Assembly: GCA_030704615.1 (NCBI GenBank)
Contig: CM060733.1
Coordinates: forward strand, 3,596,001-3,660,000
Origin: Takakia lepidozioides
Taxonomy: Eukaryota > Plantae > Bryophyta
Direction: 5' to 3'
Length of the DNA stretch: 64,000 bases
This document shows positions 1 through 64,000 of this stretch, one piece after another. A program made the translations under genes and the position numbers. The stretch's first letter is position 1, and the number at the start of each line of letters is the position of its first letter. A model generated the notes under the pieces. That model saw nothing but the letters and a program-made list of their open reading frames with translations. It made no database searches and had not been told where the DNA came from.

Positions 1-1156
1 GGTTCTCACTCATCAATGCGGGAACCTACCAAGGACGGCCACCAGACCACACGGTACCTACGTTGCTACTTCCTTGTATATGTCGCCCCCACACATCATG
101 TACATGCCCTTCCCGTCTCTCTCCGGATATCCTCGTAGTCCATAGGCTCCCCATCAATGCCCCACCACCCTAGGCACGGTGCAGTTATAGGGTACAGTTG
201 CACCAAAACGATAAACTATAGGATCTATCTTGCCATACACTCAGAGAATTTTGTACAAAAGACAGACTCACTCGTGAAAGTAGATGCTGACATGACAATG
301 GGGAATTTCGCATGAGAGATTAAAATTAAGTAGTAGTTCCGGGAGTGAGAGTTTCGTCTCGATAAATTATCCATGGGACATGACAACCTTTAAGGTCTCT
401 TGGAGTCTCAATGCCCTTTTCTCAAGTCTATCATGGAAAGAGCCTAGTATCGTGTGAGCATAACGTGAGGAATCCCACGCCTATAGGGTAATGTATTTAT
501 CATGTATAGGGGCCCCACTAAGAGCCTTCACTAAGCTCTATTCACAGACGTAATCTCACAAAAGCACCTCACGGAGAGTCTCTCTACTCATAGAAGTTAA
601 TCACAAAAACTATGCACAGTTTCGGGGTGCTACACCCGGACCTCCCAACCACCGCACCATGCATCTTTATTCAGATTTCCTGCTTATTTAGATATGCTCA
701 AGGCGCATGTACACCATCGTCTCTACTCTAGCCATCTTGCCCTGTCCACCACCCCTAGTCTTGGATCATCTTCATGCTCACGAGCTTGCTTCATTTAACC
801 TACAACTGTTGGTTTGGCAATATTCTAGCAGTCTCTTGTCATTCCGAACTGGTGGACAGGTCGACCTTCGTTCCTGGCACTTAACAAGCTCCCCCTCCCA
901 AAGACAGGTCATTGTCCTCAATGACAGAAAACGAGGGGTAATTCAATACCAATTCATTTTCCTTCTCCCAAGTAGCCTCTGTCTCTGGGTAATGCAACCA
1001 CTTAATCAAATGTTCTTTCCAAGATTGGTTGCGCAGGTGCTTCACTCGCGTTTCTAGAATCTTTTCGGGTTCAGCCATCAGCTGACCATCGCTCATAGCT
1101 TGAGGTAATGTGGGCAAGATGTGTGATGGGTCTGACATATACTTCCGGAGAAGGCT
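1..1156 (-). mobile_element. Ty3/gypsy chromovirus 3' remnant (chromodomain, PPT region, LTR starting at 634 and running off the window)
   Basis: ORF 881..1138(-) encodes the chromodomain PEKILETRVKHLRNQSWKEHLIKWLHYPETEATWE. On the minus strand a G-rich tract is followed by TGTAGCACCC at 634. 509-1156 is the reverse complement of 3610-4256. Confidence 0.85.
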
Positions 1157-2211
1157 CGAAATATACGCATGCTCGCCTGCTCACGTGCTACCCAACCTCA
1201 AGTATAAATAAAGGTCCCAAATTCTGGCAGGGGCTATTCCTCAAGGTCTAAAAAAAGGAGAGGATTGGAACAACCAATGGGGAGGGAAGTTACATCTGTT
1301 GGAATGGGTGAAATGTGATGTCTTTCCAAAAGCAGGATGAGACGGTGACCCCTTTCTAGAAAGCTTGAGTATACAAAGAGGTCACCACCTTGAAAGGTAT
1401 ATAAAGATGTCGGCTATAAAGATCACATGTTTCGTGGGCCAAGTAGCCCCATTAGAATAAATAAATTTGGAACCTAAACAATCTTCAAATGAATGGAAAT
1501 GTCAATAACTAATTAAACATGTATTCAAAACATATTAGAGAGAGAGAGAAGACTCCGGCCGAGGCCGACGTAACTAAGAGCCACTTCGCCTTGTGGCTAC
1601 TGCCCCTTTTCAGGGGTGGGCCCTATGTAAAAATAACTGGTGTCTAGGGGACACCAAGTAACCAGTCTGGGGGTGGTATCCATAGAGACGGTACCGCATG
1701 GTACCCAAGGAGGGCACCCCATGGGTGCCTGCCGGGTATCCATATATATGTATCTAGGAGGCAAGAGCAGGGTTTGATTCGAGTTGTCGTTTGTTGGTGA
1801 TGATAGCAGTGAGAGAACGGAGGGTCGTGAGGTGGAGGGCCTTGAAGCATTTATGGATGGAAATGATGGGGAGATTAAAATTATTTTGAAGTTCAGAGAT
1901 GTTGGCATTGTGGATGCCCCCTCTGGTGCCGGCATTGATGACAGTGAGGGGCCTGTGGCCCATCCCCTCCGGCGGATAGCAATAATGAGTGGTGCATATT
2001 TTGGGCGTTTTTCGAGGATGGAGGAGCTGGGGAAGCGGTCATTGCAGAATGTGAATTCTAAGAAGTGTATGGTAATGACGGGGGATTTAGTGTTGTTGTG
2101 AGGGCCTATGTGAGCAGTTAAAAATAGTTTCGCAAATGTTTTAGTTTCTCAATTTTCGTTTCGTTGTCTAATATTCTGAAGGCATCTTAGTATCTGCTTC
2201 CAGTTGATTTT

Positions 2212-4256
2212 GTGATAGAGATTGACCATCAGAGTTTGAAATACTTGACCACGCAGCCTCATTTGAGTCAGAGACAGATTAGGTGGTCAGAACTGCTTCA
2301 ACAGTTCCATTATGACCTGAAGTATGTCAAGGGAAGAGAAAACGTGATTGCTAATATCTAGGAGACCATTACAAGCTAATCATTGTCTCATGTGTCAGTA
2401 ACACTATATTTCAGGACATTAAAGGTCAGTATGAGATTGATGGGTTCTTCAAAGAGCCATTTAACAGTTTGTCTCGTGACCAAAGAACTTCTATTGAGAA
2501 AGAGAAATACCGGCCATACCTCTGGAGAGATGGGGTGTTATTTTATAATGGTCGGCTGTTTGTTCCCATGATCCCGGACTTGAGATTGCTGATTATTCAT
2601 GACAGTCACAATGTTCCAATCTCAGGACACCCGGACTTTAAGAGGACCTACTGGTCAATACGGAAGCATTATTTCTGGCCAGGCATGAAAAAGGGAAATC
2701 AAGGAATATGTGCAGAAATGTTTCCCATGTCAAGTTTCGAAGTCAGAAAGAGTCAGACCTCCTGGATTACTACAACCATTATCTGTTCCTGGATGGAATT
2801 GGAAATCCATTAGCATGGATTTCATTGTGGATTTGCCTAGGACCAGGAATGGCCATGACAGTATCATGGTGGTTATAGATAGGCTGTCTAAGATAGCCCA
2901 TTTGATACCTACAAAGATGAGTGTTAGGCATCTGATGTTGCATCCTTGTACATGAAAGAGATATTCAGGATTCATGGTCTGCCTTGTGAGATTATTTATG
3001 ACAGGGATTCAAAGTTTATAAGTCGTTTTTGGATTGACTTGTTCAAGAAATTGGGAACCAAGGTGAGGCTGAGTACGGCCTTTCACCCAGAAACAGATAC
3101 TCAGACAGAAAGAACCAACCGTACAATAGATGATATGTTGAGGATGTACGTTGGTGAGAGACAATCCTCTTGGGAACAATTTCTGTACTAGGTGGAGTTT
3201 GCCTATAACAAGCATTTTCACAGTGCCATTGGCATGAGTCCATTTGAAGCTTTATATGGACGAGATTGCTTAGCTCTTGCTTCGCTGGTTGCACCACCAT
3301 CAAATGCGCAGAGTGTGAATGACAAAATCAGAGAGATGCACTCTATCCTGGATCTGGTGAAGTAGTATGCAGGCTGCACAGGAAAAGGCCAAGTTCTTTA
3401 CTGATAAGCACAAGACTTTTCGTGAATTTGTTGTTGGTGATATGGTGTTTTTGAAGGTTACACCTAAGAGAAGCAATCTAACACTTGGCAAGTGTTACAA
3501 ACGGTCGCCAAGGTTTTGTGGCCCATTCAAAATCCTAGAACGCCATGGCACAATGGCTTATGAATTAGATCTGCCTCCAACATGGAAGATTCACAAAACT
3601 TTCCATGTCAGCCTTCTCCGGAAGTATATGTCAGACCCATCACACATCTTGCCCACATTATCTCAAGCTATAGCGATGGTCAGCTGATGACTGATCCCGA
3701 AAAGATTCTAGAAACGCGAGTGAAGCACCTGCGCAACCAATCTTGGAAAGAACATTTGATTAAGTGGTTGCATTACCCAGAGACAGAGGCTACTTGAGAG
3801 AAGGAAAATGAATTGGTATTGAATTACCCCTCGTTTTTTGTCATTGGGGACAATGACCTGTCTTTGGGAGGGGGAGCTTGTTAAGTGCCAGGAACGAAGG
3901 TCGACCTGTCCACCAGTTTGGAACAACAAGAGACTGCTAGAATATCGCCAAACTGACAGTTGTAGGTTAAATGAAGCAAGCTCGTGAGCATGAAGATAAT
4001 CCAAGACTAGGGGTGGTGGACAGGGCAAGATGGCTGGAGTAGAGACGATGGTGTACATTCGCCTTGAGCATATCTAAATAAGCAGGAAATCTGAATAGAG
4101 ATGCATGGTGCGGTGGTTGGGAGGTCCGGGTGTAGCACCCCGAAACTGTGCATAGTTTTTGTGATTAACTTCTATGAGTAGAGAGACTCTCCGTGAGGTG
4201 CCTTTGTGAGATTACGTTTGTGAATAGAGCTTAGTGAAGGCTCTTAGTGGGGCCCA
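2212..4256 (+). mobile_element. Degenerate Ty3/gypsy chromovirus: RNaseH end, integrase, chromodomain, truncated 3' LTR (4131-4256)
   Basis: DHQSLKYL...RWSELLQQF (RNaseH end); HDSHNVPISGH...C..C zinc finger; SISMDFIVDLPRT, DRDSKF, STAFHPETDTQTER (integrase core); chromodomain. Several frameshifts and stops. TGTAG LTR start at 4131. Confidence 0.92.
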
Positions 4257-4335
4257 CTTTGTACGGCCGATTGGAATTTCAGTTTGATTTGGAACAGGCG
4301 AGTCCATACTAGTTTTGGATTGAGTTGAGGCCACG

Positions 4336-4780
4336 TGGTTATGAAGAGAGAAGTGCCTTGGCATTGGCGTTGATTTTCCTGTTGGATGTAATCAAGCGAA
4401 CAATTTTCTTCGGAATCTTGGAATGAGACCGACCCTGCAAGTTGAGTTATGTCACCGTTGAGAATTGACACTGGAGGCTAAGGGCCTTGCTTGTATCGAG
4501 CAAACACTTTTGAAATTCTTGTAAATTCCTTGTGAATAGCAAAACAAACAAAACATATATGCATTGCCTGAAATTGGTCATAGTTGGACTGAGGAAAGAG
4601 GCATAGAAGTGTTTGCTCGGTACAAGCAAGGCCCTCAGCCTCCAACGTCAATTCTCAACGGTGACATAACTCAACTTACATGATCAATCTCATTCCAAGA
4701 TTCCGAAGAAAACTGTTCGCTTGATTACATCCAACAGGAAAATCAACGCCAATGCCAAGACACTTCTCTCTTTATAACCA
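4336..4780. repeat. Fold-back inverted repeat, about 174 bp arms (4336-4509 / 4607-4780)
   Basis: The arms are direct reverse complements with scattered mismatches around a ~97 bp AT-rich loop. Confidence 0.9.
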
Positions 4781-4844
4781 TGACCGCGGTTACAAGCAGG
4801 CCCCTTAGAAAATTAAAATTTGGAACTTGAACCTATGTACAAAC

Positions 4845-5332
4845 TAGTGTTGGGCGGTTAAATTTCTCTCTAATACCCGGCGGTTACCTATACATATATA
4901 TATATGTATAAGTAAAGTATGATGCCTCCCGAAGGGAGCGTAACTTATGGGGTCTTTTCACCACAAGGGCTACTGCCTTCCAGCTGAGGTGGACACCTTC
5001 TTGACACACCATACGTGGTTTGAACCCACAACCACATCCAATGTGGTATGTGCCCATTACCACTGGGCTATATATATATATGACTGGTGGAGGTGAAAAA
5101 ATGCAGTAACCGGTCCAATTAGGAACCGGCAGAGGCCGACATTCAAATAACCGAGCAAAGAAACTTTTGCCAATATCCGCAGTTATTTGATGAAAAGTGC
5201 TGGTTATTTGAGGTAAGTTATGTCTAGCCATAAAACTTTTTAATAACCGTAACTGTAGGTTAATAGTTTCGTAAATTTTGAAGCAACCGGAGCCGCCGGT
5301 TACAAAAAAAATCAAATAACCACCCAACAGTA
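4845..5332. mobile_element. hAT-type MITE (copy 1) carrying a SINE
   Basis: Ends TAGTGTTGGGCGGTTA...TAACCACCCAACAGTA; perfect 8 bp TSD GTACAAAC (4837-4844, 5333-5340); AACCG-rich subterminal motifs. Confidence 0.85.
4920..5070 (-). mobile_element. tRNA-derived SINE inserted in a (TA)n tract inside the MITE
   Basis: Minus strand reads TAGCCCAGTGGT (A box)...GGTTCAAACC (B box). Homologous to 5606-5640 plus 6248-6365. Confidence 0.7.
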
Positions 5333-5427
5333 GTACAAACTACAAACACACTGCACATATTGCTACCTTTAAGCTTCTTGACTTTTGTTTTTAGAAAAAA
5401 CAAATCTCACATTTGAAATCTAATTGT

Positions 5428-6365
5428 CGGTAGCTTAGTTGGATAGTACAATCAGTGCCACCTAGATGATTATGGGATCAAATCCACCTACCTTGATGGA
5501 TGTGGTGTTGGCTGTGGTATGTTCTTCTCCCCCTTCCCCTTGGCGGTGTCCCATGCGAAAGCCTTCAAGGCGAGGTTACTTTGAAAGAGGTCGACAATCA
5601 AGTTGTAGCCCAGTGGTGCCCAGTGGTAATGGGCACATACTAGTGTTGGGCAGATATTTGATTCTGCCCCAAACCCCCGGGCGGATCCCAACCCGGATAT
5701 ATATATATATATGGATCCGGAGGTCAAAATTTTAAATATCCGCCTCCGTTAGGAACCGCCGGATATGAATAGATCGGATAACCGGATCCAGTTCAGAACA
5801 TGTTGTTTTTCTTTTGTATTTATTTTGATCCGGAACTACTGCCCCACAAGGGGCAGGTTATGAACCTTTATATCCGCCCTTTAATCGGAGGTTACTAACA
5901 GGTTATAATATGAACCTTTAATTTAGGTCAGATTATGGTTCAGCTCCTAATGAAACTCTGTGATACAAATAACTGTTATTATTTTTCATTAGTATTTTTA
6001 CATTAGATTTTTAATTTTTGGTTTATTTTACATCATTAAAATAAACGATGACTTGTTTGATAACGGGATACTGAACCGCCGAGAGAAAGTCCATTTGTCC
6101 ATAAACCGCATAGGCTTAAATTTTATTTATTGTTAACCGGCATGATATCAAAAATGAGAAAGCTCCAAAACTCCGGAACCTGAGGATGTAAAGTGAAACA
6201 TCTGTAACCGCCTGATATCAAAAAAATCAAATAACCGCCCAACACTCGCACATAGCACCTTGGAAGTGGTTGTGGGTTGAATCCACCCTTGGTGTCAGAG
6301 AGGTGTCCACCTTCCTAGCGGAAGACAAGAGACACCGTAATTTACGTTTCCTTTGGGAGGCGTCA
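5428..6365 (+). mobile_element. tRNA-derived SINE (possibly dimeric) split by MITE copy 2
   Basis: GGTAGCTTAGTTGG...GGGATCAAATCC head at about 5429; second head TAGCCCAGTGG at 5606. The body resumes at 6248 and matches 4920-5070. Confidence 0.65.
5641..6247. mobile_element. hAT-type MITE (copy 2)
   Basis: TAGTGTTGGGCAGATATTTGATT...AATCAAATAACCGCCCAACACTC; 8 bp TSD GCACATAC/GCACATAG (5633-5640, 6248-6255). Confidence 0.85.
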
Positions 6366-7133
6366 AATATTAAATATTATTATTATTAATGCAAGAGGTT
6401 ATTTTTTCCTCTCACTATAATTAAGGTGCCTGATTTGTGAACCCACTGTCGCGAGTCCCAGGTGTTTCCTTTTGAAAAAACAAAGAGAAAGAAAATCCAA
6501 TTGTAGGGAGGTCAAGTGAACTTAAGGGGTGCAGCCAATCAGGAGTGGCCTCGTAGATAGTCAACTCTGCGGCAACTCACCCCGGCATTTTTCTGACCCC
6601 CTTGACTTTGGAAAATTGTATGAGTTGCAGGCGAGCTCCAAATGGCGTGCAGTTTGTTGGAGCAGGTCTACCACATCACGGGCTATAAATGATCTTCAGG
6701 AACCAGCGATAAATAACGCGATCCTCAAGAGTTAGTACGGTCCATCTGAACTGGCCACGGGGTCGCGTAGGCAATTAGGGATAAGTTTGAGCTTCAAAAT
6801 TTCTGAAATTCCTATGTACCACTGACAGAATGCGGGACCCATTGTATACGTACTGTACTGTGGATCGCATTTGGATGGCAGAGATGGATTGTTTAGTGGG
6901 CAGGGGTTGGTGTCAGGCCCGCCTGACACAAATTGGGTTTGGTTTGTTCGGGTGAGGATTAAAAGAGTGGGGATTGCCGCCTGTTGGGCTCATTTGGAAG
7001 AGTGAATTCTAGGGAGAATTTTGAAGAGGGTCTCACGCAACCTCTGTAAATGCATGTGGTTTCATCTCCTCACTTCATGCACTTGAAGGGAGATTCTGTT
7101 GCCTAACTGTGAGAAAAAGGTTGGGGAGCTGAT

Positions 7134-10100
7134 ATGGTCCAGCTGCATGGGGCGGGGTCGGATAAAGGAAAGGGAGGTCTTCCTCGGAACCCAATCGTGT
7201 GGGCCGACGAGCAATTGAAGCAATGGGCGGGAGTCCTACGAGACGAGACGAAAAGGACAGCCCACCTGAGTGCAATTCATGATAAATCGATGAAGAAACT
7301 CCAGAAAATGGACCGCACAGTTCAATTCTGGACGCGAAGTGCTGAAGTCTATGCCAGCTACAAGGTCTTTCTTCATATACCCCCACCCGGCCCTGGTCTG
7401 CTCGATAGTCGTTTGAATGCAGTCATGCACTTGCAACATATCTCTCTCTTTCCATTGCTTGCAGGGAGTCCTGCTATCTCACTGTACATTAACAGCTGGG
7501 CAATTCCTCCAACAGTCTGATGTCTTTTCCTACATAGATAGACAGGGTGATTCGACTTATGAGCCTTGTCAAGGAGTGTTAAAGAACCCACCCTCTGCAC
7601 GCAACGTATAAGAAATTTCATCCTTTCCACTGTAGCACATTGCTCATATCCTTCAACATCTTAAACGCCTTACTGCAGTTGTGATTATGGAAAAATATCT
7701 TGATACACAAGCATTCTGGGGAAGACCTGATTTACATTCACCATGACACTTTCTAGTAAGATCACTTTCTAGTAAGATCTCCGATGCATATGGATTGATG
7801 CTGAATGTTAAGTTGGACCTAGGCAATTTTGAAATCTCCCATCTCTACAGATTTCTGGCGGACAGACACAGCTGATGTGGTTGCCTGAGATTTGGCATGG
7901 AGGTTTAAAATACACACTGTGATTACCCCACAATGTCCTTTGAAGCGTGTTGTTTACCCAATTTTTCAACATATAACCTGCAGTCGTTTATTTTATTGAA
8001 TGCGAGTTTGATGTACAGGCCACCCAGGTGCATGTACAGTTTGTCAAGGACAGAGCTGAAAGAGACCGAATTTGGGAAGAGCAACATGAAAGGGCAGCCG
8101 AGAAGATCTATTGCTTGTGTTCTGAGCTGGGGGGCTTTTTTCTGAAGGTAATGTCCATCGTACAATTAATGACCTGTATGGTCAACTTCATAAATATAGT
8201 TTCATCTTTTAATTACACCTTATTCTTCTTTCAATTTCTTTGAGGAGAACTAAGAATTGAAGGATGAGTTCTCATTTTTCCTCTCTATTTATGATGTCGA
8301 AGTTATTGGGCAAACCACACACAGCAGATTGATGCTTGTGTGAAGGGATTTCTAGAGGATATCTGGAAAACCCGAATCAATGTCCTTTATCAAGGTAAGT
8401 CTTACTACCGATGTCAGCCCCTGACTGAGGTAGGCTCTGTCCCTTTATGTTCCGCTCAAACTGGGCGCGGGGTCAATGGCCACAAGGCTACGGCAAACAA
8501 CGTCTTATGAGTACAATCTATTTATGATGTCGATGCTAGTGCTTAAATGAAGACTCAGTCTCCTCTAACTAGAATATGTCGGCTGCTCAAAACCTATGGA
8601 AACTGTGGGTCCAATGTTAACCTGGTTGGCTTTTTCCCATGGTTGATTTCTCTTGCTGACCTGTACTGATTGTGGGAGTTGGAACAGACAGCGCAGATCC
8701 TCGCAAAGCCTGATTTGTCACCAATGGCTTGGGTAAGAAAGTTAGTAGTTTTATGCGATGGGGCACCTGAAACGCCCTTTAAGGTGGTGCAAGGAGTGTT
8801 GGAACATGAACTTGGAAGGCCCATGGATGCTGTTTTTGAGCGATTTGACAGTAAGCCCCTTGGTTCTGCATCCATTGCCCAGGTTGGGTGTTTACTCCAT
8901 TTTTCTTTTCTTCATTATATTGGCAAACTTTGGGTGCCACCCAAGGGTCAAAAATGCTACAAGTTGAATGAAAGTCCTGGGCCGTTGCAGTAACTCCCGC
9001 AGATTGGCATGATAGGGCTACTGGTGGGAGTACAGAGATGATATTGCGATGGTGGAGATAGTGTTCTAAGCTGTGAGCTGTCTGGTGTTCTGAAAGTCTA
9101 TAGAGTGAGTTAGGCAGTTGACAATGTGGGGTTACTGTATTGCTGGAGCAGGTCCACCGTGCTAGGGTTAAGGGAGCTACAAGTGATGTTGCTGTCAAGG
9201 TATCAAAGTGCTTTGCAAAGTCCTTCTATCTAAAATCAACTCACAGGGACAGTCCGAATGTTTGGACCTCCGCCATCAACCAAGAATAAATTGTGTGTTG
9301 AACAGGATTGCATGCTGAAAGAGTAAGATTCAAGAACTGAATCAGACCAAAGTTTGTCAAAACCAAAATCAGACCAAAGCTTTAACATTATGGACTGACA
9401 AACTTTCCATGGTGGATTCTTCTTGCTTGGGATTACAAATGCAGGTGCAGCACCCAGGAGCACATGACCTGATGATGACGGACATCCGCAATCAAAAGAT
9501 CTTCGCCAATTTCTTGCAGCAGTTTGATATCCAGCTTGACCTGTTGTCCATTCTTGAGGAACTGGAACACCAGGTGCTGCCTTCCTCCAGTCCTGGTGAT
9601 ACTGTTGTTACAGACCTCGTGGATTGTGTATTTGGTATCTTGAGTTGATGCTAAGTTCTCTCTCTGATGACATCATGAACCTGTTTCCAGTCTGTGACAC
9701 GAGGGACGATATCATGGATGACCTCAAGGGTCTCACTCTCGGCACCAGACTGAAATTTAAACTCAGGGCAGGAAGCCTACCTTTGAACAGTAAACAGAAG
9801 CAGAGAGGAAAGGGAGAGTGCAATTGCCCGTTGTGTGGGCAACCCGAAGACAATATTTCTGATTCACTGTCCGGGGTACTCTCACCAGAGAGAAGCTCTC
9901 GTCCAATCTATCAAGAGAAATGTGCCTGTACCTCTGGTTACCAACTTTGAAAGTCTCGAGGCTGAGCCAAAATCTGGAAAACCGAATTAATTCTATTTAT
10001 AAAGGTAAGTCTTACTACCAATGTCAGCCCCTGACGGAGGTAGGTTCTGTCCCTTTGGTTTCCGCTCAAACTGGGCGCGGGTCAATGGCCACAAGGCTAC

Positions 10101-13100
10101 GGCAAACAACGTCTTATGAGTACATTCTGATGACATCATGTCCAGGGTTTTGTGTATTTTGATGTGCTTTTCTTGTTCTATTGCTCCCTAGACCCCGGGC
10201 ACTTTTCAGATTTTTAAAGTTTGATCAGACATGCTTAGCAGCTCACCTTCACAATGTCCTCTGGGGTGACAATGTTGTTCTAGTAATCTGTTTGTTCTGT
10301 TCTCCAATCCCATAAGTTCGTCAGACTTCCCATTCCATCGTAAAATGGTATTCTTTCTTCCTTTTTCCCAGTGGACGTAGTTTTTGTTTCTTGTCCTTTC
10401 TTCTCTCTCTCTCACTTTGGTGTATGACCCTTTTTTGATGTGGGGTTCGGAAGGACATTGTTGTTGGGAATTTGGGTAGTTATGTCCACTGGGAAAATGT
10501 CTTTCTAGCTTGTATGAGATGTGTCTGAGCTATGTCACGTTGGCTTGTGTGGAGAGCAGGTAGAATTTGAGTTTGATTTTAAAAGAGAGGCGCGATCAAT
10601 GGACCGAATCTCTGTGTCTTTAACAAGGGCCGACCATGGCGGTCCTCCCATCACCATCCCTCGTTCGGTACCGGGCATGGTTACTGAGTATGTCTGTCAC
10701 CGTTTGTTGTATTTATCTGGCAGTGTAGCCTAGTTTCAGGAATTCTGGTGTCCCGTCCTTCCAGTTCTATCCTCTATCCTAGAATTATGTGCTTTCCTTC
10801 CTTCTCTTTTCCGTGACACAGTTCCCGCTGGGCGCGGGGTCAATGGCCACAAGGCTACGGCAAACAACGTCTTATGAGTACAATCTTTTCCGTGTCACAG
10901 TAATTGCCCGATGTGCAGGCAGCCTGAAGACAATATCCATTTTCTGATACATTGTCTGGGTTATTCTCACCAGAGAGTGACCCTCTTCAGGACAATCAAA
11001 AACATTGTCCCTGCACCTCTGTTCACCAACTTTCAAAATCTTGAGACTGAGCCTAAAAACCCTGTTCATGTCGGGGTCGAATTGCTGGGCAGCTCACACA
11101 CAGCAAGTTGATGCTTGTGGTGAAGGGCTTTCTAGAGGATATCTGGAAAACCCGAACTAGTTGTCTTTACCAAGGTAAGTCACACTACCGGAGTGAGCCC
11201 CTCACCAAGGCAGCATCTATTCCCTTTTGTTCCGCCCAACTGGGCGTGGGGCCTTTGGCCACAAAGGCTATGGCAACAACCTCTTATGTACATTATTTTC
11301 CGTCACAACTATGTTGACAATATACATGTGTGCGTTTAAGTGCAGGAAAGTGTTGGTGATGGACTTCATAGAGGGCATCCCTATTATAAAGATCGGTGAT
11401 GAGATGGCCAAGCGAGGCATCAACCCTAATGGTGCAGTTGCTAGACTGGCTAAAAGGTTTCTCTATCTGTCTCCCTGCTTCTTGGCTGAATTATTGATCA
11501 AATTGATAATCTTGTAGTGAGCTTCCTGGAGGAAGTGTGGCAGGCCCAAAATTTCCCATGGAAGGCTCCACAACTAAAGTGAGCCTTCAGCAAGGACAGT
11601 GGACCCCAATTCCACTATCCTGGCAACCCTTCCCCCTCCAGTTCTCCCTTCCTTTTGCTTCCTATTGGAACCTGGAGTTGTGGCCACAATAGTAAGCAAG
11701 TCTCATAGGTAAAGCTTGATCCATCCTGTTCTCACTACAGCACTTGCAACCACAGTGATGTGCTCAATCTCTGGTCTAGGTGAAAGGTTATGTGAGGCGT
11801 GGTTTCTAGTGATGTCAATGCCATCAACTGTATACTCTGGTCGTCTTCGGCTGCATGCAAGTGCTGTAGCTATGTTGGGCTTTAACCTCATAGCTTGGCT
11901 CGTTAAACTGTATCTCCTGGAACAAGTCATGGATTATAACCAAGGTTTCTGGAAGAAGTGAATAGATATACTCTTCCCCTCTGTCGAGCAGTATAGTCCA
12001 CTGGATGGATGATTTGTCAAAGTGGGTGCCTATTGTTTATGGTACCCTCATGTATGGCTTGACTTACTACCTGCCCAAGTGGACTAATTCAACTTATCTT
12101 ATTTTCAGGAACATTCTGAGGGATTTGACAACTGCATATGGGCAGATGATTCTTAGGGATGGTTTTTTCCAGGCTGACCCACATCCAGGGAATATACTAA
12201 TTGACAAGGGTGGTAAGGCAAGTCAAATCACCCATTGCTGTACTTTATCTCTTGATCTCTGGATTGCTGTGTGGTTTTGAGAAAGAAGGAAAAAGGAAGG
12301 AAGCTTTATATCCGCAGAAAGCTCAAACAGATTATGGGACAAAGGAAAACAAGAACAAAGAAAACATTGGGGTCCATAAAGAAGCCAAAAAACCTAGTCT
12401 TTATTCTCTAAGTTTGACAGCCTCATGCACATAAGCCGCCAGGCATCTCTGGTCCTTGTAAAAAAAAAGCCTCTGTCAGGGATTGGCTACCTCTGTAGAG
12501 GCAGTAGTAGCGGCCGTGGATTTTGTAGGAGAATGGACACTGAAAGAAGAATGTTCCTGGGTCTCAATCTGTTATCTGTCCTCCCTAGCACAGGCAGGGC
12601 ATAAACGTTGAGCATGCTGCCCGTCTCCATCCTCAGACTGTAATCCCGTCCCAATGCTGTCAATAGAGATGCAGAAAGTGGTGCAACAAAAGAAATCCAA
12701 CAAAAAGCAAGAAAACAAGAAAAGAAATCTTTGTAAAATCCACAGAGGACCACAGGGTCTCATGGAACAAACTAGGAAAAAACACTGAGGGCCTCCTCCA
12801 AAGATGGAAAGCTCTAAAGAGAGTAGTGTCTTCCTTAGATTTTGTAGTATGCAGGACAATCAAAGAAAGAGCCGTGTTCTATTTCCACTACCTGCATAGT
12901 GCAGACTGGACAGATTGTTGCCTTTTGGTTTTGCCTCTAGGCCATTTCCCGGTATCTGTCCAGCATATGAGAGCCATCTCAGAAGGCGCCCCGGGATCAT
13001 CTGAGGGCAGAGAGGTAGGAGGGCATGGTGATGCAAAGAAAGAAAGAAGGAAGGAAAAGAAAGAAAGAAACTGTCCATCTGAATTCGGGTTGGAGATGAA

Positions 13101-15088
13101 GTTAAATTACATCCCTACAGATTTAATGCCATGCATTGTCAGTTACTGACCTTGAATTTGGGACTTATGCCAGGTAGCACTCTTGGATTATGGGCAAGTG
13201 AAAGAACTCAGTCACGAGGTGAGATTGAAATTTGCTCAGTTTGTGGTAGCACTGGCATCCGACAACATTCCCAAGCTCAGACACTGTTGCAAGTATGTCC
13301 TTGTCTAATTTTTCAATCATTGTATTACTTGTTATGATTAGCATTGGAAGCCTTTTCTCAACCCACTAGTGTCCCTTTGTTAATCGCTTGGATATGAACC
13401 TTGCTGACCCCTGCCATCCATCCTTCAATTAATGGTGACATATGATGCTCTAGCATCATATTCTCAACCATCTAAATTATTCACTAGGGCCACATTTTTC
13501 TGAGAGCCTGTTATGCAGTAGATTTCCTTAGGGCCTCAATTGCAAAAGCAGAAAACCTGGAGATGTTTTTGCAGGGAAAGCACAGGTATATTTCAATTAA
13601 CCTTATGGTAGCTCCGGAACTAAGTCTTAATGGTTCTTGAATGATGGCTGTTTGTCAGAGAACTTGGAATTAAGATACAGAATACTGACACAGACTCACA
13701 GTTCAAGACCGTGGCTGTAGTCATGTTCGACACAAAGCTGCCTCCTGGTGTTATTATGGCAAACCCATTTGGAGATGACGCACTTCTCAAGAATATCTCT
13801 GTGGAGGTAATGACTCTGTTACAGTTGGTACTTGGGCGTGTACTGATTGGGATTTCACGCAGAATTGATAGTATTTGTCCCAAGCCTTCAGTACTTGGAC
13901 ATAAGTGACAGTCAGTCGCTTGCTCCCTCTGACTCGCCCACTCTCTCCCAAACAATGTATCCATTTACTATTGCAACAGTTTCCAGTTGTCCATGGCCAC
14001 AGTCACATCCCAGCACTGGTAGCCAGCTGGGGTATGAGACTGGCTATTGTTTTTTGGATGATGATGGCTAACAAATTACGTTGTTGCTATTGCTCAGAAG
14101 GAGCTGTTCTTCATTATGCGAACGGTACACTTATTACGTGGACTAAGCGTGGGTATGGATTCTCCCTTCTCATCATCTGAGGAGTGGAAGCCTCTCGCAC
14201 AGGAAGTGCTAGCTGCAGCTGGCAAACCTACTGTTTTTTCTGTTCAAGGTATAAATTCAGAGCCATGTCCGACTTATCTTTTTGTCCTGAGTTTTCTGAC
14301 TCCTCAGCTTGTGAATGAGAATTTAAACTTCTCATCAGCCTAAAAAGTTTCCCTATCAGCTTTATATGAAAGATGTAAGCATAGAATTAACAGAAAGTTT
14401 TATGATGCAAGTTTGGCTATTGCACAGGCCTTTGAGAAGGAGGCCATAAGCTTTCACTTTTCTTGGTGTGGCATTTCATTTTCTCAATCTATAAGTGCAC
14501 CCTGTCCTGTGCCAGCTTCTTTCAAGGTTTGGGAGATATGATTGCGGTCCTCACATGCCCCTGGGCATGGAGATAATCTCAGTGAATCAGCTTAGAGTCA
14601 TTATGTGCTGGAGCTGTTTATCCAAAGCTAGAGTTCTTACCGATTGTGACAGGGATTCTTGGACGTGTAGAATTGTGAGCTTAGGGGCCCCATATGATCT
14701 CTCTTGGCATATACCTCAGAAGTCCATTAGCTGCTGTCTGAAGTTCCATACAATGTGCGTGCATCATAGGTGGTGGAAATGGTTTCAATTGAGCTGCTAG
14801 TCTCCGCAGACACTCCTTGACCCGTTACTGTGCTCTTTTCCAAACCTTTTTAGTTCATGCCTAGCCATCAAATGTCCGTTCTCTTTAAATGACTCGTATC
14901 AGTCTGTTGCCAAGGGCCTGTAGAAACTCAAAGCCCCCGTTATTGCAGATGATGCTCAGTACATTCTTGTTGTTCGTCATTTGCTTTGTCATGTAGATTC
15001 TGGTTCAAAGTCATGGAGGCCAAAGGAGCTGGCGTGGGAGAGACGGCGAAGGTTGAGAAGAACGGGACGCCTACAACCAGTTGCATAG
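7134..15088 (+). CDS. ABC1K: ABC1/ADCK atypical kinase (ABC1K family, resembles Arabidopsis At4g24810/At5g50330), 12 exons, about 529 aa
   Basis: Exons 7134-7364, 8019-8147, 8688-8882, 9152-9199, 9445-9573, 10560-10687, 11346-11456, 12109-12217, 13174-13292, 13659-13806, 14098-14248, 14997-15088 join in phase (1590 nt). Motifs: LGGFFLK, PLGSASIAQVHRA, VAVKVQHPG, EFDFKREA, VLVMDF, FQADPHPGN, LLDYGQ. Confidence 0.92.
8301..8516 (+). mobile_element. 5'-truncated LINE 3' end in ABC1K intron 2
   Basis: Ends GGCCACAAGGCTACGGCAAACAACGTCTTATGAGTACAA; 17 bp TSD TCTATTTATGATGTCGA (8284-8300, 8517-8533). Confidence 0.85.
9678..10125 (+). mobile_element. 5'-truncated LINE 3' end (CCHC zinc finger) in ABC1K intron 5
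   Basis: LKFKLRAGSLPL...CPLCGQPEDN; same 3' terminus as 8301-8516; 15 bp TSD TCTGATGACATCATG (9663-9677, 10126-10140). Confidence 0.85.
10823..11294 (+). mobile_element. Two tandem 5'-truncated LINE 3' ends in ABC1K intron 6
   Basis: A ~60 bp copy (10823-10883) and a ~390 bp copy (10902-11294, CPMCRQPEDNIHFLIHC). The target motif TTTTCCGTG.CACAGT occurs three times (the third copy is degenerate). Confidence 0.8.
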
Positions 15089-15957
15089 CCTCTTTGTTAG
15101 AACATTCATTAAAGTAGCTGTTGTCCTTGTCAGCAAACAAGCCAGAGTTGCCCACTTTGCAAGGAAAATATCCTATTAACTTCCTACTACAAACAAATCA
15201 GGGGAACTCTTAGGATCTACTCCCTCCAAGGTGAGAGTGCAAGACATTAGATTCCAAGGATGCGGCTTCGATCTGCCCGGAAAAACTTGATCAGTGAGCT
15301 TTTATTTAGTAACATTGAAAAATTTCTAGAAACAATCTTTAGGGGTACTGATGAAGACCACACGAACGTTGCATAGTAATACGCAACTTTCTCAGAAACC
15401 AGGTGCCCAGGTGCAAACATGTATGCCTTGGGATTAAGGAGGATGCAATAAATCTCTTCTCTCTCTAGCTCTTGGTGGTTCTTGTGGCCTGACAAATCCT
15501 TCTCACAAATCCTTCTAGACACACTCCCTAGAGATATAGAGGTTGATTTAGTGTTTGTTTTGTTTTTGTACAGGGCCTTATAGTTCTAGCGACGACCAAA
15601 GGTCGGAAGCTAGTTTAGCGTAGAGCAGGAATAGGGTGCCATAGTGCCACGTCATCGTTGCAGCGTTTCGTCGCCACGTCATCGTAGCCAGGTCATCGTC
15701 GTCGTCAATTTCTTTGGAATCTGCCCGGACGGCCCGCGCGAAATAGGCCAATAGAAATCGCCTATGCCCAGCCCCATGCCCAGCCCCATGCCCCTTGCTT
15801 ACTTTCTGAAGACATCTTGTGCTCACCTGCAAGCCCGGCCGTCCAGTATGCAGCCCTCTTTAACTGTTTACCACTTCTGGAGGTTGGTGCTCTCATTAAA
15901 CATTGAAACAGACTTTCCTGTAGCAACCAAATTCAGACATAATGAAAAAGCATATCA

Positions 15958-17051
15958 GAGGGTCATGTCGGGCTAGGGATCGAAGAATCCCCTCCTGTCT
16001 CTCAAGGGATTTTACAGCTGATACTTCACCCCCTCTGGGCAGGCCGCGTCCAAATGTCGTTCGACTTCCAAACTGGCGTGCCTTCTTCAACTCATCTACA
16101 AAATCTGTACAACACAAAGAAAATCTATTGAGAGGCAGAGCCAGATTTCAAAGAAAGATTCACAAATCGAGTACATACTTGTACTAAACCGGTTATTGGG
16201 CTAATTTCCAACCTCTGACCACCGTGGCTGCAAACTATAGGATCGGGCTCTCAAGCTGGGGTCTTCAAGCACTCATTGAAAGAAGACATAAAATTTCTTG
16301 CTTGTTTGATCACTGTTACTCTTCCCACGAAAGTCTTCCCACGAAAGACTTACATTCCCGGGGGAAACCATCGGCCAGTTTCCACATCCCCCCCTCTGTT
16401 ATACTGGTGTCCTATATTGCGAATCATCATAATGCAGGCCCAGTCTAGGCTTTAGGGTATTGTCTCTTCAGTCTCCAATTTACACCTACAGGGTTCCTTC
16501 CTGCAGTCGCATGTTGCTGGAAGAAGCATATCCGCCATTGTCTCCTATAAGCCAAATTGGTACCAGAAGCAGACTTGTCTGCACCACATTTCATTCAGCT
16601 AAGAAATTCGTGAAGTGTCCTTTGCAATAAATAAACAAAGTGATCCAACGGTTCATACTGATCAACTCCCAGCAGTCACATTGTGCAAGTGAGGGCCTTT
16701 TATGATATTAGATTGTTGAATCTGTAGCAGAGCACCTAGCGACACAGTAGAATGGCACTCACTTTCCATTGTAAGGTCATGCTGAGACACAGACTTTTCT
16801 TTAGAAGTATCCGATTGGGAAGAATCTGATGAAGGTATCTTGCTCTTGAACACACTCTTTAGCCTCTGCATCCAGGACGAAGCTCCTGCAGATGAACCCT
16901 CATCCTCCACCGCCGTTGCAAAACCTGATGCATGTGAGGGCCAATGTGTGCATTCTGGGATATGGGTCTGTTGGGAAAATGCAGGAACGGGTGACGGTGA
17001 GAGAAGACAGGAACGTAAAAGACAACGCAGGGCTACAATGTACCTCAGCAT
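15958..17051 (-). pseudogene. 5' half (inverted) of captured SEC-C motif protein gene (At3g04950-like)
   Basis: ATG at 17051, transit-peptide-like N-terminus, SWMQRLKSVF...LTME exon ending 16763 (gtgagt), next exon from 16104 FVDELKKARQFG...LERQEGILRSLARHDP. Confidence 0.8.
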
Positions 17052-17167
17052 GGATTTCCTCAATTCGTTGAGAGCTTGCAGCTTGCAAGGTGAACGATGG
17101 CGGCAGAGCTCCTGCAGTTCAAGAAGATCAAGATCCGGGCATTGCGGCAGTTCCGAAAAAGTTGGCG

Positions 17168-17975
17168 TTGGAGAGCTGCACAAGGCTGAGGTGGCAACGG
17201 AGTGGGGGTGCACTATGTGTGATGTTGATGTCGTACTGGCAAAGTACGAGTGGGCAAAGGAGGCAAACAGGCGCGTGATGAAGCTTAAGGAGGAAGGCAA
17301 GTCGCTTCCCAAGTCTCTTGACGAGGTTAGTCTCCCGTGTTTGCTGCCTAAGAGCTCTTGTATGTTTTTGTTATGCTCTGGCAGCTGCATTCTCTTCTCA
17401 AAATCTCTCCTCCCGCTGTCTCACCAATGGCTTTCCACTGTTTGCCTGTTTCCTACCATCTTTTAATACCTTGAATGATGAAATATATTTGTCCCTATAC
17501 CTTGAATATAAGGTGGCCATAGCTGGGAGATGAAGGGTCTGGCCCGAGGTTGGATTTGTTGGTTGGTGAAGGTGGAAGAGTTGATGGGGGGTCGCTGGAA
17601 TGCGGCAGCATCTGTGAATCTTGCAAAAAGTGGACAACTGAGTCGAAATGCTGCTTGTCCATGCGGCTCTGGAAAGAAGTACAAAAGGTGGGTTCTCGCT
17701 CTTTTCACAGCTCCTCTCATCTCTCTGCCCCATTCCAATGGGAGTGTCGGAAGACGGAGAGAAGCAATGTTTCTGGCTACTTTATCTCACACTCATACTT
17801 AAACAGATGGATTTTGTGGATCATGTAGCCTGACAATAAGCTGGTCGTGAGGCATCTGTGGCTTGAACACTATCTTACAAGCAAAGTATGCTCCAAATAT
17901 ATTGCCTATCCTTTACTAGACCATGACTGGTAAAAATCTGGGGAGTTCTGTTGCAGGTGTTGTGGGAAGTCATAA
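17168..17975 (+). pseudogene. 3' half of captured SEC-C motif protein gene
   Basis: CTMCDVDVVLAKYEWAKEANRRVMKLKEEGKSLPKSLDE / VEELMGG...NLAKSGQLSRNAACPCGSGKKYKR / CCGKS*, with GT-AG introns retained. Confidence 0.88.
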
Positions 17976-18079
17976 GCTTGGACTTGAAACAGGGAAGTCA
18001 TGCTGCACAAGCACGCACTTATGAAGAGTTTGTGCTCTGTTGTGAGGTCAGGTGGCCTCCTGCCGTTTTCTCGTTTTGG

Positions 18080-21000
18080 TCACGCCCAACCGCATAACAT
18101 TTGTTTGCATTGGCAATGCGTGTGCAAGCCTGGCAGCCCTGGAAAGGTGCAAAGAGGTCCATGGTGACATCGTCAAATCTGGGATTGTACCCGATGTCAT
18201 TCTGAACACTGCCCTGCTGGACATGTATGTCAAATGTGAGTGCATCGAGGATGGAAAGGGAGTGTTCGACAGTATGACTGAATGAGATATGGTGTCGTGG
18301 AGTGCGACGATTGCAGGATATGCACAGCAAGTATGCGGGATGGAGGCTTTGGAGACCTATGAGCAATTGATGTGCGAAGGGGTGAAGCCCAACCGCAACA
18401 CATTTGTTTGTGTTTGCAATGCATGTGCAAGCCTAGGAACTCTAGAAAAGGGGAAAGAGGTCCATGGTGACATCGTCAAAGCTGGATTTGTACCAGATGT
18501 CATCCTGAACACTGCCCTGGTGGACATGTATACCAAATGTGGGTGCATGAAGGATGCGAAGGGAGTTTTCAAATGGCTGAACAAGATGTGGTGTCGTGGA
18601 ACGCGATGCTTGCAGGGTATGCACAGCAGGGGTCGTGGGATGGAGGCTTTGGAGACCTATGAGCAAATGATGGGGGAAGGGGTGAAGCCCGACCACATCA
18701 CGTTTGTGTGCGTTTGCAATGCGTGTGCAAGCCTGGCAGCCATGGAAAAGGGCAAAGAGGTGCATGGTTGCATCGCCAAAGCTGGAACTATACCAGGTGT
18801 GATCCTGAACACTGCCCTGGTGGACATGTATGCCAAATGTGGGAGCATTGAGGATGCAGAGGGAGTGTTCAACAATATGGCTGAACGAGATTTATTGTCG
18901 TGGAACGTGATGCTTGCAAGATATGCAGAGCAGGGCGTGGGATGGAAGACTTGGAGACCTATGAGCAAATGATGGGGGAAGGGGTGAAGCGCGACCACAT
19001 CACGTTTGTGTGCGTTTGCAGTGCGTGTGCAAGCCTGGCAGCCCTGGAAAAAGGCAAAGAGGTGCATGGTTGCATCGCCAAAGCTGGAATTGTACAGATG
19101 TGATTCTGAAGAATACCCTCGTGGACATGCATGCCAAATGTGGGAGCATTGAGGATGCGGAGGGAGTGTTAAACAATATGGCTGAACGAGATTTGGTGTC
19201 ATGGAACGCCATGCTTGCAGGGTATGCACAGCAGGGGCACGGGATAGAGGCCTTGGATCATACCTATGAGCAAATGATGGGGGAAGGGGTGAAATGCAAC
19301 CATATCACGTTTGTGAGCGTTTGCAATGCTTGTGCAAGCGTGGCAGCCCTGGAAAAGGGCAAAGGGTGCATGGTGACATCATCAAAGCTGGAATTGTACC
19401 AAGGTTGCAATGTGTGTGCAAACTTGGGAGCCCTGGAAAATGGGAAAGAGGTCCGTGGCGACATCGTCAATGCTGGAATTGCACCAGATTCATCCTGAAC
19501 ACTGCCCTGATGGACATATGCCAAATGTGGGTGGATCGAGGATGCGAAGGGAGTTTTCAACACTGTGGTTGAAAGAAATGTGGTGTCGTGGAACGCTATG
19601 CTTGCAGGGTATGCACAGCAGGGGCACGGGATGGAGGCTTTGGAGACCTATGAACAAATGATGGGGGAAGTGGTGAAGCCCTCATGGAGTGCAATGATTG
19701 CAGGATATTAAAGTGGAGAACAGCCTTCTTGACGCCAAATGTGGGAGCGGAAAAGATGCACGTCAGGTTTTCGACAAAATGCCTGAACAAGATGTGGTCT
19801 CATGGAATGCCATGATTACAGGATATGCTGAGCATGGCTATGCTGAAGAGGCTTTCAAGATACAAGCAAATGGAATTGGACGCGATGACACCGAACAGGG
19901 TCACGTTCGTTTCTGTTGTCAATGCATGTGCCAGTTTAGGGGCCTTGGAAAAGGGCACGCGGGTCCATGCTGATATTAACAAAGCTGGGTTGTGTCATAT
20001 ATTAACTTGGACAATGTCCTTGTTAACATGTATGCCAAATGTGGGAGTGTTCACGATGCACGTAAGTGTTTGAAAATATGGTTCAGCATGCCATAATTGC
20101 AGGATATGCTCAGCATGGGTGTAGTACAGAGGCCTTCCAACTATTTGAACAGATACAACAAGAAGGCTTGAAGCCAGATGGTATCACCTTCGTTTCTCTT
20201 CTCTTTGCTTGTAGGCATGTAGGCCTGGTGGATGAAGGCCACCACTTGTTTGGTTCCATGAGTAGAGATCACGGCCTCACTCCTACAGTGGAGCATTTTT
20301 GCTGCATTGTGGACCTTCTTGGCCGTGTAGGCCAATGAGATGAGGCAGAAGAGTTCATCAACAAAATGCCAATTGAACCAGATGCTCTGGTTTGGGGGAC
20401 CTTGCTTGCTGCTGCCAGAATTCATGGGGATGTGGAGGTAGCCGAACATGCAGGAAAATCTCTTCTCAAGTGCGATCCCAACCACCATGCAACTTATGTG
20501 CTGCTATCCAACATCTACGCCGCATCTGGTAGGTGACAATATGACACAACATGATGTGGTTTCATGGAGGACCATGATTGCAGCATATGCTCCGCATGAA
20601 TATGGCAGGGAGGCTGTTGAGATGTATGAACAAATGCAAAATAAATGGTCTCTCGCCCAACACAAACAGTATCACCTTTATATGTGTTCTCTCTGCCTGC
20701 AGCCACACTGACCTACTGAATGAAGGAAGATGCTACTTCGATTCCCTGAGTGAAGATCATGGTATCAATCTGACAGTAAAGCACTTTGGCTGCATGGTGG
20801 ACCTTCTTGGACGTGCGGGACAACTGGATGAGGCAGTGGACCTGATTAATAAAATGCCAATCAATCCACATGTTGTGGTGTGGAAGGCCTTGCTTGGTGC
20901 CTGCAGAATCCATGACAATGTGGAGATGGCTGAATGTGTGGCAACATCTATCCTCAAGTGGGATGAACAGGATGCCATGACTTATGTGGTGCTATATCAA

Positions 21001-21405
21001 ACATCCATGCTGCAACTGGCAGGTGGGATGATACTGCAAAGGTGAGAAGGTCAGAGGGGTTAGAAAGGACCCAGACGACAAGTTGCATCCCAGAATTAAG
21101 GAAATCCATGCTGAGCTGAGAAGATTGTCTGAGGCAGATGAAGGAGGCGGGGTATGTGCCTGACACACGCTTTTTATTGCATGATGTGGAGGAAAGGAAT
21201 TTTCTCTTAGCCACCACAGTGAGAAGCTGGCCATTGGTTTTGGGCTGATCAGCACGACTCATCAAGAATCTTCGAGTATGTGGAGACTGCCACACCTCCA
21301 CCAAATTCATCTCAAAGATTGTTGGCCGAGCAATTGTTGTATGGGACGCTAACTACTTTCCACCACTTTGAAGATGGGATTTGTTCTTGTGGTGATTACT
21401 GGTGA
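18080..21405 (+). pseudogene. PLS-class PPR-E-DYW pseudogene mosaic (unit 1)
   Basis: Repeated P-L-S triplets ([30 protein letters not shown]), E domain (CMVDLLGRAG), DYW end [15 protein letters not shown]. Many stops and frameshifts. Confidence 0.92.
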
Positions 21406-22388
21406 AACGATATTTTCTTGGAAAGATGCTAGTGTCTTGCTTCATTCATTGATCTGTGTAGCTACTCAGACCATCCACCATTTCCTGATAGTGGGGTCTA
21501 CCCGGCATAGGTAGGAAGTCAGCCCACAATTGCACTTGACTGAAGGGGTGATTTTTGACTGATTCTGGTGACAGTGGATGGAAATCAGAGCGCTGTCCTA
21601 ATTCTGGGTTTGGGTGGTGGAGCTTCTCCAAAGCTTGAAGATGGAAGTGAATACGAATTTTAATGAGCTTGATGAGAGGGGCAGCCATGTGCACAAGTTT
21701 GTTCAGCATCTTAAATTTGGACATGTTTGTTTGTTTCTCGTGGTGTGGCTTTGGATGGAGCCCTTGATGAACTTATATGAATATTGTCAAAAGCTAGCGT
21801 TAACCCACCAAGATCCAAACCCACGGTGGATGCTTGAAAGTTCATATAGTGAATGTAAGGGTATTTGGGTATGTTGATATTCGGCTTGTGAAAATTGAAC
21901 ATTGAAATGCAGATCCGCCATTTTTTTTCCAGGAAAAAATAAAACATGGGATCTCTGGAAGACCCACCCTTTTTTTGTGAAAAATTGAACGAAGTTCTCA
22001 TAATTCGTCGCTAGTAGTGCGGAGTAGCACGAAGCCCTAGTTCTAGCGACGACAGAAGGTCGGAAGCTAGTTTAGCGTAGAGCAGGAATAGGGTGCCATA
22101 GTGCCACATCATCGTCACCATGTCATCGTAGACACGTCATCGTAACCAGGTCATCGTCGTCGTCAATTTCTTTGGAATCTGCCCGGACGGCCCGCGAGAA
22201 ATAGACCAATAGAAATCGCCGCGCCAACATTTTTGGACTGCCCGCAATGCCCGGATCTTGATCTTCTTGAACTGAGGAGCTCTGCGTTTTCCGCCATCGT
22301 TCACCTTGCAAGCACAGGCATGGATAGCTAGCAGAGATCGAGTGTGGGTCCAGATTCGTATGAGCAAATGATGCGCGAAGGGGTGAAG

Positions 22389-22574
22389 CCCTTTGAGCTG
22401 GAGCCAAAAGAGGGCCTCACCCTTGTTAATGGGACGGCAGTGGGGTCAGGCTTGGCATCAACGGTCTGTTATGATGGAAATGTGTTAGCCCTACTTGCTG
22501 AGGTTCTCTCAACCCTCTTTTGCGAGGTGATGCAAGGAAAGCCAGAGTTTGCTGATCCATTAACTCACAAGCTG
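22389..22574 (+). pseudogene. PAL: Captured phenylalanine ammonia-lyase fragment
   Basis: [62 protein letters not shown] matches the conserved PAL core segment. Confidence 0.92.
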
Positions 22575-22970
22575 GAATTGTACCAGATGTCATTCTGAAC
22601 ACTGCCCTGGCGGACAGGTATGCCAAATGTGGGTGCATTGTCAGACCTGCAATTGTACAAAATGTCATTCAGAACAATACCCTAGAGTCCCTCCTCGTGA
22701 AGAAAGCTGCGAGAATTGTGGTAATTTCGGGTGGTTGGAGAAGAACTCCAATTTACGCAAGCGCATTTCCGAGCTACTTAATTTTCTAACTCTCGTCGGA
22801 CTACGGGACGTGGAACACTTCCTAGTTTAGCTTGCTTCTAGCGCGGGTCCCACTTGTATCTTGTACTTGACTGAAGCGACGAGCTGGGCGAAACCTTGGA
22901 GGGCGAAGTTGTGTGAAGGAGAATTTGTATGGGTCTAGTAATGGATGGCCGGAGATGCTGGAATGTGTAG

Positions 22971-23120
22971 GATGGCGAGGAGGGGTTTTTCAGGATTAAG
23001 ACCACAGCCACACTTCGAAAGCTGATGCATGCATACTGCGACCGTCGGTCAGTTGATCCCAGCTCTATTGCCTTCCTTTTCGATGGCAGACACCTTCGCG
23101 CTGAGCAAACCCCTGCCGAG
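22971..23120 (+). pseudogene. SUMO: Captured SUMO internal exon with flanking intron sequence
   Basis: ag|[50 protein letters not shown]|gt, 150 nt; closely resembles the middle exon of plant SUMO1. Not shown in the ORF track. Confidence 0.92.
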
Positions 23121-23299
23121 GTTATTCTCGCTCATTTTTCTTCTGTGTTCTTCCAAAGCTGACAGGATTCTCATTGAGCTGCTAAAAGTGGTATATGTGT
23201 AAGTTTATTATGTAGTGCAGTCTTTGAAATGTCTGGTCTTGCCAAAAGTGGCTGTTAGGGCTGTTGTTTGGATTGGACCTGTGATGGGTATATGACGGC

Positions 23300-25040
23300 A
23301 TATTACCTATGATTCCCTGTGGAATGATAGGTACAAGAAACCTGCATGGGTAGATGGTCAACTAAAGGCAACAGATCTAGGCTATCATTGTCAGCTGATA
23401 GCAGCAATGCAAGGATGTATATATGATTTGTTCAGAGGCATGGATAGCTTAAGGAGCAGGGATAGTGTGTGGGTGGACAGATTCATCCAAGAAGGACGGA
23501 CTTCAAGCTCCAGATGACCTATGATTCCATGTGGATCAATAGCTACAATAAACCTGCATGGGTAGATGGTCAACTAAAGGCAGCAGCTGCAGCGGCACAG
23601 TTCATAGAATCAGGCACCTAAACCATGACCACAGCTTCTGATAGAGGATCCAAGAGAGGGAGTCCACAATGCTTCTTTTGGCACTTCTGGGCATGTGAAG
23701 ATACTTTGTGCGGCAGGCAGACTGACAGAGGCTCTACAGACTCTAAACCAAGGAGGCATTTCGGCAGATTCAGATACGTATGTCTGTTTCTTGCTTAAGT
23801 GCATCAAGATGGAAGGTTTTGAAGCTGGAAAGCAGGTGCACACTCACATTATCCAAAGTGGATTCACACATACCCTGGTGGACATGTATGCCAAATGTGG
23901 GAGCATTGAGGATGTGGAGGGAGTTTTCCACAGTATGGCTGAACGAGATGTGGTGTCGTGGAACGCCATGTTTGCAGGGTATGCACAACAGGGGCGCGTG
24001 ATGGAGACCTTGGAGACCTATGAGCAAATGATGTGCAAAAGGGTGAAGCCCGACCACATCACGTTTGTGTGCGTTTGCAGTGTGTATGCAAGCCTGGCAG
24101 CCTTGGAAAAGGGCATGGTTGCATCGCCAAAGCTGGAATTGTACCAAATGTGGTTCTGAACAATACCCTCGTGGACATGTATGCCAGATGTGGAATGCGA
24201 TGATCGCAGGATATGCCCAACATGTTGTCATAGGGAGGTCCTGCAACTATTTGAAGGAATGCAAAAGAATGGCTTGAAGCTGGACAGTCTTTATATGTGT
24301 TCCGTCTGCATGCAGCCACACTGGCCTACTGAATGAAGGAAGACGCTACTTTGATTCCCTGAGTCAAGATCATGGTATCACTCCGACAGTAAAGCACTTT
24401 GGCTGCAGACAAGGACGCCTTACGCAGCTTCATCAGTAGTGCGATGCTGTTTGGTGAGTACATTCTTAGACTGTCACTTCCTTCAATTGATTCCTTAATT
24501 TCAGGTGGCTGGAGAAGGTTTATGAGTTTGGATCAGGGTTTAAATGTACTGAAAGACAGTGTTGATATCAAGGACGAGAGCTTCATGGCAAATTGCAAGG
24601 CTATGGAGCAGCTCCTGGTTGACCTTAGTAGGCAGCAAGTTGAGAAGGTACCTCCTCTGTTGTGAGAGAGAGGACAGAGCACATGCCCCTGACCACATCA
24701 CGTGTGTTGGTGTTTGCAACGTGTGTGCAAGCCTCGTAGCCCTGGAGAAGGGCAGAGAGGTTCATAGTGACATTGTCAAAGCTGGAATTGTACCAGATGT
24801 CATTCCGAACAGTGCCCTGGTGGATATGTATGCCAAATGTGGGTGCATTGAAGACGCGAAGGGAGTGTTCGACAATATGGCTAAACGAAATGTGGTGTCT
24901 TGCAGTGCCATGACAGCAACATGGGTGTGGGATGGAGGCTATGGAGACCTATAAGCAAATGATGCAGGAAAGGGGTGAAGCCAAATCACATCATGTTCTT
25001 GTGCATTTGCAATGTGTGTGCGAGCCTGGCAGCCCTGGGC
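23300..25040 (+). pseudogene. PDF-motif/PPR fragments (unit 2), with an unidentified two-exon fragment at about 24405-24650
   Basis: LCAAGRLTEALQTL...SDTYVCFLLKC PPR N-terminus and PLS repeats; GT-AG intron at about 24454-24504 in the non-PPR insert. Confidence 0.8.
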
Positions 25041-25104
25041 ACAGTTATTCATGTTGTAGACAGCATAAAGTAGAGGGAGTGTTTGAGAGAGATTCGTCAT
25101 TGCA

Positions 25105-25514
25105 TAATGTTACCCTGTTTGTGGCTCAGGGTATATATATGCTGGTGGCGGGATTTTCCCGACTCCCCAAATATCTGCCTAAGGCCGTCTGGCGCTACCG
25201 TATGTCTTACATAGGCTTCTATATGTATGCTCTATCAGATCGATACCAACCGAAGCAAGTGGGAAGATTTGGCAGTTGTCTTTGGCATGGTCATTGGCTA
25301 CAGACTTATCTTCTTCCTCATGATAAAGTTTACTGAGGATGTGAGCCCAATCCTCCGCTCGCTCCTTGCCAAGCCTGCCCAGGGCTGCCTGACACGGAAA
25401 AATTCGGCTGTCCAGAACACAATTCGACCCCTCTCTATGACACCATCCCCTGTCCATGATGCTGCTCCGCTGCGGTATTCCACAGGCAAGCAATTTGGTG
25501 TGTCCCCATGCTGA
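25105..25514 (+). pseudogene. Captured ABCG half-transporter (WBC/ABCG11-like) C-terminal fragment
   Basis: QGIYMLVAGFSRLPKYLPKAVWRYRMSYIGFYMYA, then internal deletion, then YQIDTNRSKWEDLAVVFGMVIGYRLIFFLMIKFTEDVSP...*. Confidence 0.85.
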
Positions 25515-28500
25515 TTCTTACAACAAGGAAAAAGTACCTGTCATTATCTTAGGTAATCTAACAACTGCGCCAACAGTGCTGCTTTGAACATGATACGACA
25601 ACAATGGTAATGCATGAAAGAGGGTGATTGATGGTTAACACTTCTAGCGGGACTGGAAAATTCATCTGGATCCCATTCATTGGTGGGAATTTGCAATAAC
25701 AAAGCCTCTAGCTGAGAATATTGTTTTCTTTGCTTTTGGTTAGCTCAGTTGTAGAGAGAGCTGGTGCCACAAGAGTTTGTTACAGAAATGTGAGGTAATT
25801 ATTCTAGTCTATCAGTGGGGAATCCAGAGATTAATGAAGCGATAAAGGTGGCAGTTACTTGTCCTGCCTCAATCATAGTAACAACCATTACTTCTAGGTA
25901 CATAATTTATTGCTACACAAATTCTGTCATTGGCGCCTGCTGTGTATTATATTCTGCAGTGGAAAGCCTTGGACGGCTGCTTCTTTTTCCCTTGTTGAAC
26001 GGATGGAGTGCAACTGATCTGAGAATGTATTGCAAGAATGCAGTCTGCAATGTAGAGTCTGTATGGACAATGTAATGGTGATTCCAGCACTAGGACTGTG
26101 ATACTGGCAACTATGAAGTGCGTAGAGAAAGCAGACAGACCAACTTGGGAAGGAGAAATAAAATAGATACCACTGGACCACCTGAGGCTCCTCATGATAT
26201 ACTTAGTGCTTCAGAAAATAAATATGGATACTCTAATGCAGGGTGCACTACAATCTCAGATCCTGCTTTCCACCACTTTGAAGATGAGATTTGTTCTTGT
26301 GGTGATAGGATGTTTTCTTGGAAAGATGCTAGTGTGTAGTGACAGTGGATGGAAATCAGAGTGCTGTCCTAATTCTGGGTTTGGGTGGTGGAGCTTCTCC
26401 AAAGCTTGAAGATGGAAGTGAATACAAATTTTAATGAGCTTGATGAGAGGGGCAGCCCTGTGCACGAGTTTGTTCAGCATCTTAAATTTAGACATGTTTG
26501 TTTGTTTCTCGTGGGGTGGCTTTGGATGGAGCCCTTGATAAACTTGCATGACTATTGTCAAAAGCTAGCCTTAACCCACCAAGATCCAATCCCATGGTGG
26601 ATGCTTGAAAGTTCATATAGTGAATGTAAGAGTATGTGGGTATGTTGTTATTGGTTGATGCGGCTTGTGAAAATTGAACATCGAAGTGCAGATCCGCCAT
26701 TTTTCTTCCAGAAAAAAACAAAATACGGGATCTCTGCATGTAACACTATGGGGATGACCCACCCCTTTTTTGTGAAAAATTGAACGTAGTTCTCAGAATT
26801 CGTCGCTAGTAGTGCGGAGCAACGCGAAGCCCTAGTTCTAGCGACGACATAAGGTCGAGAGCTAGTTTAGCGTGGAGCGTGAATAGGGTGCCATAGTTCC
26901 ACGTCATCGTCGCCACATCATCGTCGTCACGCCACGTCGTCACGCCACGTCGTCGTCGCCAGCCACGTCATCGTCGTAAGCCATGTCATCGTCGTCATTT
27001 CTGTGTGTCGGTTGTAATGAACTCGCAGAGACATGTGCTACCCCAGCAGCCTTGTAGCAGGGCAGACAGCTTTACGGGAAGATCATTGAAGCAGGGTTGG
27101 AGTCATGCCAACTATCATTCTGAAGCAGGGTCGTGCCAACTATCATTCTGGACACTATTGTGGTGGACATGTATGCCAAGTGTGAAGAATGCAAAGGCAG
27201 TGTTCGACAGTATGGCTTAGCAAAATTAGTCTCTTGGAATCTGATGGTCGCAGGGTTTGCCCAGCATGGATGTGGGATGGAGGCATTGGAGACTGTACGA
27301 TGTGTAGAAGTTTGTCCATCCTACAAATGTGGGCTCTTGGCTCCTGTTACTACCATGATTTGGTATTCTTCCTAATGTTTACAAGGTTCTTGGGAGAGTC
27401 AGCTTGGTCTTAGCAGGCCGTGTTTCAATCTCTGCCTGCTTAGCTGCACCGTGGTGGTTCACACAGACCAATCCGACATTACCTGACTACAGACACAAGC
27501 AGCACACACAAGAGGTCCTTTTGGGTTGATGGTCTCCATGGGTCACAAGGTCAAGGACAATGTGGTGAGGCCACCGTCTTCTTCAAACGTTTGCCTGTTT
27601 TGCCCTCTCATCAGACTCGGCCCTGAGATGCATATTGAATTCTGTAAGTTAGCTCGTTGGGTGGATCTGTGGTGGTTTGGAGTGACTTTGACAAGTGACT
27701 GCCCGATGTGGTAGCAGGAGAGCAGGCACAATATTTTGAAGGCCGATTCTTCAAAAGACGGGACTCAGGGACAAATCTTCTTCTGGTGGGTTTTCCATGT
27801 TTTGTTGTTTGTTGCAAATCCTGCTTGACTGAGTATCCTGGCATCACTCACATAGAGATAAGGAAAGAATCTTGATAATCTCCCCAGAATGGAAGTTGGA
27901 CGCCAGTATAGTGAGTGTCTTGTTCTTCAGACTTAACAGTGGGCGTATTTGTCAGAGTAAGCAAGCACTAGCGTGTTCGGCATGACTCTTTCATGAAGAT
28001 GACAGCTTGTTCTTGGAACATGCAGGAACAGTTGGCGAATCTTGATAAGGCCACGTCTCCAAACCAGCCCTGCCACGGTGGCTTGTGGTAGTGCCAAACC
28101 TACCTCCAAACTTCCTTCACTGAAATTGTGACATATTCCCTTTCCTGGTTTTCCCTTCTTTTGTGTGTCTCCCTGCGAATTCAGCAATTGTCCTATGCAC
28201 ATGTCAGTAGTCTGTACAAAAGTTTCTTCCTTCACCCATATAGCAATGTAGGCTGGGTCCTTGTTGTCATCTGTTATTGTATTAACTCTGCAGAGTGAGA
28301 AAGAAAAGTCACAAAGTACTAAAAGAGACCAAGCTTCGAAATCAATTTTGAAGCATGAGCCATCTCTTGTTCTCAATTCTTGAATGCACCAAAGCCTTGT
28401 TGAACCAGTCAGGCATGTACAAAAGCACTACCCACATAAGACTTCTCAACTTCCTTTTCTGAGGTCAGAAGCCTCAGGTAGAAGCCCTCTGGGTCACGGC

Positions 28501-28579
28501 ACCCTCTCTTTCTCTCTCTTTCTTTACAGAAAACAACGTCTTATCAGTACGCTCTCTCTCTCTCTCTCTCATAATGTGG

Positions 28580-31500
28580 GTGCAAAACAGATAACAGAGA
28601 TGAGGAGGAGCATTGGAATGAACACTTTTCCGACCTGAGCCACTGGTGGGACAATGGAGACAAAAAGGTGAATGCCTGTTGGACTACAGAGAGAAGCAGA
28701 TGAAATTCAGATTTGGAACTACTGTAATAAGTAGGGTTGGGATGTCTGTTGGAAGAACTTCATGCCGTCAGTCCTAAATTTCCATGTTGAATTCTGCAAG
28801 TTAGCTGGTTGACTGAATCTAGTTTGGAGTGACTTTGACATGATACTGCCAATGCGATAACAGGAAAGTATCCAACAACAGGTAACAAAGATGAGGAGAG
28901 GGTGTGGAATGAATACTTTTCTGCCCCCAGTCAATGGTGGGACAACAGAGGCAAAACGTTGAATGCCTGCTAGAGAGTAGTAGACGCAATTCAGCATAGG
29001 AACTAGTGTGATTTGGGTGTTTAACTAGTGTGATTGGGTGTTTCCTCGAACAAATCTAGGCTGTCATTGTCAGCTGCTAGCAGCAAGGGCAAAGATGAAT
29101 GTATGATTTGTGCAGAGGCATGGATAGCTGAAGGAGAAGGGATAGAGTGTGGGTCCAGATATCCAAGAGGGCCAGATTTCAAGCACAAGATTACGTATGA
29201 TTTCCTATGGATCAATAGCTACAAGAAACCTGCATGCGTAGATGGTCAATTAAAGGCAGCAGCTGCAGCAGTACAGTTGATAAAATCAGGCACCTCAACC
29301 CTGACCACAGCTTCTGGAAGAGGATCAAGAGAGGGAGTCCACAATGCCTCTTCTGGCACTTCTGGACATGTGAAGATGCTTTGTGAGGCAGGCAGACTGA
29401 AGGAGGATCTACAGACTGTAAACCAAGGAGGAATTTCAGCAGATTCAGATACGTATGTCTGTCTCTTGCATAAGTGCATCAAGATGAAAGGCCTTGAAGC
29501 TGGAAAGCAGGTGCACACGAGGGGTGAAGCCCATCCACATCACGTTCGTTTGTGTTTGCAATACATGTGCGAGCCTTGGAAAAGGGGAAAGAGGTTCATG
29601 ATGACATCGTCAAATCTGGAATTGTACCAGATGTCATTCTGAACACTGCTCTAGTGGACATGTATGCCAAATGTGGGTGCATTAAGGATGCAAGGCAGTT
29701 TTCAACAATATGGCTGAACGAGATGTGGTGTCGTGGAGCGCGATGCTTGCAGGGTATGCACAGCAGGGATGTGGGGTGGAGGCTGTGGAGACCTATGAGC
29801 AAATGATGGGGGAAGGGGTGAAGCCCAACCACATCACGTTTGTGTGTGTTTGCAATGCGTGTGCAAGCCTGGCAGCTCTGGAAAAGGGCAAAGAGGCCCA
29901 CTTCAACATTGTCAGAGCTGGAATTGTACCCGATGTCATTCTGAACAATGCCCTCGTGGACATGTATGCCAAATGTTGGAGCATCAAGGATGCAAAGGCA
30001 GTGTTCAACAATATGGTTGAATGAAATGTGGTGTCGTGGAATGCGATGCTTGCAGGGTATGCACAGCAGGGGCGCGGGATGGAGGCTTTGGAGACGTGTG
30101 AGCAAATGATGGTGGAAGGGGTGAAGCCCGACCACATCAGGTCTGTGCATTTGCAAGCCTGGCAGCCCTGGAAAAGGGCAAAGTGGTGCATGGTTGCATC
30201 GCAAAAGCTGGAACTGTACCAGATGTGATTCTGAACAATACCCTTGTGGATATGTATGCAAAATGTGGGTGCATCGAGGATGCGGAGGGAGTGTTTGACA
30301 GTATGGTTGAACGAGATTTGGTGTCGTGGAGTGCGATGATTGCAGGGTATGCATAGCAAGGGCGCGTGATGGAGTCTTTGGAAACCTATGAGCAAATGAT
30401 GGGGGAAGGGGTGAAGCCCGACCACATCACGTTTGTTTCCGTTTGCAATGCCTGTGCAAGCCTGGCAGCCCTGGAAAGGGCAAAGAGGTCCATGGTGACA
30501 TAGTCAAAGCTGGAATTGTACACTGCCCTGGTGAACATGTGCACCCTGTGACAAAGCAGGTGCACACTCACATTATCCTAAGTTGCTCAATTTGTATGGT
30601 GTTCAACTGTTGCGGGCATCACCTTAGTAGTTTTGGAGCGACTGTTCCCACTGATAGTCAGGTGTCCGAGGAACTGGAATCTCCAGTGAAATATTAACAC
30701 ATCTAATGTGCCCCATTTTTCAAATATGAAGATTTCCAGAGTTCCCATGGGGTTAAGGCTTCATGAAGGCACTGCTAATGAAGGCCATTCTTCAACACAT
30801 TTCGCCCTGTTTTTCCCTCTAATCAGAATCGGCCCTAAATTTCCATGTTGAATTCTGCGAGTTAGCTGGTTGAGTGAATGTAGTTTGCAGTGACTTTGAC
30901 ATGATACTGCCAATGTGACAACATGAAACTATCCAAAAACAGGTAACAGAGATGAAGAGAAGCTGTGGAATGAATACTTCTCTGACCCCAGTCAATGGTG
31001 GGACAACCAAGGCAAAAGGTGAATGCCTGACAGATTACCAGATGTCATTCTGAACACTGCCCTGGTGGAAATGTATGTCAAATGTGCGTGCATCGAGGAA
31101 AGGGAGTGCTCGAAAGTATGGCTGAATGAGATGTGGTGTCGTGGAGTGCGATGATTGCAGGCTATGCACAACAAGGGTGCGGGATGGAGGCTTTGGAGAC
31201 CTATGAGCAAATGATGTACGAAGGGGTGAAGCCCAACCACAGACGTTTGTTTTTGCTTGCAATGCGTGTGCAAGCCTGGGAGCTCTGGAAAAGGGGAAAG
31301 AGGTCCATGGTGACATCGTCAAAGCTGGAACTGTACCAGATATCATCCTGAACACTGCCCTGGTGGACATGTATGCACGGGATGGAGGCTTTGGAGACCT
31401 ATGAGCAAATGATGTGCGAAGGGGTGAAGCCCAACCACATAACGTTTGTTTTTGTTTGTAATGCATGTGCAAGCCTGGGAGCTCTGGAAAAGGGGAAAGA

Positions 31501-34500
31501 GGTCCATGGTGACACTGTCAAAGCTGGAATTGAACCAGATGTCATCCTGAACACTGCCCTGGTGGACATGTATGCAAAATGTGTGCATTGAGGCTGGACT
31601 TGAGGGGGATGTCCCTGTGGGGACTGCCCTTGTCAGCATGTATCGCAGGTGTGAGAGTTTGACGGATGCCACCCGAGTATTTGACGTGCAATGCCCAAGC
31701 GAGATGGGCTCTCATGGACTGCTATGATTGCAGGATCTGCTCAGCATGGTCATGGTCTTTTTAACTCTTTCAGCGCATGCAAAGAGAAGGCATGAAGGCA
31801 GATATTGTCTCCTTTATTAGTGTCCTCAACGCTTGTGCTGGCCCGGAGGCTTTAGAACGGGGCAAGCAGCTCCTTGCCAGCATCATCAAAACTGAATTTG
31901 AGTCAGATGTTGGACTCGGGAATGCCCTTGTCAGTATGTATTGCAAGTGCAGGAGTGTGATGGATGCACTCAATGTGTTTGACAGAATGCCTAAGCGAGG
32001 TGTGGTCTCATGGACTGCGATGATTGGAGGATGTGCACAGAGTGGTCATGGTGAGGAGGCTTTCAAACTCTTTCGACAAATGCAAAGAGAGGGTGTGAAG
32101 CATCCCTGGAACAGGGCAAGTGGGTCCATGCCTACATTATCAAATCTGTGTGTGAGTCAGATGTCTACGTCAGGAATGCCCTCATTGATTTGTATACCAA
32201 ATGTGGGAGTGTAGAGGATGCACGGGAGGTGTTTGACAAAATTCTTAAACCAGATGTGGTCTCATGGACTGGATGATTATAGGATACGCTCCAGCATGGG
32301 CGTGGTCATGAGGCTCTCCAACTGTTTGAACTGGTGTGAAGCCAAATGAGGTCACATTTATTGGTGTTCTCTCTGCATGCAGCCATTTGGGCCTTGTAGA
32401 TGAAGGTGGTCATTATTTGCAATCCATGTGTCAAGAGCACGGCAGTACACCAACAGAAAAGCACTACACCTGCATGGTTGACCTCCTTGGCCGTGCAGGG
32501 CGCTTGGATGAAGAAGATTTCATTGCCAACATGGCACTCAAACCAGGTGCTTCAGTGTGGGGGGCCTTGCTTGGTGCCTGCAGAATCTATGGAAATGTGG
32601 AGTTAGCAGAGTGTGCTGCAGAATGTATTTTCAAGGTGGAATCACAAGATGTATACATTTGCCGTTGGAGATAGATCTCACCCACAAGCAGAGGAGATCT
32701 ATGATGCGTTAGAAAGATTGACTTGGCAGATTAAGGAGGCTGGATATGTGCCTGAGACACGCTTTGTGTTGCGTGATGTGGATCAGCAGATGAAGGAACA
32801 GACTCTTTACCACCACAGCGAAAAGCTGGCCATAGCTTTTGGGCTCATTAGCACACCCCCTAGGACCCTGTTGCTGTCGGTATATCCCGAGTGGCAGGAT
32901 CGTCTGCGTAGAGAAGTGCAGGAGGTTTGCAAAGGCGCGTCTCCTGTTAGCCAGAAACTCGGCAAGCTGAAACTTGTGAGTTCTGAGCCTCAAATATCAA
33001 ACCATCTTGAGCAAGTGTTTAGATTCTCTTTCGCCTATCAAGCCATCAGGGTTTCCTGTCTCTATGCTGCCCTCTACATTGTATACAAGACTAGGGACTG
33101 ATTGGTTGTTTTGGTGTACACTGTTTCACAAATGTCGTCAGAGGTCCGTGGTGACATTGTCAAAGCTGGAATTGCACCAGATTCATCCTGAACACTGCCC
33201 TGATGGACATATGCCAAATGTGGGTGGATCGAGGATGCGAAGGGAGTTTTCAACACTGTGGTTGAAAGAAATGTGGTGTTGTGGAACGCTATGCTTGCAG
33301 GGTATGCACAGCAGGGGCACGGGATGGAGACTTTGGAGACCTATTAGAGTGTGTGTACAGAAGCATCCAAGAGGGCCAGATTTCAAGCACAAGATTACCT
33401 ATGATTTTGTCAGTTAGCTCGTTAGCTCGGAGCAGGGATAGAGTGTGGGTCCATATTCATCCAAGAGGCCAGATTTCAAGCACAAGAGTACCTATGATTC
33501 TATGTGGATCGATAGCTACAAGAAACCTGCATGGGTAAATGGTCAACTAGAAGCCGCAGAAGCAGCGACACAATTGATAAAATCAGGCATTGCTAATCAA
33601 GGCACCTTCTTCAACACATTTCACCCAGTTTTTCCCTCACAACAAGAAAGCAGCCAAAAACAGGTAACAGAGATGAGGAGAAGCTGTGGAATGAATACTT
33701 TTCTGACCACATAACTTTTGTGTGCGTGTGCAAGCCTGGCAGCCCTGGAAAAGGGCAAAGAGGTCCATGGTTGCATCGTCAAAGCTGGAAATGTACCAAA
33801 TGTAATTCTGAACAATACCCTTGTGGACATGTATGCCAAATGTGGAGGGAGTGTTCAACAATATGGCCGAATCTGCCTGTTTTGCCCTCTCATCAGACTC
33901 AGCCCTGAGATGCATATTGAATTCTGTAAGTTAGCTTGTTGGGTGTATCTGTGGTGGTTAGGAGTGACTTTGACAAGTTACTGCCGATGTGGCAGCAGGA
34001 AAGTATCCAAAAACAGATAACATAGATGAGGAGAAGCTTGTTGACGTTTGTTTGCATTTGCAATGTGTGTGCAAGCCTGGCAGCCCTGGAAAGGTGCAAT
34101 GAGGTCCATGGTGACATCGTCAAAGCTGATTTGTACCAGATGTCATCCTGAACACAGCCCTGCTGGACATGTATGTCAAATGTGAGTGCATCGAGGATGC
34201 AAAGGGAGTTTTCGACAGTATGGCTGAAAGAACTGTGGTGTCGTGGAGGGCGATGATTGCAGGATATGCACAGCAAGGGCCGGGATGGAGGCTTCAGAGA
34301 CCTAATGATGGGGGAAGGGGTGAAGCCCGACCGCATAACGTTTGTTTGCATTTGCAATGCGTGTGCAAGCCTGGCAGCTCTGGAAAGGTGCAAAGTGTCC
34401 ATGGTGACATTGTCACGTCTGGAATTGTACCCAATGTCATTCTGAACACTGCCCTGCTGGACATGTATGTCAAATGTCGAGGATGCAAAGGGAGTGTTCA

Positions 34501-37213
34501 ACAGTATGGCTGAATGAGATGTGGTGTCGTGGAGTGCGATGATTGCAGGATATGCACAGCAAGGATGCGGGATGGAGGCTTTGGAGACCTATGAGCAATT
34601 GATGTGCGAAGGGGTGAAGCCCAACCGCAACACATTTGTTTGCGTTTGCAAGCCTAGGAGCCCTGGAAAAGGGGGAAGAGGTCCATGGTGACATCGTCAA
34701 AGCTGGATTTGTACCAGATGTCATCCTGAACACTGCCCTGGTGGACATGTATGCCAAATGTGGGTGCATGGAGGATGCAAAGGGAGTGTTCGACAATATG
34801 GCTGAATGAGATGTGGTGTCGTGGAATGCAATGATCGCAGGATATGCACAGCATGGTTGTCATAGGGAGGTCCTGCAACTATTTGAAGGAATGCAAAAGA
34901 ACGGCTTGAAGCAGTATGTGTTCTCTCTGCATGCAGCCACACTGGCCTTCTGAATGAAGGTAGACGCTACTTCGATTCCCTGATTCAAGATCATGGTGTC
35001 ACTCCGACAGTATAGCACTTTGGCTGCATGATGGACCTTCTTGGACGTGCGGGACAACTGGATGAGGCAGTGGACCTGATTAATAAAATGCCAATCAATC
35101 CAGATGTTGTGGTGTGGAAGGCCTTGTTTAGTGCCTGCAGAATCCATGACAATGTAGAGATGGATGCTCACCAAGTGTTCAACAGAATGCCTCAACGATG
35201 TTTGATCATGTGGAACATAATGTTGGCAGGATTTACCAAGCACGGGTGTGGTAGGAATGCTTTGGAGACCTATGAGCAAATGCTGCACGAAAGGGTGAAG
35301 CCCAACCACTTTGTGTTTACAATGCGTGTGCAAGCCGGGGAGCTCTGGAAAAGGGGAAAGAGGTCCATGGTGACATCGTCAAAGCTGGAACTGTACCAGA
35401 TGTCATTCTGCAAACTGCTCTGGTGGACATGTATGCCAAATGTGGGTGCATTAAGGATGCGAAGGGAGTTTTCAACACTATGGCTGAACGAGATGTGGTG
35501 CCATTGGACGCGATGCTTGCAAGGTATGCACAGCAAAAACGTGGTATGGAGGCTTTGGAGACTTATGAACAAATGATGGGAGAAGGGGTGAAGCCCGACC
35601 ACATCACGTTTGGGTGCGTTTGCAATGCGTGTGCAAGCCTGGCAGCTCTGGAAAGGGGTAAAGAGGTCCATGGCGACATCTTCAGAACTGGAATTGTACC
35701 AGATTTCATTCTGAACAATATCCTGGTGGACATGTTTGCAAAATGTGGGTGCATCTAGGACACAATGGGAGTGTTCAACACTATGGCTAAACAAGATGTG
35801 GCGTCGTGCAAGCCTGGCAGCCCTAGAGAAGGGCAAAGAGGTGCATGGGGATATCGTCAAAGCTGGAATTGTACCAAATGTCATTCTAAACACCGCCCTG
35901 GCAGCTCTGGAAAAGGGGAAAGAGGTCCATGGTGACATCTTCAGAGCTGGAATTGTGCAGCTGTCATTCTAAACAAAGCCCTGGTGGACATGTTTGCAAA
36001 ATGTGGGTGCATCTACGATGCAAAGGGAGTGTTCGACACTATGGCTGAACAAGGTGTGGTGTCGTGGAGTGCGGTGCTTGCAGGGTATGCACAGCAGGGA
36101 CGTGGGATGGAGGCTTTGGAGACCTATGAGCAAATGATGTGCGACGGGGTGAAGCCCGACCACATCACGTTTGTGTGCGTTTGCAGTACGTGTGCAAGCC
36201 TGGCAGCCCTGGAAAAGGGTGAAGAGGTGCATGGCAACATCGTCAAAGCTGGAATTGTACCAGATGTGATCCTGAACTCTTCCCTGGTGGACATGTATGC
36301 CAAATGTGGGTGCATGGAGGATGCAAAGGGAGTGTTCGACAATATGGCTGAATGAGATGTGGTGTCGTGGAATGCAATGATCGCAGGATATGCACAACAT
36401 GGTTGTCATAGGGAGGTCCTGCAACAATTTGAAGGAATGCAAAAGAACGGCTTGAAGCAGTATGTGTTCTCTCTGCATGCAGCCCCACTGGCCTTCTGAA
36501 TGAAGGTAGACGCTACTTCGATTCCCTGATTCAAGATCATGGTGTCACTCCGACAGTATAGCACTTTGGCTGCATGATGGACCTTCTTGGACGTGCGGGA
36601 CAACTGGATGAGGCAGTGGACTTGATTAATAAAATGCCAATCAATCCAGATGTTGTGGTGTGGAAGGCCTTGTTTAGTGCCTGCAGAATCCATGACAATG
36701 TAGAGATGGCTCAACGTGCGGCAATATCTATCCTCAAGTGGAATGAACAGGATGCCGCGACTTATGTTGCTATCAAACATCTATGCTCCAGCTGGCAGGT
36801 GGGTTGATACTGTAAAGGTGAGAAGAATGATGAAGGTCAGAGGGGTTGAAAAGGAGCCAGGTCGCTCTGCATCCCAGAATTAAGGAAATCCATGCTCAGC
36901 TGAGAAGATTGTCTGGGAAGATGAAGGAGGCGGGGTATGTGCCTGACAGGCGCTTTGTATTGCATGATGTGGGAAGGAGGAAAAGGAATTTTCTCTTTGC
37001 CACCACAGTGAGAAGCTGGCCATTGGTTTTGGGCTGATCAGCATGACCCCTAGGATGCCTCTCCGTCTCATCAAGAATCTTCGAGTGTGTGGTGACTGCC
37101 ACACCTCCACCAAATTCATCTCAAAGATTGTTGGCCGAGCAATTGTTGTACGGAACGCTAACCGCTTTCACCACTTTGAAGATGGGATTTGTTCTTGTGG
37201 TGATTACCGGTGA
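28580..37213 (+). pseudogene. PDF-motif + PLS-PPR + E/DYW pseudogene mosaic (unit 3), from at least two PPR donors
   Basis: ORF 29034..29642 links PRGPDFKHKITYDFLWI to the PPR N-terminus. A more divergent PPR-DYW lies at about 31590-32865 ([17 protein letters not shown]). DYW end near 37210. Confidence 0.9.
32863..32975 (+). pseudogene. Captured cytochrome P450 fragment (CYP72-clan-like I/J helix region)
   Basis: TLLLSVYPEWQDRLRREVQEVCKG...LGKLKL followed by a gtgagt donor; in frame with the DYW domain. Confidence 0.8.
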
Positions 37214-37936
37214 AAGGATGTCTTCTTGGAAAGATGCGAGTGTCTTGCTTCATTCATTGATCTGTGACTCAGCTACTCACACCATCCACCATTTCCCAAA
37301 AGTATTGACCATGATGTAATGTTGAGTGCATTTCCTGTGCCATAAATCCACAGGAAATGATAGTGGGGTCTACCCAGCATAGGTGGGAAGTCAGCCCATA
37401 ATTGCACTTGACTGAAGGGGTGATTTTTGACTGATTCTGGTGACAGTGGATGGAAATCAGAGTGTTGTCCTAATTCTGGGTTTGGGTGGTGGAGCTTCTC
37501 CAAAGCTTCAAGATGGAAGTGAATACGAATTTTAATGAGCTTGATGAGAGGGGCAGCCCTGTGCACAAGTTTGTTCAGCATCTTAAATTTGGACATGTGT
37601 TTGTTTCTCGTGGTGTGGTTTTGGATGGAGCCCTTGATGAACTTGCATGAATATTGTCAAAAGCTAGCCTTAACCCACCAAGATCCAATCCCATGGTGGA
37701 TGCTTGAAAGTTCATAGAGTGAATGTAAGGGTATTTGGGTATGTTGTTATTGATTGATGCGGCTTGTGAAAATTGAATGTTGAAATGCAGATCTGCCATT
37801 TTTCTTCCAAAAAAAAACAAAACACGGGATCTTTGCATGTACCACTGTGGGGATGACCCAGCCCTTTTTTTTGTGAAAAATTGAACATAGTTCTCAGAAT
37901 TCGTCGCTAGTAGTGCGGAGCAACGCGAAGCCCTAG

Positions 37937-40577
37937 TTCTAGCGACGGCCGAAGGTCGGAAGCTAGTTTAGCGTAGAGCATAGTGCCAGGTCATCGTAAA
38001 CACGTCATCGTAGCCAAGTCATCGTAGACACGTCATCGTCGTCGTCAATTTCTTTGGAATCTGCCCGGACGGCCCGCGCGAAAAACCCCAAAGCGCCAAT
38101 TTGTTTTGGAATTGCCCGGATTGCGTGCTCCCACTTTGTTGTGCGTTTCTTGTTTCTTCCTCATGTTTATCAGGTTCGGCGTCTGCTCATCTGTACTGTG
38201 GTGGAGGCGTGGTGGTTCTCACAGAGCGATCCAACAGTATCTGACTACACACACAAGCAGCACACACAAGAGGTCCTTTTGGATTGATGGTCGATATCCT
38301 CCATTGGTCATGACATGAGGTCAAGGACAATGTGGTGAGGGCAGCTTCTTCTTTCTCCTATTTCAGCATGTTTTTCCCTCTCATCAGACTCGGCCCTGAG
38401 ATGCATATTGAATTATGTACTTTAGCTCGTTGGGTGGATCTGTGGTGGTTAGGAGTGACTTTGACAAGCTACTGTCGGTATAGCAGCAGGAAAGTATTCA
38501 AAAACAGATAACATAGGGTAGGAGAAGCACCTTCTTCAACACATTTCACCCTGTTTTCCCCTCTTATCAGAATCGGCCCTACATTTCCATGTTGAATTCT
38601 GCAAGTTGATTGAGTGAACCTTTGGTAGTTTGAAGTGACCTTGACATGATACTGCCAATGACACAGAAAAGTATCCAAAAACTGATAACATAGGGTAAGA
38701 GAAGCACCTTCTTCAACACATTTCACCCTGTTTTCCCCTCTTATCAGAATCGGCCCTACATTTTCATGTTGAATTTTGCAAGTTAGTTGATTGAGTGAAC
38801 CTTTCGTAGTTTGAAGTGACTTTGATATGATACCGCCAATGTGACACATGAAAGTATCCAAAAATAGGTAAACAGAGATGAGGAGAAGCTGTGGGATGAA
38901 TACTTTTCTGACCCCAGCCAATGGTGGGACAAACGAGGCTAAAAGATGAATGCCTGCAGATTATCAGATGTCATTCTGAAGGCTGCACACACAAGCTGCA
39001 CACACAAGAAGTCCTTTAGGGTTGATGTTCGGTCAAATCCTCCATGGGTCATGACACAAGGTCAAGGACAATGTGGTGAGTGCACCTTCTTCTTCAACCT
39101 ATTTCTGCCTATTTTACCCTCTCATCAGACTCGGCCTTGAGATGCATATTGAACTCTGTAAGTTAGCTCGTTGGGTGGATCTGTAGTGGTTAGGAGTGAC
39201 TTTGACAAGTTATTGCTGATGTGGCAGCAGGAAAGTATCCAAAAACAGATAACATGGATGAGGGGAAGGCGCCTTCTTCAACACATTTCACCCTGTTTTT
39301 CCCTCTTATCAGAATCTGCCCTACATTTGGTACAATTCCAGCTCTGAAGATGTCACCATGGATTCTGCAAGTTAGCTGATTGAGTGAACCTTTGGTAGTT
39401 TGGAGTGACTTTGACTTGATACTGCCAATGTGACACAGGAAAGTATCCAAAAACAGGTAAACAGAGATGAGGAGAAGTTGTTGGATGAATACTTTTCTGA
39501 CCCCGGCCAATGGTGGGACAACCAAGGCAAAAAGGTGAATGTCTGTCAAATTACCAGATGTCATTTTGAATGCAAAGCTGGAATTGTACCAAATGTCATT
39601 ATGGACACTGCCCTGGTGGACATGTATGCACGTGCATTGAGGACGCAAAGGGAGTACTTGACAATATGGCTGAATGAAATGTGGTGTCGTGGATATGCCC
39701 AGCGTGGTTGTCATAGGGAGGTCTGCAATTATTTGAAGGAATGCAAAAGAACGACTTGAAGCTTGACAGTATCACCTTCGTACATGTGTTCTCTTTGCAT
39801 GCAGCCACACTGGCCTATTGAAGGAAGACGCTACTTTGATTCCCTGAGTCAAGATCATGGTGTTACTCCGACAGTAAAGCACTTTGGCTGCACGGTGGAC
39901 CTTCTTGGACTTGCGGGACAACTGGATGGGGCAATGGACCTCATTAAGAAATGCCAATCAATATTCCAGATGTTGTGGTGTGAAAGGCCTTGTTAGGTGC
40001 CTGCAGAATCCATGGCAATGTGGAGATGGCTGAACGTGCGGCAACATCTATCATCAAGTGGGATGAACAGGATGCTGTGACTTATGTGCTGCTATCAAAC
40101 AGCCATGCCGCAGCTGGCAGGTAGGGCGATAGTGCAAAAGGTGAAAAAAATGATGAAGGTTAGAGGGGTTAGAAATGAGTCAGGTCGCTGCTGCATTAAG
40201 GTTGGCAACAGGGTGCACACCTTCGTTGTAGATGACAAGTTGCATGAGAAGTTTGTCTGGGGCAGATGAAGGAGGCGGGATATGTTCCTGACACGCGCTT
40301 TGTATTGCATGATGTGGGGGAGGAGGAAAAAGAATTTTCTCTTTGCCACCATAGTGAGAAGCTGGCCATTGGTTTTGGGCTGATCAGCACGACCCCTAGG
40401 ACGCCTCTCCCTCTCATCAAGAATCTTCAAGTGTGTGGTGACTGCCACACCTCCACCAAAGTCATCTCAAAGATTGTGGGCCGAGCAATTGTTGTACGGG
40501 ATTTCCTGAGAGTATTGACCATCATGTATTGTTGAGTGCATTTCCTATGGCATATCCACAGGAAATGATAGTGGGGT
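37937..40577 (+). mobile_element. Helentron/DINE-like element, unit 4 (interrupted at 40577), with PDF/PPR/DYW fragments
   Basis: 5' terminus at 37937; EEKLLDEYFSDPGQWWDN; [22 protein letters not shown]...CGDCH. The shared 3' sequence breaks off at GATAGTGGGGT. Confidence 0.75.
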
Positions 40578-40587
40578 GTGAGAGCGT

Positions 40588-41076
40588 TGTCAAGTTATTT
40601 TACCACTAGTGTGAAACTAGCTAGGAAATAGCTAGCTTTTACATATTGACATTTGGGATTGGCCCAAGTGTCAATCCAGGGGTCAAGGCAGATTTAGGCC
40701 CTGGAGTGGTTATCTTCACGGCAAGCGCGGGAGGCTCATCTTTCTCGAGTGATAAAGAAGAAGAATACAAGCACAAGCTCATGCGAGCTCACAAAGCTGA
40801 AGCATAAACTCATGCATATATAACCTCATCACTCAAATATAAGTCAAGCCAAGTGCACCCCACGCCATGGGGAATCCACACTACGGCGCCATAGCTAGGC
40901 GCGGTGAGGCTCAACTCGAGAAAGATGAGCCTCCTGCGCTTGCCGTGAAGATAACCACTCCAGGGCCTAAATCTGCCTTGACCCCTGGATTGACACTTGG
41001 GCCAATCCCAAATGTCAATATGTAAAAGCTAGCTATTTCCTAGCTAGTTTCACACTAGTGGTAAAATAACTTGACA
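40588..41076. repeat. Near-perfect TG...CA-bounded inverted repeat (163 bp arms 40588-40750 / 40914-41076)
   Basis: The arms are reverse complements with one visible mismatch; about 163 bp spacer. Confidence 0.92.
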
Positions 41077-42293
41077 GTGTCTCTCATGCTCCTCCATCGT
41101 AACACTAAAGATGATGATGCCATCTATGTAGCACCGAGCAAAGTCCACCTCTGCTAGAATCCTATCCATGACTCTCTGAAACTCTGCAGGAGCATTCTTA
41201 AGCCCAAATGGTAAGAACCGCCACTGATATAGGCAATCCTTGCCGTGCTCATTGATCCCCCAAAATGTCGTCTTCTGCTTGTCCGCCTCCTTGATTGGCA
41301 ACTGGTGATATCTGGATCGTAAATCCAAAGTGCTAAAGACCTTAGCATGCCCGATGGTATCAAAGATCTCCTCTGGTGTTGGCATGGCATACTTATCGGA
41401 CTTGGTCTGACGATTTACAGGCCGGTAATCACCGCACATACGTCTCTCCGTCCAATTGCCATAGACATCCTTCTTGGCTGGCATCACTGTGGCTGAAGCA
41501 TACTCTTCACCAGAGAGCTCTACCAAACCTGCCTCCCAGAGATCTTGAGTCCTCATCTGAATCAAAGACCTCTCCATGTTACTGTATCTATAGGTCTCCG
41601 AAAGATTGGCGTGTCAGTGGCCAAATCAATACGGATCTCTTGACCCTTCAGTGCTCCCAAGTCCTTCAAACTGAAGGCAAAGCAATTCCTGTAAGCCCTC
41701 AGGAACCGCCGTATACGTCGTCTCTCTCCTCCGGTGACAATGGGTCCAATGTTAGGCTCCCAATTGTCCTCCGTAACTGCAACCTTAAGTCCAGTGGGCT
41801 TAGAGGTAGAGGACGTGTCCAGTGGTTGCTATGTTGCAACCTCTTGAGCAGTACTCCTTACCTGCTCAGTCAGTGACAAAGCCTCATCCTGCCCCATCAT
41901 CTCATCCTCAAGGACTTCCTCCACCCGAGAAAAATCCCCAACCTCATCTTTCATCGCCACCTTGGCTGCCAACTCCCTCTGAACCTCGAGCACCTCCCAC
42001 GTGTGCCATGGATGCCTGCACCCCGTGGTCCTCACATGCTTGCCCCCACTCACTGCCTGTACCGTCTCGGTAGGCAGAGAGACCATCGAGGGAAGTGTAC
42101 TCCGCACTCTGCGTTGCTTAGCCATAGCCAAGCTGATAATCCAAGTCAAGCAATTGAGATCCATTGCTTGCCCCAACACTTGACGACGTGATGCCTCAGA
42201 AAGAGACGACACCGCCGTGGTACCAGTGGTAAAACCTATTGCCCGTTCACGCTCGTCAGCATTAGGCTCCACTAACTGCTGCAACTGAGCATC
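41077..42293 (-). pseudogene. MTase C-terminus (motifs IX-X) and RT N-half
   Basis: ERERAIGF...RRQVLGQAM continues in frame past the stop. RT: RRMCGDYRPVN, FSTLDLRSRYHQ, PFGLKNAPAEFQR, CYIDG (YIDD mutated). Confidence 0.88.
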
Positions 42294-45200
42294 CTACAGG
42301 AGGCCAGGTCCACTATCCCGGAAAGCATGCGATCCTGGGAAGCTGAGCAGTGTAGGTAATGCTGCTCGTGGTTGACCCACCTTGTTGACCACTGCCAAAG
42401 GCGAACGGTCATCGTGTCTCACACGCTGAGACTGCCTCCCTGTGTCCAGAATGTTATCCATTGTGAGATGTGCTGGCCGCTGCACCCCATCGAATGCACG
42501 CTTGAGCAATGCGGGTGGCATCAAGTTAGTCCACCATAGCCGTGGACGATGAGCCCGTGACCCCACTGTAGCTGCATCTAGCAACACTGCTGACCCAAGC
42601 CACAACCGGACTTGATGCACACTGGCCATCACCCTGGCCCGAGAATCGCCCATCAGTGGCACATTCTCCAAGATATATGCTGGAGATACAGCTTGATGAA
42701 GCTGCAAGTGGCGCAAAACCCGCACCATCTCCCAAAACAGACCTGACCTCGAGTCTCGCAATCCATTGCCATGCCCAGCTGATGAATGCCTTTGGCAAGG
42801 CCAACCTGCCACTACCAGATAAATGGAGCCAACCCGCTCCAAATCCTGCGCCTCCAGCAACGAAATGTCTGCTGGCAAGGCCTGCTGATATCCACAAATT
42901 GCAGACACCGACAACAACTCAGGGTACCGCTGCACCAACTGAGCAACATGATGAAGTGAAACGCGTCGTGCAGTCTCATTCTTCTCCACATACAGGTAAC
43001 ACCGAACTTGTACACCTGCCTGTAACACAGCAGCCAATCCGGTGTTGATCCCGCTAAACAAGTCCAGAAGACAAATGCCTTCATCCGGATACTGCCACAC
43101 AGGTATGGTGTCCAATGGAGACAACTGAGGTGGTCCTGGTGCAATCCCCGCACTCTCCTCCTCTCCTGACGGTACAAAAGCCTCCACCCAGGCTTGTTGC
43201 ACCCGTCGATCAGCATCCCGCTGCAAATCCTTGCTCGTGCCCCACAATGGAGTCTGAGCAACCATGGTAGGCAACTCCGCCATACCATACATGTCATCCT
43301 GCTCTCCTGGAGGTGGCACATCCTCTGAATGAGCGTTGCCCTCAAGCAACTCTCTAGGCCAACTCACTGCCGCTGTGAATGCTGCTAGTGTCGGCATCTT
43401 GCCTCGCTGGGCAACCGCAACTCCTCCTATGAACATCACAGGGAGCTGCACATGTCGGCCCTCCCCTGACTGCCATGCAGGCCTATAGGAAGCTGACTCC
43501 TCCCAAAAATCCAGGGTGAAGCCCATGGGGTACAACACTGCCCCACCAACCAGGTCATCGTATGAGACCGTGTCTGTCACAATGGCCTTGGCTCGCATCA
43601 CTGAGCCATGTGTAGGGTGATCCGGCCGTAGTCTGATAGCCAACTCACGCCGTATCATGCCCCGAGCCTGCTCTGATCCTCCCAGAGACGTCTGTATCTG
43701 GAAAGGACAAGGCTCCATATCCACCTCCGTGAGGCCCAAGCCTGCAATAGCAGCTCTGCCCAACATCAATGGCTGAGCTCCCGAGTCCAACAAGACCCGC
43801 AGTGGCCGGCACCTCTTGCCTGCCGGTCCACTCAAACAGAAAATGCCATCCTGGTTGTCTAACATGACAACTCCAGGTGTCACCATGGCGCGCTCAATGG
43901 CTGGCCTAGCTGGCAGCTCCATCAACCTGGCAGCTGCAGCTTGCCATGGCGCCGCCGTTGCAGTCTTGACCCTCAAATCCGAGGATCCCTCCGGCACTAC
44001 ACCTCCCACTATCTTCACAGAAGATGAAGTAACCTCCCCACTCTCACAGAGTGTAGCTGCCAGCCTGAACACCTCAGCTGGTCTTACCCCCGGCGTCGCA
44101 ATCATGGTAGCCGAGAACAATGGAGCCTGGCACACAGATGTGGCCGCTTCTAGCAGCACACTAGCTGCCGTAGCCTTGGCAACACTAGGTAGTGGTGCTA
44201 CCCGTGTAGCTCTCCCCAATGGCATAGTAACCTCCGCCTCAGTAACAGTCGGGCGAGAACTAGGTGCCATGGATGGCGTCGACACTATCTCCGCCAATGT
44301 GAATGACTGAGGAAGCCTAGCCTGACGGCTTGCTTCCCCACGCTGTGGATCCAACTCCACCTCTGCACCTCGTGGCTCAAGAACTCGTGCTGCTCCTCGA
44401 GTCACGGCTGCAGCAGACTCCACCTGCACTAGTGGTAATGCTGCTCCACACATGAATCCCATGCCTCCCATATCTCCTCCCTCAGGAGCAGGAGGTGGAC
44501 CATCCGGCCTTAGAGCCGGTACCACTTGAGCTGTAGTCATGGCAGCGAGCCTCTGCTCTAGCTGCTGAAGCCGGTTGGTCATGCCTTGGTCAACACCCTG
44601 ACCTCTGCGTCCTTGGCCATGTTGAGCTTGCCCTTGGCCTGCACCTCGTGGCTGGCCACCTCGTCCTCTTTGGGCAGCTCCACCTAGCCCCCGGCCACCA
44701 TTGTTCCCTTGGAACTGGTGTGGGCGCAACTCAGGATGCAAACCATAACACTGGGCCTCTCCATGCCCGTGCTTGCCACAATGCCCACACTGCAACTGTG
44801 CATGTTGTGCATGTGCCGGCCCTTTGCCTCGGCAATCCTTCTTGACATGGGGTCCTCCACATGCCCAGCACACCACATCCGCCCGTTGTTGGCCAGCAAA
44901 TGAAGGGAGAGACCCCTGCATCTGAGGTCCTCTCTGCCCTTCCCTGAGCTTCACCTGAGCCCCCTTATTGCCTTGAGCACGTTGAGGTAGTGATTGGCTA
45001 GGAGCACCACTACCCCGTGGTGTCTCCTTAGCAAATCCCACCATGACCACTCGTTCCTCCACCATGTTGAGCTCTATCCGCTCTGCCAGCAAAAACACAT
45101 ACTCTTGCAAGCTCCGCAACTTCTCTGTCCTCACCCCTTGGTAGTTCCCTCTCAACTCTTCGAAGAACTCCACAACAAGGTTGAAGGCAGGCACGGGTAC

Positions 45201-45818
45201 TAGTGTTGGTGCGGTAGTAGCTTGGGTGGACGTCGTAGCTACTGTACCACCAGTCCCACTAGTCCCACTGCTACTTGCTGAAGCTGCCGGTGCAGCGGCA
45301 GGTGTAGCCACTGCCCTCGTGGCTCTAGTGCCCCTAGTGATGGAGACATAGTCGGGTGACCAGTACATCCTCCACTCCTCAATCTCAACCTCATGCCCCC
45401 GCCTGAACTCATGGTAATCATCCATAGGCGGCCCCTCAAGGTGCTGAAACGGCCCCTTCCATGCCATGAAAGGCGTAAATAGTTGTGGATTACTCATTTG
45501 CTGCAAATCACACCAACTATCAAACTCTTGGATAAAATCATCCAACTTGATGGTGCCCACCGCCCCAGAGTACCTTCGTGGCCCCTTGGTAGCTCCATAC
45601 ATATCTTCCATTGTGTCCCACAACAATGGCAAAGAAACAACTTGCACCGCCGGTATGAGTCCTCCTGATTCACAATCCGAATCAGAACCTTCCGTAGAAA
45701 ACACAGGAGGTGAAGGTGGCCTAAACCGCACACCTCGTCTCGTGTACCCACTAGTATCGCTAGTGCTCGAACCGGCATTGTCCCCAGCAACTAGTGGCAC
45801 CTCCGTGTTGACACTCAA
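42294..45818 (-). CDS. Gag (two CCHC knuckles), aspartic protease and C5 cytosine methyltransferase polyprotein (premature stop at 42294)
   Basis: CWACGGPHVKKDC and CGHCGKHGHGEAQC; VLLDSGAQ; MTase motifs I LDLFSG, II YVEK, IV AGWPCQ, SGLFWE, VI YILENV, VIII AHRPRLWWTN. Confidence 0.92.
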   Translation of the reverse strand: MSVNTEVPLVAGDNAGSSTSDTSGYTRRGVRFRPPSPPVFSTEGSDSDCESGGLIPAVQVVSLPLLWDTMEDMYGATKGPRRYSGAVGTIKLDDFIQEFDSWCDLQQMSNPQLFTPFMAWKGPFQHLEGPPMDDYHEFRRGHEVEIEEWRMYWSPDYVSITRGTRATRAVATPAAAPAASASSSGTSGTGGTVATTSTQATTAPTLVPVPAFNLVVEFFEELRGNYQGVRTEKLRSLQEYVFLLAERIELNMVEERVVMVGFAKETPRGSGAPSQSLPQRAQGNKGAQVKLREGQRGPQMQGSLPSFAGQQRADVVCWACGGPHVKKDCRGKGPAHAQHAQLQCGHCGKHGHGEAQCYGLHPELRPHQFQGNNGGRGLGGAAQRGRGGQPRGAGQGQAQHGQGRRGQGVDQGMTNRLQQLEQRLAAMTTAQVVPALRPDGPPPAPEGGDMGGMGFMCGAALPLVQVESAAAVTRGAARVLEPRGAEVELDPQRGEASRQARLPQSFTLAEIVSTPSMAPSSRPTVTEAEVTMPLGRATRVAPLPSVAKATAASVLLEAATSVCQAPLFSATMIATPGVRPAEVFRLAATLCESGEVTSSSVKIVGGVVPEGSSDLRVKTATAAPWQAAAARLMELPARPAIERAMVTPGVVMLDNQDGIFCLSGPAGKRCRPLRVLLDSGAQPLMLGRAAIAGLGLTEVDMEPCPFQIQTSLGGSEQARGMIRRELAIRLRPDHPTHGSVMRAKAIVTDTVSYDDLVGGAVLYPMGFTLDFWEESASYRPAWQSGEGRHVQLPVMFIGGVAVAQRGKMPTLAAFTAAVSWPRELLEGNAHSEDVPPPGEQDDMYGMAELPTMVAQTPLWGTSKDLQRDADRRVQQAWVEAFVPSGEEESAGIAPGPPQLSPLDTIPVWQYPDEGICLLDLFSGINTGLAAVLQAGVQVRCYLYVEKNETARRVSLHHVAQLVQRYPELLSVSAICGYQQALPADISLLEAQDLERVGSIYLVVAGWPCQRHSSAGHGNGLRDSRSGLFWEMVRVLRHLQLHQAVSPAYILENVPLMGDSRARVMASVHQVRLWLGSAVLLDAATVGSRAHRPRLWWTNLMPPALLKRAFDGVQRPAHLTMDNILDTGRQSQRVRHDDRSPLAVVNKVGQPRAALPTLLSFPGSHAFRDSGPGLL

Positions 45819-46489
45819 CCGGTCATGAACATGTCCTTAACCCCCTCTCCACAAGGTAACCGGGTAGAGAACCTGTTGCGGCTTATGGTTTGGAATACTA
45901 AGTTCCTAACATAGCCTACACCTGTACCTGCATCCACCGTAAGCACTCCTATGGTTGGCTGGTCATCACCTCCAACCTCACCACAGGAGAAACAATGATG
46001 GTCTGGCTGGTCATCACCCCAGCCTCACCATCGACAGCATGCTCTAGGATTGGCCGGTGATCAAATCCGGACCGATCACCTATAAAAACAAGCGCCCACA
46101 CAAAACTAGCATGGCGCATAGTCAAGCATGCAGGTATACAGGGGATCCAAACACAAGAAATCAGAATGACAACTCCCCCACACCAAAAACAACTCCACGG
46201 TGTTGCTCCTGCAATGACACCCCAGCCCAAACCCGGACTGACTCTTGCCTCCACCTACGGAAAGGTCTTGGCCTAATGAGAGGGTGGAAACTACGAGGAA
46301 GAGTTGCTAAAGCAATGCCTAACCCCAGCATGCCCTCATCCCAACACTCTTCCTCTCCTCTCTTCCCTCACTTGCATGACCATGGGAATATCATGAAGAT
46401 ACTCCTCAAACCGCCCTCCTCTAGCTTCAAAATTCGGCCTTCAAGACCACATGCCAATCCTTAGGCAGTCCACCAGTGCCTCCACGAGT

Positions 46490-47147
46490 CAGCACAGGCC
46501 GTCCACAGGTCAACACGGGCCACCACAGACCAGCACAGGCCCACATAGCTCACTGGTCACAGCCGTCACAGCCCCGCACAGGCCACAGCCCTACACAGGT
46601 CACAGGGTCACAGGGTCACAGCCCCACTGGCCGCAGTCTGTCACAACCCGTCACAGCCCCAAAGGCCACAGCCTATCACAGCCCCTCACAGCCCCTCACA
46701 GCCCCTCACAGCCATAGGCCACATGGCACAGCCTCTCACAGCCCTACACAGGTCGCAGGGGTCACAGCCCCAAAGGCCACAGCCCCTCACAGCCGTCACA
46801 GCCCCACATGCCACATGGCACAGCGTGTCACAGCCCTATACAGGTCACAGGGGTCACAGCCCCAAAGGCCACAGCCTGTCACAGCCCCTCACAGCCCCTC
46901 ACAGCCCCACAGGCCATAGGGCACAGCCTGTCACAGCCCCTCATAGCCCCACAGGCCACAGGGCACAGCCTGTCACAGCCCCTCACAGCCCCACATGCCA
47001 CTGGGCTTAGCATATCACAGCCCGCCACAGCCTGTCACAGCCCCTCACAGCCCCTCACAGCCCTGTGGCCTGTGGGGCTGTGACGGGCTGTGACGGGCTG
47101 TGAGGGGCTGTGATAGGCTATGCCCTGTGGCCTGTGGGGCTGTGACG
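46490..47147. repeat. CACAGCCCC(T)-based minisatellite in the retroelement 5' region, switching strand at about 47065
   Basis: Degenerate 9-10 bp units; (TCACAGCCCC)n turns into (GGGGCTGTGA)n. Confidence 0.9.
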
Positions 47148-49387
47148 GGAGCATGAGAGATACCTTCAGGTGGTACTGGAGTGCTTGAGAGCGCACGGAT
47201 TGAAGTTGCATCCGGGGAAGTGCAAGTTTTTCCACAACCAGATTGAGTATCTGGGTCACATGATATATCATGGAGGATTGGGGGTACAGCAGACTAAGGT
47301 AGAAGCCATTGCACAAATTCCACGCCCCACGGATGTGAGCCGAGTTCGAGCTTTCATGGGGTTGGCAAACTATTATAGACGGTTTGTCAAGGGATTTAGT
47401 ACCATTGCAAAGGCTCTAACCAAGCTGACCAAGGTGGACCAGGAGTGGCAGTGGGAAGATGAGCAGGAACGAGCTTTTCAAGAGCTCAAGGCGAGGTTGA
47501 CCTCGGCGCCTATCCTAAGACGACCTATCAGGGGGCGTCCCTTTCAGCTGCATACGGATTGGAGCATGCTGGGGCTTGGAGCGGTGCTCACACAGGTGGA
47601 TGATGAGGGAAGAGAGTTCGTCGTGGCTTATGCTAGCCACTCGAACAACGCTGTAGAGGCTAAGTACAGCTCATATGAGGGAGAGTGCTTAGCTGCAGTG
47701 TGGGCCGTGGCATACTTCAGGTGCTATCTATACAAAAATCTTTTCACCCTTGTCACGGATCACCAACCACTCAAGTGGTTGATGGAGTCAGACAAGTTTA
47801 CGGTGAGACGGAGGAGATGGTGCCGGGATGGCACGCTTCTGCATTTTTGTGTATCTTGGCATCGGGAGGTCAGGTTGGACCTACAATAGGGATGACTGTA
47901 GACGGAATGTTTGAGGACCCTGAGACTAGTGATGAGCCAGGTGGTGCCAGAGATATACATGAGGATTCGCCTGTGTTGGACTACCTCCGCACGGGAGACA
48001 CGGCGGCCACTGTGACTGCCAGGAAGAGGGATCAGATCCTGCAACGAGCCAAGAGGTTCAAGTGGGAGGGGATACACCTACTTAGGATGGTCGGGTGAGG
48101 ATTGTGCCTCACCCCACACAGCGTGCACGGTTAGTGCGGCATGCCCATGAGGAGTTGGGGCATTTTGGAGTGTGACGCACTCACAGTTTACTGCAAGGGC
48201 AGTATTGGTGGCGTGGTATGCATACAGAGGTGCAACAGTTCGTGGCTAGGTGCATGGTGTGTGACAGGGTGCGTGCTTCATTCAACACCCCTATACCACA
48301 GTTGCATCCTTTACCAATCATGGGATTGGGCTACAGGTGGAGTCTTGACTTTGCAGGACCGTTGCCACTGACTATGCGCCACCACAGATATGTGTTGGTG
48401 ATGGTGGAGCACTTCTCCAAGTGGATTGAGTTGGTTCTATTGCCTGACAAGGCTAGTGAGGGGGCTGCGTATGCATTCTTGGATCGTGTGCTTAGTCGAT
48501 TTGGTGCTCCAGCTGAGGTACTCACGGACCAAGGGAGAGAGTTCTTGGGGGAGTTTCAGGCTTTGTGTGATGAAGCCTTGATAGACCACAACACCACTTC
48601 TCGGGATCATCCTGAGGCCGATGGCTTAGCAGAAAGAGTTGTTCAGACGGTGAAGAGGGGTTTGCGCAAGTATGGCTTGCAGAAGGGACATCTAGTAGAT
48701 TGGGATCTTCAGGTTCCTTGGTTAGCCATGGGCTACAGGTTCAGCAAACAAGCATCACTTGCCTCCTTCTCACCATATTTCCTTCTCTTTGGCCGAGAGC
48801 CGGATTTGCCTGCAACCATTCGTAGGGACACTGCTCAAGTCCTTAACCTTGACGATCCGGACGTATAGGTACGTGTATGTGATCAGCGTGCAAAGTTGTT
48901 CAAGAAAATCATGCCCATGGCTTTTGAGAACCCTGCCATTGCACAGCACCGTGATACGTTGAGGTATGCCACTATACGTGGTAGAGGATATCGTCCTGGG
49001 GTTCGGAGGTTTAGCCCTGGTGACTATGTTTATTTGCAGCAGACTGCTCCTACGACTCTGGATGTTACTGCAGGGCGTGTTATTCTGAGGGTTTGAGAGG
49101 TGTTGCCCTCAGGGGTCCTGATCTTGGAGGGTCGGGCTGGCATGACTTGGAAGGACCATGTGTGTAATTGTGCGCCATGTCACCTTCCCAATGTCGATGG
49201 CAGAGTTGACCCAAACTTGACAGTGGTACCTGCAGGTTTGAGGTGCATGCTCTGTGGGTCTACCAAAGGGGCAGCCACCATGCTGGTGTGTGATCGATGC
49301 TCAAGGGGTTGGCATATGGGATGCTTGACACCACCTCTTGAGAAGGTTCCTGAGGGAGATTGGTTGTGTCTACACTGCTTGGGATAG
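47148..49387 (+). pseudogene. RT C-half, RNaseH, integrase and PHD finger
   Basis: GLKLHPGKC...IEYLGH; LHTDWS...GECLA...VTDHQPL; HEELGH...CMVC; WSLDFAGP, LTDQGREF, DGLAER; CMLCGS...MLVCDRCSRGWHMGCLTPPLEKVPEGDWLCLHC*. Confidence 0.92.
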
Positions 49388-49835
49388 TGGCAGTGGACAT
49401 GACTGGAGGCAGCTAACAAGACATGGGAGGCCAAGCTCATAGGAGTCAATACATGAGATCCCAAGCTCAAGTTCACAGGTTGCAAGACGGCGACTAACGA
49501 TGGGGCAACTCTTGCACCCGGCCTCTTGATCTATCGAGTTTGAGTGTAGTAGGGATAGTGGTGGAGGACTTAGTGAGGCTATGGTCACTATCACATCTTG
49601 TGGCTACCTGGACTTAGAGGGACCTAAGCACCAGCTAGGGGGGCGATTGTGTGGACTAGTGACTGCCATAGTGGGCAGCATAGTGGCAGCCTAGTGACTG
49701 ACTAGTTGTAGCCTAGTGGTTGGATTAGTGGCTGGACTAGTGGTGGACTAGTGGTATACTAGTGTGTGGTGTGCACATGTGTTGTGTGGTTTTGGACAGC
49801 GATGTAGTTGTGTAGCGATATATATGCGCACGACA

Positions 49836-51862
49836 GCATTGAGGATACGAAGGCAGTGTTCAACAATATGGCTGAATAAAATGTGGTGTCATGGACCGCG
49901 ATGCTTGCAGGGTATGCACAGCAGGAGAGCAAGACGTAGGCTTTGGAGACCTATGAGCAAATGATGGTGGAAGGGGTGAAGCCCGACCACATCACATCTG
50001 TGGGTTTGCAAGCCTGGCAGCCCTAGAAAAGGGCAAAGAGGTGCAAGGTGACATCGTCAAAGCTGGAATTGTACCAGATGTCATTGTGAACACTACCCTG
50101 GTGGACATGTATGCCAAACGTGGGTGCATTAAGGATGCAAAGGGAGTTTTCAACACTATGGCTGAACGAGATGTGGTGTCATTGAAGACGATGCTTGCAG
50201 GGTATCCACAGCAGGGACGTGGTATGGGGGCTTTGGAGACCTATGATCAGATGATGGGCAAGGGGTGAAGCCCAACCACATCACATTTCTATGCATTAGC
50301 AATGCGTGTGCAAGCCTGGCAGCTCTGGAAAAGGGCAAAAGAGGTCCATGGCGACATGGTCAGAGTTGCAGTTGTACCAAATGTCATTATGAACAATACC
50401 CTCGTGGACATGTATGAAGGGAGTGTTCGACAGTATGGCTGAACGAGATGTGGTGTCATGGAGTGCGATGATTGCAGGATATGCACAGCAAGGGCGCGGG
50501 ATGGAGGCTTTGGAGACCTATGAGCAAATGATGTGCGAAGGGGGTGAAGCCCAACTACATGACGTTTGTTTGCATTTGCAATGTGTGTGCAAGCCTGGCA
50601 GCCCTGGAAAAGTGCAAAGATGTCCATGGTGACATTATCAAATCTGGAATTGTACCCGATGTCATTCTGAACACTGCCCTGGTGGACATGTATGTCAAAT
50701 GTGCGTGCATTGAGGATGCAAATCGTGTGTGATGATTGCAAGATATGCACAGCAAGGGTGCGGGATGGAGGCTTTGGAGACCTATGAGCAAATGATTTGC
50801 GAAGGGGTGAAAACCAACCACATCACATTTGTTTGTCTTTGCAATGCGTGTGCAAGCCTGGGAGCTCTGGAAAAGGGGAAAGAGGTCCATGGTGACATCG
50901 TCAAAGCTGGAATTGTACCTGATGTCATCCTGAACACTGCCCTGGAGGACACATGTGGCTGCATTAAGGATGCAATGGGAGTTAATTTCAACACCATGGT
51001 TGAACAAGATGTGGTGTCGTGGAACGCGATGCTTGCAGGGGTATGCACAGCAGGGGCGTGGGATGGAGGTTTTGGAGACCTATGAGCAAATGATGGGGGA
51101 AGGGGTGAAGCCACATCACGTTTGTGTGCGTTTGCAGTTCATGTGCAAGTCTGGCAGCCCTGGAAAAGGGCAAAGAGGTGCATGGTTGCATCGCCAAAGC
51201 TGGAATTGTACCAGATGAGATTCTGAACAATACCCTCGTGGACATGTATGCCAAATGTGGGTGCATCAAGGATGCGGAGGGAGTGTTCAACAGTATGGCT
51301 GAACGAGATTTGGTGCTATATCAAACATCTATGCTGCAGCTCTCAGGTGGGATGATACTGCAAAGGTGAGAAGAATGATGAAGGTCAGAGGGGTTAGAAA
51401 GGAGCCAGATGACAAATTGCATCCCAGAATTAAGGAAATCCATGCTGAGCTAAGAAGATTGTCTGGGCAGATGAAGGAGGCGGGGTATGTGCCTGACACA
51501 CATTTTTTATTGCATGATGTGGAGGAAAGGAATTTTCTCTTAGCTACCACAGTGAGAAGCTGGTCATTGGTTTTGGGCTGATCAGCACGACTCATCAAGA
51601 ATCTTCGAGTGTGTGGAGACTGCCACACCTCCACCAACTTCATCTCAAAGATTGTTGGCCGAACAATTGTTGTATGGGACGCTAACTACTTTCCACCACT
51701 TTGAAGATGAGATTTGTTCTTGTGGTGATTACTGGTGAAAGGATGTTTTCTTGGAAAGATGCTAGTGTCTTGCTTCATTCATTGATCTGTGTAGCTACTC
51801 AGACCATCCACCAATTCCTGATAGTGGGGTCTACCCGGCATAGGTAGGAAGTCAGCCCACAA
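49836..51862 (+). pseudogene. PPR-DYW pseudogene mosaic plus start of the shared Helentron 3' region, cut by the CACTA insertion
   Basis: PLS repeats; CSCGDYW* at about 51738; 51313-51862 parallels 20989-21530. Confidence 0.88.
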
Positions 51863-52820
51863 CACTAGTACAGAAACTGGTTTTTTTAACGGCTCTTCTC
51901 ACACATTTTGGTGTGAAAAAAACGCAAGTTCACACCCCCCCTTGGTGTTAGGTTAACCTAGTCCTTTGCACCACATGTGAACTTTCTTGGTCCTGTGAAA
52001 AAAACCATCTCACACCAAACTTGCACCTGATGTGGCAGTAGGCTTAGGTGGCTCTTTTGACGGATATTTTGACTGGTTAGTTCAACTACTATTTTGACTA
52101 AGTAATCTTAATGGTCTTTCTACGGTACTTATTACACCTCGGCGCCACCATGTTTGCCACATGTATGTCAAAGGGAATGCCACGTAATAGAGTCCATCAG
52201 AATTATTAAATAAATAATAGATATTAAGGGCTCTTCTTACGGACTCTCTCACACAGATTTAACACCAGGTTCAAGTCGTGGTGTGATCGCAATGACACTA
52301 GTGTGAATACTGTCACATCCACTGTTTTGTTCCTATTGGATGAAAAGTAAACAATTATTATTTGTTGACAAATGCCAAAATGAATAGTCATATTATTATT
52401 ATTATTATTATTCTTATAATAAATGGGATAGCACCCCAAAAGCCATTGGCTGCTTGATTTAATATGTAATATATTATTGTTTTAGAATTTTGATTTGTTT
52501 TGTTTCATTTAAACAAAAGCTTATTTAAAACATGGATAATAATTGTATTATGAACCACATTGACCAGTAGTAATGTTATTAATATTAAATATAGCAAACA
52601 ACCAGCAAAATACCACATTCATGTCTACACAAGTTTAATTTGGCTTGATGTGGGAAAATGAAGTTGCCTTTGAACAAGGGGATCTTGTGATCATACATGA
52701 GAATAGCAAGAGCATCAATTCAAAAAATACTGTTCATGTCAGAAGAGCAGTTTTGTTCACCTGTCTCAGCAACCTTCAATCCATAAAGAAAACTAAACTA
52801 AACTTGTAGCATCTTCAATA

Positions 52821-55800
52821 TCACGCGTGTTTAATAAACTTTTCAGACCATAAGGTGGCACTTCCCTGCGTGTCACCCAATGTGGTATGATTAGGGGTAA
52901 CAGAGTAGTCCGGGTACGGCAACACAACCTCTGAAATCATGACCGATTTCACATGGATACGGTAATAGTTGTCTGGCACATTTGCTTTCGGAAATCCAGC
53001 AATATATCCCACTGCCCTTCTTTTTGGTGCACAAGGATCAAACAATAACACCTTGTCGCCGATCTGAAACTGCAACAAAAACCAGATTCCTATATCAGAA
53101 ATGAACCCTGGAGAACAGAGACTGACAGCTTGGCACTCCTGCAAAATGCATCCTCGTTCTTCCAGCAAACACCCCAACCCTACCTATTGCAGTACTTCCA
53201 ATTCTGAATTGCATTTGCCTGTCTCTATACTCCATGCTGACATGATCAAAGGTGGAACGGTGCCATACCTAGTTGATAGCAGGTTCTGCATGGTCAACAT
53301 GGATGTGGTAGGACGATGTCACAAAACTACCTTTGTAGGTTGTCAATCCTGCAGCTACACAGCGATACATAGGGGGTGTATTGATCCAGCATCAGACAAG
53401 GAAACAAAAGAGGACAAAGGAAGTACTTACACTGTGCGGATTTTGTTGGTCACCCCATGGTTCAGTTACATCCACTGTGGTTGTAGTCTGATTGATAGCA
53501 CATATTGTGCTTTCCCTGCCCATTGAACGCTTCACTGGTTTCACCATCTGCATATTGAATGACACATGATCAAAAAATGAGAATAGCACGAATGACACAC
53601 ATTGTGAAGTAGCATTAACAATACAAATCCACCCACGCGCCCAAGCATTGAATCTTTTGCTCTCACCTTTCTTTGATTATGCTTTGTTGTTGCATCGGGA
53701 GGCAAAGTCGTTGGAACTCTGGCAGCAGGAAGCCCTGGTTCGGATGCCTTTGCAGATTGTTGTGATCCACTACCCATGGCTGCAGTATTGAACAAGTAGT
53801 TGGGCTGCCCATATCTGTATGGGTGCCCTGACACATACTCAGGGATGTGTGCAGCCTTGGATACACCCTCTAACCAAGGCAGTAATTCTTTCATAAGCCT
53901 CTTGCAGTTTGGCTGATCCCTCAACTTCCATGGATACGGGAAGATGCAATTATTTGCAGGGTTGGGTAAGCAAGTGAGTGGGGAATCGTCCACCAGCAAA
54001 GTATTGGTTGGATTGTAATGGCTGTAGTCCTTCCAAAACTTACATAAGTTCTTGTACATGACAGTTTTAGAAGGATTGAGAGGGTCCACCATTCCCACAG
54101 GTTGGTCACAATAGTCTTGGTGAAGCACCATCTTTGGTTGCTTCCCAGGAAACAATGCTTTCACAACTGGAAGGACATTACTCAATGACATGGAAGACCA
54201 TACACCTACATCAAAAATCTGAAGGCATCGGTCCAGAAACTCCTGACACCCAGGTCTGGAGGTGACAGTGGGCTCTAGGTGTTCCCTTGTTCGTAGTCTG
54301 CTCTCACATAACAATCCATTCAAGTCAAGTATAAGGATGTGTTTCTGCCTCTCAGTTGCCGAAGGGCAATTACCAACAACTTGTACATGATTATCATGTA
54401 CAAAAGACACACCTTTCTGTGGGGCACTCTGCAAATTCATGGAGACCTCACAGGCATATTGAGAGGGTAGTACATATGCCGGAAGTGCTACTGGTGTAGG
54501 GGACAACAAAACGGATGAACACTTTGCAGTTGCCTCAACAATATGGGGGGATGGATTGAGTTCACCTTCAGACCAACCCTCCATGTCATCATCCCCCTCC
54601 ATTTCTGAAAGCCCAAACAATGAGCCTATTGTGTTTGGCTTTGGTGGCGGTGAAGAAACTGCCTTGAACAGGTTGAGTGGTGAGCCCATAACATGAGAAA
54701 TAGTCTCATTTGTTGTGTGTGGCGCAAAGGTGGTGCATGGTGGACCTGTAGGTTCCGAATCTGGCACATTCATGCCAAGTTTAGCTGCGAGCGCAATGTT
54801 GAATGCAGCTGCTGCCTCCAGTTGGCCTTGGACTGCTTCCAAAGCTGCCTTGGAGCTGGCTTCCATCTGCACTTGTTTGTTTTCCATAGCATCGAGGCGA
54901 GCTGCTAGTGAACCAATTCCCTGCCCCATCACATAGAACACCTCCAAAGTAACAATTCACTACACTGACTGATGAACTAGTAAGAAAACAGAACCAAACG
55001 GCAACTAGCAATGGCATGGAAATCACGAATATGTAATTCACACCAGAATTGGTACTGAGTTTATATACCGTTGTGGCTGCACTGCCTGTACACCCCGAGC
55101 CGTAGCCTTTGTCACTCCTGGCGCTACCGGCGATCTCCTGCAAACTTGGTGTACGTCCAGTCTCCTTCTCCTGTGATTGCAACAAACTTGCAAGTGTTAA
55201 TGACTAGCATAGCACACTGCCAACAGTAAAGAATTATCTAGGATAGCGTCAATGACTCCCCCTCAATAAGAGTGCTTAGTTTCTTGCTGGCGCCCAACTC
55301 TGAGAAGGCCCCCAAGTAGTAGCAATGTGTACTAATTCAATGGTGATAGGAATAGACTCTGAGCTCCAGCCAAAAAAACCCAACACATAAAGTTTGTCAA
55401 TGCAAAACAATGTGGGAACTTCCTATGTTGTAAGAGAAGTATACCAGTCGTGCTACAACACCGCTGATTCCACTGCGACCTGATCGAGATGTATTCTTCA
55501 CACATCCCCGCGCCTTGACACCATTTGCCTGAAATTTCTTGAAATCAGTGGAACCCCAACTAACAACTAGTTGTGCCCATGTCTTGTCTGGCACATGATG
55601 GGGTTTGGGCAGCCCCACACTATAGTAATTTTTGAACAGCTTATTTCGTTGGTACTTGAGCTGCCCGCAAATTGTTTTTGTAATAGCCTTTATGTTAAGA
55701 CCAGGAGGTCCGTATTCCCAATCTGAAGCCAGGATCTCCATGATCTTTTCAATTAAGTGTAATGGTTGATCCTGAGCATACAATGACCAGTCCAACAAAC

Positions 55801-58674
55801 GTTGACACTGCCCTCGCAGAGCTGTCATCCACTGGTTCCGAGCAGGACCTTCAGGGTTTCCAAGTTCATCACAAGAAATGAAAAATTTCCTCCTCCCTAC
55901 AGCCACATTCTGAGCAGCCTGGTCTCTCAGATCTTTTGCAAGTGCCCTTCTTTCCCTCCTTAAAGCATTTTTGCGTTCTATAGGAGTCACACCTGATGTC
56001 CCCCCAGGACTAAGGCTGGAATCCTGCAAGGTTTCAGCAGTACCATGCATGTTACCACCTTCACTCTGTTGGGGCTGGACTGCTGTCTCCCACCCCACAG
56101 GATGATGCGGAGCAAATGCATCCTCGGTCTGTTTCAGAATGCCTTTCCCTTTCAGGGTATTAGGTGTACCTGGAGATGTTGGATAAAGAGGTGGCCGCGG
56201 TGCAGTGAAGCTCGAAGGTGCCGGCAGTTGTACTCCACTGTAGTTGGATCCTGAAGGTTGGTGGCCACCATACTGGACCTGCCCCTGGTGTGGTCTTGCA
56301 GGGCTGGTAGGATAGAGGGAGGAAGTAGGTTGGTTGTACATAGGCCGAGGAGGATACATACTATGGGGATGCATTCCATAATGGTGGTAAATGGAATACC
56401 CACCTTGACTAGGATCATGCATTGGAGCGCCTGCAGGTGGAGCAAAAGAATTGTAATTCTGGCACTGAGAATCATTGTTTGGAGGTTGATAGTGAGGATA
56501 CGGCATGTGCCCATGCAGATTATACCCTGACATGGCAGGATACTGTGGGTACATAAGCGGATACGAGGGAGGAGCCGATACTGGTGGATACAAGGGAGCT
56601 GGAACGTCAGTCTGTGGAGTGGGCGGGGCTGGTTTTTCGTAAGGGGGAACAACCGCGCCACTCATCACAGCAGTTGGCGCAATAGTTGGTGCACACTTTG
56701 CTGGAGTAAGAGACTTATGCTCGTTCGCATCCTTCCCTGCAATTCCCTTCCTTTTTTTGACTGAACTCTGCACACATTGCTCAACAGAAACATGTGAAAC
56801 AATACGACCATACTACTAGGGATGGCAAACCACGTGGGTAAGCCAAGCCCAAAGGCCTATGCAAGAAGACCCTGTCAGTCAGACCTATGGTACAGTCAGC
56901 TGAATCGCATGCCTCATACCAGCGACCCTATGATAAATACCTGAATATTAGGAAGGAAGAACTCACCCTGCTAGATGAATCTGACGTGGAGGCTGAAGTG
57001 TCTAAGGCCATGTCAAAAGCATGAAGAATGTCCGAACAAAACAATGTTAGGCATAAACTTCCCTGAACTCGTTTCCAGTTTGTGACATGGGTGAGGACTT
57101 TGAGGATGATCTGAAGGGCAGACCTACCCTTGGCACTAGACTGAAAATTTAACCTCCGGATGGGGAGTCTACCTTTGAACAATAAACAGATGCAGAGAGG
57201 AAAGGGAGATTGTCGATGCTCACTGGTGTGGGTGGCCTGAAGACAATGTCCATTTTGTGATACAAGTCTGGGGTATTCTCATCAGAGAGCGACCCTCTTC
57301 AGGACCATCAAGAACATAGTCCCTGCACCTCTGTTCACCAACTATCAATATCTCAAGGCTGAGTCTAAAGCGGTGGGCCCTGTTGGGGTCTCATTGCTTG
57401 GTAGCCCACATACAACAAAACTGATGAACGTGTGAAGGGCTTTCTAAAAGGAATCTGGAAAGCCTGAACTAATGTTTATAACACGGTAAGTCCTACTAAT
57501 GGAGTGAGCCCCTCATTCTAATGGCAGACAGTAAATGTGTTGATCGACAAAACTGATATTGCTACCTCTGACCAGTTCCTGGTTTGGAATGAGATCAAAA
57601 GGTGTTTTCCCAACACCAAGAGATATGTGAAACATTCGATTCGGAAGTGGCGCATAGAAAAACTTCATAATGAGGAGGTCAAGGTTGAGTATGTCCAGGC
57701 CTTGCAAGAGGCTCTCCCTCTCGATGCAATCGCTCCAAGAACTTCAGTCTCGCTCTGATAACGCAAGAAATGAAGTCGAAAGAGCAGGGGACTCTTGGGA
57801 GAGTTTCGTTTCCTCCGTGGTTGACAAGATCATTGGGATGAAACTAATTGTCTGTGCTAGAGCTGTTAATTGGTGGACCAATGAGATTAAACTCAAGATA
57901 GCTGAGAGACGAGCCCTCTATAAAGAGTGCTGCAATTTGGAAACCAACAGAGAATTGTGGGCGAGGTACTACCAGCTCCGTAAAGATATCAATCAGCTTG
58001 TTAGGTCTCAGAACCCTAAATTATACTGGGACAAGTTATATAGTGTTTGAAACTCGGAACTTTGGTGCAGATCGCAAACCTGCTGATGGGTTGGGGAGTT
58101 TGCAGGGTGCTTTGCGCGCTTTCTCTTTGTTGGGGCTTCTTTCATCGTTTCCATCTCTGACTCCGAGCTGGTCTCATTCAAGTCTTCATGTGCGGCATAA
58201 TCTTGGTCTCGCTGCAATTCTTGCTCTCGTGCCTCCTCTGTGTCTGACTCCGCTACCACCTGCGCTTCCTCCTCTTGCTCTACCTCTTTCTCCCGTTGTG
58301 ACATTGCAGAGTGCAGGAGTTGAACTCTGTGACTTCGGCGAGGAGGACCTGTGTGTTTGAGGATTTCCTCAACGAGGCGTTTAGGGCGACTCAATCTCGC
58401 TTCGACGCTGCAAAGAAGAAGAAGAAAGACAATGTCAGCAGCAGCAAAACCCTAACATATCCTCTCTGCAGGTTTGGAGCTTTTAATGCGGTTTCATGGC
58501 TAGGGCTAGGTAGGGCATATGAAAAAACGCAAGTTCGGACCTCTTTGCAATGTCGTAGATCTTCAGTCGTGCGAAGAATGCCTTGTTCTCCGCTTGACGC
58601 TTTGCTCGTTCTACCTCCCTCGCTGTAGGCTTGCGCCCTGGTGTAACTTCTGGACACTCTATGTCTGTCTCCAT
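52821..58674 (-). CDS. CACTA second gene (TnpA/Ptta-like, multi-exon) with an FCP1/NIF-like HAD phosphatase domain
   Basis: Approximate exons 58674-58540, 58347-58080, 56770-55444, 55172-55070, 54945-53666, 53068-52821. KPHHVPDKTWAQLVVSW...KARG...SRSGRSG (Ptta-like); LILDLNGLL, RPGCQEFL, VGVWSS, LLVDDSP (NIF). Confidence 0.7.
57100..58005 (+). mobile_element. LINE fragments in an intron of the CACTA second gene
   Basis: 57100-57512 matches the LINE 3' ends in the ABC1K introns; 57530-58005 encodes an endonuclease-RT linker (SDQFLVW, WWTNEIK, WARYYQLRK). Confidence 0.75.
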
Positions 58675-58703
58675 TTCCTGACGAGTCTCACTCAGTCGCC
58701 AAG

Positions 58704-61700
58704 ATGATCCCTCCTACTGCCCATCGATTGCAAAGGCGGACACAAGCAGAACATGACGATGACAGATTGTGGAAACTAGAGGAAGCGCGAGCAAGAAGAC
58801 TGGGTCTTCGGAAAATTCTATGTCCATGCAATGCCTGTCATGGTGGGAACTGGCAAACCATTGGCCGGGCTAAGCGTCATCTGCTTTTGAACTTGCGAGA
58901 TCCTAACTTGCGAGAACTCCCGGTGCATATCTGTGGATTCTCTTCCCTTAACCCTGATGCATACTTTGAAATTATAAGAAACAGTTCAAATTCCTGGTAG
59001 CGGGATTGTTGTAAGGTGTAGAGTATTGTACATGCCCGTTTTCCTATTGCCACGTGCCTGTATTATGGCACGTTCCACATCCACCATTTCCAACCCTAAA
59101 CTCCCCATCTTATTGTGGATTGACATGTGGACTGATATGCTTATAAGCAGGAAAACTCTGGAGACGAACATGAGGGGTTTAGAACGGAAACCAGCCCTGC
59201 AGGTGGTCCTGATACCTTGGATCGTAATCTTGACATGCTTAGAATGCTCCGGGAGACATTCGCAACTACAGATAATGGGGTGCAAACTGGTGATGCACAT
59301 GAGGAACCGGGAGATGGAACACAGGGCCAATGGGACACAGATGGAGTGCCAGAGCAGACTGATGGTGGACTGAAGAGCGATGGTGATCGTGGTGCAGCGA
59401 GTGCCTTACGTTTTGAGCAGGAGGCATCCAGGGCTTTGTATGTAGGGAGTTCTTCCTCTCGATTGTCTGCTACCTTACTGCTGTTAAATGCTTGTCAAAC
59501 CCATGGTGTGTCAAACACCTTTGTCGATGAACTCCTTACATTGTTAGGAAGACAACTGTTGCCAGCAGACAATTGCCTGCCAAAGTCCCACTATGAGGCA
59601 AAACAACTCATAATGGAACTCGGGCTTCATTACGAGAGTATACATGCATGTCCGAAAGGTTGTGTGTTGTTCAGAAGGGAGCTTCAAAATTTGGAGGTTT
59701 GTCCAAAATGTCAGGCATGTCGTTATGTGGTGGGTACGAAGACACCAGTACCTCGTAAGGTCCTTCGACATTTCCCTATCATTCCAAGGCTGCTTCGAAT
59801 GTATAAAGCCAAATCCATCTCAGAGTTATTGTCATGGCACTTTAAGAATCGAAGTTTGGATGGCTTGGTTAGGCACCCAGCAGACAGCAAGGCTTGGGCC
59901 CACATTGACCAAAAATGGCCTGAGTTTGCAGCGGACCCCAGAAATCTGCGATTGGGTCTCGCATGGGATGGTGTCAATCCTTACAGTGATAAATCAAACA
60001 AATGGTCAACTTGGCCTGTCATGTTGGTAAACTATAATCTTCCACCATGGCTGTGTACTAAGCCATTTTTCACGATGTTGGCTTTATTGATTCCTGGACC
60101 ACAATCTGTGGGAAATGACAATGCAGATGTTTATCTGCAGCCCCTTGTGGATGAGCTGAAATTGTTGTGGGAAGTTGGTGTGGAGGCATTGGATGGAAGT
60201 AGCCTAGTGGGGCAACAGTCATTTCGCATGAGGGCCATCTTGATGTGGTCAATCCACGACTTTCCAGCTTATGGGTTGCTAGCAGGATGCGCACACGGGG
60301 GATACAAGGCCTGCCCAGCTTGCGGCCCTAATGTTGATTCCAGGTACTCCAAGGCATGCAAAAAAGTTTTGTATCTTGGTCATAGGAGATACTTGCCTGC
60401 TATTCATCCCTATAGGAATAACTCGTCCCACTTTAATGGACATGTGGAACATAGAGCAGCTCCTATGGTGGTCACTGCAAGTGAGCAATTTGACCGGGCT
60501 ACAACCAGAGAGTTGTATCTCGCAATGGGAGGGGCTAAGGGGGGAAAACTGGACCCTTCAAAGGAACATGGCATGAAACGGGTCACTGTTTTGAACCAAT
60601 TGCCATACTGGAAAGACTTACTCATCCGATACACACTGGATGTGATGCATTGTGAAAAAAATTGTGTGAGAATGTGCTGAGAACCATTCTTGGGGAGAAG
60701 GACACAGCCACATCTAGGAAGGATATGGAACTCAATGTCATTCGTGAACACTTGTGGTTGAGACCCCATCCCTCTCACCCGAACAAGTTGGTCAAGCCTT
60801 TGGCCCCATATGTTCTTACTGAAGATGAGAAGGTGCTGTTTTTGGAAACATTGGCTGCAGTAAAGGCCCCCACAGGTTATGCTGCCACATTCCAGAAACA
60901 TGTGGCTGACAATAAACTGTCTACAATGAAAACCCATGACTACCATGTAATGATGCAGCAGATTTTACCTCTTTGCATTCGAGGGGTATTGGGAAAGGGT
61001 CCACGGATGGCAATTATGAGGCTTTCTCGAGTCTTCCAAAAAGTGTGTGCAAAGATCATTAATCCAGCTGAGGTACCGGCCTTAAAAGAAGATGTTGCAA
61101 TCACTATGTGTCTGCTGGAGAAAGAATTCCCTCCGTCATTTTTTGATATCATGACTCACTTGCTTGTACACCTTGTGGACGAATTGGAGGTGTGTGGTCC
61201 CGTGTCTAGCCGTTGGATGTATCCTATGGAACGGTATATGAAGACATTAAAAGGCTATGTAAGGAATATGAGCCGACCTGAAGGGAGCATGGCGGAAGGG
61301 TATGCTTTGGATGAGGCCCTAGGGTTTCTAACTGAGTATATGGCTGAATTTCATGCTACAAGCCGAAGGGTGTGGGACTCCAATGAAGAAGACTCAGTTA
61401 GTGGGGAGGTGGTTGAAGGATTGGGAACTGTACGAGTCCTCACCATTCAAGAACGAGACAGTGCACACGAGTATATTTTGCACAACACAGATTGCATGAA
61501 ACCATTCCTTGAGTAAGTATGTTGCTTATCATATCCTGTGTGTTTCATTTCTGCCAATGGTATAAGCTGTAATCCTAATTTGCAATTCTCATTTGGACAG
61601 GGCCTATGAAGAGGAGATGGCACTCATAGAAGCATCCCGCACTGAGTTCAGAACAGCATACCTTTGTGGACAAGACCAAGACCACCACAATGGAGAAATT

Positions 61701-62513
61701 CCATACCCAACAGATATGCGCTTACTGGCTCCATTCCATGAATGGATTGAAGGTGCTGTCCAACGCAAGGTGAGTTCAGGTGAGTCCTATGATTTGGACA
61801 TATGCCATTTATGTATACCACCAGCAGTACAGTCATTGGGCTTCAAGTCCATGTATGCTTACGGCAATCACTTTCGAGCAATAAGTGATGGGACTGGCGC
61901 CAGAGACAGGGTGACATTTGATTCTGGAGTTGCTCAAGTATTCCATCAGGAAAGCGAAAACAGAGCAGGTATGTCCAGACGAGTGTTATCCCAATTGGAA
62001 TATGTGGGTGTTGTAAGAGAAATAATTCAACTGGATTACGGAATTCTTCACCCAATTCTGTTCTTGTGTACATGGGTGAGGTCACACATGGTGGGCCGGA
62101 ATGCCACCATGAAACGAGATGATTATGGCTTTCTCTTGGTTGACTTCAGTCGCATGTTGCCTGGGATGGAGCAGCCCTGGACATTCCCTAGTCAGGTGGA
62201 GCAAGTTTTTTTCTCGGATGAAAAAAGTTCACGAGGGAACTGGAAGGTGGTCCTTCACAAGGACCCTCGATCCCGACGAGTGGTTCACGATATTACAGAA
62301 GTGGCACTGGGTGAGGGAGACATTTATGTAGGCATGGTGCCTCCTGAAATTCCTCATAACATCATGACTGAGCTTGCTGTTTGTGTTCCTTTGAGTGAGG
62401 CAGATGAATTGGCCATTGCCAACTTGAATGCACCTGCAAGGCAGAGGCGAAATGGTAGAAGGCGGAGGCAAGCTCCACATGGGAGGTACCAAGCCAGTTG
62501 TGCTATGGTGTAG
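58704..62513 (+). CDS. CACTA transposase (TnpD/Tnp2), spliced, one frameshift at about 60665
   Basis: CPCNAC associated domain; IHACPKGCVLF, RHPADSKAW, RLGLAWDGVNP, YNLPPW, IHDFPAYG, LDVMHCEKN, KTHDYH, RWMYPMER, PEGSMAEGY; intron at about 61513-61600; final exon with DDYGF...FPSQVEQVFF. Confidence 0.93.
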
Positions 62514-64000
62514 AGTTGGTTTCTGCTATTGCATGTACTTTTCCAGGGTTTAGACTTGATACAACATGGTACCTTCCATGGGTGGGAGTGACTGAGCTGT
62601 TGGGGTGGGCAAAATTCTGACAAACACACTTTCATTTGTGACAGTGAACCCTAAACAGTCATGAAGCTGTGGCATGAATACTTTTCTGACCCTAATCAAT
62701 GGTGGCCCAATTGTGGGAAAAAGGTGAATGCATGTTGGATTATAGAGAGTAGCAGATGCAATTGAGCATAGGAACTAGTGTGAGAAGTTGAGTTGGGTGT
62801 TTCCTTGAACAAATGTAGGCTGTTATTGTCAGTTGCTACCAGCAAGGCAAAGATGTATGCATGATTTGTGAGAGGCATGGATAGCTGAAGGAGCAGGGAT
62901 AGAGTGTGGGTCCAGATTCATCCAAGAGGGCCACATTTCAAGCACAACATTGCCTATGATTCCTTGTGGAAGGATTGGTACAAGAAACCTGCATGGGTAG
63001 ATGGTCAACTGGAAGCCGCAGCAGCAGCGGCACAATTGGTAAAATCAGGCGATGAGGGCACCTTCTTCAACACATTTCAGCCTGTTTTTCCCCCTTATCA
63101 CAATCGGCCCTAAATTTCCATGTTGAATTATGCAAGTTAGCTGGTTGACTGAATCTTTGATAGATTGGAGTGACTTTGACATGATACTGCCAATGTGACA
63201 ACAGGAAAGTATCCAGAAACAGGTACAAGAGATGAGGAGAAGGTGTGGAATGAATACTTTTCTGATTTGGTCAAGTTTAGGGAGTGTTCAACACCATGGC
63301 TGAATAAGATGTGGTGTGGGATGGAGCCTTTGAATTGCTGAATTGGCCATTGCCAACTTGAATGCACCTGCAAGGCAGAGGCGAAATGGTAGAAGGCGGA
63401 GGCAAGCTCCACATGGGAGGTACCAAGCCAGTTGTGCTATGGTGTAGAGTTGGTTTCTGCTATTGCATGTACTTTTCCAGGGTTTATACTTGATACAGCA
63501 TGGTACCTTACATGGGTAGTGACTGAGCTGTTGGGGTGGGCAGAATTCTGACAAACACACTTTCATTTGTGACAGTGAACCCTAAACAGTCATGAAGCTG
63601 TGGCATGAATACTTTTCTGACCCTAATCAATGGTGGCCCAATTGTGGCAAAAAGGTGAATGTCTGTTGGATTACATAGAGTAGCAGATGCAATTGAGCAT
63701 ATGAACTAGTGTGAGAAGTTGAGTTGGGTGTTTCCTAGAACAAATGTAGGCTGTTATTGTCAGCTGCTACCAGCAAGGCAAGGATGTATGCATGATTTGT
63801 GCAGAGGCATGGTTCCTTGTGGGAGAATAGCTACAAGAAACCTGCATGGGTAGATGGTCAACTGGAAGCCGCAGCAGCAGCGACACAATTGGTAAAATCA
63901 GGCAATGAGGGCACCTTCTTCAACACATTTCACCCTGTTTTTCCCTCTTATTAGAATCGGCCCTAAATTTCCATGTTGAATTCTGCAAGTTAGCTGGTGG
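62405..64000 (+). repeat. Direct duplication 62405-63148 / 63339-64000 of a transposase-3'/PDF-motif chimera
   Basis: Near-identical sequence including the junction at about 62660/63595; the second copy lacks about 62880-62957. Confidence 0.88.

Follow-up and report, generated by a model that had tools for sequence, protein, structure and literature searches.

Retrotransposons with a cytosine methyltransferase (DNMT) of their own are known, as the preliminary description of the present locus had stated, from dinoflagellates and Klebsormidium, from which the accessible text of de Mendoza et al. 2018 (PMC5890265) describes SymbioDIRS-Dnmt3 and KnitGypsy-Dnmt3, respectively. KnitGypsy-Dnmt3 of Klebsormidium nitens combines gypsy domains with an intronless, non-permuted Dnmt3-type domain that retains its catalytic residues and is under purifying selection, and it is bounded by DIRS-like repeats in the order A1-ORFs-B1-A2-B2. 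According to the peer-review file of that paper its DNMT is encoded together with the reverse transcriptase (RT) and RNase H in one ORF. The isolated enzyme did not methylate yeast DNA, a result regarded by its authors as inconclusive. SymbioDIRS-Dnmt3 likewise carries a DNMT3, which methylates CG de novo in yeast, but it is a DIRS-class element of a dinoflagellate host and is described as an independent acquisition. The EpiLTRs of Cymbomonas and Euglena, as far as described in the consulted parts of bioRxiv 10.64898/2026.05.21.726589, are LTR-type elements with both a cytosine DNMT and a domain that reads chromatin, and the pairing of writer and reader within an element has thus been published before; however, their reader is a chromodomain, they possess an added adenine methylase and their DNMT is sister to DNMT4, whereas the element reported here displays a PHD finger and a DNMT of the DNMT3 type. 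In the searchable literature such elements have been described only from algae, and the land-plant family reported here adds bryophyte hosts.

The window, i.e. the whole stretch of 64,000 nucleotides of Takakia lepidozioides contig CM060733.1 that was analysed, contains a dead copy, with an internal inversion, of a Ty3/gypsy family that liverworts and peat mosses have as well. Its extent is placed at 40588-49835 on the basis of termini that look like split direct repeats, and it is flanked by PPR, E and DYW genes, which, like the position of the element in the DNMT tree, point to a land-plant host. The features of this copy are the following:

40584..40587, plus strand: candidate 4-bp target-site duplication, left copy (weak; one mismatch to the right copy)
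40588..40750, plus strand: left terminus, the first 163 nt of terminal repeat A, beginning TGTC (inverted repeat I3)
40751..41076, minus strand: inverted 326-nt copy of repeat A adjoining the RT break, similar in length to the ~340-nt A2 of the relative L046
41077..41613, minus strand: N-terminal half of the RT (Pfam RVT_1, 9.4e-20), with YIDG in this copy and a frameshift near 41592
41614..41822, minus strand: start of ORF2, in frame with ORF1, its first 80 codons without Met
41823..41831, minus strand: ORF1 stop in the readthrough context UAG CAA CCA (UAG-CAR-YYA)
41832..42140, minus strand: ORF1 tail, about 100 residues past motif X
42141..43100, minus strand: C5 cytosine methyltransferase of the DNMT3 type with motifs I-X, interrupted at 42294-42296 by a stop specific to this copy
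43500..43799, minus strand: aspartic protease with LLDSGA (43793); weak Pfam Asp_protease_2 match (E 0.09), 45-59% identity to relatives
44740..45611, minus strand: gag with two zinc-knuckle-like motifs (44870, 44789), 61% identical to Marchantia P0003
46042..46070, minus strand: leader motif of 29 nt, 93% conserved with the relative L033 (blastn E 3e-6)
46478..47136, no strand assigned: tandem-repeat array in the leader, holding one inversion junction; about 47064-47136 repeats the array on the opposite strand
47137..47800, plus strand: C-terminal half of the RT and RNase H (Pfam 1.2e-31)
48083..49240, plus strand: integrase with zinc-binding domain, DDE core and C-terminal region (Pfam rve 8.4e-14, Integrase_H2C2 4.8e-8), with three stops and a small deletion
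49244..49378, plus strand: Cys4-His-Cys3 PHD finger without the Trp of the methyl-lysine cage
49637..49643, plus strand: polypurine-tract-like run, common to L033 and L046
49648..49835, plus strand: terminal repeat B (TG...ACGACA), right terminus
49836..49839, plus strand: candidate target-site duplication, right copy, within a PPR motif in decay

The order protease, RT, RNase H, integrase, together with the DDE integrase, identifies the element as Ty3/gypsy, and both are undamaged in L033, an intact distant relative. We regard L033 and L046 as eukaryote DNA that was binned wrongly: among 401 genomes of the phylum listed for L033 the DNMT domain occurs in one bin only, and that bin also contains gypsy contigs without a DNMT. 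The protease of L033 is recovered by Pfam with E 7.8e-4. No Pfam match to gag was obtained in the window copy, and the homologs of its gag begin where the window copy has the Met at 45611. The RT halves at 41093 and 47148, on opposite strands, are connected in contigs. The preliminary description had called the copy dead on account of the internal inversion, the YIDG and the stop at 42294-42296, all of which were found again; the frameshift and the integrase stops are further lesions. The codon at 42294-42296 has a different letter in contigs of other host-family copies. Two features had been overlooked, namely the left end at 40588 and a second in-frame stop at 41829-41831, which is a feature of the family.

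The termini may resemble those of KnitGypsy-Dnmt3. The 3' end of L046 (one contig, from a related subfamily) reads PPT-B1-GC-A2-B2, B1 and B2 being the same along 106 nt, while the window copy has A at its start and a single B at its end, and contigs of other host-family copies lead from the end of repeat B into the start of terminal repeat A. Judged from these arrangements, the ends look like split direct repeats of the kind reported for KnitGypsy-Dnmt3. No LTR pair is present in the window and no full-length linear copy of the family was seen; an ordinary LTR element that had lost its 5' LTR became the less likely reading once the B1-A2-B2 layout had been seen in L046. Repeat B is followed by GC-TGTC without TGG, i.e. 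there is no tRNA primer site at this place, and no primer of reverse transcription was recognised. Phygy and Selgy of REXdb (PMC6317226), likened here by description only, are also gypsy elements outside the chromoviruses, occur in seed-free plants and have target duplications of 4 bp, and Phygy has a size of 8.6 kb against about 9.2 kb here; unlike the present family, they are given primer sites for tRNA (Trp, Ala) and no additional domain in the consulted parts of that source. An NCGN target preference as in Phygy was considered and dropped, with empty PPR sites mostly differing from it and the flank of L046 misfitting. The 15 nt on the left agree with the usual empty PPR site in 8 of 15 letters, a level reached by 2.2% of background positions.

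Analysis of the region between protease and RT recovered a Pfam DNA_methylase match (E 1.2e-12 at 42297-43100), with the motifs DLFSG (43064), GWPCQ (42806), ILENV (42674), SRAHRPR (42560), IX (42254) and X (42176) following each other on the minus strand in unpermuted I-to-X order and with the FxG, PC, ENV and RxR residues in place. Its nearest solved relative by sequence is DNMT3A, and profile comparisons favor DNMT3A (7e-26) over DRM (4e-16), HhaI (2e-9) and the DNMT2 tRNA methylases (2.5e-4). DNMT3A is also the best match of the predicted fold (model pLDDT 95.4; Foldseek TM 0.73/0.82 over 319 columns). The N-terminal half of the profile aligns with residues 216-352 of DRM chains, in their C-terminal part, and hence the domain is not permuted as in DRM. 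The earlier view of a DNMT3-type domain lying between protease and RT, and lacking the circular permutation of plant DRMs, is thus borne out by Pfam, motif positions, profile and fold. Across 224 near-full domains, a count that omits those matching fewer than 270 query residues, the catalytic residues are almost invariant (C102 97%, E145 99%, R185 98%, R187 98%). Identity to Marchantia amounts to 69-72% in the DNMT, 61% in gag, 58-59% in the protease and 74% in RNase H. Judged from such protein conservation, the DNMT is under strong constraint, in line with the selection described for KnitGypsy-Dnmt3. Neither the CpG content nor the mutation context of the window copy carries a mark of self-methylation: the CpG observed/expected ratio of 0.49-0.50 is near the 0.39-0.44 of the flanks, and the decay (9 CG, 7 CHG and 10 CHH among the 26 transitions in the 40 listed of 660 rows) fits ordinary host methylation. 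No DAM domain was detected by Pfam in the window copy or L033.

Two homolog searches recovered 43 and 56 homologs. Relatives with 56-73% identity are found in Marchantia, Calypogeia and Sphagnum, and more distant ones in Closterium and a chlorophyte. Named hosts include Marchantia polymorpha, M. paleacea, Riccia, Calypogeia and three Sphagnum species; M. polymorpha alone has at least five full-length first ORFs of 1278-1281 aa, annotated as hypothetical proteins. In the DNMT tree the window sequence groups with named bryophyte sequences (support 1.0), with deep nodes weakly supported, and the tree of RT thumb and RNase H gives the same grouping, ((window, Marchantia), L033), at 0.95. Both are FastTree trees with five divergent outgroup rows; the DNMT tree comprises element domains matching at least 240 query residues. 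No protein named as Klebsormidium occurs among the homologs retrieved. One of six loci in the genome scan was close, the metagenome scan gave no close relative (15 loci, partial matches of 27-46% identity), nor did the viral scan (17 loci, 24-40% identity), and the Atlas search returned generic DNA_methylase clusters only. Closterium and a chlorophyte also belong to the lineage, with the DNMT placed after RNase H, so that the acquisition appears to predate the K. nitens lineage. Probably the present family and KnitGypsy-Dnmt3 go back to a single old acquisition in green plants.

The family departs from KnitGypsy-Dnmt3 in the placement of its DNMT. The Gag-protease-DNMT frame closes at an in-frame UAG-CAA-CCA, the TMV-type readthrough motif, and a stop thus separates the DNMT from the RT in the same frame, in place of the common ORF of the Klebsormidium element. 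In L033, ORF1 ends in UAG-CAA-UCA, in frame with an ORF2 of 1047 aa whose first Met, residue 117, lies within the RT. The stop context is seen in DNA in these two subfamilies only, Marchantia and Sphagnum being represented by protein ends; at equal base use CAR-YYA has a chance of ~0.002 per site. At 41823-41831 no variant of 4% or more occurs in sequencing runs X1, X6 and X7 of the host family, which cover the site (X8 has no cover there); with only 8 of 121 places variable, the nine constant bases are not significant on their own. Among the 53 proteins that extend as far as motif X in the DNMT clade (66 tips, support 0.956), 48 terminate without an RT, and 41 of these do so 59-190 residues past that motif, some of those without a species name possibly at contig ends. 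RNA structure 3' of the stop ranks 2nd of 54 windows in L033 and only 7th of 39 in the window copy, where it is weak. Readthrough is used by SIRE1 to extend into env. Known cases of gag-pol readthrough are MuLV and some copia elements, where the layout is rare, and UAG-CAR-YYA is the TMV consensus shown to function in plant cells, according to the consulted parts of PMC3159437 and PMC3441728; the present family has this exact Type I signal, in frame and conserved in two subfamilies, but past protease and DNMT rather than past gag.

The PHD finger at the end of the integrase, also reported earlier, was recovered by Pfam (E 5.6e-11), and in the family alignment the position two residues before its His is Gly or Ala in 71 of 72 sequences and Trp in none of the 72. 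Its nearest solved relatives are CHD4, DPF2/3, the first PHD of KDM5A/B and BAZ2A, a kind of PHD that we take to read H3K4me0. Among 339 retrieved proteins, 47, including one of the chlorophyte Monoraphidium, have the order RT-RNase H-DNMT-integrase-PHD on a single chain, and hence the pairing of DNMT and PHD is not special to land plants. The preliminary description had envisaged a writer plus reader in one polyprotein; this has to be revised, since the conserved stop places RT, RNase H, integrase and PHD past the DNMT and would leave DNMT and PHD on one chain only in a presumably rare readthrough product. Its mention of a PHD in Selgy likewise found no counterpart in the searchable text and supplements of PMC6317226, where the term is absent and the table gives Selgy no extra domain. 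The term is also absent from the searchable text and supplements of PMC5890265, in distinction to the integrase-terminal PHD found here.

These observations lead us to favor, with modest confidence, a mechanism in which ORF1 supplies Gag, protease and DNMT, Pol and PHD are made by readthrough of the UAG, and the DNMT methylates the element's own new DNA prior to integration. RT, RNase H, integrase and PHD would be translated through the leaky conserved UAG; as readthrough would yield Pol as a small fraction of ORF1, the DNMT would very probably be produced at the level of Gag. The protease may then release the DNMT inside the particle, where double-stranded cDNA would be methylated and new copies would arrive pre-marked, a step to which we give slight preference. 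About as plausibly, the PHD would stay on the integrase, bind H3 tails unmethylated at K4 and bias insertion away from active promoters. Only tentatively can these elements be joined into a longer history, in which an ancient green-plant gypsy lineage with DNMT3 and PHD, extending from chlorophytes to bryophytes, exchanged LTRs for DIRS-like split repeats while keeping its integrase, and the branch containing the land plants moved the methylase before a programmed leaky stop, loading particles with de novo methyltransferase at capsid stoichiometry and pre-methylating their cDNA.

An unlikely alternative is nuclear action of the DNMT, either in trans or where the element inserts, in place of action on particle cDNA; made at Gag level, it might methylate the DNA of the host or of competing elements. 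Enzymes of the DNMT3 group methylate de novo, and the stop uncouples the DNMT from the RT, while the argument for action in cis in KnitGypsy relied on their common ORF (PMC5890265, peer-review file). However, the fusion to Gag and protease favors packaging, the DNMT of 89 retrieved relatives sits in Pol, after RNase H, and the K. nitens methylome is described as not unusual in the available text of PMC5890265. ORF2 might also be expressed by splicing across the stop or from a second transcript, with UAG-CAR-YYA incidental, as in Ogre elements, in which stops between protease and RT are removed by splicing. We regard this as improbable: the remaining five of the 53 clade proteins are NCBI gene models that do connect ORF1 to Pol sequences, but the five joins fall at five different points, no Met precedes the RT, and two subfamilies with unalignable linkers both retain ORF1 and ORF2 in frame across a single stop with CAR-YYA. 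Less probable still is that the domain persists as a module that binds nucleic acids or gives protection, or as an RNA methylase, and that DNA methylation is not its role. The inactivity of the K. nitens domain in yeast and the RNA methylation raised for another retro-DNMT class (both in the consulted parts of PMC5890265) would fit such a role, but the conservation of the catalytic Cys, Glu and both Arg, the poor match to DNMT2 and the CG methylation by SymbioDIRS DNMT3-type domains in the same source argue against it. That an ordinary LTR element now in decay captured a host DNMT3 on a single occasion, for which the broken window copy might speak and which copies without the methyltransferase would have indicated, can be discounted: divergent host-family contigs span the DNMT (99 at place 42295 in X1), homologs across bryophytes and green algae carry it, the two trees agree, and the homolog searches already refute it.

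The role of retrotransposon-borne DNMTs has been open since 2018, in part owing to intractable algal hosts and a Gypsy enzyme silent in yeast, and the full-length first ORFs of Marchantia polymorpha make the question testable in a land-plant genetic model. Bryophyte DNMT counts and gene models are suggested to include unrecognised transposon genes, and catalogues based on LTR finders may miss the family if its ends are split repeats. The conserved stop predicts DNMT far in excess of RT and integrase, and such an excess would alter the argument for action in cis only and raise the chance of effects on the host methylome.

The window copy of the element is laid out as follows:

42294-45836, minus strand: frame coding for gag-like sequence, followed by a protease motif and a C5 cytosine methyltransferase (DNMT)
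41077-41613, minus strand: N-terminal half of the divided reverse transcriptase (RT)
47137-49378, plus strand: C-terminal RT half, RNase H, integrase and PHD finger

The methyltransferase scores 48 bits against a Pfam cut-off of 22, and its motifs I to X are linearly ordered. Its nearest solved structure by sequence, by profile and by predicted fold is DNMT3A (pLDDT 95.4, TM 0.73/0.82 for a model with X at the stop codon). The preliminary description, of a C5 methyltransferase with ordered motifs and a PHD finger after the integrase, is borne out. On both sides the element is bordered by decayed PPR genes that carry E and DYW domains and are typical of land plants. Their repeats form a large array (18000-37000, 39300-40535 and 49836-51700; period ~300 nt), in which a DYW domain is truncated at 40502, and ~70 nt of no recognised identity (40503-40575) precede the left end of the element. 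Elsewhere, two pairs of long inverted repeats lie at 510-4255 (584 nt, 97%) and 4336-4780 (174 nt, 93%); between the arms of the first pair is an integrase-zinc-finger-like frame (2355-2813), and the region is possibly another rearranged retroelement.

Contigs from four sequencing runs leave none of the 30 bins of the element region uncovered, with 149,250 contigs aligned in run X1, mostly at 90-99% identity. Where the window has its stop at 42294-42296, other copies show a different letter in that codon in >99% of depth; many of them are free of the frameshift near 41592, and two contigs connect the RT halves across the inversion; because these copies read without them, all three are lesions of the window copy. 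Protein searches recovered 43, 56 and 66 homologs, and a broader search 600 representatives with an E-value of 1e-10 or lower. Named homologs come from Marchantia polymorpha, M. paleacea, Riccia sorocarpa, Calypogeia fissa, three Sphagnum species, Closterium and Monoraphidium, with no match from vascular plants or Klebsormidium among them. In one Marchantia cluster (n=18) at least five members are 1278-1281 residues long with all six checked motifs present. Catalytic residues are 97-99% conserved across 224 DNMT domains, and between window and Marchantia the DNMT is conserved roughly as well as the RNase H. Given the coverage by other copies and the homologs in bryophytes and green algae, the DNMT is a family trait and not a one-off insertion. 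Seven gypsy RT matches also lie on separate contigs of a bacterial genome bin (G001: L033, L040-L048), which are likely eukaryote contamination.

Among 339 retrieved homologous proteins, the DNMT follows RT or RNase H in 89 (47 of them complete as RT-RH-DNMT-INT-PHD), precedes RT in a single chain in 28, and ends a gag-protease-DNMT protein in 38. Closterium proteins are mainly protease-DNMT-RT in one chain. In the DNMT tree (253 rows, 306 columns) the after-RNase-H type, Monoraphidium included, forms one weakly supported group; the window joins named bryophyte sequences (support 1.0), nested in a 0.956-support clade whose proteins stop after the DNMT. The main groupings recur in an RT-thumb/RNase H tree (88 rows). 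This fits long co-inheritance, with the domain moved once and the stop gained later, an order made tentative by the weak deep nodes.

ORF1 (gag-protease-DNMT) of the window runs ~100 codons beyond motif X before it meets a UAG at 41829-41831; CAA CCA and then the RT start of ORF2 come next in the same frame. The three runs with cover show no variant at 4% or more at these nine positions, so the UAG is the family state. The intact 9.2-kb relative L033, whose DNMT is 51% identical and whose linker is unalignable with that of the window, has UAG CAA UCA at the equivalent site; a 1047-residue RT-RH-INT-PHD ORF continues in the same frame, and the first Met of that ORF falls inside RT. Both contexts fit the UAG-CAR-YYA consensus, with which stops are read through efficiently in plant cells (PMC3159437). 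Among 53 clade members reaching motif X, 48 terminate without RT; the other five extend into RT as gene models, each joined at a different point (five points). Bypass of the stop by splicing is the rival explanation, and readthrough is the simplest reading of the conserved stop. Under readthrough the DNMT would be made in the amounts of Gag, the PHD-integrase in those of Pol. In KnitGypsy-Dnmt3 of Klebsormidium nitens the DNMT lies in the RT frame, whereas in the window family a stop separates the two.

No LTR pair is present within the window. A G-run at 49637 lies upstream of a 188-nt repeat B ending in ACGACA at 49835, and in contigs of other copies B is followed by GC and the sequence beginning at 40588 (repeat A), a junction also found in L033. 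A second contig of the bin that contains L033, L046, terminates PPT-B1-GC-A2-spacer-B2-flank, with B1 identical to B2, matching the A1-ORFs-B1-A2-B2 layout given for KnitGypsy-Dnmt3 in PMC5890265 (legend of Fig. 4c, review file). The window copy has A at its start and its only B at its end; its middle is inverted and carries a second A, and the 4-bp repeat in its flanks differs at one position. The element probably ends in split repeats; no full-length linear copy was seen. The 20-nt A2-B2 spacer (L046:2759-2778) begins TGG as in a primer site, its reverse complement presents a PPT-like purine run facing the end of A, and it may prime one strand. Two short non-coding motifs are conserved across subfamilies that lie far apart, the first in the 3' UTR (window 49489-49524, L033:6751-6786), the second, near-palindromic, in the leader (window 46042-46070, L033:8502-8530), and are candidate packaging or dimerisation signals.

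The PHD finger belongs to the kind without the cage tryptophan, which is present in 0/72 of the fingers compared. The solved fingers resembling it, those of CHD4, DPF2/3, KDM5 PHD1 and BAZ2A, are readers of unmodified H3 tails. The PHD was directly seen only in the window copy, in L033 and L046, and in proteins that are algal or unnamed; the Marchantia ORF2 sequence covered stops short of its end. In the Monoraphidium protein P0323, residues 2352-2407, after the PHD, match a PTM/DIR17-like Tudor domain (E 3.8e-5, below the Pfam cut-off), possibly a second chromatin reader in the chlorophyte type. In Chlamydomonas transposons PHD fingers have been described as frequent accessory domains (PMC8557442); for the PHD attributed to Selgy gypsy elements in the preliminary description no confirmation was found.

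Titles and opening abstracts of the papers searched gave no report of DNMT-bearing retrotransposons of embryophytes or of readthrough in such elements; subscription journals, Repbase, figures and bioRxiv supplements lay outside the searches and could hold one. The terms 'Marchantia' and 'PHD' are absent from PMC5890265, and later work of the same group (a paper of 2025 and a preprint of 2026) refers, in the passages covered, to the 2018 streptophyte case alone. Pairing a writer with a reader is not new as a concept, since algal elements with DNMT and chromodomain are already described in that preprint (bioRxiv 10.64898/2026.05.21.726589).

Methylation of cDNA by an element-borne DNMT was proposed in PMC5890265; the inactivity of the K. 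nitens domain in yeast reported there counts against such a mechanism, as does the base composition of the element, which bears no self-methylation signature. We infer all its steps, from particle formation and DNMT release to cDNA methylation and PHD-guided integration. Particles would most likely be built from the plentiful Gag-protease-DNMT protein; the DNMT, set free by the protease, would then most likely methylate the new double-stranded cDNA, and the integrase with its PHD would prefer chromatin without H3K4 methylation.
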